Positions 1-64,000 are shown, numbered from the stretch's first letter. The stretch: DNA of 64,000 bases from Kiritimatiellia bacterium (GCA_050950285.1 JBMNHG010000006.1:293167-357166), one strand, 5' to 3'. Translations and numbers: made by a program. Notes: a model not told the origin generated them from the sequence alone.

Positions 1-755
1 TCACAGCCGATGAAGAGGCCGCCGCAACCATCGTTGGAGGCATTCTCCAGGTCAAGGTTGCGGACGATCGTGCAGTTCTCGATCGTGGGGGTGTACATGG
101 CGAAGATGCCGCCGCCCCCGATGTGCCCTTGCACGCCGGTGCATTCGTTCGCCGCCACGAGGCACGAGCGGACGGCTCCCCCGTAGGCCGCGATGCCGCC
201 GCCCGCGCCACTTCCGCCATTGCCGCCAAGGGCCCGGCATCGGACCACGATGCATCCGTCGACGAGGCCGTTGCCGATGAAGATGCCGCCGCCGAAGCCT
301 TCGGCCGCCGTGCAGGCGGTGACGATGCACCGCTCGACGATGCCATCGTCCAGGCGCACGCCGCCGCCGTGGTCGCCGGCGGCGACCCAGCCATTCGTGA
401 CGGTGAAGCCGGAGACGACCGCGTCGGGGTGGCTCACGGCGAGCACGCGGACCTGGCCTTGTCCATCGAGAATCGTCGCTCCCGCGCCTTCGACGCTGCG
501 GAGCGCGATCGCGTCGGCGATCGAGATGGTCGAGGAAAGGCTGTAGGTGCCGTTCGTGACGAGCACGGTATCCGCGCCGTTCGCGGCGGCATACGAGACC
601 GCCGTCGCGACGTCGCCGCAGGCGTTCGCCCAGGAATCGTAGGGCGCCGCCGGAGCGGCGGCATTCGCGCGGACGTGCACGGTCGCGGCCAACGCCACGC
701 CTGTGCCCGACAGGAACACCATGGAAAGAACAAGCGCTTTGACTCTGCTGATCAT
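1..755 (-). CDS. Secreted right-handed parallel beta-helix (pectin-lyase-fold) repeat protein, partial (3' end runs off the window)
   Basis: Not in the ORF track because it has no stop in the window. Manual translation from ATG at 755 (GAGGT RBS upstream) gives MISRVKALVLSMVFLSGTGVALAATVHVRANAAAPAAPYDSWANA...DTVLVTNGTY...GFTVTNG...GGGVRL...GGGIF...IENCTIVRN: a signal peptide followed by GGG-I/C-x-I repeats typical of beta-helix surface proteins. Confidence 0.8.
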   Translation of the reverse strand, partial: MISRVKALVLSMVFLSGTGVALAATVHVRANAAAPAAPYDSWANACGDVATAVSYAAANGADTVLVTNGTYSLSSTISIADAIALRSVEGAGATILDGQGQVRVLAVSHPDAVVSGFTVTNGWVAAGDHGGGVRLDDGIVERCIVTACTAAEGFGGGIFIGNGLVDGCIVVRCRALGGNGGSGAGGGIAAYGGAVRSCLVAANECTGVQGHIGGGGIFAMYTPTIENCTIVRNLDLENASNDGCGGLFIGC

Positions 756-878
756 GGGGACCTCACGTTGGTTCCCCCATTATGGCACAGGTGCAAGCCG
801 TTGTAAATTGCCGCCAATCGAGGCGCGGGCGCGCGTGGCACGGGGTGCGGTTGCGACGCGTCGAAATTCCGCATCCGC

Positions 879-2020
<1,142 letters not shown>

Positions 2021-2041
2021 GCGTTTCGCAACTCATGCCCC

Positions 2042-2082
2042 AAAAACGGCGCGCCGCTTTTTTCGCGGCGCGCCGTTTTTTT
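2042..2082. terminator. Bidirectional terminator-like hairpin built from two CGGCGCGCCG palindromes (dispersed repeat family)
   Basis: AAAAACGGCGCGCCGC-TTTTTTC-GCGGCGCGCCGTTTTTTT between the convergent gap and 2132..4996 genes. Confidence 0.7.
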
Positions 2083-2131
2083 CTCGGACGATCCGCGGGC
2101 GGCGTCCCCCGCCCCGCCGGCGAAAGTCCGG

Positions 2132-4996
2132 CTAGAATTCGAACGCGCCCCACGCGGAGGGATCGACGCGGGCTTCGGAGGGGATGTCGGAGACCTCCTG
2201 TCCGCCGGCGTCGAAGAGGTACTGGCGCCGGACGACGCGGGTGCCGGAGGGGTCGCCGAAGAGGACGCCCGCATCGCATCGGCGGATTCCGCCCTGGAAG
2301 TCCCCGCGCGGCTCGCCGAGGGCTTCCCAGGGGAGGTCGATGCGGACGCTGTAGCCGCCGGCGCGTCGATGGACGTCGATCTGCGCGTCTGCGATCTCCT
2401 CGATGCCGGCGATGGAGATGCGTCCCGCCGGGGAGACGAACTCCACGGGGGGCTCCGTCGCGGCGGGGTCGACAAAGCGGTAGCGCATCGCCACGACGCG
2501 GTCCTCCATCGGGGCGACGACGATGCGCACGTCGCCGGGGGCGGGGCTGGTTCGCGCGGGGTCCGCGCCTGGATCGCCCTCCCAGCGGAAATCCAGCGCG
2601 TCGCCCGAATGGAACAGCGTGTGGGGGGCGTCTCCGAGGTTCTCGAAGGGCGTGGGGTCCGTCACGTCGTAATGGAGCGTCAGCCGGGACGGCGTCCAGC
2701 CGATGGCGAAGCGCGCGACTGGCTCGTCGTGCGGCATGGGGTACTCCGCGAGCTTCCACCAGTCGCGTCGAAGGCCGAACCCGCCTGCGCAGATGGCCCG
2801 GGCGGGCCCGCGTTCCGCCAGCGGGACGTCCTCGAGGGGCGGAGGAGGTTCGGCGATCGCGATGCTGCCGCCCTCCAGTACGCAGATGGAATCGACGCCG
2901 CGCAGTTCGAGGAGGTTCAGCGAATCCTTGCCCTCGATGAGGTGGGGGATCCCGTCGATGTCGCCGAACCAGCCATAGAAGCACTCGTCCCCGAGCGAAT
3001 GGTGCGAGACATCGAGCCCGCGCACCGCCGCCGGCAGGTCTTGCATCGCGGGGTTCACGCGCATGTCGCCGAAGAGTTCCTGTACGAAGAGACCGTCCTG
3101 CGTGAAGAGGTAGCGGGTGCCCTTGTTGCCGTTGAGGAGCATCAGCCCGCCTGGTCCGGCGGAGGAGAAGCCCTCGATGCCCAGCGTGTGGCGGAGTTCG
3201 CCGCGGCGCGGGATGGGGGAGTTGTGCGTGTTCGACGGGTAGGGGTTGGGGTAGGTCCACAGCGTTTTCCCCTCGCGCGAGATGGCGCCGAAGAGATTGT
3301 CGGGCGAGCCTTGGTTGCCGCAACCGCCGCGATTGACGACGAACGATCGGGCGTCGGGCGCGACGGACAGCGAGCAGACGGCGAGCAGCTCCTCAGGAAG
3401 CGGGATGATTTCGGCGGTTTCGAAGTCGTAGTGGAGGTCGGCGTCGGGCGTCAGGACGGCAAGGGCGCGACGGTCGGCGGTGCGCAGCACGATTTCGAGG
3501 TTTGGGCCCATGCGAAGGCACCATTCCGCGCCGTAGGCGAAGCGGTCGGAGACGGTTTTCACCCCATCCTGCCAAAGGAAGACGCCGCCTGAGGGGTCGA
3601 TGCCGTATTCGATGCGGGGGCGGAGCACGTCGCCGTCGATTTCGCCGACGAAGGTGCACTTGCTGCAGGCCTGGTAGTCCGCGAGGAGGAAGGTCCGTCC
3701 TTGCCAGGTTTGCACGGTGGACGGACAAGGCGGCTTCATGGGGAGTTCGGGATGGGCGTCGGGGTCGAAGAGGATTGCGTCCAGTTCGGCTTCGCTTCGG
3801 TCTTCGTTCCAGCGGAAGCGCATTCCGGAGTAGTAGGCGAAGTCGCCCAGCAGGCTGCCTCCGCCGCCGTAGAAGGGGGTTCCGACGAACTCGCGCACCA
3901 GGGCGCCCTCGCGCGTCCAGACGGAGACGCGCTTGGGGAGGAGGGTGGTTTCCGCGACCCAGACCTGTCCGCGGGCATCGATGGCGACGTCGCCGGGGTG
4001 GCCCATCGCCTCGGGGTCGTAGCGTCCTTCGCGGCGTCCGCCGGGTTTGCCGATGGTGCGGAGGAAGGCGCCGTCGGGCGAGAAGACGCGGATGCACTGG
4101 TCTTGGGCGTTGGTCGCGACGCGATAGAGGTTGCCGTCCGCGTCCGTGGCGACGCCGCGGAGGAGTTTGGCGGAGGGGCGGCGGATGCGCTCCTCGAGGG
4201 TTTCGATGGGTTCGTCGTGGCTCCAGAGCGCGGTATGGCGGTCGAAATAGGAAACGCGGTTCTGGTCGGCAAAGGCGACGGCGATGTGGCCGGGGTCGAG
4301 GAAGAGGCCGGCGATTCCGCGGAAGCGGGAGGAGTCCTCGCGGACGAAGGCGGAGTCGTGGAGGATGTGGCGGCGGGTGACCTCCCGGGGGTTCGGGATC
4401 CAGCGGTAGTGCCGGATGTCGAAGCGGTTCACGGCCATGCGTTCGCCCATCCAGCCGCCTTCTCCGGCGACGAAGAGCGTGTCGCCTTCGGTGCAGATGG
4501 CGTCGGCGCCGGAGAGGCCGAGCCAGAGCGTGCCCCAGAGCTTGTTGCCGTCGAGGTCGCATTGGATGATGGAGTCGCCGGCTTCGGCGATGCGGCAGCC
4601 GAGGTAGACGTGGGTGTCGTCCGCATAGACGCACCACGGGGCGGCGTGGTCCGAGAGCCAGCCGCCGGCGCCGCTGGGACGGAGGTTCCAGCCGCCGGGG
4701 CGGGTGTGCTGCTTCCAGGGGGTGGAGCCGGGCGAATAGAAGGCGCCGAGCCAGTGGGCGGTGATTTCCCGGTCGCGCGCGATGCCGCGCCAGCGGTAGT
4801 CGCCTGCGGGGACGGGGATGCCGCGATCGTCTCGGCCGTCCCAGGGTTCGGAGACGTCGCCCGCCGGACGCGGCGCGTCGGAAACGAGGTTCCGGACGCG
4901 CCGTCCGGACGGGTCTTCGACGACGAGGGTCACGCGCGCGTCGCGGGGAAGCGCGTAGGCGAGCGCCGCGGCGGCGAAAAGGCCGGGGAGGATCAT
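2132..4996 (-). CDS. Uncharacterised FlgD-Ig-like / NHL-type beta-propeller / CBM9-like protein (paralogue 1, 954 aa)
   Basis: The ATG at 4996 overlaps the upstream stop (TGATG). Motifs: VTLVVEDPSGRRVRNL...WDGRDDRGIPVPAGDYRW (FlgD-Ig-like), PGDVAIDARGQVWVAE and PKRVSVW (NHL-like), C-terminal LHYDVTDPTPFEN...GDALDFRW...YSVRIDLPW (CBM9/DOMON-like). Confidence 0.8.
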   Translation of the reverse strand: MILPGLFAAAALAYALPRDARVTLVVEDPSGRRVRNLVSDAPRPAGDVSEPWDGRDDRGIPVPAGDYRWRGIARDREITAHWLGAFYSPGSTPWKQHTRPGGWNLRPSGAGGWLSDHAAPWCVYADDTHVYLGCRIAEAGDSIIQCDLDGNKLWGTLWLGLSGADAICTEGDTLFVAGEGGWMGERMAVNRFDIRHYRWIPNPREVTRRHILHDSAFVREDSSRFRGIAGLFLDPGHIAVAFADQNRVSYFDRHTALWSHDEPIETLEERIRRPSAKLLRGVATDADGNLYRVATNAQDQCIRVFSPDGAFLRTIGKPGGRREGRYDPEAMGHPGDVAIDARGQVWVAETTLLPKRVSVWTREGALVREFVGTPFYGGGGSLLGDFAYYSGMRFRWNEDRSEAELDAILFDPDAHPELPMKPPCPSTVQTWQGRTFLLADYQACSKCTFVGEIDGDVLRPRIEYGIDPSGGVFLWQDGVKTVSDRFAYGAEWCLRMGPNLEIVLRTADRRALAVLTPDADLHYDFETAEIIPLPEELLAVCSLSVAPDARSFVVNRGGCGNQGSPDNLFGAISREGKTLWTYPNPYPSNTHNSPIPRRGELRHTLGIEGFSSAGPGGLMLLNGNKGTRYLFTQDGLFVQELFGDMRVNPAMQDLPAAVRGLDVSHHSLGDECFYGWFGDIDGIPHLIEGKDSLNLLELRGVDSICVLEGGSIAIAEPPPPLEDVPLAERGPARAICAGGFGLRRDWWKLAEYPMPHDEPVARFAIGWTPSRLTLHYDVTDPTPFENLGDAPHTLFHSGDALDFRWEGDPGADPARTSPAPGDVRIVVAPMEDRVVAMRYRFVDPAATEPPVEFVSPAGRISIAGIEEIADAQIDVHRRAGGYSVRIDLPWEALGEPRGDFQGGIRRCDAGVLFGDPSGTRVVRRQYLFDAGGQEVSDIPSEARVDPSAWGAFEF

Positions 4997-7900
4997 CAGC
5001 GGAGGATGAACACGAGGCCGTTCGGGCGGAGTTTGTAGCGCACGATGACGATGCCGCTTCCGCCCTTCCCGATGCCGGAGTTCATGTTGGCGGTGCCGCC
5101 TTCGCCGCCCCCGCCGGAGCCGGTTCCGGCGGTGCCGTCGGTGCCGCTGGCGAGGACGGCGGAGGATCCGGATCCGCTGACGTAGTATCCGCCATGGCCG
5201 CCGAGTTCGGCGCCGCCGCCCATGCCGCCGGAACCGGCGCTGTTGGAGAAGACGCCGCCGCCGCCCCCGCCTGCCGCGTAGTAGCGGGCTTCGCCGAGGA
5301 AGGCGCATGCGATGGCGTCGCCGCCGGAGCCGGAGATGCCGAGCGTGGCGTCCCCGCCCGCGCCGCCCGCGCCGCCGCCGCCGCCGGCCTTGCCGTTGGT
5401 GTCGTTGCCGTTCCAGATTCCGATACCGCCGCCGTGGCCCTGCGCGGCGTCGCCCGCGCCGCCCGCGACCGTCGATCCGGAGATGTTGTATGGGCCGCAA
5501 CCGCCGCCGCCCGATCCGCCGGGGCGACCGGCGCTGCTCCATGCGGAGCCGCCGCCGCCGCCGCCGAGCGCGGTGAAGCCGTTGAAGGTCGTGGGGCTTC
5601 CGTCCGCGCCGGCGGCCTGTCCGCCGGCACCGACCACGACGGGGTACTCGCCGGGCAGGAGGAGGACTTCGTCGAGGAGGAGGACGCCTCCCGCGCCGCC
5701 GCCGCCGCCGCGGACGTTGTTGGCCTTGCCGCCCGCGCCGCCGCCGCCCACGAGGAGGGCTTGCACGCTCATCGGCTCGTAGGCGGTGAAGGTGCCGTTG
5801 GTGGGATAGGTGTGGGTCATCCACTTCACGCCATCGCGGACGGCGAGCTTCTCGCCGCCAGAGGCCTCGCGGATGACCTCCTTGTGGAAATAGCCGTCGT
5901 CGACGCGGCAGACGAGGATCACCATGCCGGAGCCGCCGGTGCCTCCCGCGCCGGCGTTGATGTGGAACCACGAGTTGCAGCCGTTGCCGCCCGCGCCCGT
6001 GCCGGGGGTTCCGTCGGCGCCGGACTTCGCATAGGGCGAGTCCTGTCCGCCGGACGCGCCGCCCGCGCCGCCTGCGCCATAGAGGACGCCATCGTCGAAG
6101 TACGGACACGGCACGCCCGCGCCGCCCGCGCCCGCGGACGAGGCGGCATGGCCACCCGCGCCGCCCGCGCCCGCGCCGCCGCCGCCATAGCCGACGTTGT
6201 TGCCGGCATCGACGCCCGTGCCGCCCGCGAAGAAGCCGTCGGCTTCGGCGCCATCGGGATGGTTGTAGTTTCCGCCGCCGCCGGGGCCGCCTGCGGTCGC
6301 CGATGCGGACTGCCACGCACCCGCGCCGCCGCCGATCGCCTGGAGGCCGAAGGCGTAGGAACTGCCGCCGTTTTCATTCTGCGCGCCGCCCGCGCCGACC
6401 GTGATGACGTAGGGCCGCTTCTCCACGACGACCGCGTCGTTCGAGACAACCGCGCCGCCGCCGCCGCCGCCGCCGCCGCGGGAGAGATAGCCGCCGGATG
6501 CGTAGACCCCCGCATCCCTCGGGAGCGATTCCTTCGCGATGCCGCAACCGCCGCCGCCGCCGCCGCCGCCCACGAGGAAGACCTTCACGGGACCGGCCGA
6601 CGGCGGGGTGAAGAGGCCGGATCCCGGCGTCGAGAAGGAATAGGCAAGCGAACCGTCCGGAAGCACGCGGACGGTGGGCTGGTTCGGGAAATCCTCCGGG
6701 TCGAAGGTGTCGGGGTAGAAGCGGACGAGCACCGCGCCGCAGCCGCCCGCGCCGCCCCAGCCCGCCGAAACGTGCACGTAGGAACTGCCGCCGGCGCCGC
6801 CCTGGCCGTAGCCGTCCGCGCCGGGCGCGCCGCAGTTCAGGACGGGGTCGTTCACTTCGTAGCCGCCGCGGCCTCCATTGCCGCCCGCGCCATACCCCGA
6901 GCTGTTTTCGAGGAAGGGGCACGGAACGCCCGCGCCGCCCGCGCCGAAGGAAGAGGTGGTCGCGTCGCCGCCCGCGCCGCCCGCGCCGCCGCCGCCGCCG
7001 CCGTAGCCCGGCGCATTGTAGGCGGACGAATAGCCCGCGCCACCGGCGTAGCCCTGCGTGGTGCCGCCGACGATCGCCGCGGCGGCGCCATCCGTCCACG
7101 AGTCGCTGCCGTTCATCGCACCCGCGCCGCCGCCGCTGGCGCCCGAGGTGGCATTGAGCCCGATGCGGCCGCCGTGGCCGCCTCCGATCGCCTCGAAGCC
7201 GAAGGCAGACGATGGTCCGCCGTTCTGGTTCTGGGCTCCGCCCGCGCCGACCACGACGGGATAGTCGGTGTCCGCGGCGATGTCGATGCCCGTCTTGTGC
7301 AGGACGCCGCCGCCGCCGCCACCACCGCCGGCACGCACGGAATAGCCGCCGCCGACCTGCTGTCCGCCGCCCGTGAGCGTCTCCATGTAGTTGCCGCCGC
7401 CGCCGCCGCCGCCGCCCACGAGGAAGACGTCCGCCCTGCCGGGGATGGAGGTGCGGAAACAGCCGTTCGAAAGGAAGGTATACACAACCGACCCATCGGG
7501 GAGGACCGCCGTCTTCTCGGGTTCGTAGGCGACGGGCGAGCCCTCCTCCTCCACCGCCTCGAGCGGCGCCAGGCCGTAGCGGAGGTCGAACGAGTTGTCC
7601 TCGGCCGCGAGCGCGACGCCGACCTGCCACTGCCAGGTCAGATGCGCCGTGCGCACGGCGAGCACGTTGTTGCCGGCCAGGAGATGCACGGGCGCCGTGA
7701 CGCCCGTCGCATTCGTCGAGAGAACCTCCTCCCCGTTGAGCCAGACCGTCGTATGGAGCGTGCCCGAGAAGGCGGCCGTGGACAGCGAGAGGGAGGCGTC
7801 GGTCGCCCTCTCCGCGTAGACGTAGCGGAGCGCATAGGCCGCGCCAAAGACGGGATAGGTTGAAACCGCCGAAAGGTCGAGCGAGTCGGAGTTGTCGCCG

Positions 7901-9237
7901 CCCACGTAGCCGACGCTCGGGAAATAGTCCTGCCAGGATGGCGTGCGGGCCGCGTTTGCCGCCTCGATCGCCGCGAAGTCGTCGCCGGCTTCGATGGCGG
8001 CCTCGGTCTCGCATGCGGCGTTCTCGGGGAGGAACGCCCAATGGCCGCCCGCGTTCGACCAGGGCACCGCGACCGGCGTCGAGACGCGCCAGGGCGCGGG
8101 CACGTGGACGGATGCCGTGCGCGCGGCGCCGGACGCGGGCGTCGCGGTGACGGAGAGGGTCGTGGGCGCGTACTCGGCGGGCCCTTCGAGCGTGAAATCG
8201 ACGGACAGCCCGTTCGTCGCGGCTGCGGCCGTTTCGCTCCAGCCCCTCGGAAGCGCGAGGGAGAACGACGCGGACGCTGGAGCCGATTCGCCGGGACGCT
8301 CCACCCAGTTTGCCCGGAGGTGGAAGGCGTAGAGGCCAGGGGCCGCGCCCGCGCCCGTCGCGCGGAGGACGTGCGAAAGCCCGGCGGCGTTGCCGTTCGC
8401 GGCGGCGTCGAGCTGCGCCTGCAAACGGTTGGCGACGAGCCAGGCGGAGGCGTCGGCATGCTGGAAGGCATCGAGGAACGACCGGGCGATGCCGATGTGC
8501 CCGGCGGCGTTCGGATGGACCGTGTCGCTCGTGACGTGGAACCCGGGGGCGAGCGTACGGCCGACGGCGAGGAGGTTCGTCTGGTTCTCCCAGACGGGGA
8601 TGTAGTGGACCGACAGGGCCGGTTGAATCGCGAGACAGGTTGCGTCCGTGGCGAGTTCGGCCACGAGTTCCTGGATCTTCGCGTTCAGCTTCTGGATGAG
8701 CAGGTTCTTCGGGCCGTCCGGATCCTCCGTGCACGGGGGGACCGACCCGAGGTAGAGGTCGAGCGCGGTCGTGCGGCGGACGAGGTTCGTCACGAGCTGG
8801 TAGTAGTTGTCCTTGAACGCCGCAATGGATTCCGGCGTGTCGGCGGTCGAAGGCGCAAGGACGTTGTTCATGCCGAGCAGGACGACCAGCCGGTCCGTCG
8901 GCTGGTCGAGGTTCGGCCCCACGTACACGCCCGGCACATCGAGCGTGGTGGTCGCGTTCTCGCGCGATTCGAACTCGACGTTCCTCCAGCTCTCGACCGT
9001 CTGGCCACTGCCGCCGAGCGCGACGACAACCGGGCGATCGGCCTCCACCCTTGTCGCGGCGTATGCGTCGTCCAGCTGGTTCGCGTATCCATGGGCCGAA
9101 ATCCGGCTTTGCCCCGTGATGGAATCGCCGATGAAGACAATCCGCTCGGCCGCCAACGCCGAGGCGGCGACCCCCATCGCAACCGCGATGCCTGCAAACA
9201 CCTTGAACCGCTTGCCGAAACTCCGTCTCTTTTCCAT
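4996..9237 (-). CDS. Secreted SGNH/GDSL esterase fused to three glycine-rich repeat modules, ending in the tail PNGLVFILR (1413 aa)
   Basis: GGAGGA RBS; signal peptide ending ...AASALA; SGNH blocks IVFIGDSIT, GGSG, LGMNN and DTVHPNAAGH; three repeats of (V/L)FLVGGGGGGG...GGGGGGV...Y.(V/I)xVGAGG...GxGGxGxV(I/L)V. Confidence 0.85.
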   Translation of the reverse strand: MEKRRSFGKRFKVFAGIAVAMGVAASALAAERIVFIGDSITGQSRISAHGYANQLDDAYAATRVEADRPVVVALGGSGQTVESWRNVEFESRENATTTLDVPGVYVGPNLDQPTDRLVVLLGMNNVLAPSTADTPESIAAFKDNYYQLVTNLVRRTTALDLYLGSVPPCTEDPDGPKNLLIQKLNAKIQELVAELATDATCLAIQPALSVHYIPVWENQTNLLAVGRTLAPGFHVTSDTVHPNAAGHIGIARSFLDAFQHADASAWLVANRLQAQLDAAANGNAAGLSHVLRATGAGAAPGLYAFHLRANWVERPGESAPASASFSLALPRGWSETAAAATNGLSVDFTLEGPAEYAPTTLSVTATPASGAARTASVHVPAPWRVSTPVAVPWSNAGGHWAFLPENAACETEAAIEAGDDFAAIEAANAARTPSWQDYFPSVGYVGGDNSDSLDLSAVSTYPVFGAAYALRYVYAERATDASLSLSTAAFSGTLHTTVWLNGEEVLSTNATGVTAPVHLLAGNNVLAVRTAHLTWQWQVGVALAAEDNSFDLRYGLAPLEAVEEEGSPVAYEPEKTAVLPDGSVVYTFLSNGCFRTSIPGRADVFLVGGGGGGGGNYMETLTGGGQQVGGGYSVRAGGGGGGGGVLHKTGIDIAADTDYPVVVGAGGAQNQNGGPSSAFGFEAIGGGHGGRIGLNATSGASGGGAGAMNGSDSWTDGAAAAIVGGTTQGYAGGAGYSSAYNAPGYGGGGGGAGGAGGDATTSSFGAGGAGVPCPFLENSSGYGAGGNGGRGGYEVNDPVLNCGAPGADGYGQGGAGGSSYVHVSAGWGGAGGCGAVLVRFYPDTFDPEDFPNQPTVRVLPDGSLAYSFSTPGSGLFTPPSAGPVKVFLVGGGGGGGGCGIAKESLPRDAGVYASGGYLSRGGGGGGGGAVVSNDAVVVEKRPYVITVGAGGAQNENGGSSYAFGLQAIGGGAGAWQSASATAGGPGGGGNYNHPDGAEADGFFAGGTGVDAGNNVGYGGGGAGAGGAGGHAASSAGAGGAGVPCPYFDDGVLYGAGGAGGASGGQDSPYAKSGADGTPGTGAGGNGCNSWFHINAGAGGTGGSGMVILVCRVDDGYFHKEVIREASGGEKLAVRDGVKWMTHTYPTNGTFTAYEPMSVQALLVGGGGAGGKANNVRGGGGGAGGVLLLDEVLLLPGEYPVVVGAGGQAAGADGSPTTFNGFTALGGGGGGSAWSSAGRPGGSGGGGCGPYNISGSTVAGGAGDAAQGHGGGIGIWNGNDTNGKAGGGGGAGGAGGDATLGISGSGGDAIACAFLGEARYYAAGGGGGGVFSNSAGSGGMGGGAELGGHGGYYVSGSGSSAVLASGTDGTAGTGSGGGGEGGTANMNSGIGKGGSGIVIVRYKLRPNGLVFILR

Positions 9238-9362
9238 GAGAATATCCTCCTGTTCAACCGTTTTCGAGAACGACAACACGATAGCAGAGACGGCCCATCC
9301 GTTCAACCCCCCTTCGTATCCCCCTGAACTGCGGGCCGCGCTCCTTCGGTTACAAGGTCCGC

Positions 9363-9570
9363 ATGAAATGGGGAAAGTACGACCTTGCCGACGAGCCCGG
9401 TGTTCTCAAGCGCGTGGAAGTGCGTCTGATCGAGGATTGCGAGCGTCCCCGTTTTGACATCCTTCTGGAGCGGAAGCATTACCTGTGCAGCGCCAGGATG
9501 GTCGGCCGGACGCTGCGGTATGTCGCGGAGCCCGACGGCAAATGGGTCGCGCCGGCATGCTTCAGCGCGG
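9363..9570 (+). mobile_element. Truncated DUF4338-domain (transposase-associated) gene fragment, probable IS remnant
   Basis: VEVRLIEDCERPRFDILLERKHYL...VGRTLRYVAE..GKWVA...FSAA resembles the N-terminus of DUF4338 IS proteins. Similarity stops where the convergent 9562..11553 gene ends. Confidence 0.6.
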
Positions 9571-11553
9571 CCCGCACTGCGAAATATCGAACGGCACAAA
9601 GCCCATGGCCAGCGCCGGGGAGTCGGGACGCAGGCGGAAGTCGCCGCGCTGCGGATCGACAAACAACGGATCGGCCATGACGCCCTGCGGATCGTTCTCC
9701 CGATGCCACCCATCCCATTGATTTTCGTCATTATCGCAGCCGAACTGCGGCTGTCCGGACTCGCACCAATAGAGGTTGCGGTGGAAGCGGGTCTGGCGCG
9801 GCGTCCAGCGATCCGGGCCGACGTTGCGGAAAAACGGCTTGCCGTCGCTCAGCAGGATGTTGCGCTCGAAGGTGACGCCGACGTGGTCCTCCTGCGCGCT
9901 GTAGGCCAGCACCGATTCGCCGCCATAGGCCAGGATATTGTTGCGCACCACATTGTTGCGCCCGTAGTGCTGGTGGAAGGGCTCCCTGTTGGCGCGGTAG
10001 CAGAGGTTGGACTCGATCAGCACATCGCTGGAGCCTTCGTCGGTGTAGGCGCACCAGCCGCCATAGCGCCGGCAGACAATGTCGTGGATGTGGTTGTACC
10101 GCAGCCGCGTGCCGGCCGCATGGCCCAACAGATAGATGCCGCCCATATCGGAGAGCAGCCCTTTGCCGATGTCGTGGATGTGGTTCCACTCGATCAGGTT
10201 GCCGTAGCCGTCGCTCTCGGCATAGCCCCAGTTCCAGCCCGCCGAGATGCCGGAATAGTAGAGGTCGTGGATGTGGTTGTGCTCGATGCGGTTGCCGCTC
10301 GAACGTCCGATCAGCACGCCTACGCCGGCCGGGTAGACGTGTCCGCCATCGCCGATGTCGCAATCGGTGACCACGTTGCGGCGGCAGCCGTGCCAGATGC
10401 GCACCCCGCCCGCCCCCATGTCGCGCAGCTCGCAATGTTCCAGCGCGACCTCGACGCTGCCGCGGTCGATCTCCACGGCGTAGGTGTTGCTGTGCAGCAC
10501 GCGGCAGCCGCGGAACACGCAGGTATCGGCACGGTGCAGGATCAGCGCGCCCGGCACCTCGTGCGAGGCCTGGTTGGAGTCGGCGAAGCCGTCCGGCTCG
10601 CGCCACTCGTTGTGCGCGAAGGTGAGTCCCTCGAAGCGGATGTTGGAGGCGCCGTCGATCCGCAGCAGGGTCTCGAGATGCGGCGCCACAAACTCGGTGG
10701 TAGATGGCTCCTCGCCGGGCATCGGCATGTAGTAGAGCGTGCCGGTCGGGCGGTCGAGGTACCACTCGCCGGGCTCGCTCAAGGCTTCAAAGACATTCTC
10801 CAGCCGGAAATCGACGCCATCGCCCTCGGCCCAGGCGAGGCGGATGGTGGAATTGCGGTCGAACCAGGCAATGCGTTCCACCTCGTCCACCGTGGTCAGC
10901 CGCGCGCGCGGCGCGACCCACCAGCCGAAGAACTGCACCTCGACGTCACGGAGGTTGCGCCAGCCGGCGCTGATCTGGCCGGGCGCATAGCCGAAGCGGC
11001 AGGTGCCCTGACGCCCCGTCGAGCCCCAGGCGCCGTTGTAGCAGGCATCGAGGGCGCGTTCCACCTGCCATACGCCCTGCTTCGGCAGGCGCGGCCGCAG
11101 CCGTCGCCGGCCGTTGACCCAGAGCTGGCGGAAGTTCCAGCGTCCGTCGGCCACCTCCGGGATCGTCATGGCCCAGACCTTGCGGCCGTTGACGGTCTCC
11201 TCGCGCCAGGTGCCGGCGAGGCGCCGTCCGCCGCTGATGACCGGCGTTGCGCCGGGAGCGGCCGCCCACGTCACCGGCCAGGCGAGCGCGCGGGAGTTGG
11301 TCTTGCGCGGAAAACCGGAGTCTTGCGCCGTGAAGAGCAGCGGCTGCGCGAGTTCATAGACGCCATCATGCACCCAGACGCGGATTTCGGCGGGTTCCGT
11401 CATCGCCGCCCTGCACCGCCGCACGGCGGCCTGAGCGGCCTCGAAGGTGCGCAGCGGGCCGTCGGAGCGGTCGGCATTCGGTGCCGCCAGAGTTCCCGAC
11501 CAGGCGTCGTTGCCATCTAGAGAGACATGGAGTTCCAACTCGGGTTTTGTCAT
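9562..11553 (-). CDS. Right-handed beta-helix repeat protein, GH141-like candidate glycoside hydrolase
   Basis: LHVSLDGNDAWSG...DGPLRT, PVISGG, FRQLWVNG, ENVFEALSEPGEWYLD, NHIHD repeats, SDMGGIYLLG, YGGWCAYTDEGSS and C-terminal ADPLFVDP..GDFRL.PDSPAL.MGFVPFD. No clear signal peptide. Confidence 0.8.
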   Translation of the reverse strand: MTKPELELHVSLDGNDAWSGTLAAPNADRSDGPLRTFEAAQAAVRRCRAAMTEPAEIRVWVHDGVYELAQPLLFTAQDSGFPRKTNSRALAWPVTWAAAPGATPVISGGRRLAGTWREETVNGRKVWAMTIPEVADGRWNFRQLWVNGRRRLRPRLPKQGVWQVERALDACYNGAWGSTGRQGTCRFGYAPGQISAGWRNLRDVEVQFFGWWVAPRARLTTVDEVERIAWFDRNSTIRLAWAEGDGVDFRLENVFEALSEPGEWYLDRPTGTLYYMPMPGEEPSTTEFVAPHLETLLRIDGASNIRFEGLTFAHNEWREPDGFADSNQASHEVPGALILHRADTCVFRGCRVLHSNTYAVEIDRGSVEVALEHCELRDMGAGGVRIWHGCRRNVVTDCDIGDGGHVYPAGVGVLIGRSSGNRIEHNHIHDLYYSGISAGWNWGYAESDGYGNLIEWNHIHDIGKGLLSDMGGIYLLGHAAGTRLRYNHIHDIVCRRYGGWCAYTDEGSSDVLIESNLCYRANREPFHQHYGRNNVVRNNILAYGGESVLAYSAQEDHVGVTFERNILLSDGKPFFRNVGPDRWTPRQTRFHRNLYWCESGQPQFGCDNDENQWDGWHRENDPQGVMADPLFVDPQRGDFRLRPDSPALAMGFVPFDISQCGPR

Positions 11554-11791
11554 GGCTGATCGTACCGCAACATAGCTCACGTTGTCTTGCGGGCAATGCC
11601 GGCCGGCAGCCTATCGCGGCAGTCCGGCATCGCCACCCGTTCCACATCGGGGCATGGTAGTCGAAACACCCCATCCGGTCAAGGTGCGCTATCGTGAGCT
11701 ATTGTTTTGTCGCGCCAATGTTCAGGCTCTCTTTTGCGGCTCTCTTTTGCGTCTTGAAGAAGGGGTGCGGATATGGTTTACTTTTTCCTCC

Positions 11792-12670
11792 ATGAACATT
11801 CTCATCACCGGCGCGAACGGTCAACTCGGACGCGATTGCCAGCAGGTTCTGGGTGCGACACATTCGCTTTGCCCCGTGGATCTTCCGGATATCGACATTG
11901 CCGAGCCGTGTTCGGTTCGCGGATGGTTCGAGCGCTTCCGGCCCGACTGCGTCGTGAATTGTGCCGCATACACGCGCGTGGACGACGCGGAAAGCAACGC
12001 CGCACTCTGCGAGCGCGTGAATGCCCTGGGGCCGGCCGTCCTGGCGGATGCCTGTCGCGAGGCGGGCGCGAAACTGGTGCACATTTCCACCGACTACGTC
12101 TTCGACGGCACGCGCCCCGTGCCGAACCCTTACGTCGAAACGGACACGCCGAACCCGCAGAGCGTCTACGGGCGGACCAAACTCGCCGGCGAGGCGCCGG
12201 TTCTCGCGCTGCCGGAAGGGGCCGTGTTGCGGACGGCCTGGCTTTACGGCGCCAGCGGGGCGAACTTCCCCCGTACCATGCTCCGTCTCGCCTTGCGGAA
12301 TCCTCCGGCACCCCTCCGCGTGGTCGCCGACCAGTTCGGCTCGCCCACCTGGTCGGGGCGCCTGGCGCGCCAGATTGCGCGGCTGCTCGAGGATTTCCAT
12401 CCCGGCCTCTACCATGCGACCGCGCAAGGGTACTGCTCCTGGCACGATGTCGCCGTGCGTTTTCTCCGGGCCTGCGGGCTGGATGCGGAGCCGGCGGCGA
12501 TTTCCACGGCCGACTATCCCACTCCCGCGCGCCGCCCCTCCAATTCCATCCTCGACAACCATGCCCTGCGCGAGCGTGGCCTGGACGTGATGATTCCCTG
12601 GCAAGAGGACATCGACGCCTTCGCGAAACAGGTCGCGCCCGCCTGGATACAGGAGACAACCCATGCGTAA
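11792..12670 (+). CDS. rfbD: dTDP-4-dehydrorhamnose reductase
   Basis: MNILITGANGQLG, NCAAYTRVDDAE, ISTDYVFDG, YGRTKLAGE, DQFGSPT and YPTPARRP motifs. Confidence 0.95.
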   Translation: MNILITGANGQLGRDCQQVLGATHSLCPVDLPDIDIAEPCSVRGWFERFRPDCVVNCAAYTRVDDAESNAALCERVNALGPAVLADACREAGAKLVHISTDYVFDGTRPVPNPYVETDTPNPQSVYGRTKLAGEAPVLALPEGAVLRTAWLYGASGANFPRTMLRLALRNPPAPLRVVADQFGSPTWSGRLARQIARLLEDFHPGLYHATAQGYCSWHDVAVRFLRACGLDAEPAAISTADYPTPARRPSNSILDNHALRERGLDVMIPWQEDIDAFAKQVAPAWIQETTHA

Positions 12671-13757
12671 GTTCACCAACCTGCTCGTGACCGGCGGCGC
12701 CGGCTTCATCGGGTCCAACTTCATCCGCTACCTCTTCGAGAAGACGGATTTCGCCGGACGCATCATCAACTTCGACGCCCTCACCTACGCGGGGAACCCC
12801 GAATCGCTCGCGGATGTCGCGGCGGCGTATGGCAAGCGCTACGTCTTCGTGCATGCGGACATCCGCGACCCCGACGCCGTCCGCAAGGCCTTCGCGGACT
12901 ATGCGGTGGACGGCGTGGTCCACTTCGCCGCGGAGTCGCACGTGGATCGTTCGATCGTCTCGCCGGACGACTTCGTCCAGACGAACATCGTCGGCACCTT
13001 CCATCTCCTGCAAGCCGCGCGCGAGACCGGCGACCGGCTCGTGCTCTTCCACCACATCTCCACCGACGAAGTCTTCGGCTCGCTCGGGGCCGACGGCTAT
13101 TTCAGCGAGACCACGCCCTACCAGCCCCATTCGCCCTACTCGGCGTCGAAGGCCGGCTCCGACCACCTCGTCCGCGCCTATCACGACACCTACGGCCTGC
13201 CGGTCACCCTCTCGAACTGCTCCAACAACTACGGCCCCTACCAGTTCCCCGAGAAGCTCGTCCCGCTGATGATCCTCAACGCCCTCGAAGGCAAGCCCCT
13301 CCCCGTCTACGGCGAAGGCCTGAACGTGCGCGACTGGCTGCACGTCGAAGACCACTGCTCGGCCATCTGGACGGTGATGACCCGCGCCGCCCTCGGCTCC
13401 ACCTACTGCGTGGGCGGGCGCTGCGAGCTGCGGAACATCGACGTCGTAAGGAAAATCTGCGCGCTCGTGGACAAGCTTGCCCCGCCGCTTCCCTCCGGCG
13501 CCCCCCGCGAATCGCTCGTCACCTACGTGGCCGACCGCCTCGGCCACGACTACCGCTACGCCATCGACTGCTCGAAGCTCGAAAACGACTTCGGCTGGAA
13601 GCAAACCCGCACCGCCGATTCCGGCTTCGAGGAAACCGTGGAGTGGTACCTCGCGAACCGGGTCTGGGTCGACTCCGTCCGGTCCGGCGACTACCTCACC
13701 TGGATCGAGCGCAACTACGGCAACCGCCAGGCCGATTCCGGGAAGGACGTCCGGTGA
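12663..13757 (+). CDS. rfbB: dTDP-glucose 4,6-dehydratase
   Basis: VTGGAGFIGSNF, HFAAESHVDRSI, STDEVFG, SPYSASKA, NCSNNYGPYQFPEKL and DRLGHDYRY motifs. Confidence 0.97.
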   Translation: MRKFTNLLVTGGAGFIGSNFIRYLFEKTDFAGRIINFDALTYAGNPESLADVAAAYGKRYVFVHADIRDPDAVRKAFADYAVDGVVHFAAESHVDRSIVSPDDFVQTNIVGTFHLLQAARETGDRLVLFHHISTDEVFGSLGADGYFSETTPYQPHSPYSASKAGSDHLVRAYHDTYGLPVTLSNCSNNYGPYQFPEKLVPLMILNALEGKPLPVYGEGLNVRDWLHVEDHCSAIWTVMTRAALGSTYCVGGRCELRNIDVVRKICALVDKLAPPLPSGAPRESLVTYVADRLGHDYRYAIDCSKLENDFGWKQTRTADSGFEETVEWYLANRVWVDSVRSGDYLTWIERNYGNRQADSGKDVR

Positions 13758-14323
13758 CCCATAGCATCCTCCTCTGCGGCGTCGGCGGACAGGGGATTTT
13801 GCTCGCCGCGAAGATTATCGGGACCGCCGCCGGGCGCGCGGGGCTCGAGGTCTGCACCCACGAAATCCACGGCATGGCCCAGCGCGGGGGATCCGTCCGC
13901 GCCCAGATCAAGTTCGGCGGGAAGGTCCACAGCCCCCTCATCCTGGAAGGCACGGCGTCCGTCCTGGCCTCGCTCGAACGCATCGAGGCGCTCCGTTGCG
14001 CCCACTTCCTCCGCCCCGGCGGCCTTGCCGTGGTGTCGAAGCAAAGCATCGTGCCGGTGACCGTCTCCAGCGGGCTGGCGACCTACCCTGCCGACGTCGA
14101 CGACCGTCTCGTCCGGACCTTCCCGAAGCTGAAACTCTTCGACTGTGCCTCGAAGGCGGTCGAGATGGGCGATGCCCGTCTCGCCAACACCATCCTCGTG
14201 GGGATGCTCTCCACCGGACTTCCACTGGACGAAGCGCTGTGGAACGAAGCCATCTCCGCCTGCGTCAAACCCGCTTTCCGCGACGCCAACCTCGCCGCAT
14301 TCGCCTTCGGCCGCAGCCTCTGA
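13754..14323 (+). CDS. iorB: Indolepyruvate ferredoxin oxidoreductase beta subunit
   Basis: GTG start overlaps the rfbB stop (GTGA); ILLCGVGGQGILL and EIHGMAQRGGSV motifs. Confidence 0.9.
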   Translation: MTHSILLCGVGGQGILLAAKIIGTAAGRAGLEVCTHEIHGMAQRGGSVRAQIKFGGKVHSPLILEGTASVLASLERIEALRCAHFLRPGGLAVVSKQSIVPVTVSSGLATYPADVDDRLVRTFPKLKLFDCASKAVEMGDARLANTILVGMLSTGLPLDEALWNEAISACVKPAFRDANLAAFAFGRSL

Positions 14324-14361
14324 CACTGCCGGGCCCAGGCCATCGAATTCCATTGAACGCC

Positions 14362-16137
14362 ATGCGAACACTGCTTTCCGGGAATGAAGCCATCGCGCGC
14401 GGAGCCTTCGAAGGGGGCGTCACGGCCGCCTTCGGCTATCCCGGCACCCCGTCCACCGAAATCCTCGAAACCCTCGCGCACTACAAGGACCGGGGCGTCT
14501 ACGCGGAATGGTCTCCCAACGAGAAGGTCGCGATGGAGGCCGCCGCCGGCGCGTCCATCGCCGGCGCGCGGACGCTGGTCGCCATGAAACTCGTGGGGCT
14601 CAACGTGGCCGCCGACCCGCTGATGACGCTCTCGTACATCGGCGTCGTGGGCGGGATGGTGGTGGTGGTCGCGGACGACCCGGGGCAGGATTCCTCGCAA
14701 ACCGAGCAGGACACCCGCCACTACGCGCGGCTCGCGAAGATTCCCGTCCTGGAGCCCGGGAATGCGGCCGAGGCGCGCGACTTCGTGGTGGAAGGCTTCG
14801 AGCTCTCGGAGAAGTACCGCTGCCCCGTCATCCTCCGCACCACCACCTGCGTGGCCCATTCGCGCTGCCTCGTGGACGAGCGCGAGCCGCGCCCCCGGAA
14901 CGTCACGCGCTTCGAGCGCAACGTGCCGCAGTTCGTCCCGTTGCCCGTCTACGGGCGCAAGCTCCGCGCGAAGGTGGAGGAGCGTCTCGACGCCCAGGCC
15001 CTGGACGCCGCGCGATCGGACTTCAACCGCATCGAACGGCGCGGCTCCGAACTGGGCATCGTCTCGCACGGCGTCACCGCCCTCCACTGCCTCGAGCAGT
15101 TCCCCGATGCCTCGGTGCTGCGCATCGGCTGGGGGTTCCCCTTCCCCGACGAACTCTTCCGCTCCTTCGCGGCGTCCGTCCGGCGCCTGCTCGTGATCGA
15201 GGAGGGCGACCCCATCCTGGAGGAGCACATCCTTTCGCTGGGCATCGCCTGCGAAGGCAAGCGCAACGGCCTCGTCCCGCGCTGCGGGGAACTCTCCCCC
15301 TCGAGGATCCACGCCATCCGCCAGGCCATCTTCGGGAAAGAGGCCGTGCCCGACCTGCCGACGCCCGTCGAAGCCGCCGCCGACCTCCCCGCCCGCCCGC
15401 CGATGCTCTGCCCCGGCTGCCCGCACCGCGGTCTCTTTCTCGCGCTCGCCCGCTTCGACGTGGTGGTGAGCGGCGACATCGGCTGCTACAGCCTGGGCGC
15501 CTTCCCCCCGCTCAACCGCACCGACACCATCCTCTGCATGGGCGGCGGCTTCACCATGGCCCACGGGATGCAGAAGGCCGGCGAGCCCCGCAAGGTCGTC
15601 GGCATCGTCGGCGACTCCACCTTCTTCCACTCCGGCATCACCGGGCTGCTCGACGTGGTCTACAACCAGGGCGTCTCGACCCTCGTCGTGGCCGACAACC
15701 GGATCACCGCGATGACCGGCCACCAGGATCACCCCGGAACCGGGACGACCCTCCTCGGCGAACCCACCCGCGCCGCGTCCATCGAGGCCATCGCCCGCGC
15801 CTGCGGCATGGAGCGGATTCGCGTGGTGAACCCCTACGACCAAGAGGAAACCGTGAAGGCGCTGCGCGAAGAACTCGAGGCGGATGCGCCGTCGCTCGTC
15901 ATCTCCCGGGCCCCCTGCCCCCTCCACCTCCGCAAGCGGCTCGGCCCGGCGCGAACCATCGACCCCGCGAAGTGCCGGAACTGCAAAGCCTGCCTCCGGT
16001 GCGGCTGCCCCGCCATCGAAGTGCTGGACGGCGGACGCCCCCGCATCAACCCCGCCGCCTGCAACGGATGCTCCCTGTGCGACCGCCTCTGCGCGTTCGG
16101 CGCAATCCATCGCGACCTTCCCGGACTCCCGACATGA
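14362..16137 (+). CDS. iorA: Indolepyruvate ferredoxin oxidoreductase alpha subunit
   Basis: LLSGNEAIARGA, YPGTPSTEI, NEKVAME, RPPMLCPGCPHR, GDIGCYSLG, GDSTFFHSG and two C-terminal 4Fe-4S motifs. Confidence 0.95.
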   Translation: MRTLLSGNEAIARGAFEGGVTAAFGYPGTPSTEILETLAHYKDRGVYAEWSPNEKVAMEAAAGASIAGARTLVAMKLVGLNVAADPLMTLSYIGVVGGMVVVVADDPGQDSSQTEQDTRHYARLAKIPVLEPGNAAEARDFVVEGFELSEKYRCPVILRTTTCVAHSRCLVDEREPRPRNVTRFERNVPQFVPLPVYGRKLRAKVEERLDAQALDAARSDFNRIERRGSELGIVSHGVTALHCLEQFPDASVLRIGWGFPFPDELFRSFAASVRRLLVIEEGDPILEEHILSLGIACEGKRNGLVPRCGELSPSRIHAIRQAIFGKEAVPDLPTPVEAAADLPARPPMLCPGCPHRGLFLALARFDVVVSGDIGCYSLGAFPPLNRTDTILCMGGGFTMAHGMQKAGEPRKVVGIVGDSTFFHSGITGLLDVVYNQGVSTLVVADNRITAMTGHQDHPGTGTTLLGEPTRAASIEAIARACGMERIRVVNPYDQEETVKALREELEADAPSLVISRAPCPLHLRKRLGPARTIDPAKCRNCKACLRCGCPAIEVLDGGRPRINPAACNGCSLCDRLCAFGAIHRDLPGLPT

Positions 16138-16871
16138 CGCACGTTCTCGTTCCTCTCGCCTGCCTCCTCCTGCTCGGCCCCGCCTTCGCTTCCGCCCAGG
16201 AGGCGAACCCCGCCGACGCCCGCCTCCCCGACGCCCGCCTCCTGCTGGCCAACGCCATCGCCGTGCTTCCCCGCGAGCCCATCACGCTGGACGGCTCGCT
16301 CGCCGTCCGCCGGGAGCGCGGGAAGGTCCTGGCCGAACGCAACTACCGGATGACCCTCGATTTCGGCGCCGTGCCGCCACGCGCCGCCTACGAATTGCGC
16401 GATGCCTTCGGGAACCTCACGGAGCGGCTGGAGGTCACCCGCGAAGGCCCCGTCGCCAGCCTCGCCCTTTTCCGCGGAGACCCGCCCGAACCCGCGCCCA
16501 CGCCCGCGCTCAACGCCCGCGTCTCCACCACCGACGTCACCTGGATGGATCTCACCCTCGACTTCCTCTGGTGGACCGACGCCCGCTGCGAAGGCGAGGA
16601 CAGCGTGAAGGGCCGCGACTGCTACGTGGTGGTCGCCGCGCCGCCCGAGCCCATCCCCGGCTGCACCGCCGTACGCCTCTGGCTCGACAAGGAGGTCGGC
16701 TTCCTCCTGCGCGCCGAACAACTCGACCCGCAAGGCGAACCCTCGCGCCGCATGTGGGTGCGAAGCGTCAAGCAAGTGCGCGAACGATGGATCATCGGCA
16801 CGATGGAGATCGACACCGTGAAAAGCAACCATCGCACCCGCTTGCGCGTGGAGGACTGGAACACTCCATGA
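16134..16871 (+). CDS. Secreted LolA-like (outer-membrane lipoprotein-sorting family) protein
   Basis: ATGA overlap with the iorA stop; signal peptide; TDVTWMDL, GEDSVKGRDCYVV and RLWLDKE are typical of LolA-like folds. Confidence 0.65.
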   Translation: MTHVLVPLACLLLLGPAFASAQEANPADARLPDARLLLANAIAVLPREPITLDGSLAVRRERGKVLAERNYRMTLDFGAVPPRAAYELRDAFGNLTERLEVTREGPVASLALFRGDPPEPAPTPALNARVSTTDVTWMDLTLDFLWWTDARCEGEDSVKGRDCYVVVAAPPEPIPGCTAVRLWLDKEVGFLLRAEQLDPQGEPSRRMWVRSVKQVRERWIIGTMEIDTVKSNHRTRLRVEDWNTP

Positions 16872-18217
16872 ACATCGCCAGCCTCGTCCTCGAGCTCGTC
16901 GTCCTCGTCGTCCTCTTCGCCCTTTCGGCCTTCTTCTCGAGCGCCGAATCCATCTTCCTCTCGCTCAGCGCCGTCGCCCTGCGGCGCCTGCGCGAGAAGG
17001 ACGCCCGCAGCGCCGAGCGCGTGGCCCTCCTCCAGGCCGATCCGAACCGACTCATCTCCACCGTGCTCGTGGGCAACACCCTCGTGAACGTCGCCATTGC
17101 CTCGCTCGGCTACTCCGTGATCTCGCGCTTCTGCCCCTGGAACGCTTCGCTGGTCTCGGTGCTCGTCATCACCACCCTCCTGCTCCTCTTCGGCGAAGTC
17201 GGCCCCAAGCGCATCGCCCTCATCTACGCCGAACGCCTCGCCCCCCTCTACGTCGGGCCCGTCCTCTTCTTCGAACGCCTCCTCACCCCGCTCCGCCTCC
17301 TGCTCGAAGCCATCACCGACACCTTCTGCCACCTCTTCCATCCCGAGCGGCGCACCCTCAACGACGAGGAAATCCTCACCGCCGTCGAGGTCGGCACCGA
17401 GATGGGCGAGATCGACCGCGAGGAGTACTCGATGGTGGACGGCATCCTCCGCCTCTCGGAAATGCAGGCGCACGACGTGATGACCCCCCGCGTGGACCTC
17501 GAATGCCTCGACCTCGACGACCCCCCCGAGCGACACCTCGAACTCGCCCGCGCCACCTCCTTCTCCTACCTCCCCCTCTACCGCAAAACCCCCGATGCCA
17601 TCGAAGGCTTCCTCGACGTCGCGCGCTTCCTCCTCGACCCCGACCACGACTTCGACGACGCCACCCTCGACGCCCTCTTCGTGCCGGAGACCGCCACCCT
17701 CGACGACCTCCTCATCACCCTCCAGCGCGGCAACCACCACATCGCCATCGTCCTCGACGAATACGGCGGGACCGCCGGACTCCTCTCCCGCAGCGACATC
17801 CTCGAGATCGTCACCGACGACGTGCCCGACTCCCCCGACGACGACATCCCGGAAATCCGCCCCGTCGGCCCGCGCAAGTGGGAGATCGACGGCGACACCT
17901 CGCTCGAGGAGATCAACCACGAGCTCGACCTCGATCTCGAGGACGACGGCGCCGACCGCATCGGCGGATGGGTCACCGCCCAGGCGGGGCGCTTCCTGGG
18001 CCCCGGCGAGGAGGTCGAGTCGCAGGGCGTGCGCGTGCGCGTGCTCCGGAAGCGGAAGGTCCGCATCCGCTCGGTGCTCCTCGAAATCCTCGACCGCCCC
18101 ACCGCCGACCAGGCCCAGGAAAGCGCCGATCTGGCCGACAACGAGATTCCCGCCGACCCGCTCCTCTCCGGCGGAGAGTCCCCGGCCGCCCGGAAGCGGC
18201 GCGGCAGCCTGCCGTGA
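16868..18217 (+). CDS. CNNM (DUF21)-CBS-CorC 'hemolysin family' membrane protein
   Basis: LSAFFSSAE, STVLVGNTLVN, LFGEVGPKRIA, VMTPRVD, FVPET and IVLDEYGGTAGL motifs, plus a C-terminal CorC-like domain. Confidence 0.92.
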   Translation: MNIASLVLELVVLVVLFALSAFFSSAESIFLSLSAVALRRLREKDARSAERVALLQADPNRLISTVLVGNTLVNVAIASLGYSVISRFCPWNASLVSVLVITTLLLLFGEVGPKRIALIYAERLAPLYVGPVLFFERLLTPLRLLLEAITDTFCHLFHPERRTLNDEEILTAVEVGTEMGEIDREEYSMVDGILRLSEMQAHDVMTPRVDLECLDLDDPPERHLELARATSFSYLPLYRKTPDAIEGFLDVARFLLDPDHDFDDATLDALFVPETATLDDLLITLQRGNHHIAIVLDEYGGTAGLLSRSDILEIVTDDVPDSPDDDIPEIRPVGPRKWEIDGDTSLEEINHELDLDLEDDGADRIGGWVTAQAGRFLGPGEEVESQGVRVRVLRKRKVRIRSVLLEILDRPTADQAQESADLADNEIPADPLLSGGESPAARKRRGSLP

Positions 18218-18262
18218 CGTCCGGCACGGGATGTCCGGCAGCCCGCAGTCTCCCGCCCCCCA

Positions 18263-18282
18263 AAAAACGGCGCGCCGTTTTT
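18263..18282. repeat. Perfect 20-bp palindrome AAAAACGGCGCGCCGTTTTT (dispersed family)
   Basis: Intergenic between convergent genes; same motif as at 2042 and 62382. Confidence 0.75.
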
Positions 18283-18321
18283 CCGCCGTTCCGCGGGAAC
18301 CCGCGGCGGCGGGGCGTCCCG

Positions 18322-20925
18322 CTACCAGTCCCGTTCGTCGGGGCGCATGGGAATCGTCTGGTTCCGGCGCCGCTTCTCGTTCTCGTGGTCTTTTTCGCGC
18401 TGGAGCACGCGGCGGAGCATCTCCTGGACCTCCGGCGGAGGTTCGTCTCCGCCTTCTTCCTGCGGCTGGGGCTCCCGGCCGGATTCCTCCTGCGGATCCG
18501 CATCCTGGGGCTGCGGCTGCCGCCCCTCCTGCGACTCCTCGTTCCGGGGTTCCGGCTGCGGTTGCTCGTCGGGATTCGGCTCCGATTCCTGCCCGGACGG
18601 CGGCGGCTGGGACGAACCCTGGCCGTCCTGTTTGGGAAGAAGCTCGCGGATGCGGAGCATGTTGGCGAGGGCCTGGGACTGGTCGGGCGCGAGGTCGGAA
18701 CCCTCCGCCGCCTCCGCAATCCGCCGATGGAGGTCGAGGGTTTCGGCGAGGAGGCGTTCGATCTCGGCGCGATCCTCGGGGGAAAGGGAGGGCGCGTTGG
18801 TGTCCGCCTGCGCCTGCCGGGCCATCTGGTCGGCCCATCCGGGGAAGCGTTCGCCGAAGAAGGTCATGAGCGCGGCCGCCTCGGGCTGGTCGGGGCGGAG
18901 CGGGAAGACGGGCGACGCCGGATTGACCAGCGCATTGGTCTGGAGCGCGATGGCCTCGTCCAGCAGGGGCGGCGGCGGCGCGGACTGGCGCCAGAGGCCG
19001 TAGACGGCGGGTTCGCATCCGGCGACGCCCGGGATGGACCGGCCGTCGAGGTCGCGCAATTGGCTTGCGGCGGCACGCATGGCGTCGCGGGACTGCTCCA
19101 CGAGCTGGGCGACCCATGCCTGCTGCTGGGCGTTCGTGATGGAGGGCGAGCGGAGCATGGCCTCCTTGAGCGGGATCCAGAGGTCCGCCTGCTCTTTCTG
19201 CCGTTCCGCGAGGGCCTCCATGGCGGGGATCATGGCGGGGACGGCGTTGGTGAGGGCGGCCGGGGCCTCTTCGTACAGCGCGCGTTGCTCCCGGAGCATC
19301 CGTTCGAGGAGCCGGTCGGGCGGCGTGCCCCCGTGGCGCGCGAGCACCTCGGCGATGTGCGCCTCCTCGCGGGCGGGCGGAATCGCGGCCACGAGACGCG
19401 CGAGGTTGCGCTGGCGACGCTCGTCCTCCGGCGCAAGGCGGGCGACGGCCTGGAAGCCGGCGGCGGATTGTTCGAGGGCGTTGACCTTCGCCGCGAGGTT
19501 CGTCCCGGCGTTCGCCGCAATCTGGTATTGGCAGGCGGCGAAGAGTTCGGCGTCGCGCTCGTGGCCGCGGAGGATGGAATGGGGGAGAAGCGCGGCGGCG
19601 GCGTTGGTGAAGTCGCCCGCCTCGTAGTAGGCCACCCCGGCGTTGTGGCGGTAGAGGGCCGCCTCGTCCGCCTCCACCCCGCGCGCGGCATCGAGGTAGG
19701 CTTCGGCGGCGGCGAGGAGGTCGCCCTGCCGATAGAGCGCCTGGGCGGCCCGGGCGCCCTCGCGGCCCGCAGGATGCGCGAAGGAAGCCGGCTCCTGTCC
19801 GCCCGATGCCGCTTCCTCCGCGACCGATGCCGCTTCCGTACCGGCCGATGCGTCCGGCGGCCGGGCGGCGGCGACGCCGGGGAGCGACAGCACGCAGAGG
19901 CCAAGCGCGGCGACGGCGGCGCGCTTGGCTTTTCCGAAGCGTCCCAGGCTGAGAGCGCCTGCGATGCAGAAGAGGAGGATGGCCGGAACGAGAAAGAGCG
20001 TGTAGCGCTCGATGCGGCGGTGTTCCTGGGTCTCCTGCTGCTCGCGCGCCGCGACACGGCGGAGGTGCTGGCGGTAGATGGAGCCGAGGGTGGCGTGGGC
20101 GGTGCCGGCGGTGGCGAGGGGCACGTAGGCGCCGCCGGATTCGCGGGCGATGGCGGAAAGGGTCGATTCGACGAGGCGCGTGGTGACGGGCGCGCCCGAC
20201 GCGTCCTTCTGCACGCCGTCGCCTTCGGGAATCGAGGCGCCGGCGGGGTCGCCGAGGCCCACCGTGAAAATCGGCACGCCGCGTTTCCCGGCCTCGCGGG
20301 CGGCATCGACGGCGGAACCGGTCAGCTCCTCGCCGTCGGAGATGAGCAGGATGGCGTTGTGGGCGTCCAGGGCCGGTTCGAGCGCCTCGAGCGAACGGCG
20401 GATGGCAAGGGCGAGGTCGGTGGATCCGCGCGGGGCGGAGTCGATGGTCACGCCGTCGAGAACCTGCCGGAGGAAGGCGGAGTCCGTGGTGAGGGGGCAG
20501 AGCAGGTTGGCCTTCCCGCGGAAGACGAGCAGGCCGGCACGGTCGCCATGCAGTTCCCGGATGAGGTCGAGAAGGTCGACCTTCGCGCGCTCGAGGCGGT
20601 TGGGATGGACGTCCCTGGCGAGCATGGAACGGGAGACGTCGAGCGCCACGAGCACGTTGCGGGAGCGCGTGTGGACCGTCTGGACGGAGGTTCCCCAGCG
20701 GGGACGGGCCAGGGCCACGAGCAACAGGGCCGTGCCGAGGAGAAGCAGGGCGATCTGCGCATGGATGCGTCCCGTCGCCCGGGGGGGGACAAGGCGAGGC
20801 TGGAGCGACGGCGCGACCAGCGCATCGAGGCGGCGCGCCGAACGGGCGGCCAGCCAGAATCCCAACGCGCCAAGCAAGGGGACGAGGGAGAGGAGAAGCA
20901 ATACCCAGGGGTGGACGAATTCCAT
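18322..20925 (-). CDS. VWA-domain protein, BatB-like with a fused BatC-like TPR/helical region
   Basis: MEFVHPWVLLLL, ALARPRWG, ALDVSRSMLARDVHPNRLERAK, CPLTTD, LISDGEE, TPR-like YRHNAGVAYYEAGD, a Q/E/P-rich linker and the C-terminal ...ERDW. Confidence 0.85.
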   Translation of the reverse strand: MEFVHPWVLLLLSLVPLLGALGFWLAARSARRLDALVAPSLQPRLVPPRATGRIHAQIALLLLGTALLLVALARPRWGTSVQTVHTRSRNVLVALDVSRSMLARDVHPNRLERAKVDLLDLIRELHGDRAGLLVFRGKANLLCPLTTDSAFLRQVLDGVTIDSAPRGSTDLALAIRRSLEALEPALDAHNAILLISDGEELTGSAVDAAREAGKRGVPIFTVGLGDPAGASIPEGDGVQKDASGAPVTTRLVESTLSAIARESGGAYVPLATAGTAHATLGSIYRQHLRRVAAREQQETQEHRRIERYTLFLVPAILLFCIAGALSLGRFGKAKRAAVAALGLCVLSLPGVAAARPPDASAGTEAASVAEEAASGGQEPASFAHPAGREGARAAQALYRQGDLLAAAEAYLDAARGVEADEAALYRHNAGVAYYEAGDFTNAAAALLPHSILRGHERDAELFAACQYQIAANAGTNLAAKVNALEQSAAGFQAVARLAPEDERRQRNLARLVAAIPPAREEAHIAEVLARHGGTPPDRLLERMLREQRALYEEAPAALTNAVPAMIPAMEALAERQKEQADLWIPLKEAMLRSPSITNAQQQAWVAQLVEQSRDAMRAAASQLRDLDGRSIPGVAGCEPAVYGLWRQSAPPPPLLDEAIALQTNALVNPASPVFPLRPDQPEAAALMTFFGERFPGWADQMARQAQADTNAPSLSPEDRAEIERLLAETLDLHRRIAEAAEGSDLAPDQSQALANMLRIRELLPKQDGQGSSQPPPSGQESEPNPDEQPQPEPRNEESQEGRQPQPQDADPQEESGREPQPQEEGGDEPPPEVQEMLRRVLQREKDHENEKRRRNQTIPMRPDERDW

Positions 20926-20931
20926 GGCGGT

Positions 20932-22257
20932 CTATGGCTCCGTTTCCGGTGGCGCATCCGCTGCGGGCTCTTCGAGGGCGGGCTCTTCCGAAGCGGCGGA
21001 ATCGGCAGGTTCGGGTTCGGGTTCGGGTTCCGCCGGCGAATCCGGAGGCGGTTCGGAGGACTCGGGCTCGGGCTTCGTCGCGCACTCGTCCGGCGGAGGG
21101 GGAGGAACGGGGCATTCCACCGTCGATTCCGTTCCTTCGGGAGTGGCGCCGGAAGCGGGGGGTGGCGAATCGGATGCAACGGCGACGGTTCCGGTCTCCA
21201 GGGAACAGCCATCCTCCTGTTCCGGCACGGGCACGGGCTCCTCCGGGAGTTCGTCCGCGGGCGGGAGTTCTTCTGCAAGCTCCTCCGCGGGTTCCTCCGC
21301 AGGGGGGAGGCGGCGGGAGTATTCCACGATGCCGGCCGCGATGGCGCTGGCCAGTCGGTTGCGGTACCACTCGCTGGAGAGACGGGCCACATCGCCGACG
21401 TTGGAGAGGAAGCCGCATTCGACGAGGACTGCGGGACAGTTGGCTTCGCGCAGGACCTGGTAGCGCGAGCGCCGCACGCCCCGGTCCCGACCCCGCGGGC
21501 GCCCGGGAAGGCGACGATGGATCTGGAAGGCGAGAAGGTTGTTGAGCGCGTCGTGGGCGTTCCCGGAACGGGCGCGGGCGGAAAGCGTCCCGCCGCCGGT
21601 GGAGGGTTGGCCGGCGCAGGGCAGCACATAGGTCTCGGGGCCTGCCGCAGCGGGGTTGGAGGCCTTGTTGGCGTGAAGGCTCACGAAGAGATTCGCGTTG
21701 GTGGCGGCGGCAAGCGCGGGACGGTCCGACAGGGAGACGAAGGTGTCGTCCTCGCGGGTGTAGGCGACGCGCACGCCCTCTTCCTCCAGGAAGGTGCCGA
21801 CACGGAAGGCCATGTCGAGCGTGAAGTCCTTTTCGACGATGCTTCCGTTGTAGCTTATGGCGCCCCCATCCTCTCCTCCGTGGCCGGGGTCGAGCATCAC
21901 GAAGAGCGAGGCGGGCGGCCCCTGGGTGGGGGCGAACATCGGGAGAAGGACGCTGTGGAGATCCTCCTGGAGCACCATCCATCCGTTCGTAGCCTTGTGG
22001 GGGAGCACCGGGGCCGTATGGAGCCAGACGATGGCGCCGTCCGATTCAACCTTCCGGGAACCCAAGTGGAAGCGGACGGCCTGCTCCCCGTTGGTGAGAC
22101 ACAGGCCATCCTCCAGCGGGACGAAACCCGTGAAGCCGGCCTTCCTCAGTTCGGACTCGAATTCCACGAAATCCGCGGCCGCTTCGGGCGAGGCGGCCGC
22201 GACCGCGGCCCAGGACGCCAGCAAGACGGCAACGAGTTTTCCAAAGGGGGATTTCAT
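20932..22257 (-). CDS. N-acetylmuramoyl-L-alanine amidase (Amidase_3) with an acidic Pro/Glu-rich tail
   Basis: Signal peptide; VMLDPGHGGEDGGA, EKDFTL, TREDDTFVSLSDR, FVSLHAN and PAVLVECGFLSN motifs. Confidence 0.92.
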   Translation of the reverse strand: MKSPFGKLVAVLLASWAAVAAASPEAAADFVEFESELRKAGFTGFVPLEDGLCLTNGEQAVRFHLGSRKVESDGAIVWLHTAPVLPHKATNGWMVLQEDLHSVLLPMFAPTQGPPASLFVMLDPGHGGEDGGAISYNGSIVEKDFTLDMAFRVGTFLEEEGVRVAYTREDDTFVSLSDRPALAAATNANLFVSLHANKASNPAAAGPETYVLPCAGQPSTGGGTLSARARSGNAHDALNNLLAFQIHRRLPGRPRGRDRGVRRSRYQVLREANCPAVLVECGFLSNVGDVARLSSEWYRNRLASAIAAGIVEYSRRLPPAEEPAEELAEELPPADELPEEPVPVPEQEDGCSLETGTVAVASDSPPPASGATPEGTESTVECPVPPPPPDECATKPEPESSEPPPDSPAEPEPEPEPADSAASEEPALEEPAADAPPETEP

Positions 22258-22471
22258 GGGTAAAGGTCGTTTGTACGCCATTCGGCCCGTCAAGTCGAGA
22301 CGATTCCCATCGCGCGGGGGCGGCCGCGATCCGATGGATGCGCGATGCCCGCCTGTTTGGCACGGCACAAAGCCGGGTCCGATCCCCGTCTTCCGCCCCC
22401 TGCGCGCGAAGACGGCGCACGCGGATGATTCCGATGTGGCGGAAGGCCGGGAGAGCCCGTATACTGGTTCC

Positions 22472-23320
22472 ATGACGTCCGACGAGGTCATCCTCCGGCC
22501 TACCGCCCCCTGGTGGCGCATCCCGTGGCGCGAAGTGTTCGAGTACCGGGAGCTGCTTTGGTTCATGGCGAAGCGCAACTTTACCGTTTCCTACAAGCAA
22601 ACGGTTCTGGGGCCTCTTTGGTTTGTCGTCGGCCCGCTGGCCACCACCGTGGTTTTCACCGTGGTTTTCGGGCGCATCGCGAAGGTGAGCACGGACGGCA
22701 CGCAGCCCTTCCTCTTCTATCTGGGCGGGACGGTCCTCTGGAACTTCTTCAGCGCCTGCCTGAACGCCGCTTCCGGGTCGCTTTCGAGCAATGTGCATCT
22801 CTTCTCGAAGGTCTACTTCCCGCGCCTGGTGATGCCGCTCGCCTCCGTGCTCACCTGCGTGCCGAGCCTTCTGCTGGGGCTGGCCATCTTCGCGATCGTC
22901 CACGGCCTCTTTCTTCTGGCCGGGACACCGTGTCCTGCGGTGCATCCGGTCCGCTGGCTGGCGATTCCCCTGCTGGCGGGGCAAGCGGCGTTGGCGGGCC
23001 TGGGCACGGGGCTTCTTTTCGCCGCCGCCACGGTGAAATACCGCGACCTCCGCTTCGCGATCCCGATCATCACCCGCTTCTGGTTCTATGCCACGCCGGT
23101 GGTGTATCCCGCCAGTTATCTTCGCGGCACGCCGGCGCTCCGCTGGTTCGGGCTGAATCCGATGGCGCCGGTGGTCGAGGCCGGCCGCTGGGCCCTTCTG
23201 GGCACGGACTTCCCGGATATCGGGATGGTGGCCATCGGCATCGGCGTATCCATCGTGCTCTTCCTCCTGGGCGTCATCATCTTCACCCGCGTCGAGCGGA
23301 CCTTCGTCGACAGCATCTGA
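22472..23320 (+). CDS. wzm: ABC-2 polysaccharide export permease (Wzm-like)
   Basis: EYRELLWF..KRNF...YKQTVLGPLW, FSKVYFPRL, YRDLRF, FYATPVVYP and LNPMAPVVE motifs. Confidence 0.9.
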   Translation: MTSDEVILRPTAPWWRIPWREVFEYRELLWFMAKRNFTVSYKQTVLGPLWFVVGPLATTVVFTVVFGRIAKVSTDGTQPFLFYLGGTVLWNFFSACLNAASGSLSSNVHLFSKVYFPRLVMPLASVLTCVPSLLLGLAIFAIVHGLFLLAGTPCPAVHPVRWLAIPLLAGQAALAGLGTGLLFAAATVKYRDLRFAIPIITRFWFYATPVVYPASYLRGTPALRWFGLNPMAPVVEAGRWALLGTDFPDIGMVAIGIGVSIVLFLLGVIIFTRVERTFVDSI

Positions 23321-23330
23321 TCCTCCTTCC

Positions 23331-24143
23331 ATGCCCTCGCCCGCCATCACCGTCTCCCATCTCTCGAAGCGCTACCGCCTGGGGCAAATCAACGGCGGCA
23401 CGCTGCGGACGGAGCTTGCCGCCTGGTGGCATCGCATCCGGAAGCGCGACGCCTTCAACGAAATGGCGCCCCTCGACGCCGTAGTCCGCCGCATCCAGCT
23501 CGAGGCGCGCCACGGGGAGGAGTTCTGGGCCTTGCGCGACGTGTCCTTCACCGTCGCTCCGGGCGAGGTCCTGGGCGTCATCGGCGCGAACGGGGCGGGC
23601 AAATCGACCTTGCTCAAGATCCTCTGCCGGATCACCGCGCCCTCCGAAGGCGAAGTCCGTCTGCGCGGGCGCATCGGCTCGCTCCTCGAAGTGGGGACGG
23701 GGTTCCATCCCGATCTCACCGGACGCGAGAACGTCTACATGAACGGGGCGATCCTCGGCATGCGCAAGGCGTCCATCGACCGCCATTTCGACGAAATCGT
23801 GGCCTTCGCCGAAATCCCGCGCTTCATCGACACCCCCGTCAAGCGCTACTCGAGCGGGATGCGCGTGCGCCTCGCCTTCTCCGTGGCCGCGCATCTCGAC
23901 GCGCCCATCCTGCTGGTGGACGAAGTGCTGGCCGTGGGCGACGCCCGCTTCCGGGAGAAGTGCCTCGGCGCGATGGAGGGCATCGGCCGAAGCGGGCGCA
24001 CCATCCTCTTCGTGAGCCACAACCTCGCCGCCATCACGCGCCTCTGCTCCCGCTGCCTCTGGATCAACGAAGGGCGGATCGTCCTCGACGGCCCGCCCGA
24101 AGAGGTCGTCAACCGCTACTTGGCGGACAGCGGCCTTGCCTAG
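23331..24143 (+). CDS. wzt: Polysaccharide ABC transporter ATP-binding protein (Wzt-like, no C-terminal carbohydrate-binding domain)
   Basis: FWALRDVSF, GANGAGKSTLLK, LLEVGTGFHPDLTGRENV, PVKRYSSGM and DEVLAVGD motifs; only 270 aa long. Confidence 0.92.
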   Translation: MPSPAITVSHLSKRYRLGQINGGTLRTELAAWWHRIRKRDAFNEMAPLDAVVRRIQLEARHGEEFWALRDVSFTVAPGEVLGVIGANGAGKSTLLKILCRITAPSEGEVRLRGRIGSLLEVGTGFHPDLTGRENVYMNGAILGMRKASIDRHFDEIVAFAEIPRFIDTPVKRYSSGMRVRLAFSVAAHLDAPILLVDEVLAVGDARFREKCLGAMEGIGRSGRTILFVSHNLAAITRLCSRCLWINEGRIVLDGPPEEVVNRYLADSGLA

Positions 24144-24236
24144 CCACGCGGCCCGCCGCTTCGGCACGATTATTGCAAGCGGAAATGCCAACGGGGCACT
24201 CCTCCGTCCCGGAATCCTTTGGAATTCGAATTTCCC

Positions 24237-26045
24237 ATGCCCGAGCCCACCGACATCCTGTCCAGGCAGCCGGCCCCCGCGCCGCCCGCCGCACCCCCAC
24301 CCGCCGAGCCTGCGCCGCCGCCCGCCGTGCCGGACGAACTCCGCTTCTACAGCGACGACGTCGTGCTCGACGTCGTGCAGGAGCTCATCTCCCGGAAGAT
24401 GCTCACCGACAACCAACTCGGCGAGCTCCAAAACCGCGCCACCCTCACCGGGCAGACCATCGACCGGCTTCTCCTCGACGAGTCGATCGTGGACGAACCG
24501 ACCCTGCTCCAGGCCTTCTCCAAAATCTCCGGCGTACCCTTCAGGAAAATCGCCGATCTCCGGATCGACCGGGAGGTCGTCGAGCGTGTCGGCCCCCGCC
24601 CCGCGCTCCGCCACCGCATCATGCCCATCGCCATGCACGACGGCGTGATGACCCTCGCCACCGCCCGTCTGCCGAACCTGACCATGGTGGACGGCCTGCG
24701 CATGCTCCTCGACTGCGCCCTCGACTGGGTGCTCTGCACCGAGGAAGAGGTGGACAGGACGCTCACGCACTTTTACGGACTCGGCGCGGACACCATCGAC
24801 CAGCTCATCGCCGAAGCCGCCGAAGACCCCGACGAGGGCAAAACCCAGGATATCGCCGCCGCCTCCGCCGAAACCGGCATGGTGCGCTTCATCAACATGA
24901 TCATCGCCGAGGCGATCCGCATGGACGCCACGGACATCCACATCGAGCCCTTCGAAGACCAGCTCCGCCTGCGATGCCGCGTGGACGGGCTCCTCCAGGA
25001 AGTCGCCCTCCCCAAAGGCGTCGAGAAGCTCAAGCGGGCCATCGCCTCCGCCGTGAAGATCATGGCGAACCTGGACATCGCCGAACGCCGCAAGGCCCAC
25101 GACGGCCGCATCCGCGTCCGCTACAACAACAACGACTTCGACCTGCGCGTCTCCATCCTCCCCACCGGATGGGGCGAGACCTGCTGCCTCCGGATCCTCA
25201 ACCGCAGCTCCACCAAGGCCGATCTCGACAGCCTCGGCCTCTCGCCGAACCAGCTTCCGAAGATCGCCCATCTCTGCGACCTCCCCCACGGCGTGATCCT
25301 CCTCACCGGGCCCACCGGCTCCGGCAAGACCACCACGCTCTACGCCATCCTCGCGCGCCTGAACGTCATCGGCACGAAGATCATCACGGTCGAAGACCCC
25401 ATCGAGTACCAGATGAAGGGCATCAACCAGGTGCAGGTGAACACGAAAATCGGCCTCACCTTCGCCACCGTCCTCCGCTCGATCCTCCGCCACGACCCCG
25501 ACGTGATCCTCATCGGCGAAATCCGCGACAACGAAACCGCCGACATCGCCGTGCGGTCCGCCCTCACCGGGCACCTCGTGCTCTCCACCCTCCACACGAA
25601 CGACGCGCCGTCCTCCGTCGCCCGCCTGATCGACATGGGCGTGGAGCCGTACCTCATCGCCTCGTGCGTGGAGGGCATCGTGGCGCAGCGCCTCGTGCGC
25701 CGCGTCTGCCTGCATTGCAAGAGGCCGGTCGAGCCCGACCCCTCCATCCGCGCCGAGATCGCCGCGACCTACCCCGACCTCATGGACAGCGCCGTCTTCC
25801 TCGAGGGGAACGGGTGCCCGAACTGCTCGTTCATGGGCTATCGCGGCCGGTCGGCCATCAACGAGGTGATGCTCATGAGCGACCCCATCCGCGCGATGGT
25901 CACGCGCCACGAGCCCTCGAACGTCATCAAGGCCCAAGCCCTCTCCGAAGGGATGGTCACCCTCCGCAAGGACGGCTGGCTCCGCGTGATCGAGGGCCGC
26001 ACCTCCATCGACGAGGTCCTCCGCGTCGCCGGCAAGATGGAGTAG
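24237..26045 (+). CDS. GspE/PilB family secretion/pilus assembly ATPase
   Basis: ATDIHIEP, LDIAERRKAHDGRI, Walker A TGPTGSGKTTTLY, TVEDPIEY, LRHDPDVILIGEIRD, LTGHLVLSTLHTND and two CxxC zinc motifs. Confidence 0.95.
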   Translation: MPEPTDILSRQPAPAPPAAPPPAEPAPPPAVPDELRFYSDDVVLDVVQELISRKMLTDNQLGELQNRATLTGQTIDRLLLDESIVDEPTLLQAFSKISGVPFRKIADLRIDREVVERVGPRPALRHRIMPIAMHDGVMTLATARLPNLTMVDGLRMLLDCALDWVLCTEEEVDRTLTHFYGLGADTIDQLIAEAAEDPDEGKTQDIAAASAETGMVRFINMIIAEAIRMDATDIHIEPFEDQLRLRCRVDGLLQEVALPKGVEKLKRAIASAVKIMANLDIAERRKAHDGRIRVRYNNNDFDLRVSILPTGWGETCCLRILNRSSTKADLDSLGLSPNQLPKIAHLCDLPHGVILLTGPTGSGKTTTLYAILARLNVIGTKIITVEDPIEYQMKGINQVQVNTKIGLTFATVLRSILRHDPDVILIGEIRDNETADIAVRSALTGHLVLSTLHTNDAPSSVARLIDMGVEPYLIASCVEGIVAQRLVRRVCLHCKRPVEPDPSIRAEIAATYPDLMDSAVFLEGNGCPNCSFMGYRGRSAINEVMLMSDPIRAMVTRHEPSNVIKAQALSEGMVTLRKDGWLRVIEGRTSIDEVLRVAGKME

Positions 26046-26057
26046 CGGGGCTGCGGG

Positions 26058-29000
26058 CTAGAAGTCGTCGAGCTCGAAGTCGTCGAGCAGATCCGCCGCC
26101 GCGTCGTCCGCAAGAAGCGACGCGGGGTCGCCCAGCGTGGCGGTCTCCTTGTCTTTCCCCGGGAAGAGGGCCCAGCCCCACAGGTCGGGTTCGAGGCGCG
26201 CCTCGCTCGGGGCGTCCGCGATGGTGGACGTCGCGGGGTTCGCCCAGCAGGAGCGGCGCAGCACGCTCGCGGCCGTGGAATCGGTCTCCAGGATCCCCCA
26301 GTCGAGGCGGATGCGGCGCGCCGTTTTCGGGTCGAGCCCGATGGCCTCGAGCGGGACGCGCAGCTCCACCTCGTAGCCGATGGCCGGTCCCGCGGGGTTC
26401 GCGGGGTTGCCCGAAAGGGGCGCGTGCGTGAACGAGGCGCCCTCCAGGCGGCGCACGGAATCGAAGGACACGCTTGCCACGGGGGAGACCACGTCCATCC
26501 GCTCCTCCTCCGGGGCGTCCGGGCGCACGGCGTCGTATACCACCACGTTGGGCGTCCCCCCGGCGTCGAAGGCGGCGAGGATGCGCATGTCGCCCTCGAC
26601 GGGCGCGCGGCGCGCGGGGTCGGCGCCGCCGTCAAGGCCGAGCGACAGGTCCACGGCGGCGCCGGTCTTGAAGAGGCGGTTCCACTCCGAACCGGCGTTC
26701 CGGAAGGGGCCGGCGCGGAGCACGCGGTAGCGGGCGTAGAGGTTCCGCCCGTCGTGGGCGAGCTGGAAGGAGACGTCGCGGTCCGGGCAGGCGGGGTCGA
26801 AGGGGAGCGAAACGGACGGCAGAAGCCGCCAGTCGGGCGAAGCGCCGTGGGAGGAGCTGTCGAAGGCGTCGAGGACGCGCGGCGTGCCGCGCGCCCGGTA
26901 GCGGGCCATGTCGCGCCGCCACGCGAGGGAGGCGGCGAGGTCGGCGTCGCCCACCCGCAACGTCCCGTCGAGGCGGCGGAAGCGGTCGAGCCCTTCCACG
27001 CGCACGACGCTGGCATGGTTGTGGCCGGCCACGGCGTAGAAGGCGCCGCTGGCGGAATCCTTCGCGAAGTAGGCCTGGAAGTGCTCCTGCCCGGCGGTCA
27101 CGTCGTCCAGTCTCATCCCCCGCTCGTGGTCGGCCATGCTCCACGCCACGCGGCGCCCGTCGCGCAGGTCGCGGAACAGGGAGCCCGCGAGAAGGCCGTC
27201 GGCAGTCCAGAGGTTCCACACGCCGAAGTTGGAGTGCACCACGAAGAACTCGCCCAGGTCGCCGGCGTCCGCGGTTTCGTGTCCGGCGACGCCGAACTGG
27301 CAGACCACCTGTCCGGGCGAATACGGGCCGCAATGGCGGTCGGGCCCGACGCCCGCCCCTTCGTTCGGGTAGCTCCAGCGCAGCGCGCCGTCGGGGGCGA
27401 AGACCGCGTCGGGCGCGTCCGCGCCGTCGCCGAAGCGGTAGTACGAGCCGTCGTCCAGGCGGTACACCGCGGAGTTCCCGCGGGTGTCGGCGAGAGGGGC
27501 GGGAAGCGGATCCTCGCGATAGACGGGTTCGCCGCCGGGGAGGAACTCGGCCACGGAGAAGCGGAGGCCGCCACCGCAGATGGAGAGGTCGCGCGCGAAA
27601 TCCGACAGCGAAGCGGAGCGTCCGGCCAAAGGGGTGAAACGCACTTCGCCGGGCGAAGGCGTGCCGTCGCCGTCGCGGTCGGTCCACGCGAAACGGAAGG
27701 ACTGGAGCGGCTGGAAGTCCACCAGCGCATGGATGGCGGGATCGCGGAGCGGGGCAAAGGCGTCGGCGGCGCCCAGCGCGGCGACGCGCCGCAGTCGATT
27801 CTCCTCGTAGAGGTAGACGATCGCGCTGCGCTGGCTGGTGAATTCCGCGCGGGTCACGAGGTAGCAGAGCCCGTTCGTGCGCACGGGCACTTCGCCGGCG
27901 CGCCAGCCGTCGCCGGGCGGCCAGGTGAGGTTCTTGAGGCGCGAGGTCCCGCCCGCCCAATCGAGTTCGAATTCGAGGGGGCCGTAGAAGAGGCGCGAGC
28001 GGTCGCCGGGGTCGAGCACGCCGCCGCCGCCGTACGCGGTGGGGCCGAGCACTTCGTGGAGGAAATCCCCCGACGCGCTCCAGCAGGAGACGCGCTTGGG
28101 CCAGTAGTCGGCATCCACGCACCAGAGCTTGCCCTCCGAATCGACGGCGATGGCCGCAAGATCGCCGAGGCGGCGCGGATTCCAGGGGCCGACCTCGTAG
28201 CCGCCGGGCTCGCCCACGTCGCGCAGGAAGGCGCCGGAAGGTGAAAAGACGCGCACCACGCGGCGGGCGGGCGCGGCGTCGAAGACGTACAGGTTGCCTG
28301 CGGCGTCGCAGGCGAGCGGGCCGGGATGGAGCACGTCGATGTCGAGCGGGAGGGCGGCATCGGCATCCGGGGCGATGCGCGCGACACGGCCTTCGGTCAC
28401 GGCATAGAGCGAGCCGTCGGGCGCGTAGGCGAGCTCGCGGGGCGAAGGAACCGGAAGCTCGCGGAGAAGTTCGCCCGTTGCGCCGTCGTACCACTCGATG
28501 CGGGCGGAGACGGCCGGATCGACGGGCGGCTCGCCGCCAAGGGGCGCAAGCGGCGCCACGCCGAAGATGCGGCAGCGGGTGGCATCGAGCCCGAGGCGGT
28601 CTTTCGCGCAACTGCCTTCGCGGGTGTCGGCGGCGAATTGCGAAACCACGCGCAGGCGCACGGCGCGGGAGACCACGTTGCTGCCGAAGTCGACCATCTC
28701 GTCGAGATAGCGGGCGAGGGCGTTGTGCCCCTCGAAGCCGGAATGATCCATGCGGCGGCGCGACGTGAAGGCCGCGACCTGCGTCCATCCGGCATCGCCG
28801 AAGGGGTCGGGGGCGTCCTCCCCCGTAAAGACGTCCACCTCCGTGCGTTCGCCGTCCACCTCTTTCACGGCGAGGCCGCAGAAGGTCTTGGGCTCGTCCC
28901 ACAGCATCGCGTAGATGGCGGGGTCTTCGGGCGAGAGCGGCGTGTCGCGCCCGGCGGTCCACGTGCCGTCGTCTGCGGGTGCGCCGGAGTTCACGCGGAC

Positions 29001-30957
29001 GGTCGCGGATGCGGCGAGGTTCGCGAAGCGGCGGCGGAGGAGGCGGAGTCCCTCGACCTCGCCGAACCAGGTGGGGCCGCTTTCGACGTCGTCGAAAAGG
29101 TCGCCGATTTCGTCGTCCTCGCCGGTGGAGAAGGTCAGCAGCAACGCGCGGGCGAAGGTTCCGGGCGGGGCGGGGAAGACGTCCCACGCGGTGCCGGCGG
29201 AGGGTTCGAGGTCGATCCACTGCGAACGGTCGCCGGGGTCCGGCGGGAAGGGGGCGTCGGGCTTGGACACGGAGAGGCGGACGGTGTAGTCGGCCCCGAG
29301 GGGCATGGGGAGCACGACGGAGCCGATGGGGACGGGCTGGTGGAAGGCCACGAGCAGGTGCTGGCGCGATTCGGGGCCGCGGGTGGAGGCGAGCTGGACG
29401 AGCCCGGCGCCGCCGGGATGGCCGTAGCCGGGGGGATCGCCCTTGAGGCGGAGGAGCCGCAGGAAGTCGCCGCGCGGGTCGGGGACGATTTCGTAGGGGA
29501 CGCGGGGTTTGCGCGGCTCGCGGTAGGTGGGGTCGCAGTGCGCGATGTCGACGGACTCCCAGCCGCATGCGCCGGCCAGAAGCGACGGGCCCGCATCCAC
29601 GGAGAGCGCCACGACGCCGTCGCGGGCGGCGAGGCCGCGTGCGCCGCGGCGGCGGGTGGCGGACTCCTGCGCGAGCACGAGCGACTTCCATTCGCGCGTG
29701 GCGATGTCCACGCTCCAGATGCGGTCGGCGCCCTCGTCCTGCGCGCCGTAGTGGCCGGAACCGGCATGCTCCACGAAGACGTTGCGGCCGTCCGTGGCCA
29801 TGTGGCGTCCTGCGGACCAGGCCGCGAAGGAGTGGATGCCCCAGAGCTTCCGGCCCGTGAGGTCGCAGGCTGCGAAGCCCACGCCGCTCTCGGGGACGGG
29901 TGCGCCGAAGAAGACGAAATCCCCTGCCGCGCAGGCGCCGCACGGGGGGGTGTGGTCGGCAAGCCATCCGCCGGGACCGCCGGGACCGTTCAGCCAGGCG
30001 GAGTTCCCGGGGTGGAGCTGCGAGACGTTGGGGTAGACCGTGAACTCGTACGAGAGCTCCGGCTCGGGCCCGGTGATGGCCTTCCACGCGTAGTCGCCGG
30101 CGGAGACGGGGCGGCCCAGCTCGTCGGAGAGATCCCAGGGCACGTCCGTGCGGCCGGCGGCGCGGGGTTCGCGGGCGACGAGGTTGCGGACGCGCCGCCC
30201 CTGCGCGTCGTCCACCACCACGGTAAGGAGGCCGTCCGCGGGAAGCTCCACCGGAATCGCGAAGGCGGGGGGTGGAGGCGGCTCGGCGGTGGCGGGGAGT
30301 TCGCCGGGGGCGAGCGGGGAGAAGACGCGCAGCGTGGACAACTCCGCCACCTGCGAGGCCCCGCCCTGCGGCGTGAGGGCGCGGAGGACGCGCAGCCGGA
30401 GGCCGCGGGTCGACAGCGGGGGGGTCGAAGACCACCCAGCGCCCGCCGCCGGCGGCAGGGGCGGGGCGAAGCGTCTCGAAGGCGGCGTCCGGCACGCGCT
30501 TCCACTCGTCGCCCACGCCGGCGAGCGGGGTCACGCCGGAAGGGCCTTCGAAGACGTCGAAGCGGAGGTCCGCGAAGTTGTCCACCAGGAAGAGCGCGGC
30601 GATGGCCTGCGGTTCGTCCCAGGCAAGGACAAGCCACTGGGCGTTTTTGTCGCTGATTTCGGGCTCGAGAATGCGCCCGGCGGGGCCGACGCCGGCGGAT
30701 TTCCACGCGCCGGCGCCGCGCGCGACGTCGATGGCCCGGAAAACGCCGCCGCCGAAGGAGTCGGGGGCGTGATACTCCTGCTTCGCCCGAACCCCCGCCA
30801 GCGGCGCGATGTTCGCGAATCGCGCGTCGCCGCACGTCCAGGCGCCGTCGTCGTCCGGCGCGAACGCCGCGACATCCAGCGCCGCCGCTCCCGCGGGCGA
30901 AAGGACCAGGGACCACACGCAAAGGGAAAGGGACGCGAGAAGGGACAGGGCTTTCAT
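26058..30957 (-). CDS. Uncharacterised secreted FlgD-Ig / beta-propeller / CBM9-like protein (paralogue 2, ~1632 aa), split by a +1 frameshift in a G7 tract at 30418-30424
   Basis: The N-terminus MKALSLLASLSLCVWSLVLSPAGA is in one frame and the body (ORF 26058..30350) in another. Removing one G joins them as RWVVFDPPLSTRGLRLRVLRAL. Shares motifs with paralogues 1 and 3. Confidence 0.75.
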
Positions 30958-31121
30958 CGTATCTCCGATCGAGGCCATTGCCATCCGGCGCACACGGGAA
31001 AGCAAGTTTCATTCCACGCGGCGACGGGGCGCCACCCTGGGCCTGCCGACGGGCCGGCCGGCGGGATGCGCCGGAGCAAACCGGCATCCGCTTCCCGGAG
31101 GGGGAAGGAGCGATCGGGCGG

Positions 31122-34100
31122 CTATCGCATGAGCAGGATGGTGCCGGCGGGCGGATTGAAGCGTTCGTAGCACCCGAGGTCGACGTACAGTCCGCCCGGG
31201 CCCTTCCGGATGCGCCCGGCGCCGTCGAGATCGAGCGTGCCGAAGGCGTTGGCGTTCACGCCCGCGTCGACGGCCGGGCTGCCGGCGCTCGCCAGACGGG
31301 CGTTGAAGGCGGGATCGGTCGCAGGAACGGCGATGTTCGCGAAGCCGGGGTCGGCATCGATCACGTTCGAGCTGTTCGCGGCGTCGTAGCCTTCGCCGGC
31401 ACCGCAGTGGTAGACGATCGTATCGTGCAGGCGGAGGTTCGGCGCGCCGGAATCGCCCCAGCCCGAAGCGAAGGTGAGGGTCTCTTCGTCGCAGAGGATG
31501 GAGTTGTAGATGTGCATGCCGTGGTTGTCGCGGTTGCAGGCGCGCGCCGCGTATCCGCCGGTGTTGCCGACGAACGTGCAGTTGTGGACGTCCATCTTCC
31601 AGCTGTAGCCGAGGAACATGCAGCAGGGCGTGCTGTTGCCGGCGAAGAGCGAGTTCGAGATGCGCGGCATGCCGCCCGCCGTGTTGCTGATGCTGATGAG
31701 GCTGCCGCCGGAGTTGCCGATGAAGCGGCAGCGGTCGACTTCGATGATGGAGGGCAGGTGGTGGCGCCCCCAGATGAAGATCGCGGAGGAGGAATAGCCG
31801 TCGCCCATGCCGGTGTCCGGCACGTGGTTGCCCTGGAAGAGGCAGTCCGCGAGGAAGAAGCGGCCCGCCACCTCCGGACCGGCGAACTGGGCGACCGTGC
31901 CCTGGACCGACGTATTGCCGAGGAATTCGCAGCGGAAGGCGTGGAAATTCGAGTTGGTGTTCTTCTTGTGGGCGGTGACGCCGACGGCCGCGGCGACACG
32001 CGTCATCCCCGTGAAGCAGCAGTCCACGGCGCAGAGTTGCGAATCGTTGCGCATCGTCGCGCCGCCGCAGGCGTAGTTGCCGTTGTTCGCGTAGGACTGC
32101 GTGAAGAGCAGGTTCGTCATCGCGATGGTCGCCGCGTCGGCGCTGATGGCGGCTTCGGTGGATTCGCGGAGCCAGAGGTTCTCGAGGCCGGCCGCGTGCT
32201 TGGGCGCGGAAAGAGCGATCAGGTTCGCCACGGCGTTGCCGCCGTCGAGGATGTGGCCGGCGCGGTCGACGTCGCCGGTGGCGTTGTAGCCTTGGAGCAG
32301 CAGGCCGTCGGGGACAAGCGGGAAGGTCTCGCCGGACGCGGCGCCGTAGGTGCCGGGGAGAATGCGGATGGTATCGCCGACGGTGGACTCCGTGATGGCG
32401 TGCGCGATGGTCTGGAAGGGGGTCTCGAGGGTTCCGTAGCCGTCGTCGTCGCCCAGCGCGGCATCGACGTACAGTGCGCCGGGGTATCCGACGACCTCGA
32501 GGGTCGTGGTGGAGGAGTCGCTCCCGGCGAAGCGGAATCCGATGCCGACGGTGACCGTCACCGTGTTCACTCCCGCGCCGCCGACGATGCGCAGCACGCC
32601 GTCGGAGACCGAATCCCCCGCGGCGATTTCCGCGGTTCCAACCCAGCCGATTTCGTTGGAGCCGGCGCCGGCGGCCTCGCCGGCGACGATGGGGATGGCG
32701 GCGGAGGCAACCGCGCCATCGGAATAGATCTTCACGGGGATGTCGTTGGTCGTGCCCTGGCGCACGTAGAGACGGGCGGGCCGGTCGAGCGTGACCCGCT
32801 TTTCGTGGAGATAGACGCCCACGGCAAGCGGATCGATCCCGACGGACGTTCCGCTTTCGGAGACGGCAACGATCATGCGTTCGCCGTCGCCCTGGGAGAG
32901 GGTTTCGGCGGCGGTGACGACCAGCGAGTTCGTCTCCGAGCCGGTCGTCCACGCGAGAGCGGGGGTTTCGGTGGAGAGGTCCGTTCCCAGGGAGACCGAA
33001 GCCTGGACGGGCGTGGCGGCCTCGGGGGCGGGGTTCACGCACACGGGGATCGCGATGGATTCGCCGACGAAGACATGGCGTATGACGCCGGGGGTGTAGA
33101 AGGAGACGGTGTCGGGGGCGCCGAAGCGGGACTCGTACGCGCCCAGGTCGACGACGGCATCGCCTTCGGCGCTGTAGGCGCGCGGCTTGCCCGCGAGGTC
33201 GAGCGCGTAGTTTGCGTCGATCGACGCGTTGTCGCCGATGTCGACCAGTTCGCTGTACGGCCAGAGGCGGTAGTCCGCGGCGCCGGGATTTGCGGCGTCG
33301 TAGGGCGCGACGTAGTCGGGCGTGAAGGCCGTCACGTTTGCACTGGAAGCGGTGTCGTAGAACGGATTGTAGGCGTCTGCGAGCGGGGTGTCGTAAACGT
33401 TGCAGTTCTGGAGCACGAGACGGGTCCCGTCCATCGAGTTCAGCTTCGCGGAGGAGGAGATGGAGAGGTTGCGCGCCGTGGTGATGGCGTGGTAGGCATC
33501 CGTGTGGAACACCGCGCCAACCTGGTCGAAGGTGCAGTTGCGGACATCGAGCTCCGCGTTGTAGAAGACATGCGCGACGCCCCAATCGCCGCAGTCGATG
33601 TCGTAGAAGAGCGAGTTGTAGACGTGCAGTTCGCCGCGGTTCCCGCCGAGGTAGGCGAAGGGGGCGGAGGCGTGGCGGAAGACGCAGCGGTCGACCCAGG
33701 TCTTCGCCCAGGGGCTGATCACGCCGTTTTCGAAGTAGTTGCCGCTGGAGTGGGGATCGCCCGTGGTGCGGTCCACGACGAGGTCGTCGAAGACGCAGCG
33801 GAGGATGCGGACAGGATCCTCGACGCTGCTGAAGCGGGTCTGCTGGAAGACGATCGGGCCGGTCTTGTCCAGGATGCCGCCGCCGCCGGTGATGTCGAGG
33901 TTCCGGAAGGTGCAGTCGGCAAGCGTCACGGGGCCCCGCGTGTAGATGCAGCGGAACCAGTACTGGCCGGAGGTGGTGACGTTCCGGAAGACGCAGTTCG
34001 TGAAGAGGAGGTCGGTCTGGTAGGTGTCGATCGAGAAGATGGCGCCGTCGTCGGAGGCGGCGTCCACGCCGTCGACGATGCAGTTCGCCATCGTGCCGAA

Positions 34101-35621
34101 CCAGGCGTTGCCGTCGACCGCGTAGTTGCCGGCGTTGGTGATGACGAGGCCCGACAGGAGGCCCGCGCCGTCCGGCGTGTCGGGGAAGGAGAAGCCGCCG
34201 GCGCCTCCGCAGTCGATCACCGTCGAGTCGGCGGGGGTGCGGGTCGCGCCGGCGACGCCGCGGATTTCGATGCCGTTCGGGGGGAGGATCGGGAAGGTTT
34301 CGCCGCTGGCGGCGCTGTAGAGGCCGGCGGCGATCTCGATGTCCATGCCGCCGTCCATGGCGAAAGCCGCGGCGGCGGAGATGGAGCGCAGCGGGAAGTC
34401 CGCGGAGCCGAGGTTGTCGTCGTCGCCGTCGGGCGAGACGTAGAGGGTGTCGCCCAGGGTCGAGACGGTGAGGGTGATCGTGGAGGTGCCGGTTTCCTCG
34501 AAGACGAAGTTGTTGCCGAGGGTGAGGAGGATGGTGGCGGTACCTTCGCTCACGCCCGTGAAGGCGACCGGGGCGGAGGAGGCGAAGGCACCGGAGGCGA
34601 TGGACCCGTCGCCCGACACGGCCACCGTGCCGGCGGAGGGGGTTCCTGCGGCAAGCGGGATGGCGCCGGGGGCCGCAAGCTCGGAATCGACGATCTGGAG
34701 CGTGCGGTTGACCGTCGCCCCGATGCCTACGCCGATGTTCGTACTGCCGACCAGGCGGACCTTGCGGGCGACGGATTCGATGGAAGCGGAACGGGGAAGC
34801 GCGCCAAGGGTGCTGGAGCCTTCGGAGAGCGTGATCGCGGCGTTGCCGGCGAGGGCGGAGGCGGCGACCGAGAGCGCGCCCTGGTCGCAGGCGCCGGCCG
34901 TGAAGGTCGCGACGTCCATGCCGCCGGCGGTGACATCCGCGCCGCCGAGAACGATGGAGGCGAGGGCGCTTGCGGGATTGGTCACCGCGAGGTCGGCGTA
35001 GAGGACGCCGGCCGCATGGTCGCTCGCGGAGAGGGTGAACGTCGCGGTTTCCGTCGCGTAAAGGCGCTTCGAGGCCGGCCAGATGGAGAAGACGGGCACG
35101 ACGGCGTTTTCGCCGTAGAGCCAGAACTCGCGGCAGCCGGCGCTGTGCGCGTAGGTGGAGAACGATTGCATCACCACGTAGCGGCCGACCTGCGGGGCGT
35201 CGGCCTCGATGTAGGTGGGGTCGTTCGTGTAGGGCAGCACGCCGGCGGAGGCAGGGGCATGCGAGGAAGGAAGCGCGGCGACATCGTCATAGGACGTCAC
35301 GGGCGCGTCGAGCACCCAGAACTTGTAGTCCTTCATGCTGTGGTCGCGGTCGCGCGGACGATAGCGGAAAGCGCGGATGGTACGGCGCGAGCCGAGATCG
35401 ATGCAGAACCATGCGTCCTGCCTCCAATCGCACTGCCACATGTCGGTTTCATCGCCATTGATGATGGCGGCGGCTCCTTGCCCGTCACCGTTGCCGCTGA
35501 CGGTAACCGTCCAATTCGTTTTGTCGGCGAACTCGGTATAGTCCCCCAGGGCTCCTCGGGAGAACGCCGGCGCCAGCAGGAGGGCGCAGGCCGCAAACGC
35601 AACGGCGATCGACTTGTTCAT
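31122..35621 (-). CDS. Large secreted protein: discoidin/F5-8C-like domain, Ig-like spacers and two DUF1565-type beta-helix units, ending in the tail PPAGTILLMR (1499 aa)
   Basis: Signal peptide MNKSIAVAFAACALLLAPAFSRG; AIINGDETDMW...WFCIDLG...FRYRPR (discoidin-like); twice LYV...GDDD..G....P...I..A...G.Y.AASGETFP; each unit closes with DLxG..R.......VDLG(A/C)YE. Confidence 0.82.
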   Translation of the reverse strand: MNKSIAVAFAACALLLAPAFSRGALGDYTEFADKTNWTVTVSGNGDGQGAAAIINGDETDMWQCDWRQDAWFCIDLGSRRTIRAFRYRPRDRDHSMKDYKFWVLDAPVTSYDDVAALPSSHAPASAGVLPYTNDPTYIEADAPQVGRYVVMQSFSTYAHSAGCREFWLYGENAVVPVFSIWPASKRLYATETATFTLSASDHAAGVLYADLAVTNPASALASIVLGGADVTAGGMDVATFTAGACDQGALSVAASALAGNAAITLSEGSSTLGALPRSASIESVARKVRLVGSTNIGVGIGATVNRTLQIVDSELAAPGAIPLAAGTPSAGTVAVSGDGSIASGAFASSAPVAFTGVSEGTATILLTLGNNFVFEETGTSTITLTVSTLGDTLYVSPDGDDDNLGSADFPLRSISAAAAFAMDGGMDIEIAAGLYSAASGETFPILPPNGIEIRGVAGATRTPADSTVIDCGGAGGFSFPDTPDGAGLLSGLVITNAGNYAVDGNAWFGTMANCIVDGVDAASDDGAIFSIDTYQTDLLFTNCVFRNVTTSGQYWFRCIYTRGPVTLADCTFRNLDITGGGGILDKTGPIVFQQTRFSSVEDPVRILRCVFDDLVVDRTTGDPHSSGNYFENGVISPWAKTWVDRCVFRHASAPFAYLGGNRGELHVYNSLFYDIDCGDWGVAHVFYNAELDVRNCTFDQVGAVFHTDAYHAITTARNLSISSSAKLNSMDGTRLVLQNCNVYDTPLADAYNPFYDTASSANVTAFTPDYVAPYDAANPGAADYRLWPYSELVDIGDNASIDANYALDLAGKPRAYSAEGDAVVDLGAYESRFGAPDTVSFYTPGVIRHVFVGESIAIPVCVNPAPEAATPVQASVSLGTDLSTETPALAWTTGSETNSLVVTAAETLSQGDGERMIVAVSESGTSVGIDPLAVGVYLHEKRVTLDRPARLYVRQGTTNDIPVKIYSDGAVASAAIPIVAGEAAGAGSNEIGWVGTAEIAAGDSVSDGVLRIVGGAGVNTVTVTVGIGFRFAGSDSSTTTLEVVGYPGALYVDAALGDDDGYGTLETPFQTIAHAITESTVGDTIRILPGTYGAASGETFPLVPDGLLLQGYNATGDVDRAGHILDGGNAVANLIALSAPKHAAGLENLWLRESTEAAISADAATIAMTNLLFTQSYANNGNYACGGATMRNDSQLCAVDCCFTGMTRVAAAVGVTAHKKNTNSNFHAFRCEFLGNTSVQGTVAQFAGPEVAGRFFLADCLFQGNHVPDTGMGDGYSSSAIFIWGRHHLPSIIEVDRCRFIGNSGGSLISISNTAGGMPRISNSLFAGNSTPCCMFLGYSWKMDVHNCTFVGNTGGYAARACNRDNHGMHIYNSILCDEETLTFASGWGDSGAPNLRLHDTIVYHCGAGEGYDAANSSNVIDADPGFANIAVPATDPAFNARLASAGSPAVDAGVNANAFGTLDLDGAGRIRKGPGGLYVDLGCYERFNPPAGTILLMR

Positions 35622-35796
35622 GGATACTCCTTCGCGAATCGTGGAACACGCGGGACCGCCCCGGCGGCCCGGCAATGCCTTATCGTATCCACAGCATACC
35701 CCTGCGCCCTTTGCGATGTCCAGCAAACAAAGCGGGTCGCACGGAGCGCGGGCGGCGACAGGGTCGTTTCATCCGCCCTGGCCGGACGGGGGGCGC

Positions 35797-35818
35797 AAAT
35801 GCGGCGCGCCGCTTTTTT
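35797..35818. repeat. CGGCGCGCCG palindrome family copy (AAATGCGGCGCGCCGCTTTTTT)
   Basis: Intergenic, between the two minus-strand giant genes. Confidence 0.55.
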
Positions 35819-35855
35819 GGGGGCTGTCCCCGTCGGGGCGGTCGGGCGGGAAAAG

Positions 35856-35904
35856 AAGGGCCGCAGAGGGTTGGCTGGTTTTGCCAAACCCCGCTGCGGC
35901 CCTT
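35856..35904 (-). terminator. Long stem-loop just downstream of the 35934..40010 stop
   Basis: AAGGGCCGCAG-AGGGTTGGC...GCCAAACCCC-G-CTGCGGCCCTT, followed on the minus strand by CTTTT. Confidence 0.5.
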
Positions 35905-35933
35905 TGGGTATGACGGGCTGGAAACCGGCGCGG

Positions 35934-38900
35934 CTATTCGAAGACGACGTCGGAGAACAACTGGGGCCGGATGGAGGCTTCGCTGGGCTGGTCGTTGACG
36001 AGGCCGGTGGCCTTGTTGGCGCGGTAGACGCGCGCGGTATTGAAGGTTCCGGAGCTGTCCGAGAGGATGAAGCCCACGTCGCCGGAGAGCGTCGAGCCGG
36101 CGGCCGGGGCCACCATGCCGAGGGCGGTCCAGGGAACGGCCACGGTGACGGTGACACGGTCGTCCCCCACCTTCACCTCGGGTTCGACGTCGGCGAGAAG
36201 GGTCACGGAATCGAAGCGGACGGTCATCACGGGCGAGGTGTAGTTGAAGGCCTGGCCGGCGGGGGCGCCCTCGGCGCGCTGCTTCATGAGGACCACGGCG
36301 TTGCCGCCCTGGAAGGGGGCGACGAGCAGGCGGAAGTCTCCGTTGGCGGGGTTGGCGCCCCGGTTGCCGGTGGGCGAGAGCTGGAAGTCGAAGCAGTCGC
36401 CGGTCTTGAAGAGCAGGTGCCAGTCGTTTCCGCCGTTCTTCCAGGGCGAGGAGTCGCGCTGGAGATCCCAGCGGAGGGCGAGTTGTCCGGCGTCGTAGGC
36501 GGCGCGGAAGGAGGCCTGGGCGGGCTGTCCTTCGCTTTGGATGGGGATGGCGGGGACCTTGTTCCACTGGATGTTGCCGTTTCCGTCGAGCTGGGCCCGG
36601 GCGATGGAGAGCGGGGCGGACTCCGCCTTGCTGGCTTCGAGGGCGCGGCGGGTGTTGTCCTCGTCGGCCTTCACGATGTCGGCGTCGGAGAGCGTGATCG
36701 TGAAGGGGTCGAGGTGGCGGATGGAGTCGAGGCCTTCGATGCGGACGATGTTGCCGGCCTGGGAGGCGGGAACGGCGCCGGAGCAGCGGATGACGCCGTC
36801 GCGGTGCTTGGTGAAGACGCCGGAGAAGTGCTCGCCGCGGCCCTGGAGCGCCGCGAAAGAGGTGGCGCGGAGGGTGGTTTCGTCCTCGGGCAGGGCGATG
36901 CCGGGGATACGGCCGTCCTTGGTGAGGATGTTCACGAAGTGGCCGTCGGTGGTGAGGAAGTAGTCCTCGCCGAGGTTGCCGCGGATCATGAAGACGTCGG
37001 AGTCGCCGCAGTCCTCGGCCACGCCGCAGACCTTGAGGCATCCGATGAGGAGTCCGGGACGGGGCATGGTGGCGTTGTGGGAACCGTGCACCTGGTGGTA
37101 GGGGGAGAGGTGGCGCCAGAGGACGGTGCCGTCGGACTTGCGGAAGCCGACGACGTAGATCCGCTTGTTCATCTGGACAAAGGCGATGACGAGATCCTTC
37201 CCGGGCACGGGGGTGGCGGCGCCGGAGATGGCGAAGTCGCAGGGGTAGTCCTTCACGCCTTCGAGCGTGTAGACGGGGCGGCCGCCGTCGCGGAAGGAGG
37301 CGGGCGTGACGCGCACGGTGGCGACACCCTTCCCGTCGCGGTTCCAGGTGGCGAAGAAGCCGAGGTCGTCCGGATCCAGCGTGGTGTTGCCGCAGGGGTT
37401 GAAGGCCACGTTGTGGCCGGCGTTCTTGCCGCCCTGGGGACGCGAGGGCTTGACGGGCGGGATGAGTTCGCACTCTTCGCGGACGACGTGGCCGTCGTTG
37501 TCGTAGTCGTTCCAGACCAGGATGGTGGCGGGGTCGAGGTCGGCCCATGCGCCGAAGGAGTCCTTGACGACCTGGGCGCCGTACTGTCCGCCGAGGAGCC
37601 CCTGGAGGCGCGCGACGGAGGCCACGGCGGCCACGGGCTGCCAGTCGCCGCCGACCTTCATCATCAGGAAGAAGGGGGTGTTGCGGGTGTCGCCGAGGCA
37701 GGAGAAGTACTCGCGCTCCTCGCCGGAGGCGGACGAGAAGAAGACGTTGCCGGAGTGGAAGGCGGTGCCGCCGGGCGCGATGAAGTCGCCCTTTTCGGGG
37801 TCGGGGTTGAACATGACGCTTTCGATGTCCCACTTGCCGGTGGCGGGATCGAGCACGAGTTCGTTCATTTCGGCGACGGCCTTGGCGGGATCGTCGTCGT
37901 GGATGAGCGAACCCTGGCCGGCGTAGCCGGTATTGCCGATGAAATCGCGGGCGAAGGTTCCGTCGGGGGACCACACGGAGACGCGGCGGGGGTGGGTGCT
38001 TTTCTCGGTGACCCACACTTCGCCGTTGGCGGCGACGGCCACGGAGGAGAGATAGCGCATGCCGTCGCGGTCGAACTTGCCCTGGCGGGCGCGGCCGCCC
38101 TCTTTGCCGAAGGTGCCGGCGAGCGCGCCGGTCTCGAGGTCGAACTTCAGCACCTGGTGGCGCGGGCCGTCATCGGCCACGTAGAGGAAGCCGGCGTCGT
38201 CGAGGGCGAGGGCGCGGGGATTGCCGGGCTGGACGCCGAGGGCGAGCGGGGCGGTTTCGCCGGTGGAGAGGTCGGTACGGACGATTGCGCCGTCGACCGC
38301 GGCGTAGGCGAAGGAGCCGTCGGAGGCGAAGGGCAGGGCGGCCGTCGTGCCGCCCTCGACGAGGTCGGTCCGGTCGGGGCTGGCGCTTTCCGGCGCGGCG
38401 GCGCCGGAGAGGGCGAAGGGGAATTCCTTGCGGAGGGCGGAGGTGGCGGCGTCGAAGACGCGCAGGCGGGAGTCGGTCGAGACCACGATGAAGACGTCGC
38501 CGGCGGCGGCGAGGGCGACCACGCGCGGGGTCTGGCCGCCTTCGGTGCCGAAGAGGGTGCCGAGCGGGAGCGGCATGGGAAGGTCGGCGGAGAAGGGGGC
38601 GAAGGCGCCGGTCTTGGCATCCATGCGCAGGATCTGGGCGCCGGAGACGCCCCAGTCGTTCGGGACGGTGAAGACGTAGTCGGGGGTCGCGGCGAGGACG
38701 TCCGAGCCGCGGACTTCGCTCCAGGCCTTGGTGCCGTCGGGGTGGACGACGAAGGTCCCGTAGCCGCCTTCGGCGAAGGTGCAGCAGATGACGAGGTTGT
38801 CGCCGGAGCGGGCGACGAGATGGGGGACGGTGTGGTCCGCGCCCCAGGCGCCGGTCTTGTCCGTGGTCTGCCACGGAGGGGTGCCGGGATTGTAGAAGCT

Positions 38901-40010
38901 GGTCTCGTAGTAGCCGTCGAGCTTGTCCGAGACGATGCCCGTCACGGTGTAGGTGCCGGGGGAGACGAGCGCGCCGGCTTCGTCCTTTCCGTCCCAGAGG
39001 GCTTCAACGACGATCGAGCCGTCGGCCAGCGTCTCCACGGCGAAATCCTCCACGCGGCAGCCGCCGGCGGCGTTGCGGACGCGGGTGCCGTCCGCCGAGT
39101 TGACGGCGAGGGTGAAGAACGTGGCGTCCGCGGGGACGGTCGTGCGCAGGGGGATGGTGCCTTGGGGCTTGAGGGAGCCTTCGACGTACTTGCGCGGCTC
39201 GACGGAGGACTCCGCGAGGTAGACGTCGCCCCAGGAGTCGAAGGCCGTCCAGAAGAACTCGCGGGAGGTCTTGCCGGGCTGCATGTTGTCGATGTAGCGA
39301 TGCACGGGGAAGCCGGTGCCGGAGGCGGAGCCGTAGAGGAATTCGATGCCCATGCGGAAGGATTCGCCGGCGGCGCCCTTGGCGGCGTCGTCCAGGTAAA
39401 GGATGGGCCAGGGGATGCGGACCTCCTGGGTGAAGCCCTTGCCGTCGTCGGCCATGCGGTAGGCGAGTGCGACGCCGTCGCCGAGCTCGACTTCGCCGGG
39501 CTTGCCGGTGTAGTAGAGCTTCGAGGCGGGGTGCCTCTCCTTGAAGCTGCGGGGAGCGGTGGCGTAGGCCACGTCGAAGGCCGGCTTGATGCCGTTCGCG
39601 TAGTCGTAGCCCCACATGGTGATCCACGACGACTGCCCGCCCGCGGTCACGCGCAGCTGGATGGAGTCCGCGACCCAGCCGCGGGAGGGATCCTGTTCGG
39701 GGTCGACGCGCGAATTGAGCGGCATGGGATCGCGCCAGTCGAAGGCGAGATAGAGATGGTCGGCGTCCCACATCGCGGCGGTACGGACGGAGTAGAAGTC
39801 CTTCACGCCCGAATCGGCGTAGCTCTGGATCTGGCCGGAGAGATCCCACTCGTCCGGCGCGAAGACGCCGTCGATTGCAACGGCGCCCTTGGCGGGCGTT
39901 GCGAAAAGCCCTTCATTCTGGGTCTGGCGACCGATCATGTTCTCGGCGGCGCGCGCGACGCACGCGAAACCGGCGACGACCGCCACGGCGGCCACGATGC
40001 AGCGTTTCAT
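35934..40010 (-). CDS. Uncharacterised secreted CBM9-like / FlgD-Ig / beta-propeller / CBM9-like protein (paralogue 3, 1358 aa)
   Basis: Signal peptide; N-terminal AIDGVFAPDEW...AMWDADHLYLAFDWRD...FTQEVRIPW (CBM9-like); WDGKDEAGALVSPGTY (FlgD-like); PRALALDDAGFLYVAD and PRRVSVW; C-terminal YDAGQLALRWD...LFKTGDCFD...PSEASIRP. Confidence 0.82.
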   Translation of the reverse strand: MKRCIVAAVAVVAGFACVARAAENMIGRQTQNEGLFATPAKGAVAIDGVFAPDEWDLSGQIQSYADSGVKDFYSVRTAAMWDADHLYLAFDWRDPMPLNSRVDPEQDPSRGWVADSIQLRVTAGGQSSWITMWGYDYANGIKPAFDVAYATAPRSFKERHPASKLYYTGKPGEVELGDGVALAYRMADDGKGFTQEVRIPWPILYLDDAAKGAAGESFRMGIEFLYGSASGTGFPVHRYIDNMQPGKTSREFFWTAFDSWGDVYLAESSVEPRKYVEGSLKPQGTIPLRTTVPADATFFTLAVNSADGTRVRNAAGGCRVEDFAVETLADGSIVVEALWDGKDEAGALVSPGTYTVTGIVSDKLDGYYETSFYNPGTPPWQTTDKTGAWGADHTVPHLVARSGDNLVICCTFAEGGYGTFVVHPDGTKAWSEVRGSDVLAATPDYVFTVPNDWGVSGAQILRMDAKTGAFAPFSADLPMPLPLGTLFGTEGGQTPRVVALAAAGDVFIVVSTDSRLRVFDAATSALRKEFPFALSGAAAPESASPDRTDLVEGGTTAALPFASDGSFAYAAVDGAIVRTDLSTGETAPLALGVQPGNPRALALDDAGFLYVADDGPRHQVLKFDLETGALAGTFGKEGGRARQGKFDRDGMRYLSSVAVAANGEVWVTEKSTHPRRVSVWSPDGTFARDFIGNTGYAGQGSLIHDDDPAKAVAEMNELVLDPATGKWDIESVMFNPDPEKGDFIAPGGTAFHSGNVFFSSASGEEREYFSCLGDTRNTPFFLMMKVGGDWQPVAAVASVARLQGLLGGQYGAQVVKDSFGAWADLDPATILVWNDYDNDGHVVREECELIPPVKPSRPQGGKNAGHNVAFNPCGNTTLDPDDLGFFATWNRDGKGVATVRVTPASFRDGGRPVYTLEGVKDYPCDFAISGAATPVPGKDLVIAFVQMNKRIYVVGFRKSDGTVLWRHLSPYHQVHGSHNATMPRPGLLIGCLKVCGVAEDCGDSDVFMIRGNLGEDYFLTTDGHFVNILTKDGRIPGIALPEDETTLRATSFAALQGRGEHFSGVFTKHRDGVIRCSGAVPASQAGNIVRIEGLDSIRHLDPFTITLSDADIVKADEDNTRRALEASKAESAPLSIARAQLDGNGNIQWNKVPAIPIQSEGQPAQASFRAAYDAGQLALRWDLQRDSSPWKNGGNDWHLLFKTGDCFDFQLSPTGNRGANPANGDFRLLVAPFQGGNAVVLMKQRAEGAPAGQAFNYTSPVMTVRFDSVTLLADVEPEVKVGDDRVTVTVAVPWTALGMVAPAAGSTLSGDVGFILSDSSGTFNTARVYRANKATGLVNDQPSEASIRPQLFSDVVFE

Positions 40011-40280
40011 CTCGGGGAATTCTCCTTGTCAGACCCCGAACCGACGGGGCCGGATAGGAACAATAGCAGGAATCATGCCGGAATGCAGCAGTCCGCCCAG
40101 CCGCCGCGCCCGATCCGCAAAGGCGGAGGCGCGGCCATCCGGCTGGAGCCATGCTCCCGGACCGCCTGTCCGATGTGCCTCCCGCCCCATGCTGCCGTTT
40201 TCATTTTCGGCGTCGTGCCGATTTTGCTGGCAGAAGACGGTGCGGTCGGTAATATAGGAGGCCTTTTCACGAAAAAGGCC

Positions 40281-41588
40281 ATGCTCCACGTCCGCGACAA
40301 GATCCCTCCCGCCTCCCCGGAAGAAGCCGCGCAGGTTCCCGGCGGGGCGGAGCCCCCTGCTCCCGGCGACGCCGCACCCCTTGCGGCGGCGCTGCGGGCG
40401 GAGCTTTCGGGGGCGTCGCCGCCCGACGGCACGGACTGGCCCCTTCTCTACCGCCTTGCCCGGCGGCATTGCCTCGCCGCCTACCTCTATCCCTTCGCCC
40501 GGCGCCATGGCGGCGCCGCCGCCGCCGATCTCCTGTCGTCATGGCGGCGCGCCGCCCTCGACGAGGCGCAGCGGGCGGCGTTGGCGGGGCGGCAGCTTGG
40601 CCGGATCCTCGAGGCCTTCCATTCGGCCGGCATCCCCTGCATCCCCGTGAAAGGCGCGTGGATCGCGGAAAAGCTCTACGGTCCCGAGACGGCGCGGTCG
40701 ATGAGCGATTTCGACCTGATGATCCGCCTGGAGGACGCGCGCCGGGCGATCGCGCTCCTGGAGGCGGACGGCTTCGTCCTGCGACATCCCGTCGATCCCG
40801 GGAATCCGCGAATCCAAAGCGCCGGGTTCCGTCCTTCCAAGGGACGCCCCTTCCCCGTTGAACTCGTCTGGGCCTACGACGTCTACGACTTCGACATTGG
40901 AAGGCCCTTGCCGACGGCGCCGATGGAGCGCCTGTGGGAGGGCGCTCGCATCGAAACGCTGGCGGGGGTGGACTGCCTCGCCCTCGCGCCCGAAGACCAC
41001 CTCGTCTTCCTCGCGAACCATCTGCTCCACCATGCCTTCGTGGTGCCGATCCGGGCATACCTCGACATCGCGCTGTTGCTGCGGAGGCTCGCGGACGGGT
41101 TCGACGCCCAGCGGCTCGCCGCCACCGCCCGCGCCTGGAGGATGGAGCGGACCACGGCGCTGGCGGCGCATCTGGCGGGCGACCTGCTGGGCGCTCCCGC
41201 CGGGAAGGTGCTGGACGAAGGGCTCCCCGGCATCGACTGCCCGCCGGAACAACGGCGCGCCGCCGCCGCGATCGCCCTCGAGGTGCGCCTGGACGGGAAC
41301 CCGGTGGCGGCCTCGAGGCTCCTTTCGCTGAAAGAGAGGGGCTTCTGGGGACGCCTCGGGCTGATGCTGGAGCGAATCTGGGCGGACGCCGACACCCTCC
41401 GGGCCCGCTACCCCTGGGCGAAGGGCCCGCTGCGCCGGGCCTGGGCGCGCGCGATACGGACACGGGACTTGGCGCGCGACCACGGGCGGAATGTCGCCCG
41501 CGCCCTGGACAACCGCGCAAACGAGGGATTCCTGGACGCCTCGCGCCGTCGCCAGGAACTCGCCGCCTGGGTCCTGGGTGAGAATTAG
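40281..41588 (+). CDS. Nucleotidyltransferase family protein (NTP_transf_5-like)
   Basis: C-terminal part of the 30978..41588 ORF: DWPLLYRLARRHCLA, AGIPCIPVKGAW, RSMSDFDLMIR, VELVW, PEDHLVFLANH and YLDIALLL. The start is approximate. Confidence 0.8.
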   Translation: MLHVRDKIPPASPEEAAQVPGGAEPPAPGDAAPLAAALRAELSGASPPDGTDWPLLYRLARRHCLAAYLYPFARRHGGAAAADLLSSWRRAALDEAQRAALAGRQLGRILEAFHSAGIPCIPVKGAWIAEKLYGPETARSMSDFDLMIRLEDARRAIALLEADGFVLRHPVDPGNPRIQSAGFRPSKGRPFPVELVWAYDVYDFDIGRPLPTAPMERLWEGARIETLAGVDCLALAPEDHLVFLANHLLHHAFVVPIRAYLDIALLLRRLADGFDAQRLAATARAWRMERTTALAAHLAGDLLGAPAGKVLDEGLPGIDCPPEQRRAAAAIALEVRLDGNPVAASRLLSLKERGFWGRLGLMLERIWADADTLRARYPWAKGPLRRAWARAIRTRDLARDHGRNVARALDNRANEGFLDASRRRQELAAWVLGEN

Positions 41589-41652
41589 TTTGCCATGCAC
41601 CCCCTCCATACGTAAGATGGACACGACTGTTTTCAAGGGAGTCAACGAATTT

Positions 41653-42903
41653 ATGAGTTCTGCATCCTCCACGAAACGCACGCCTGCGCAGACGCTGGTC
41701 ATGCCGCCCACCAAGGGGCGCGAGACGCTGCGCGTGCGCAAAACGAAACTGCTGATCGTCAACGGCCCGCAGCAAGGGCGCGAAATGGTGATCGACAAAG
41801 AGGCCTTCACCCTGGGTTCCGGATCGGGGAACGACCTGGTGCTGGACGATTCCGCCATCTCCAAGCGCCATTGTGAAATCAAGGTGGACGACACCGGCCA
41901 CCAGATTCGCGACCTCGGCAGCACCAACGGCACGATCGTGCAAGGGGTGCGCGTGGCCGAGGCCTTCCTCCATCCCGGCGCCGAAATCCGCCTGGGCAAG
42001 ACCCACATCATCTTCTGCCCGCTGCAGGAGGACAAGGAAGTCCCCCTGAGCCGCAACGAAGCCTTCGGGTCCATGCTCGGCCGCAGCGTGGCCATGCGCC
42101 GCATCTTCTACCTCGCCGAGACCTACGCGCCCACCGACGCCACCGTGATGATCACGGGCGAAACCGGCACCGGCAAGGAGATCCTCGCCGAGGAGATCCA
42201 CCGCCACAGCAAGCGGAAGAACAAGCCCTTCATCGTGATCGACTGCGCCGCGATGGCGAAAGACCTCATCGAAAGCGAACTCTTCGGCCACGTGAAGGGC
42301 TCCTTCACCGGCGCGAACGCGGATCGCCAGGGCGCCTTCGAGCACGCCGATGGCGGCACCGTGTTCCTGGACGAGATCGGCGACCTCGCGCCCGACCTCC
42401 AGCCCAAACTGCTGCGCGTGCTCGAAAACCGCGAAATCCGCCGCGTGGGAAGCAACCGCGTGCGGAAAATCGACGTGCGCATCATCTGCGCCACCAACCG
42501 CCGCCTCGATGTCGAGGTGAACGAGGGGCGCTTCCGCGAAGACCTCTACTACCGCCTCTCCGTGGTGCCGATCGAACTCCCGCCCCTCCGCCGCCACACC
42601 GAGGACATCCCGCTCCTCATCAAGCGCTTCCTGGCGGATTTGCGCCAGCCGGGCGCCGAACGCAAGTTCGCCGACTTCGACGGCACGATGGAACTCCTCA
42701 AGCGCCACGAATGGCCCGGGAACGTGCGCGAGCTCCGCAACCTCGTGGAAATGGCCTTCTACGGTTCGTCGCGCCCGGTGGACCTCGGCGCCTTCCTGAG
42801 CCTTGGACGCCTGCGCGAGCTGCGGCAGGAAGAGGCCGAAGAGGCGGAAGAGCCCGCCACAACCCCCGTCAACCGCCCATCCAGAACCCCCCGGAAGAAA
42901 TAG
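41653..42903 (+). CDS. FHA-domain sigma54-interacting AAA+ transcriptional regulator (C-terminal HTH apparently missing)
   Basis: FHA motifs (LGSGSGNDLVL, ISKRHC, DLGSTNGT); GETGTGKE, ESELFGHVKGSFTGA, LDEIGDL, FREDLYYRL and WPGNVRELRN. Confidence 0.9.
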   Translation: MSSASSTKRTPAQTLVMPPTKGRETLRVRKTKLLIVNGPQQGREMVIDKEAFTLGSGSGNDLVLDDSAISKRHCEIKVDDTGHQIRDLGSTNGTIVQGVRVAEAFLHPGAEIRLGKTHIIFCPLQEDKEVPLSRNEAFGSMLGRSVAMRRIFYLAETYAPTDATVMITGETGTGKEILAEEIHRHSKRKNKPFIVIDCAAMAKDLIESELFGHVKGSFTGANADRQGAFEHADGGTVFLDEIGDLAPDLQPKLLRVLENREIRRVGSNRVRKIDVRIICATNRRLDVEVNEGRFREDLYYRLSVVPIELPPLRRHTEDIPLLIKRFLADLRQPGAERKFADFDGTMELLKRHEWPGNVRELRNLVEMAFYGSSRPVDLGAFLSLGRLRELRQEEAEEAEEPATTPVNRPSRTPRKK

Positions 42904-43029
42904 TCGAGAACCCCATGCGCCAATCCCTTCGCCATTCCACCGCCCGCGATCATCGCGCCCTCCCCCGGTGGCACGGAGAACAGGCACGGCGTCAAGCAAG
43001 CGGTCCAGTACCGCATGGAATCTTTCATC

Positions 43030-45600
43030 ATGGCTAAAAAATTTGATCTCAACGGCACCTGGAGACTCCATCAGGACGGCGAACACCGGACGCTGAAGGC
43101 GACCGTGCCCGGATGCGTCCATACCGACCTGCTCGCCGCAGGCGACATCCCCGACCCCTTCCTCCGCGACAACGAAGCGCAAGTGCAGTGGATCAGCCGG
43201 TCCGCCTGGATCTACGAGCGCGAATTCACCCTCCCCTCGCACAATCCGGAACAGATCACCTTCCTTCGTTGCGAAGGCCTCGACACCCTCGCGACCGTCA
43301 CCCTCAACGGCGAGGAAGTCGGCAAGGCCGACAACATGCATCGCACCTGGGAATTCGACGTCTCGAAGATCCTTCGCGAAGGCGAGAACACCCTCTCCAT
43401 CCGCTTCGATCCCGTTTACGACTACGTCCAGGCCCGTGCCGAAAAACGGCCCATGCCCGGCTACGCCGGACCGGGCGAAATGCCCGATCGCGCCTGGATC
43501 CGCAAGATGGCCTGCAACTTCGGGTGGGACTGGGGCCCGGTCCTCACCACCTGCGGCATCTGGCGCTCCATCTCGCTGGTCACCGTGGGCGCCGCGCGCC
43601 TCTCCAGCGTACGCATCCACCAGGACCACGAAGCGGGAAGCGATGTCGGCATGGACATCTTCGTCGAAGCCGAGAGCTTCCGCAAGGACGCCGCGCTCTC
43701 CGCCTCCTGCAAGCTCCTCTACAAGGGGCAGGTGCTGAGCGACGCCCGTGTCGAACTCGACGCCGAAGGCCGCGCCCAGGCCCGCCTTCTCGCACGGAAC
43801 CCGCAGCTCTGGTGGCCCGCCGGCCTCGGCGAACAGCCGCTCTACGAAGTGACCGTCGAACTGTTCGCGAACAAGCGCGCCTGCGACTGGTGCTCCCGCC
43901 GCGTGGGCTTCCGCACCCTGCGCCTCGTCCGGGAGAAGGACGAATGGGGCGAAAGCTTCCACTTCGAAGTGAACGGCGTGCCCTTCTTCGCCAAGGGCGC
44001 CAACTGGATCCCCGCCGACGTCTTCGTCACGCGCCTCTCCCGCGTGGAGTATGCGCGCCTCGTGAAGGCCGCCGCCATGGCCAACATGAACATGCTGCGC
44101 GTCTGGGGCGGCGGCATCTACGAGGACGACTGCTTCTACGACCTCTGCGACGAGTACGGCATCTGCGTCTGGCAGGACTTCATGTTCGCCTGCTCGGCCT
44201 ATCCCGCCTTCGACAAGGACTGGATGGAGAACGTGCGCATCGAGGCCATCCAGAACGTGCGCCGCCTCCGCCACCACCCCTGCCTCGCCGTCTGGGTGGG
44301 CAACAACGAACTCGAGCAGGGGAATGTCGGCCCCGAATGGGACGGCCGCCGGATGGGCGAGAAGGACTACAAGGCCCTCTTCGACGAACTCCTCCCCTCC
44401 ATCGTCGAAGCCGAAGACCCCGACCACGACTACTGGCCCTCCTCGCCCCACACCCCGCCCCCCGGAGACCGGCGGAACTTCAACGATCCCGAGCGCGGCG
44501 ACGCCCACCTCTGGGACGTCTGGCATGGCCTGAAGCCCTTCGAGTGGTACCGCACCTCCTTCCACCGCTTCTGCTCCGAGTTCGGCTTCCAGAGCTTCCC
44601 CGAACCCCGCATGGTCGAGACGTTCACCGACCCGGACGACCGCAACATCACCAGCTACATCATGGAGCGCCACCAGCGCAACGGCATGGGCAACGCGGTG
44701 ATCCTGCAGTACATGCTCTCGTGGTTCCGCATGCCCTACGGATTTGAGAACATCCTCTGGCTCAGCCAGATCCAGCAGGGCCTCGCCATCAAATACGCCG
44801 TCGAGCACTGGCGCCGAAACCGCCCCCGCTGCATGGGAGCGCTCTACTGGCAGCTCAACGACTGCTGGCCCGTCGCCTCCTGGTCGTCCATCGACTCCGA
44901 CGGCCGCTGGAAGGCCCTCCACTACATGGCCCGCCGCTTCTTCAGCCCCGTGCTCGTCACCGGCGTGGAGAACCTCGAAACCGGCATCGTCGAAATCTTC
45001 CTCCACAACGACATGCTCAAGGCCTTCAAGGGCGAGGTCCAATGGCGCATCACCCGCGCCGACGGCACCGAAGTGCGCGTGAACGGGCGCAAGGTAACCC
45101 TCGAACCCAATTCCTCCTCCCGCCTGGGAGTGCTGAAACTCGCCGACCTGCTGAACCAGCTCGGCCCCCGCGACGTGCTCGTGTGGCTCACCCTCTTCCG
45201 CGAGGACGGCAACGTCGAATCCACCGACCTCGTCACCTTCTGCCGCCCCAAGCACATCGAACTCCCCGACCCGCGCATCAAGGTCGAGATCCGCCCGTGG
45301 GACGACAACTCCTACGCCGTGACCCTCACCGCGCGCTATCCCGCCTTCTGGGCCTGGCTGGAAGTGGAAGGCGTCGACGCGAAGTACGACGACAACTTCT
45401 TCAACATCGAGCCGGGCCGGTCCGTGCGCGTGCGCGTCACGCCCGTCTTCCGCATGAAGTCGGACGACTTCCGCGCCGCGCTCAAGATCCGCACCCTGCG
45501 CGACACCTACCAGGAGCCACCCAAGGCCCTTCCTCCCGAGCCGCCCCCTCCCCCGAAGAAACGCGGACGTCCGCCCAAGGCAAAATCGATCTTCGAATAG
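43030..45600 (+). CDS. Beta-mannosidase (GH2), no signal peptide
   Basis: [66 protein letters not shown] and WQLNDCWP motifs. Confidence 0.93.
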
Positions 45601-45615
45601 CAAGGACGCTCCGCC

Positions 45616-46404
45616 ATGTCCCCGAACCCCGCCCCTGCATCTCGCGGCGCGCCGCCCCGCGCCCTCCGCCACCTTGCCATCATCATGGACGGCAACGGAC
45701 GCTGGGCGAAGTCCCGCGGCCTGCCCCGCCTCAAAGGCCACGAAGCCGGCGCCGAGACCGTCCGCCGCGTGTTGCGCTACTGCCGCGACTACGGCGTCTC
45801 CTATCTCACGCTCTACGCCTTCAGCACCGAGAACTGGTCGCGGCCCGCCGCCGAAGTCGCGGGGCTCATGCGGCTTTTGGAGAAGTTCCTGGAAGACAAC
45901 CTCCACGAGCTCCACGAGCACGACATCCGCCTCCGCGTGATCGGGCGCCGCGAAGACTTGCCGAAGGAGGTCCGCAAGAGCCTCGCGAACGCCGAGGCCG
46001 AAACCGCGGGCCACCAGGCGGGACAGCTGATCGTCGCCCTCAGCTATGGCGGCCGTGCCGAACTCGCCGATGCGGCCCGCGCCCTCGCCCGCGATGTCGC
46101 CGCCGGGAAGGTCGACCCCGAAACGGTCGAGGAATCCTCCCTCGCCTCGCGGCTCTACGCCCCCGACGTCCCGGACCCCGACCTCATCCTCCGGACCAGC
46201 GGCGAAATGCGCCTGAGCAACTTCCTCCTCTGGCAAGCCGCCTACGCCGAACTCCTCGTCACCCCCGTGCTCTGGCCCGATTTCGGCGAGGACGACTTCC
46301 GCGCCGCCCTCGACGCCTTCGCCCGCCGCGACCGCCGCTACGGGGGCCTCACCCGAACCGCCTCCTCGGAATCCACCGCGGATCGAGAGGGGGGCTCGCC
46401 ATGA
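45616..46404 (+). CDS. uppS: Isoprenyl transferase (undecaprenyl diphosphate synthase)
   Basis: HLAIIMDGNGRWA, YAFSTENWSRP, LSYGGR and RTSGEMRLSNFLLWQ motifs. Confidence 0.97.
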   Translation: MSPNPAPASRGAPPRALRHLAIIMDGNGRWAKSRGLPRLKGHEAGAETVRRVLRYCRDYGVSYLTLYAFSTENWSRPAAEVAGLMRLLEKFLEDNLHELHEHDIRLRVIGRREDLPKEVRKSLANAEAETAGHQAGQLIVALSYGGRAELADAARALARDVAAGKVDPETVEESSLASRLYAPDVPDPDLILRTSGEMRLSNFLLWQAAYAELLVTPVLWPDFGEDDFRAALDAFARRDRRYGGLTRTASSESTADREGGSP

Positions 46405-47282
46405 TCCAGCGCACCGTCAACGGCATCCTTGTCGGCATCGCCATCCTCCTCGCCCTGTGGCTGCTCCCCGGCTGGGCGATCTTCCTCCTCCTGGCCGGCG
46501 CCTCGTGCGTCGCGCAGGCCGAATTCTTCGCCATCATGAGACAGGGCGGATACGCCTCGTGCCCGATGCTTGCCTATCCCCTGGGCGTGCTCTGGCTCCT
46601 CGGCAGGTTCGCCTTCGCGGTAAACGAAGCCCCCGCGTGGATGGGCGGATCGTCGTGGGAACTCGTCCTCCTGGGCATCTTCCTCTTCGTGCTGCTCGTC
46701 CGCCTGCTCTTCGACCCGAAGGCCAAACCCGTGGAACAGGCCGCCATCACGTGCTTCTCCTTCTTCTACGTGCCCTTCCTGCTCGGCTTCTCCCTGCCGC
46801 TCGCCACCTTCAAGGCCGACCGCCCCTTCGTCTTCTCCCCCGAAGGCATCTTCCTGGTCTTCTACCTGATCCTCGTGGTGAAGATGACCGACGTAGGGGC
46901 CTTCGCCATCGGATGCTCCTGCGGACGCAACAAGATGTTCCCGCGCATCTCGCCGAAGAAATCCTGGGAAGGGCTCGCGGGCGGCCTGGCCGCCGCCGTG
47001 CTCTCCTCGGTGGCCCTCGTCGCCCTGACGAAGCGCTTTGGCTGGGCCGCAGGCGCCACGCTGGGCGCATGGTCCCTCCCCTGCGCCGCCGCCGTCGGCC
47101 TTGTGCTGGGCGTCGTGGGCGTGCTGGGCGACCTCTTCGAATCCATGTTCAAACGCGCCGTGAACGTCAAGGACTCCAGCTACGTCGTCCCTGGAATGGG
47201 CGGATTCCTCGACATGTTCGACAGCATCCTCTTCGCACCCATGGTCCTCTTCCTGTTCCTCAAGGGGACCGGTGCGCTCTAG
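46401..47282 (+). CDS. cdsA: Phosphatidate cytidylyltransferase
   Basis: ATGA overlap with uppS; multiple TM segments; ISPKKSWEG and GDLFESMFKRAVNVKDS...PGMGGFLDMFDS motifs. Confidence 0.95.
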   Translation: MIQRTVNGILVGIAILLALWLLPGWAIFLLLAGASCVAQAEFFAIMRQGGYASCPMLAYPLGVLWLLGRFAFAVNEAPAWMGGSSWELVLLGIFLFVLLVRLLFDPKAKPVEQAAITCFSFFYVPFLLGFSLPLATFKADRPFVFSPEGIFLVFYLILVVKMTDVGAFAIGCSCGRNKMFPRISPKKSWEGLAGGLAAAVLSSVALVALTKRFGWAAGATLGAWSLPCAAAVGLVLGVVGVLGDLFESMFKRAVNVKDSSYVVPGMGGFLDMFDSILFAPMVLFLFLKGTGAL

Positions 47283-47321
47283 CCGGGGACAGGGCATGCG
47301 TCCGACGGAATGGGATGGAAG

Positions 47322-48329
47322 ATGAAACACTGGATCCAAAGCAGCATCGTCATGCTCGCGGTCCTCCCGCTGGGGATGTCCGCGTTCGGGGCGAAATCCC
47401 CTTCGCAGCAGACCGAAGACCTTTCATGGGGGGAGGTCGGGCTCGTGCTGGTCGCGAAACCCGCCGAAATCCATCCTGCCGGATCGATGGAGCTGACCCT
47501 GACCCTCGACACCCCGGAGCATCTGCAAGCGACCTTGCCCGACCTCCGGACGCGCCTCCAGGGATTCGCGTCCGCGGAAAGCCTCGTGTCGGATCCGACC
47601 CTCGAGGAAGGACGGAAGCGCTCCGTCCAGCGGTGGATCCTCACCCCCGCCCCCGCTGCCGAAGAGTATCGGCTCGCCCCCTTCGCGGTGGAAGTCCGCG
47701 ACACATCCACCCGGCCGCCCGCGGTCTCCTGGTTCGCCACGCGCCCCATCGTCTTCCACGCCGCCGACCCCGGCGTCCCGCCCGAAGGGGATCCCGAGGT
47801 GACGCCCCGTCCCGACTGGATCCGTCCCACCGCGAGAACGATCGCCACGTGGATCGGCTTCGCCGTTCTTGGCGCCGCCCTCCTCGCAGGCCTCGTCCGG
47901 GCGGCCGCGCACGTCCGCCGCAAGGTGGTCGAACGGAGCCTGTCCCCCCGCGACCGGGCGCTCGCCGAGCTCGCCCGCCTCATCCGCCGGGATCTCGTGG
48001 GCAAGGGCCTCTACAAGGATTTCTACGTGGAGCTCACGCGCGTGGTGCGACGCTACATCGAACGCGCCCACGGCATCCGCGCGGCCGAGCAGACCACCGA
48101 GGAGTTCCTCGCCGCCGCCACCGGGCGTCCCGAATTCGCGGGCGAAGTGCTGGCCCGGCTCCGCGCCTTCCTCGAATCCGCCGACCTCGTCAAATTCGCC
48201 GGCGTCTCCGCCTCTCCCCGAATGGCGGCCGAAGCGATCGACACGGCCAAGACCTACGTCGAACGCGATGCCGCCATCCAGGCCCGGAACACGGGCGCTG
48301 CGGCAGAGAAAACGACATCCCGCCCATGA
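47322..48329 (+). CDS. Bat-operon-associated membrane-anchored protein (BatD/DUF4381-like)
   Basis: Signal peptide, Ig-like N-terminal region, one TM segment, then ALAEL...FYVELTRVVRRYIE...EQTTEEFL...ADLVKFA; directly upstream of a BatA-like gene. Confidence 0.7.
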   Translation: MKHWIQSSIVMLAVLPLGMSAFGAKSPSQQTEDLSWGEVGLVLVAKPAEIHPAGSMELTLTLDTPEHLQATLPDLRTRLQGFASAESLVSDPTLEEGRKRSVQRWILTPAPAAEEYRLAPFAVEVRDTSTRPPAVSWFATRPIVFHAADPGVPPEGDPEVTPRPDWIRPTARTIATWIGFAVLGAALLAGLVRAAAHVRRKVVERSLSPRDRALAELARLIRRDLVGKGLYKDFYVELTRVVRRYIERAHGIRAAEQTTEEFLAAATGRPEFAGEVLARLRAFLESADLVKFAGVSASPRMAAEAIDTAKTYVERDAAIQARNTGAAAEKTTSRP

Positions 48330-49375
48330 ACTTCCGTTTCGCTTCCCCCCTCGCCTTCCTCCTGCTCATCCCCTGGGCCATCGCCGCCTGGCGCATGCTT
48401 CGCCACGGGCGCCACACGGGCGTGCTGTTCCCCGCCACCGCGCGCCTGCCGCCGCGTACCGCAGGCTGGCGCGTGCATGCCGCCCGGCTCCTCCCGCCGC
48501 TCTTCCTGGCCGGGCTTCTCCTCCTGATCGTGGCCGCCGCGCGCCCGCAAAGCTGGCTCGAACGCGAGCGCCGCAACGTGGACGCCCTCGCCATCATGAT
48601 GGCCATCGACGTCTCCGGCTCGATGGAAGCGCTCGACCTTTCGCCCGGCACCATTCTCGGAACGGACTATCAGACGCGCCTCGAAGTGGCCAAGACGATG
48701 TTCTCCCGCTTCGTCGGCCAGCGGAAGGACGACCTCATCGGGCTCGTGACCTTCGGCGGCTTCGCCTCCACGCGCTGCCCCCTCACGGCGGATCACGCCG
48801 CGCTCGCCCAAGTGCTGAAGGCCGTGGAGATCCCCTCCGCGCAAACCGACGAAACCGGCGCGCCCGTTTCGCAGGAGGAACTCCTCACCGCCATCGGCGA
48901 CGGACTGGCCACCGCCTGCGCCCGCCTGGCGGACGCGGAACCGAAGTCCAAGGTGGTCGTGCTCCTTTCCGACGGCGTCTCGAACACGGGCCTCCTCACC
49001 CCCGAGCAGGCGGGGGATATCGCCGCGAAGCTCGGCATCCGCGTCTACACCATCGGAATCGGGACCCATGGCCGCGCCCCCTTCCGGACCCGCGATATCT
49101 TCGGCCGCGAAACCATCGGCTATGCCGAGGTGAACTTCGACGAAGCCCAGTTGCAGGCGATCGCCGATGCCACCCAGGGACGCTACTTCAACGTGCGCGA
49201 CACCGAAGGCTTCCAGCAGGCCCTCGACGAAATCAACCGCCTGGAGACCACCCGCGTCGAGCGACAGGTCTTCCAGCAGTTCAACGAGCGATACGCCCCA
49301 TGGCTCATCCTTGGCGCCGTCCTCGTGCTCTTTTCCTGCCTGGCGTCCCTGTTCCTCTCGCGCCGCCCCCTCTAG
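48326..49375 (+). CDS. batA: VWA-domain protein, BatA-like
   Basis: MNFRFASPLAFLLL, AAARPQ, MIDAS motif AIDVSGSM, CPLTADH, TAIGDGL, LLSDG, YTIGIG and INRLE. Confidence 0.85.
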   Translation: MNFRFASPLAFLLLIPWAIAAWRMLRHGRHTGVLFPATARLPPRTAGWRVHAARLLPPLFLAGLLLLIVAAARPQSWLERERRNVDALAIMMAIDVSGSMEALDLSPGTILGTDYQTRLEVAKTMFSRFVGQRKDDLIGLVTFGGFASTRCPLTADHAALAQVLKAVEIPSAQTDETGAPVSQEELLTAIGDGLATACARLADAEPKSKVVVLLSDGVSNTGLLTPEQAGDIAAKLGIRVYTIGIGTHGRAPFRTRDIFGRETIGYAEVNFDEAQLQAIADATQGRYFNVRDTEGFQQALDEINRLETTRVERQVFQQFNERYAPWLILGAVLVLFSCLASLFLSRRPL

Positions 49376-49660
49376 CCGGGCCAGCCCCCTGTGTATCCTG
49401 CCGCGCAAGTTGAGAAAAACAATCAAGTAGTTGAGAAATGCTGCGGGGCGGATTCAAGATTCGTGCAACCTGCGCACGACGGCATCCGCGCCGGCTTCGG
49501 GAGCTTGCTGTTTGTGGTTGCAGTGTCGGGCGTTGGGGTGGTACGATTTCCCATGTCTGCCAACCATGGCGATGTGGACCGATTAGACGCGGTATCCGTT
49601 GACACCATGGCGCAGATTTTATTTTTTCCCCGTAGGGCCGGGGAGTGCGGTAGAAGGTTT

Positions 49661-49815
49661 TACCAACTCGGCCACAATTCATACTGCAAAACAGGGGGCA
49701 CGGGTTTTCCAACCCGTGACACGGACAGGAATGTCCATGCCCCTTCCCCAACTCCAAATTCCAGCTCCCAATGCCTGAGTCTCCGTGAGCAACGCTATTT
49801 GTGGCCGGGTTAGTA
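49661..49815. mobile_element. MITE copy 1 (~154 bp, TA-flanked, terminal inverted repeats)
   Basis: TA-CCAACTCGGCCACAAT...ATTTGTGGCCGGGTTAG-TA; nearly identical to the copies at 51578 and 51772. Confidence 0.85.
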
Positions 49816-51450
49816 AGATTCGCATTCTGCCTTGCCGAAACGCCCAGCCTTCCGCTTTCGCCGCAACCCCAGCCTCCAGCATACCGGCACCGCCAATATC
49901 ACTCCGGCTACCGCGATCAGCCCGCACCATACAGCCCTGGAACATGACATGGACGACTCAGACGCCCAGCTTTGATACGAAGACTCATACCCGATGGCAC
50001 CGGTATTGAGCGTGCCACCCCATTGTTCGATTTCCTGTGCAGACAACGGCCGGCCAAAATCCTGAGCCTGTAGATCCGCGAGACTCATGTTCACGTCGGT
50101 GCGTCTCCAGAATTTTCGTGCATCCGCCAAGGCAACCAGAAGGGACCGATCGAAACATACCGGATCATGCGGCATCCTGAGGGCATGACTCTCCAACAGA
50201 TGCAGCCGCTGCCGCGAACGACGGTAGCTGTCGCTCCGTCTGACCAGCAAGTCGTCGAGCGCAAGAAACTCGCCCGGTTTGTCCTCGCGGGCCACCGCGA
50301 CCTGGAGCGTGGCAAAAATGGCCCGCTGCTTGAGTTCGTCGGCCTCCTTGAAAATATTCTCCATGGCTTTCCAATAAATCCGGTATGGATACTGTAACCG
50401 GTCCGCGCCGACGAGAAAGCGAATCAATGCCTGCTTGGCCCCTTCGGCATCGGCCTCGACGAGGAAGAAATACAACCGGTCATCACGAAAATCATGGCTA
50501 TAGAGTCGATCCGCTGCCAAATCCAGCATGACGGATTGCGACTGATCGTCCGTGGACGTACCGACAACCGTTCCCCAGTCGCTCAGATTGACCGCTTTTA
50601 AAGCGGCCAGATTCGTATGGACATGAAACACGGCTGTAACGTCATATCCGGTTTGTTGTTCCGCGTCTTCACCGGCATGTTGTCCCATGAGCGCCAAACG
50701 CTCGTGGGATCGGCGATAGACATCGTCCCAGCCGGCAAGGACTCCGTCGACAATCTCAAAACCACCTCGCGTCTCCTCGTGGGTAGCAGCCACGATGAAA
50801 CTGGAACGAATGGCCCTCCGTTTCAGGGTGCCGGCCTCGGCATAGACCTCCCGTGCTCCCCCGTAAAGGGCCGCGCGCTGCTGCGGATCCATGCGATCAT
50901 CCTCGATGAGAAAGCGGATCAACGCCTGTTTGGTCTCATCGGGACTGGCCACGCGGATGTAGGACAAGAGCGCAGCCGTTCGGAAGCAACTTTCCTCCGA
51001 CGTGTCCGTAGCCACCTCAAGCAAAAAAGCCCTCGCGGACAGGTCGGAACAGACCCCGAGCCAGACCAGCGCCTTGTGCTGGTACCTTTCGTGCCAAGGG
51101 ACATCCCGGTTGTCGGCCGACAACCCGCGTTTCCGCTCCGCCGCTTCCCGATAGACCTTGATAAGTGCCGCACTGAGATGCTCGTCCGACAACCCCATGC
51201 GTTCCCTGAACTGACAGGCGTCGCCCCAGGTTGTCTCGTCAATCCGCGCCACGTCAGTCTCGAAAGCGAAGATGTTGATGAAATGCCTTTTCAGGACATC
51301 CACATTCAAGAGGGAGCTCCGCCAAGCATCGGCGTCACCAGAATGGCGCCACCCTTTCGCCTCCGGGGAGACTTCGTCCAGCGTGGAGCCGGGAAAGGTT
51401 GACGGGTGCACCTCCACGCCGGCATGCGCGATCGTCACCATCGCCAGCAT
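49810..51450 (-). CDS. Hypothetical helical protein with an internal duplication and a C-terminal TM anchor; MITE-flanked cargo gene
   Basis: 546-aa ORF with visibly lower GC than its neighbours; KQALIRFL...YRRS..RL occurs twice; C-terminal GLIAVAGVILAVPVCW followed by RRKRK; the TAA stop lies within the MITE end. Confidence 0.7.
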   Translation of the reverse strand: MLAMVTIAHAGVEVHPSTFPGSTLDEVSPEAKGWRHSGDADAWRSSLLNVDVLKRHFINIFAFETDVARIDETTWGDACQFRERMGLSDEHLSAALIKVYREAAERKRGLSADNRDVPWHERYQHKALVWLGVCSDLSARAFLLEVATDTSEESCFRTAALLSYIRVASPDETKQALIRFLIEDDRMDPQQRAALYGGAREVYAEAGTLKRRAIRSSFIVAATHEETRGGFEIVDGVLAGWDDVYRRSHERLALMGQHAGEDAEQQTGYDVTAVFHVHTNLAALKAVNLSDWGTVVGTSTDDQSQSVMLDLAADRLYSHDFRDDRLYFFLVEADAEGAKQALIRFLVGADRLQYPYRIYWKAMENIFKEADELKQRAIFATLQVAVAREDKPGEFLALDDLLVRRSDSYRRSRQRLHLLESHALRMPHDPVCFDRSLLVALADARKFWRRTDVNMSLADLQAQDFGRPLSAQEIEQWGGTLNTGAIGYESSYQSWASESSMSCSRAVWCGLIAVAGVILAVPVCWRLGLRRKRKAGRFGKAECESY

Positions 51451-51577
51451 AGCGGCAAGCCGTTGCTACCCCTTCAACAGACCCCTTCGGACGCCCCTCG
51501 CAAGCAATGCGTGTCCGAATCCCGGTGTGACGCTGCCATCGCTTCTCGACATTACGGTAGTATCTCCAACATGATCG

Positions 51578-51731
51578 TAGTAACTCGGCCACAATTCATA
51601 CTGCAAAACAGGGGCACGGGTTTTCCAACCCGTGACACGGACAGGAATGTCCATACCCCTTTCCCAACTCCAAATTCCAGCTCCCAATGCCTGAATCTCC
51701 TTGAGCAACGCTATTTGTGGCCGGGTTAGTA
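51578..51731. mobile_element. MITE copy 2
   Basis: TA-GTAACTCGGCCACAAT...ATTTGTGGCCGGGTTAG-TA, same orientation as copy 1. Confidence 0.85.
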
Positions 51732-51771
51732 GTAACGACGAGTATACGCTTCTTGTCTCGAAACTCAAGAC

Positions 51772-51925
51772 TACTAACTCGGCCACAATTCATACTGCAA
51801 AACAGGGGCACGGGTTTTCCAACCCGTGACACGGACAGGAATGTCCGTGCCCCTTCCCCAACTCCAAATTCCAGATCCTCATGCCTGAATCTCCGTGAGC
51901 AACGCTATTTGTGGCCGGGTTAGTA
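51772..51925. mobile_element. MITE copy 3 (tandem, 40 bp after copy 2)
   Basis: TA-CTAACTCGGCCACAAT...ATTTGTGGCCGGGTTAG-TA. Confidence 0.85.
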
Positions 51926-52173
51926 GTACGGACGGATTACATCAACACGTGTTGCCTCGCGATTCATGACGCCGGAATTGTGAGATAACGCCCCCTAACG
52001 CCCCCTCTCTGCACCGCAGCGTTGACGCGGGGCGTTGAAACGCGTACGATGCAATCGTTTCCAGGTCGGCTGCCCGGCTGTTCCGGGACACGCCCGGGCA
52101 TCGCCGCTCCCGGCATCACACGGGGTCGTGCAACCACTCGAAACGGCACGGCCCACAGGAGAAAGGCTGAAGA

Positions 52174-52518
52174 ATGAACCTCTGCTTTGTCGTCGTCAAC
52201 GACTCGGACAAATTTGAAGACCTCCTGCGCGAGTTCAACAACCGGAAGCTGTACGGCGGAACCATCTTCGACACCATGGGCATGGCCAGGGCCATGGGGC
52301 AAAACAGCGGGATCGGCCATTCCATCCGAGGCTTCCTCAACAAGGGCCGGCCCTTCAACAAGACGATCATGATGGCCGTTACGGACGAACAGCTCCAGGC
52401 GGTCAAGGAATCGTTCGAGACGGTCATCGGCGATTTGGACGGCGACAACGTGGGCATCATCGTCGCGCTTCCCCTCACGACGTTCTGGGGCGTCCGGGAC
52501 CACTCTTCGAAGGCGTAG
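52174..52518 (+). CDS. Small PII-like (GlnB-fold) protein associated with the antiporter
   Basis: 114 aa: LCFVVVN...GGTIFDTMGMAR...RPFNKTIMM...GDLDGDNVGIIVALP; immediately upstream of a cation:proton antiporter. Confidence 0.7.
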   Translation: MNLCFVVVNDSDKFEDLLREFNNRKLYGGTIFDTMGMARAMGQNSGIGHSIRGFLNKGRPFNKTIMMAVTDEQLQAVKESFETVIGDLDGDNVGIIVALPLTTFWGVRDHSSKA

Positions 52519-52526
52519 GAGGCGCT

Positions 52527-53714
52527 GTGGCTACGTTGGAAGTCCTGCAACATCTCGCGGTTGTCATTGGCGCGTCGATCCTGTTTTCAAAGATCTTCGG
52601 CAAATTCAACTTCCCCGATGTCACCGGCTATTTGATCGGCGGCATCCTCATCGGACCGATGGTGCTGAACTGGGTCCCGGCCGATGCGGTCAAAGGGCTC
52701 GAGATCATCAGCGAAGTCGCCCTTGCCATCATCGCCTTCAGCATCGGCTCCGAGATGAAGCTCTCCTCCCTCAAAAAAACCGGCAGGGGCATCATCCTGG
52801 TCACCCTGCTCGAAGCCCTCGGCGCGTTCGTGGTGGTTTTCCTGTCGCTCTGGCTCGTCTTCCGGCAGGAGTTCGCCTTTTCCCTGGTGCTCGGCAGCAT
52901 CGCCTGCGCCACCGCGCCGGCCGCCACCCTGCTCGTCATCCGGCAGTACAAGGCCAAGGGGCCCGTCGTCGACACGCTGATTCCCGTCGTCGCGCTCGAC
53001 GACGCCGTATGCATCATCGCCGTTCGGCATCTGCGCCTCGATCGCCCAGGCCATTGTCGGGGGCGGCGGCGTCAACCTGCTCTCCCTCGTGCAGCCGGTC
53101 GAGGAGATCGCGCTTCTCCATCGCGCCTCGGCGCCATCTACGGCGTCGATCGCCACGGTCCTGCTGCGGTACGTCAAGTCCGAGGGCGAGCTCACCGTCG
53201 TTCATCCTCGGCAGCCTGTTCCTGCTCACCTCGATCGCGCTGCGATTCTCGCTCTCGTCGCTGCTCGTCATGATGAGCCTCGGCTTCGCGCTGGCGAACC
53301 TCAGCCGCGCCGGCGAACGCGCGGCCACCGCGCTCGACGGCATGACCGCCCCCATCTTCATGTGCTTCTTCACGCTCTCGGGCGCGGACCTCGACTTCAA
53401 GGTCTTCGCCAGCGTCGGCTTCCTCGCGCTCGTCTACGTCGTCATGCGCGTCGTCGGCAAGGTCGCCGGGGCGACGGCGGGGGCCAAGATCGCCGACATG
53501 CCGAAGACCGTTCAAAAGTACCTCGGGCTGACCCTCGTGCCGCAGGCCGGCGTGGCGATCGGCTTGTCGCTGGCGGCATCGCGCATCCTCGCCGATTCCC
53601 ACGGGCAGCCAGATCCGCACGATCATCCTCGCCGCGACCGTCCTGTACGAGCTCCTGGGGCCGATCATCACCAAGATCGCGCTGACAAAAGCCGGCGAGA
53701 TCAAGACCTCGTAG
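52527..53714 (+). pseudogene. Cation:proton antiporter (CPA2-like), broken by six single-base insertions (likely assembly artefact)
   Basis: PDVTGYLIGGILIGP, ATAPAAT, VALDDA, APIFMCFFTLSGADL, RVVGKVAG, PQAGVAIGL and YELLGPIITK are spread over three frames. Removing six bases gives a 393-aa ORF ending at TAG 53714. Confidence 0.85.
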
Positions 53715-53775
53715 CCTGCAAGACCAGGAACGGCGCTTCCCCGGCCGGGCCGCCGTCCGGTTCGCGGTGCCCCAT

Positions 53776-53799
53776 GGAAACGCGGCGCGCCGCGTTTCC
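53776..53799. repeat. Perfect 24-bp palindrome GGAAACGCGGCGCGCCGCGTTTCC (variant of the dispersed family)
   Basis: Intergenic, downstream of the antiporter gene. Confidence 0.6.
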
Positions 53800-53966
53800 T
53801 GCCGAATACGGCGGCATGCCGCCCGAACTTGCGGCCGCAGGCCAAAACGCGTAGAATGAAACCCTGAAAAGAGAGAGCGATACGAATGACGATGCGACCG
53901 CCTTGCCGGACGCATCCCGTTGCTCCGCGAAGCCATCCAAACGGGGTTGAAGGAGTCGGGAAGCCT

Positions 53967-54509
53967 ATGGACATCATGGACATCATCGCACGGCGGACGA
54001 GCTGCCGCTCCTACAGGCCCGATCCCGTGCCCAAGGAACAACTGGACGAGCTGGTCGAGGCCGTCCGGCTGGCGCCGTCGGCCTGCAACCGCCAACCCTG
54101 GCGGCTGGCGGTCGTGCAGGATGCCGGACTGCGGGAACGCATCGTGAAGGAAGGCTTCCTGCCCGGCATTTCGATGTCGTGGGCGAAGGTGGCGCCGGTG
54201 CTGGTCGTGCTGGGCATGCAGCGGTCGCTGGTCGCCCATCGCCTGGGGGCTTCGCTCTCGGGGGTGGACTATCCCTGGCTGGATCTGGGGATCGCGGGCG
54301 AGCACCTTGTGCTGGCCGCAACCGGACGAGGGCTGGGCACCTGCTGGATCGGCTGGATCAAGCCGCCCGCCATCGCCCGGATCGTCGGCTGGCCCAAGAC
54401 CCTCGCGCCCGCCGCCGTGATCGCCGTCGGCTATCCCGCGAACCCCATGCCGGATACCGGCGCTGCCCCCAACCGGAAATCCGCCGAGGAGATCGCGACG
54501 TGGATGTAA
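53967..54509 (+). CDS. Nitroreductase family protein
   Basis: IARRTSCRSY, LAPSACNRQPWR, DLGIAGEHLVLAA..GLGTCWIG, IAVGYP and RKSAEEI motifs. Confidence 0.93.
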   Translation: MDIMDIIARRTSCRSYRPDPVPKEQLDELVEAVRLAPSACNRQPWRLAVVQDAGLRERIVKEGFLPGISMSWAKVAPVLVVLGMQRSLVAHRLGASLSGVDYPWLDLGIAGEHLVLAATGRGLGTCWIGWIKPPAIARIVGWPKTLAPAAVIAVGYPANPMPDTGAAPNRKSAEEIATWM

Positions 54510-54571
54510 CGGCCGAGAGCCGCCTTTTCTCCCCGTCATGGTTTCAACGGCCACCCCGCGTGTGAATGGCA

Positions 54572-54600
54572 TTGATTGCGGGGGCGTATTCCCCTATACT
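54572..54600 (+). promoter_or_regulatory. Putative sigma70 promoter of the Gfo/Idh/MocA gene
   Basis: TTGATT, 17-nt spacer, TATACT. Confidence 0.5.
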
Positions 54601-54683
54601 TTCGTGGTTCATAAACCCCGGGTTCGCCTCGCAGGCACGCCCTCCCCTTTCATCCCCACAACCACGCAACACACAAGGTTTTC

Positions 54684-55736
54684 ATGAGCAAGCATCGTCT
54701 GGTCATCGTCGGCTTCGGCGGCATGGGCAACTGGCACCGTGAAACGGCTTCCAAAATCGACTGCATCGAGATGTACGGCGCGTACGACATCAAGCCGGAG
54801 CGCCTGCAACTCGCCCGCGAAAAGGGCCTTCACGCCTATGCGAGCTTCGAGGAGGTCCTCGCCGACCCCACCGTCGAGATCGTCACCTGCGCCACGCCGA
54901 ACGACAGCCACCGCGACATCGCGATCCGCGCCCTCGAGGCCGGCAAGAACGTGGTCTGCGAAAAGCCCGTCGCGCTTTCCTCGAAGGAATACGCCGACAT
55001 GGCCGACGCCGCCGAACGCACCGGCAAACTGCTCATGGTGCATCAGAACCGGCGCTGGGACGAAGACTTCCTCACCGTGAAGAAGATGTTCGAAGAACAG
55101 ACCCTCGGCGAGATCTTCCGCATCGAGTCCCGCGTGCACGGCTCGCGCGGCATCCCCGGCGACTGGCGCCAGGAGCCGGAGCATGGCGGCGGCATGATCC
55201 TCGACTGGGGCGTGCACCTGCTCGACCAGGCCCTGCAGATGGTGCCCGGCAAACTGGAGAGGGTCTTCGCGCGGGTCACCCACGTGACCAACGAGCTGGT
55301 GGACGACGGCTTCTACGCCACCCTCCTCTTCGAGAACGGCGTCACCTTCGCCGTCGAGGTCGGCACCAGCAATTTCATCTCCCTCCCGCGCTGGTACGTG
55401 CTGGGCCGCGACGGCTCCGCCGTGGTCGAATGGAGCGAAGCCGCCAGCCGCACCGTCCGCGTGACGGACTGGAGCAAGAACGACGCCGTGCCGATCCGCA
55501 CCGCCGCCGGGCTCACCAAGACCATGGCCCCGCGCACGGACGACACCATCCGGGAGGAGCCCGTGACCTTCGTGAAGGCCGACATCCACGACTTCTACCG
55601 CAACGTGGCGGCGGTGATCGAAGGCCGCGCCAAGCCGCTGATCAAGGCGGACGAGGTGATGCGCGTCTTCAAGCTGATGGAAGCCATCCGCGGATCCGCG
55701 GAATCCGGCCGCGTCATCGACTTCGAAACGGCGTGA
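54684..55736 (+). CDS. Gfo/Idh/MocA family oxidoreductase
   Basis: IVGFGGMG, ATPNDSH, AGKNVVCEKP, VHQNRRWD and GGGMILDWGVHLLDQ motifs. Confidence 0.93.
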   Translation: MSKHRLVIVGFGGMGNWHRETASKIDCIEMYGAYDIKPERLQLAREKGLHAYASFEEVLADPTVEIVTCATPNDSHRDIAIRALEAGKNVVCEKPVALSSKEYADMADAAERTGKLLMVHQNRRWDEDFLTVKKMFEEQTLGEIFRIESRVHGSRGIPGDWRQEPEHGGGMILDWGVHLLDQALQMVPGKLERVFARVTHVTNELVDDGFYATLLFENGVTFAVEVGTSNFISLPRWYVLGRDGSAVVEWSEAASRTVRVTDWSKNDAVPIRTAAGLTKTMAPRTDDTIREEPVTFVKADIHDFYRNVAAVIEGRAKPLIKADEVMRVFKLMEAIRGSAESGRVIDFETA

Positions 55737-55800
55737 CCCCCGACAGGCCCGAAGCCCTTTCCGGACCGGTTGCGGCCGTTTCTCGACAAGGCTCCCACCC

Positions 55801-56988
55801 ATGAACCCCCTGAACTCCTCCGTCCTTTCCATCGCGCCTTCCGCCACGCTCGCCATCTCCAGCAGGGCGAAGCAGATGTCCGCGCAAGGCATCCGCGTGG
55901 CCAACTTCTCGGCAGGCGAGCCGGACTTCGATACGCCCGCGTTTATCTGCCGGGCGGCCATCGAGGCGTTGAACGGCGGCAAGACGCGATACACCCCCGC
56001 CGCCGGCGTCCTCGCCCTCCGCGAGGCGATCTCCGAAAAGCTCCGGCGCGAGAACGGCCTCGAGTACGACCCCTCGTGCATCGTGGTGAGCTGCGGCGCG
56101 AAGCACTCCCTCGCACTGGCCTTCCAGACGCTTCTGAACCCAGGCGACGAAGTCCTCGTCCCCTCCCCCTTCTGGCTCAGCTACCCCGAGATGGTGAAGG
56201 TGGCCGGCGGCAAGGCCGTCTTCGTGCCCGGCTCCCCCGAAAACAACCTCAAGATCACCCCCGCCGACATCGAGCGCGCCGCCACGCCGCGAAGCGTCGC
56301 CATCGTGCTGAACAGCCCGTCCAACCCGAGCGGCATCGTCTACACCCGCGACGAACTCGCCGGTCTCGCGACCACCGCCATCCGGCATGGCATGACGATC
56401 GTCTCCGACGAAATCTACGAAAAGATGGTCTACGACGGCTGCACCGCCACGAGCGTGGCGTCGATCTCCCCGGAGATCGCGGAACGCACCATCACCGTGA
56501 ACGGCTTCAGCAAGGCCTACGCGATGACCGGGTGGAGGCTGGGGTATGCCGCAGGACCGGCCCCGTTCGCCACTGCGATGGGCGCGTTGCAGAGCCATTG
56601 CGCCTCCGCGCCGAACACCTTTGCGCAGCATGCCGCGATCGTCGCGCTCCGCGACGGCGCGGAATCCATCCGCGAGATGGTTGCCGCCCTGGACCGGCGC
56701 CGGCAGCGCCTCTACGAGCTCCTGTGCGCGATTCCCGGCGTGACGTGCGTGCGGCCCAAAGGCGCCTTCTACGCGCTGCCGGACATCTCGTCGTTCGGAC
56801 TGGGCTCCGTCGACTTCGCGAGCCGCCTGCTGGAGGAGAAGCACGTGGCGGTGGTGCCGGGCGTCGCCTTCGGCGTGGACGACCGCATACGCCTCAGCTA
56901 TGCATGCGGCATCGAGGAGATCGAGCGCGGCACGGAACTCCTCGCCGAGTTCTGCGCCAGCCTGCGCCAGAGCGCCCCTTCCCCGTAA
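55801..56988 (+). CDS. aspC: PLP-dependent class I aminotransferase (aspartate aminotransferase-like)
   Basis: AGEPDFDTP, NSPSNPSG, SDEIYE, NGFSKAYAMTGWRLGY, GAFY and IRLSYA motifs. Confidence 0.9.
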   Translation: MNPLNSSVLSIAPSATLAISSRAKQMSAQGIRVANFSAGEPDFDTPAFICRAAIEALNGGKTRYTPAAGVLALREAISEKLRRENGLEYDPSCIVVSCGAKHSLALAFQTLLNPGDEVLVPSPFWLSYPEMVKVAGGKAVFVPGSPENNLKITPADIERAATPRSVAIVLNSPSNPSGIVYTRDELAGLATTAIRHGMTIVSDEIYEKMVYDGCTATSVASISPEIAERTITVNGFSKAYAMTGWRLGYAAGPAPFATAMGALQSHCASAPNTFAQHAAIVALRDGAESIREMVAALDRRRQRLYELLCAIPGVTCVRPKGAFYALPDISSFGLGSVDFASRLLEEKHVAVVPGVAFGVDDRIRLSYACGIEEIERGTELLAEFCASLRQSAPSP

Positions 56989-56994
56989 GATTCC

Positions 56995-57076
56995 GGGCGA
57001 GTGGTGGAATCGGCAGACACGCAGGATTTAGGTTCCTGTTCCGAAAGGATTGCGGGTTCGACCCCCGCCTCGCCCA
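56995..57076 (+). tRNA. tRNA-Leu (anticodon TAG)
   Basis: Acceptor stem GGGCGAG/CTCGCCC plus discriminator A; D-arm GTGGAATCGGCAGACAC; anticodon arm CAGGA-TTTAGGT-TCCTG; long variable arm TCC-GAAA-GGA; T-arm GCGGG-TTCGACC-CCCGC; CCA not encoded. Confidence 0.95.
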
Positions 57077-57426
57077 TTCCCGGGATTCCGCCGGCCGAGA
57101 CAGGCCCGTAGCGCCGGGCAGTAGCTGGCGGAGTTGGCGTTGGTCCACGCGTGGGGGAAGGTCCGGCACTGCTCCGGACGCACGGGATAGATCCGGCAGC
57201 GGTTGGATTCGTCCAGCATCCCGCAGGAGCCGTCCGGACGGTCGACCAGCAAAAGCCCCTGACGGTCGGACGACAGCCGCGTCATGGTCTCGAGGAAGGC
57301 CTCCTCCGTCATTCCAAGGAAGGCCGCGATTCGCGGGATATCGTCCTCGTGCAGATGGACGATGCCGGGAACCCGGCAGCACGCCCCGCAGCGTTGGCAG
57401 GAAAAGGAAGTCAAATCGGGGGTCAT
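57028..57426 (-). CDS. YkgJ family cysteine-cluster (CxxCxxCC) protein
   Basis: MTPDLTSFSCQRCGACC...CGML..SNRCRIYPVRPEQCRTFP...YCPAL; the 3' end runs antisense into the tRNA. Confidence 0.88.
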   Translation of the reverse strand: MTPDLTSFSCQRCGACCRVPGIVHLHEDDIPRIAAFLGMTEEAFLETMTRLSSDRQGLLLVDRPDGSCGMLDESNRCRIYPVRPEQCRTFPHAWTNANSASYCPALRACLGRRNPGNGRGGGRTRNPFGTGT

Positions 57427-57428
57427 GG

Positions 57429-58154
57429 TCAACGCCCTCCACCTCCGAGAATCTCGGGGAAGGTCCGCAGGAAGATGCGCATCCACAGCCGCGGCGAGCG
57501 GGCGCAGACGGCGAGAAAATCGATCCGGCAAAGCTCCTCGAACGAAGAACGGTTGCGCGCGGTGACCTGCCACAATCCGGTGAGGCCCGGAAGCACGCGG
57601 TAGCGCATGGCCTGCCACGGCTCCTCCACGCGGGACTCGTCGGTCGGGAGGGGGCGCGGCCCCACGAAGGCCATCTCCCCCCGGAGGATGTTCACCAGCT
57701 GCGGGAGCTCGTCGAGGCTGAAGCGACGGAGGATCGCCCCTCCGCGCGTGACGCGCGGGTCGGCGGCCCGCTTGTCGAGCGGATTCGATGCGGCGGAGGG
57801 TGGCCGGGAAGGCCCGCGCATCGTGCGGAACTTGAGCAAGGCGAAGGGGCGTCCCTCGCGGCCCGTCCGCTGCTGGGCGAAGAAGAGGGGGAAGCCGTCG
57901 TCGAAAAGAACCCAGAGCGAGATTCCGGCGAAAAGGGGGAGGAGCGCCACGAGCAGGAGGAACGCGGCGAGCCGCCTTGCGATACGGATTCCCCGCGGAT
58001 CGGAGGCCGGAGGCGGGCGCAGGCGGATGTCCGCCCCGTCGCGGCGTCCGCCCGCCAGGAGGTGGCGGCAGGCTTCGGGGACGGCGGAAACGGGAAGCCG
58101 GGCTTCCTGCCTGGCCTCCAGTTTCGCAAACGCATCCCGATACAAAGTGCCCAT
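57429..58154 (-). CDS. Sugar transferase (priming glycosyl-1-phosphate transferase, Bac_transf domain)
   Basis: [53 protein letters not shown] and PGLTGLWQV motifs. Confidence 0.9.
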
Positions 58155-58378
58155 GCGGTGCGAGCCCGCAGGTTTCACGCCAACCCAAAGCGGCCGGGAG
58201 CACGGCACCCTCCCAGGGCGGATCCGGCGGATGCCGCCATGCCCGGTCCAAGCGAAACGATCGCGCGGCCTTGCCGCGGCCGGCCGTCCGGCGTATACTG
58301 GAACTCGAACGCAAGCCGTGACCGTGCCGTGCGGCCTGTGCCGCTCCCCTCCCCTTTCCGGAATCGAACCCCTATCCC

Positions 58379-61210
58379 ATGAAGCCCACCTCCTGCTCCC
58401 CGGACGTACCGGAACGCGTCCACATCATCGCCTGCGGCGTGCTGGGCGTGGATCTGCGCGCGCTCCTTCCCGCGATTCCCGGCAAGACCTTCACGCTCGA
58501 CCTGCTTCCCGGCAAACTCCACCAGACGCCCGACGAGCTCCACCGCCGCGTGCAGGAGCGCATCGACGCCGTCGACGCCGCCGGAACCGCGGACCGCATC
58601 GCCGTCGCCTACGGCATCTGCGGGCGCGGGACGCTGGGCCTGCGGGCGCGGAACATCCGCATCGACATCCCGCGCGTGCACGACTGCATCGCCCTCTTCC
58701 TCGGCTCCGACGCCGCGTACCGCGAGCAGTTCGGCCGCTTCCCGGGCACCTACTACGTCACGGCGGGATGGGTGGACGAAGGGATGGGCGTGAAGGGGCG
58801 CATCGACGCCGTGGGATCGGATCTCGACCCGGACTTCGTGGCCGAGCACGGCCTCGAGAACGCCGAAGCCGTGAGCGAGTTCCTCGGAAGCTGGAAACGC
58901 AACTACCAGCGCGCCGCCTTCATCGACACCGGCGTGGGGAGCCGCCACCTCTGCTCCCTCGCGAAGGAACTCGCCCGCGAGAACGGCTGGATCTACGAGG
59001 AGCTGAAGGGCTCGCACGACCTCCTCCACGCCCTCCTCCTGGGCGAGCCGCACCCCGGCATCCTGCGCGTGGCCCCCGGGATGGTGACCGCGTTCGACGC
59101 CGTCTCCCGCTCCATCATGGCGAGACCCCCGAAAGAGTCCGCCGCGGACGAGCCGGACGCCGCCCCCGCCCCGGCAAAAACGGCGCGCCGCACCCACCGC
59201 GCCCCGCGCCCCGGCTACGGACTCGGCATCGACGCCGGCGGAACCTACACCGACGCCGCCATCTTCGACTGGTCGGCCGAACGCGTCGTCGCCAAGGCCA
59301 AGGCGGCCACCTCGCACTGGGACTACGCCCACGGCATCTCCCAGGCGCTGGACGCCCTCCCGCCCGACGCCCTGCGCCAGGTCTCGCTCGTCTCCGTCTC
59401 CACCACCCTCGCCACCAACGCCATCGTGGAAGGCAAAGGGCAGAAGGTGGGACTGCTCCTCATGCCGCCGCCGGGCGGCTTCGACGCCGCGGCCTTCGAC
59501 CACCGCCCCCTCCGCCCCGTCCGCGGGCGCCTCTCCATCGACGGCGCGGAACTCGAGCCGGTCGACCCCGACGAGGTCCGCCGCGCCGCGATCGAGATGG
59601 TGGAGACCCACCACGTCCGCGCCTTCGCGGTGACCGGCTACGCCAGCCACGTGAACCCCGCCCACGAGCTGGCCGTCGCCGCCGCCGTGCGCCAGGCCAC
59701 CGGCCTCATGACGACCTGCGGGCATGAGATCTCGACCCTTTGCGGCTACAACGTCCGCGCCTCCACCGCAACCCTCAACGCGCGCATCATCCCCTGCCTG
59801 CGCGACCTGCTCGAACGCTTCCGCGACGTGCTCGCGCGGCGGGGCGTGGACGCCCCCGTGATGGTGGTGCGCAGCGACGGCGCCCTGATGAACGTGGAAG
59901 TCGCCCTCGAACGCCCCGTCGAGACGCTCCTCTCCGGACCCGCCGCCAGCGTCGCCGGCGTGCGGTACCTCTCCGACGCCCCGGACGCGCTCGTCTTCGA
60001 CATGGGCGGAACCACCTCCGACACCGCCGTCCTGCGCGGCGGCGAGGTCAAGACCGACCCGGACGGCGCGTCGGTCGGCCCCTGGCGCACCCACGTGAAG
60101 GCCCTCGCGGTGCGCACGCTCGGGCTGGGCGGCGACAGCGAAATCGTGCCCGATCCCGCCTCCCGCTCGCTCCGCATCGGCCCCCGGCGCGTGCTTCCCC
60201 TCTGCCGCCTTGCCGAATCCTGCGGCGCAACGGCCGCCTCCCTCGCCTTCGACGCGCTCGACCGGCTCGACGACCGGGCCCTCAAGGACGGCACCGGGGC
60301 CGTCTACTTCCTCGTCCCCGGCGCCTCGGCCGGCGACGGCGCCCCGCCCTCCCCGCGCCAGCGCGCGGTGCTGGAGGCCCTCGCGACCGGCCCGCAGACC
60401 GTCGCGTCGCTTCTGGAAGCCACCGGCGTCCTCCGCCCCTCCTTCCTCGACCTGGAGCCGCTGGTCGATCGCATGGTCGTGCAACGCGCCGGCTTCACCC
60501 CCACCGACGCGCTTCACGTGCTCGGGCGCATGGCCGCCTGGGACGCGGAGGCCGCGCGGCGCGCCGCCGCACGCCTCGGCCGCCCCCTCGGGATGGACGC
60601 GGAGACCCTCGCCCGCGCCGTCGTGCGCGACGTCGCCCGCGCCGCCGCCCGCGAACTCCTCCTCACCCGCATCGAAGACCTCTCCCCCGCCCGCCCCGGC
60701 GCCGGCCGCGACGGGCCCGGCGCCGGCCCCGTCGGCCAGGCGCTCCTCGCGCGCGGCCTCGGCGAAATCTCCGACGGCCTCGGCGTGCGCTTCGAGCTGG
60801 GCGTCCCCGTCGTGGGCATCGGCGCCCCCGCACCCTTCTTCGTGCCGGAGGTCGCCCGCCTGCTCCACACCGAAGCCGTCATCCCGCAGGACGGCGACGT
60901 CGCCAACGCCATCGGCGCCATCACGAGCGACGTGCAAGTCTCGCGGAGTGCCGTGATCCAGCCCGACGAACTCGGAATCTACCACGTGCAGGGGCTTCCC
61001 GGCGCACCCTGGTTCAGCGACCTCCAGGACGCCGAGTCCTTCTGCATGCGCGAACTCGAGAAAAACGTCCGCGACCTCGCCGCGCGGTCGGGCGCGGTCG
61101 ACACCGAGGTCGACCTCCGGACGCACGACCGCGTGACCGTCGCCGCCGACGGCACCGGACTCTTCCTGGGCCGCACCGTCGAAGCCGTCGCTTCGGGCCG
61201 CCCCTGCTGA
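58379..61210 (+). CDS. DUF1638 domain fused to a hydantoinase/oxoprolinase-like (ASKHA) domain
   Basis: N-terminal IIACGVL...LHQTP..L...AYGICG.GT.GL...[13 protein letters not shown]...GTYYVTAGW (DUF1638); [49 protein letters not shown] and VANAIGA (hydantoinase-like). Confidence 0.85.
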
Positions 61211-61232
61211 CCCATCCCCTCCCCTCCCCGCC

Positions 61233-62336
61233 ATGTCCAACGAAAACCCAACACCCCCCCCGCAGCCGCCCCGCCCCCCGAAGCCCCCGAAGCCGTGGAC
61301 CGATCCCGTGCCCGTCGACCTGTGGAAGGACCTCTTCCGCCTCGCCGATCGCCTGTACCGGCTCGCGCCGTGGAACTGGATGGCCGACAGCGCCATCTTC
61401 GCCCTGCGCTTCCGCCCGGACGCGCCGGAGCCCCGGCTCATGGCCGTGCTGTCGCAGCCCGGCAAATTCCCCGTCCTTTCCCTGCTGCCGGGCTGGCGCT
61501 CCGCCTACCTCATCCTGCAACGGGGCGGCGACGCCCCGTTCATCGACCCCGCGAACATCCCGCAACTGAACGTGCTCTTCGGCGTGCCGCAGCTTCTCGC
61601 CCCGCTCGACCGCGCCGCCATGGAGGCCGCGGGCGTCCCCGTCCCGGAAAACGGCGCGCCGCTGTTCCGCAGCCTGCGCGACGGCCCCGCCCCCTGGTTC
61701 TTCACCCTGGAGGAGGCGCAGCTCTTCCGCGAAGCGCTCAACCAGCTGCTCGGCGTCGCCCTCCGAAGCGAGGAGGATCCCAACCTGCTCCTCCCCGGTC
61801 CGGACCAGGGCCTCTTCGCACGGACCCGCATCGACGCCAATTCCTGGACGGACGACCGCGTCGTCCCGCCGGCTCCGCCGCCCCCCACGCCGCAACCGAA
61901 GCTCGACCCCGCGAAGGCCGCCCAGGCCCGCGCCGTCACCGGCCGCATCATCGCGTCCGTGCAGGCGGACGTCCGCCCCACGCCCATCTCCCTCGAGGCG
62001 CCCGACTCCCGCCCCATCCCGGCCCAGCAGCTCCTCGTGGTCGAACCCGCCTCGAACCGCGTGCTGATCAACGCCCTCGTCGTCCCCAGCAACGGCATCG
62101 TCGAAATGTGGCACGTCCTCCCCTCCATCCTGCTGGACGGCTTCCTCAAGCTCAACAGCCTCCCGCAGGAGATCCAGGTGGCGAACCCCCGCCTGCAGCA
62201 CATCCTCCGCGGCGTCATCGACCAGCTCCCCTTCAAGCTCACCCGCGTCGATCGCGTGGAGGCCGTGGACGCGTTGGCGAAAGCGGCCTGCGACGACCTC
62301 ATCCGGCGCATCCAGCCCCGCCCCGCCCCATCCTGA
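61233..62336 (+). CDS. Conserved hypothetical protein
   Basis: 367-aa ORF with genome-typical codon bias; WKDLFRLADRLYRLAPWNWM and PLFRSLRDGPAPWFFTLEEA resemble an uncharacterised family; no function assigned. Confidence 0.7.
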   Translation: MSNENPTPPPQPPRPPKPPKPWTDPVPVDLWKDLFRLADRLYRLAPWNWMADSAIFALRFRPDAPEPRLMAVLSQPGKFPVLSLLPGWRSAYLILQRGGDAPFIDPANIPQLNVLFGVPQLLAPLDRAAMEAAGVPVPENGAPLFRSLRDGPAPWFFTLEEAQLFREALNQLLGVALRSEEDPNLLLPGPDQGLFARTRIDANSWTDDRVVPPAPPPPTPQPKLDPAKAAQARAVTGRIIASVQADVRPTPISLEAPDSRPIPAQQLLVVEPASNRVLINALVVPSNGIVEMWHVLPSILLDGFLKLNSLPQEIQVANPRLQHILRGVIDQLPFKLTRVDRVEAVDALAKAACDDLIRRIQPRPAPS

Positions 62337-62381
62337 CCCGACGATGGCGGCGCGCCGCCGCCCGGCCGCCGCAGGAGCACG

Positions 62382-62420
62382 AAAAAACGGCGCGCCGCTT
62401 TTTCCGCGGCGCGCCGTTCC
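62382..62420. terminator. Double CGGCGCGCCG palindrome hairpin between convergent genes
   Basis: AAAAAACGGCGCGCCGCTTTTTCCGCGGCGCGCCGTTCC, almost identical to 2042-2082. Confidence 0.7.
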
Positions 62421-62454
62421 GGATTGGCCAACTGGCCCCGTCTCGGCGGAAGGA

Positions 62455-64000
62455 CTATTCGTCCTCGTCCTCCTTGCGGGTCTTCTGGTACTCGGCGATG
62501 ACCTTCTGGGCAACGACCGAAGGCACCACGTCGTAGCGGGCGAACTCCATCTCGAAGGTCGCCTGGCCGCTCGTGATCGAACGCAGCTGCGCGGCGTACT
62601 GGAAGAGCTCCGCGAAGGGCACCTCGGCGGCGATCACCTGTTCGCCCTCCTGGACGTCCATGCCGAGCATGCGGCCGCGGCGCTGGTTCAAGTCGCCCGT
62701 GATGGCGCCGGTGCAGCTGTCCGGGCCCACGACCTTCACCGTCATCACCGGTTCGAGGAGCACGGGCTTGGCCGCCGCCATCGCCTCGCGGAAGGCGCGG
62801 ACGCCCGCGATCTTGAAGGCCACCTCCGAAGAGTCCACCGTGTGGAACGAGCCGTCGTAGACCTCGACGACCACGTTCTGCACGGGGCTCCCGGCGAGGC
62901 CGCCGGCGGACATCCCTTCGATGATGCCCTTCTGGATGGCGGGCATGAAGTTGCCGGGGATCGAGCCGCCCACGGTGGCGTCGATGAACCACTCCTCCTC
63001 GCCCTCCATCCTCGGACGGACGCGCAGGAAGACTTCGCCGTACTGGCCGCGGCCGCCCGACTGCTTCTTGTGCTTGTAGTGGCCTTCGCCCTTGCCCTGG
63101 ATCGTCTCGCGATAGGGGACCTTCGGGATGGAGAGGTTCACGTTCACATTGCTCTGGGACTTCATGAGCGAGACCGCCACGTCCAGGTGCACGTCGCCAA
63201 GGCCCTTGAGGAGGATCTCCTTCGTCTCGGCCTGCTTCTCGTAGTGGAGCGTGGGGTCGGCCTCGAGCAGGCGCTTGATGGCAACGGACAGCTTGTCTTC
63301 GTCGTTCTGCGTCTTCGCGGTGACGGCCACGTACATGACCGGCGGCGGGAACTCGAGGTCCGGGAGGCGGGTGTTGCAGTCCGCCGCGCAAAGGGAGTCG
63401 CCCGTGTGGGTGTCCTTCAGCTTCGAGATCGCGACGAGATCGCCCGGCCCGGCGGATTCGACGGGCACCTGCTTCTTCCCCACGATGCCCAGCAGCGCCC
63501 CGGCGGTCTCCTTCCCGCCGGTGGTGGTGTTCTGCAGGGCGGCGCCGACCTTGAGGGTGCCGGAGAAGACGCGCACGTAGCTGAGCTGGCCCACGAAGGG
63601 GTCGACCGCCGTCTTCCACACCTGCGACACGAAGGGGGCGGAGGGGTCGCACGGAACGGGATTGCCGTCGATGTCCAGGGTCTTGCGCTTGTCGGGGCCG
63701 GGGAAAAGGCGACAGAGGCTGGCCAGCACCAGGTCGACGCCCTTGTCCTTGAGCGGCATCACCGTGTAGATCGGGCGCACCGACCCCCCGGCGATACCGG
63801 CGAGCAGGCCGTCGCGGATGTCCTGGGCGGGGAGCGTCCCCTCCTCGAAGTATTTCTCCATCAGGGCCTCGTCGGTCTCGGCGGCGGATTCGGCGAGATA
63901 GGTCTTCATCTCGTCGAGCTCGGCGGAAAGCTCGGCCTGGTCGAGGATGTTCACGATGTCGCCGCCCAGCGGGGCGGTGACCGGCACGCAGTCCTTGCCG
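62455..64000 (-). CDS. fusA: Elongation factor G family protein (probably a secondary EF-G paralogue), 5'-partial
   Basis: KTAVDPFVGQLSYVRVFSG, EADPTL, GLGDVHLDV, PKVPYRETI, KHKKQSGGRGQYG, DGSFHTVDSSEVAFKIA, LLEPVM, GDLNQRRG and LRSITSG motifs. Confidence 0.9.
   Translation of the reverse strand, partial: GKDCVPVTAPLGGDIVNILDQAELSAELDEMKTYLAESAAETDEALMEKYFEEGTLPAQDIRDGLLAGIAGGSVRPIYTVMPLKDKGVDLVLASLCRLFPGPDKRKTLDIDGNPVPCDPSAPFVSQVWKTAVDPFVGQLSYVRVFSGTLKVGAALQNTTTGGKETAGALLGIVGKKQVPVESAGPGDLVAISKLKDTHTGDSLCAADCNTRLPDLEFPPPVMYVAVTAKTQNDEDKLSVAIKRLLEADPTLHYEKQAETKEILLKGLGDVHLDVAVSLMKSQSNVNVNLSIPKVPYRETIQGKGEGHYKHKKQSGGRGQYGEVFLRVRPRMEGEEEWFIDATVGGSIPGNFMPAIQKGIIEGMSAGGLAGSPVQNVVVEVYDGSFHTVDSSEVAFKIAGVRAFREAMAAAKPVLLEPVMTVKVVGPDSCTGAITGDLNQRRGRMLGMDVQEGEQVIAAEVPFAELFQYAAQLRSITSGQATFEMEFARYDVVPSVVAQKVIAEYQKTRKEDEDE

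Follow-up and report, generated by a model that had tools for sequence, protein, structure and literature searches.

A seven-residue C-terminal tail shared by unrelated, putatively exported proteins: a probable sorting or anchoring signal of one bacterial class

The locus and the shared tail

The window, i.e. the whole stretch of 64,000 nucleotides that was analysed, belongs to a genome referred to here as G000 (its contigs are cited as C2 and C6), and carries two very large genes whose products end in a similar short sequence. These genes, their tails and the neighbours that matter for the analysis are as follows:

4996..5025, minus strand: tail 1 with its stop, P-N-G-L-V-F-I-L-R-stop; core heptamer at 4999-5019
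4996..9237, minus strand: gene of cargo 1 (P0010), 1,413 aa, predicted to be secreted; SGNH-like N-terminal part, three Gly_rich_2 domains, tail
31122..31154, minus strand: tail 2 with its stop, P-P-A-G-T-I-L-L-M-R-stop; core heptamer at 31125-31145
31122..35621, minus strand: gene of cargo 2, 1,499 aa, predicted to be secreted; F5/F8 type C, DUF1565, beta-helix and choice-of-anchor Q domains, tail
1..722, minus strand: 5' part of a third tail gene (1,226 aa; C6:290208-293888 in G000), whose tail lies to the left of the window
C6:285253-288888 in G000: a fourth tail gene, the next beyond the third, outside the window
2132..4996, minus strand: gene of the FlgD-Ig/propeller family; its start overlaps the stop of cargo 1
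26058..30350, minus strand: FlgD-Ig family gene downstream of cargo 2, without the tail
35934..40010, minus strand: FlgD-Ig family gene upstream of cargo 2, without the tail

Both cargo proteins end in G-x-h-h-h-h-R-stop (h, hydrophobic residue), as had been noticed in the first-pass annotation of this DNA, and their supposed lack of any other relationship was confirmed, with no BLAST similarity between them once the last 12 residues are removed. The description of cargo 1 as an SGNH/Gly-rich protein holds as regards Gly-rich, Gly_rich_2 being a Pfam assignment, while the SGNH-type motifs were seen by eye alone and have no Pfam match. Cargo 2 ends in a choice-of-anchor Q domain (NF041518) located directly before the tail. 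Comparison of the last 60 residues of both cargos with NCBIfam gave no model on the tail (only NF041518, upstream of it), and no tail model was found in any protein scanned. Genes for GspE, a LolA-like protein and VWA proteins are annotated in the window, and the FlgD-Ig family is a frequent neighbour of tail genes without being a required partner.

Occurrence in the genome and in the class

The genes of G000 were called with a home-made hexamer model, which yielded 2,445 genes, 2,440 of them complete. The pattern proposed at the outset, P.{1,2}G[TLFM][ILVMF]{4}[RK]$, was found at 24 of the 2,440 C-termini and 0 times at each of 30 shifted positions, so the tail is not confined to the two proteins in which it was first seen; a looser pattern retrieved 57 C-termini, compared with 0-2 at shifted positions. 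The working set comprises 69 proteins ending in [GA][TLFMSA]hhhh[RK]$, extended by nine near-misses to 78; a membrane protein (C2:837877) that fitted the loose pattern was removed before the working-set counts were made. The tail is present in 69 of the 2,440 proteins (78 with the near-misses), i.e. about 3%. Its constant part is the glycine at -7 (61/69; positions are numbered backwards from the last residue) together with the arginine or lysine at -1 (R in 65/69), and threonine occupies -6 in 55/69. The upstream proline is common but variable (24/69 at -9, 15/69 at -10), and of the P-x-G motif originally described the glycine stands, along with the terminal basic residue, but the proline does not. 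The P-E-P motif is absent from the tails of G000. The 24-nt sequences that encode the tail are distinct in 65 of 69 cases, and the tails are therefore not a DNA repeat.

Tail proteins are large (median length 1,051 aa versus 349 aa) and make up 41 of the 246 proteins of at least 900 aa in G000. Among proteins of at least 400 aa, 60 of 66 tail proteins pass a signal-peptide test, compared with 295 of 937 others, which corresponds to the predicted enrichment among signal-peptide proteins, the test being a crude home-made heuristic that 31% of the other large proteins also pass. The 78 tail proteins form 38 BLAST groups, with only 274 of 3,003 pairs similar, and the tail comes after 43 unrelated terminal-domain groups, from which it is separated by a linker of 3-6 residues. 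It is carried by all 24 proteins of G000 that end in choice-of-anchor Q and by all six that end in the Gly-rich domain, and many of the cargos are beta-helix or autotransporter-repeat proteins. A search of G000 proteins for internal copies of the tail as a fused acceptor returned seven scattered matches and no family.

The taxonomic range was measured with a strict pattern at the DNA level, for which reversed-pattern controls gave 0-3 matches. The counts are 47 for G000, 30 for G085, 29 for G058 and 14 for G074; for most of the 151 genomes of the same class they are 0-2. In a sample of the phylum, two families from the order of G000 were positive in 12/12 (f4) and 2/3 (f48) cases and family f2 in 1/15; the 201 genomes sampled from other classes had at most three matches each, which is the control level. 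High tail numbers are seen in several families of a single class, which we infer to be Kiritimatiellia, and the 201 genomes of other classes are at background. A GTDB scan whose query combined the end of choice-of-anchor Q with a relaxed tail retrieved at least 121 loci; among 80 of the loci listed, nearly all come from Kiritimatiellia, Verrucomicrobiota, Lentisphaerae or PVC or have no taxon label, with three exceptions (L258, L277, which is out of frame, and L310). These names, together with the NCBI names of P0013 and P0020, are the basis for assigning the class to Kiritimatiellia.

Of the 122 GTDB matches listed, 120 keep the reading frame and terminate at a stop codon; L282 (misframed) and L270 (containing a stop) were dropped from the tail alignment. 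Within the 120 listed matches, at least 76 have one of the residues S, G, N, R, Q and T at the free position -3, and F is found 72 times at -4, where the query allowed hydrophobic codons alone. The free position -6 holds T (46 matches), M, A, S or V, -2 is F in 20, and -1 is R, K, Q or H. In G000, position -3 is hydrophobic in 63/63 tails, while in the compared part of G058 it is polar in 6/19, so that the tail has lineage dialects. Degenerate forms that end in N, Y or F occur in G330, and other genomes counted as tail-free may carry such forms as well, which weakens every presence/absence profile.

Exchange with other C-terminal ends and the search for a reader

P0001, a tail protein of 267 aa, ends in P-P-A-G-T-V-F-I-L-R, and two proteins that are 46% and 42% identical to it over 93-100% of its length (P0003 and P0004) end in PEP-CTERM. 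In the homologs PEP-CTERM starts where the tail does, with P-E-P-S/A-x-h-h-h-h-G aligned on the last ten residues of P0001, and the tail aligns without a shift to PEP-CTERM residues 1-10; in PEP-CTERM, position 4 is G in 17/82 and position 5 is T in 38/82 cases. Neither P0001 nor P0002 has a PEP-type NCBIfam match. The best 150 hits of a P0001-family profile against the 50% library were classified by the type of their end: 84 have PEP-CTERM (a share that is inflated because the profile contained PEP-CTERM columns), six the tail, seven the FFR domain (by regular expression) and 53 other ends, among which about nine FFR-type, about six T9SS-type and four dockerin-like ends were recognized by eye. 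The last domain of another G000 protein (C2:969232) is followed by PEP-CTERM in two giant proteins (L150 and L151) of the tail-free family f11, at 31-32% identity (E 3e-11 and 8e-7). A set of 120 proteins homologous to the Gly-rich end of cargo 1 includes 33 with the tail, four with PF18962 (T9SS type A) and many that stop right at the end of the domain.

The numbers of PEP-CTERMs and tails per genome are inversely related (Spearman -0.68 for 36 genomes, -0.65 for 20 families; median of 1 PEP-CTERM in 16 tail-bearing genomes versus 10 in 20 tail-free ones), in a panel picked on tail status, in which kin are not independent; G000 itself has five PF07589 places versus 69-78 tails. Within G000, BLAST gave no match for a swap between the tail and the FFR domain behind one terminal domain, and no conserved PEP-CTERM 'hub' protein was found among the loci examined. 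The tail occupies the slot of known surface-sorting signals on related proteins, and it is therefore probably an undescribed minimal address label. The FFR domain, a verrucomicrobial end domain longer than the tail, retrieved only unnamed verrucomicrobial clusters from the ESM Atlas (under 0.9).

As regards machinery that could read such a label, G000 encodes six secretins, Tad genes, an exosortase, three Omp85 proteins and several unassigned outer-membrane barrels. G000, G085 and G058 all have the Gsp and PilQ clusters, and the secretins A (Gsp) and D (PilQ) seem widespread, as read from side hits of searches with other secretins; the PilQ cluster presumably resembles the pilus locus of Akkermansia. 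The exosortase is present in 5/5 genomes tested, three of them tail-rich, where it has PEP-CTERM substrates of its own, and of the Omp85 proteins BamA alone was found in each of five genomes tested. SprA and PorP/SprF were not found in G000 or G058 (a Prevotella control genome was positive), PorV was not found in five genomes (a B. thetaiotaomicron control was positive), and five genomes contained no CHU_C (PF13585).

The first-pass annotation had proposed phylogenetic profiling to find a co-occurring partner; seven candidates were profiled, with presence/absence panels of 46 genomes, and none of them tracks the tail. Secretin B is missing from the tail-rich G085, G074 and G095; 19 of the 26 genomes selected as tail-poor have it. 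Orthologs of secretin C occur only in the window's order, including the family f2, counted as tail-free, and secretin F is patchy in tail-rich and tail-poor genomes alike. The Tad ATPase (36/46 genomes) and the PilK-like cassette protein (38/46) are present in both groups, the FlgD-Ig family occurs in 7/46, all tail-bearing, yet was not found in seven tail-rich genomes, and GspC-PDZ, in a set of five genomes, was not found in G085 and was found in the tail-free G007 and G036. The neighbours of single tails at 20 loci include no recurrent gene, about half of these matches lying off called gene ends. Comparison of G000 with 1.28 Mb (about 44%) of G058 gave 492 reciprocal hits, of which 114 are envelope-like; 20 were scanned with Pfam and none was convincing. 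A dedicated partner could sit in the rest of G058, or be masked by degenerate tails in the 'negative' genomes. The listed pilin operons contain no tail gene, and the distance between one tail gene and an orphan pilin is 3 kb; inspection by eye suggests that the four PilK/GspK-like proteins of G000 have a terminal strand of their own. Complex predictions for a 33-residue tail fragment with GspD N0-N1 or with a 188-aa protein of the PilQ cluster gave 0.00 twice, with controls unfolded, and are uninformative.

Proposed function and comparison with known systems

Judged from sequence, the terminal position, fixed length, export signals, unrelated cargo, class restriction and exchange with known anchors can be taken as demonstrated; together with the many copies they lend strong support to the earlier suggestion of a lineage-specific export or anchoring signal, and we consider it very probable that the tail is a C-terminal sorting or anchoring signal. 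The minimal signal would be G-x-h-h-x-h-[R/K/Q/H]-COOH. The cargo is predicted to cross the inner membrane via its N-terminal signal peptide, after which the free seven-residue end may add to a protein acceptor as an extra beta-strand; -4 and -2 would be buried, and the acceptor would read the terminal basic residue and the carboxylate at a set distance from the glycine. Such a strand is suggested by the fixed distance between the glycine and the carboxylate, by the h-h-polar-h pattern and by the short linker rich in P and G. Since position -3 is mostly polar across GTDB, a terminal beta-strand is favoured over a membrane stub; the uniformly hydrophobic -3 of G000 counts against the strand and would also fit a stub dipping into the membrane. 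We lean slightly towards the tail being read as a beta-strand by a protein, and the terminal strand proposed by the first-pass annotation, though backed by the polar -3, keeps its conditional form.

The swaps on the same cargo suggest that the tail would take the job that PEP-CTERM has in sister lineages, in which large adhesin-like or sugar-binding proteins would be brought to the surface or held there. The acceptor would probably belong to a machine that the entire class shares, and, because the profiles failed and PilC/PilY1 provides a precedent, we suggest a secretin-based one; the Gsp type II secretion system and the PilQ type IV filament system are the foremost candidates, to be named only tentatively. 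To the best reading overall, a sorting or docking strand read by a class-wide envelope machine, we give an even chance. Its most far-reaching version seems doubtful to us: a portable seven-residue linear tag that would add as a strand to the type II secretion or type IV filament machine and serve dozens of cargos of 1,000-2,300 residues, with no need for a sortase, a lipid anchor or a folded signal domain.

The tail could instead be a cut-down PEP-CTERM that acts in or on the membrane, either by its four hydrophobic residues and the arginine dipping into the periplasmic leaflet or by lipid attachment through the exosortase. The in-register match to PEP-CTERM positions 1-10, including G at 4 and T at 5, the inverse counts, the exosortase kept in all five genomes and the 63 hydrophobic -3 residues of G000 all agree with this; however, the tail has neither P-E-P nor transmembrane length nor a basic cluster, its -3 is polar or charged in at least 76 of the 120 GTDB matches listed and in 6/19 in G058, and the exosortase already has its own substrates. 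Descent from PEP-CTERM and the present mechanism are separate questions, and while we find such a membrane function unlikely, the tail may have originated as a truncated PEP-CTERM, or else as the last strand left over from a T9SS-like or FFR domain. It is quite unlikely that the tail acts as the last strand of a T9SS-like C-terminal domain, without the rest of that domain, and that an unrecognised shuttle barrel in the outer membrane catches it. The spacing from G to R in the T9SS type B end equals that of the tail. T9SS-type ends on homologous cargo (P0161, P0163 and P0182) finish in x-x-h-h-h-h-[K/R], several barrels of G000 are unassigned, and the T9SS signal lies within the last 22 residues (PMC5445135). 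Against this, T9SS signals require a folded domain, and SprA, PorP/SprF, PorV and CHU_C were not found in the genomes tested. The register match to PEP-CTERM and the resemblance to the last T9SS strand qualify the original statement that the tail fits none of the known sorting systems.

PDZ proteases read hydrophobic C-termini, and the tail might be no address at all, serving as a periplasmic degradation tag or as a strand that caps the last domain of its own protein. The last strand of the Gly-rich domain indeed looks alike, but 43 unrelated terminal-domain groups precede the tail, homologs elsewhere end at the domain boundary or bear sorting domains, and residues 255-267 of P0001 are predicted to be unpacked (pLDDT under 50) in a shallow and therefore weak AlphaFold2 model based on 4 sequences. 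We consider such a role very unlikely. Highly improbable, in our view, is mimicry of the beta-signal, whereby BamA would translocate a passenger without a barrel of its own. The G-x-x-h-x-h spacing equals the beta-signal consensus shifted by one residue, and the abundance of beta-helix and autotransporter-repeat cargos and the presence of BamA in all five genomes tested would suit this route; yet -2 is aromatic in only 20 of the 120 GTDB matches listed and is followed by an extra basic residue, a single strand leaves no barrel to close, and the PEP-CTERM versions of the same cargo do without such a strand.

Under the preferred reading, a sorting or docking strand, the tail is apparently a minimal C-terminal sorting signal undescribed in print: a search of main texts, with few subscription papers among them, found no description of it, and no paper in the same literature contains both 'Kiritimatiell' and 'PEP-CTERM'. 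A simple pattern would then mark most of the large surface proteome in a common, mostly uncultured class of the gut, digesters and sediments, and the tail, which can be synthesised and mutated, could serve as pull-down bait in asking by what route PEP-CTERM-type cargo of Verrucomicrobiota passes the outer membrane. Reading by a secretin-based machine would bear on the old question of the type II secretion signal, and the tail would make a very small display tag. In the most far-reaching version above, a secretin-based exporter would have a linear signal that is short and can be transferred between proteins.

Among known systems, the beta-signal of BAM has the spacing G-x-x-h-x-h and a terminal aromatic residue that closes a beta-barrel, whereas the tail has an extra terminal basic residue, a mostly aliphatic -2 and no barrel upstream. 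With PEP-CTERM/exosortase (TIGR02595, PF07589; PMC1569441) it shares the same slot, many copies, signal peptides and unrelated cargo, but it has seven residues, is placed strictly at the free C-terminus and contains no transmembrane helix, and a dedicated enzyme was not found. The C-terminal domains of T9SS, type A (TIGR04183/PF18962) and type B (TIGR04131/PF13585; PMC12618676, PMC5445135), occupy the same slot and have a last strand that is hydrophobic with K/R; they are folded domains of 70-100 residues, whereas the tail has no Ig-like domain, and SprA, PorP/SprF and PorV were not found. MYXO-CTERM and GlyGly-CTERM, which are delivered by the T2SS (PMC11980579), resemble the tail in that each is restricted to certain lineages and marks the C-termini of dozens of surface proteins in T2SS-bearing genomes; they differ in being tripartite, cleaved by intramembrane proteases and lipid-anchored. 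In PilC/PilY1, a terminal beta-strand of 6-10 residues is added to PilK-family pilins (PMC13533445); the likeness lies in a short terminal strand on very large Sec-exported proteins, with type IV filament systems plentiful in G000, while the tail is found on about 78 unrelated cargos with no shared beta-propeller, its genes lie outside pilin operons, and the PilK-like proteins of G000 appear to keep their own last strand. Set against Haft's list for small tripartite C-terminal signals (bioRxiv 10.1101/2023.06.07.544157, section 5), the tail departs from items 3, 4 and 5, with four hydrophobic positions, one basic residue and varying G, T and P positions, and agrees with items 1 and 2 (C-terminal, in many copies per genome, 69-78 versus 0-2 at shifted positions), 6 and 7 (signal peptides in 60/66, many pairs with no other similarity, 274/3,003 being similar) and 8 (homologs without the signal or with a different one).

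Giant proteins neighbouring the tail and unusual tail architectures

The giant proteins with FlgD-Ig and propeller domains form a family of 25 members, three of which are encoded in the window, where the sole match to an RNA family is a tRNA gene:

2132-4996, FlgD-Ig/propeller family gene
26058-30350, FlgD-Ig/propeller family gene
35934-40010, FlgD-Ig/propeller family gene
56995-57076, tRNA-Leu

A gene whose product ends in the tail (G-x-h-h-h-h-R-stop, where h is hydrophobic) was found as a neighbour of 9 of the 25 members, compared with 26 of 179 other large proteins, and all seven genomes that encode the family (7/46) are tail-bearing.

ECF sigma factors are fused to the tail in P0020, P0023, P0029, P0034, P0045, P0091 and P0100; in each, a single reading frame combines the sigma factor with a transmembrane segment, an internal stretch resembling a signal peptide, Gly-rich domains and the tail. 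In G330 (L145:219-13901), giant paralogues encoded in tandem carry degenerate tails, with N, Y or F as the last residue, alongside one canonical tail.

Small tail-bearing proteins, pilins and secretion genes

A tail-bearing family of 160-217 aa, matched by none of the Pfam models, directly adjoins Rhs-repeat or Rhs-like genes, and its members are possibly export adaptors:

L019:1196-1831 (C2:213195 in the window's own genome, G000)
C4:171587, C8:804907, C10:19313 and C6:56027

Two loci of G095 (L046 and L056) encode secreted micro-proteins of roughly 70-100 residues, which comprise a signal peptide, two LDTR-like repeats, the tail and little else.

An orphan type IV pilin (L020:1598-2578; G000 C3:511594), located three genes away from a tail gene, has a tail-like C-terminus, G-N-T-I-S-M-L-R. 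G000, a single genome of 4 Mb, encodes six secretins and, besides these, two cassettes of Verru_Chthon-like minor pilins as well as Tad genes at scattered sites (C6:58795, C3:423637, C8:287891, C8:673146, C2:827926, C2:27645 and C3:106956-111359). Locus L099 of G085, a relative in Kiritimatiellia, contains a gene cluster that, judged by eye, resembles type III secretion.

The FFR domain, a second C-terminal element

About 25 secreted proteins carry a different C-terminal element of about 60-70 residues, the FFR domain, which ends in h-F-[R/K]-h. Its pattern gave 27 strict matches at the C-terminus, as against 0-6 at shifted positions. Examples include:

G000 C6:168308-188187, C8:218944-240123, C2:596960, C2:613342 and others
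L250:17149-17448

NCBIfam gave no match to this domain, and its matches in the Atlas are unnamed verrucomicrobial clusters. The FFR domain may be another undescribed sorting domain; it occupies the same slot as PEP-CTERM.
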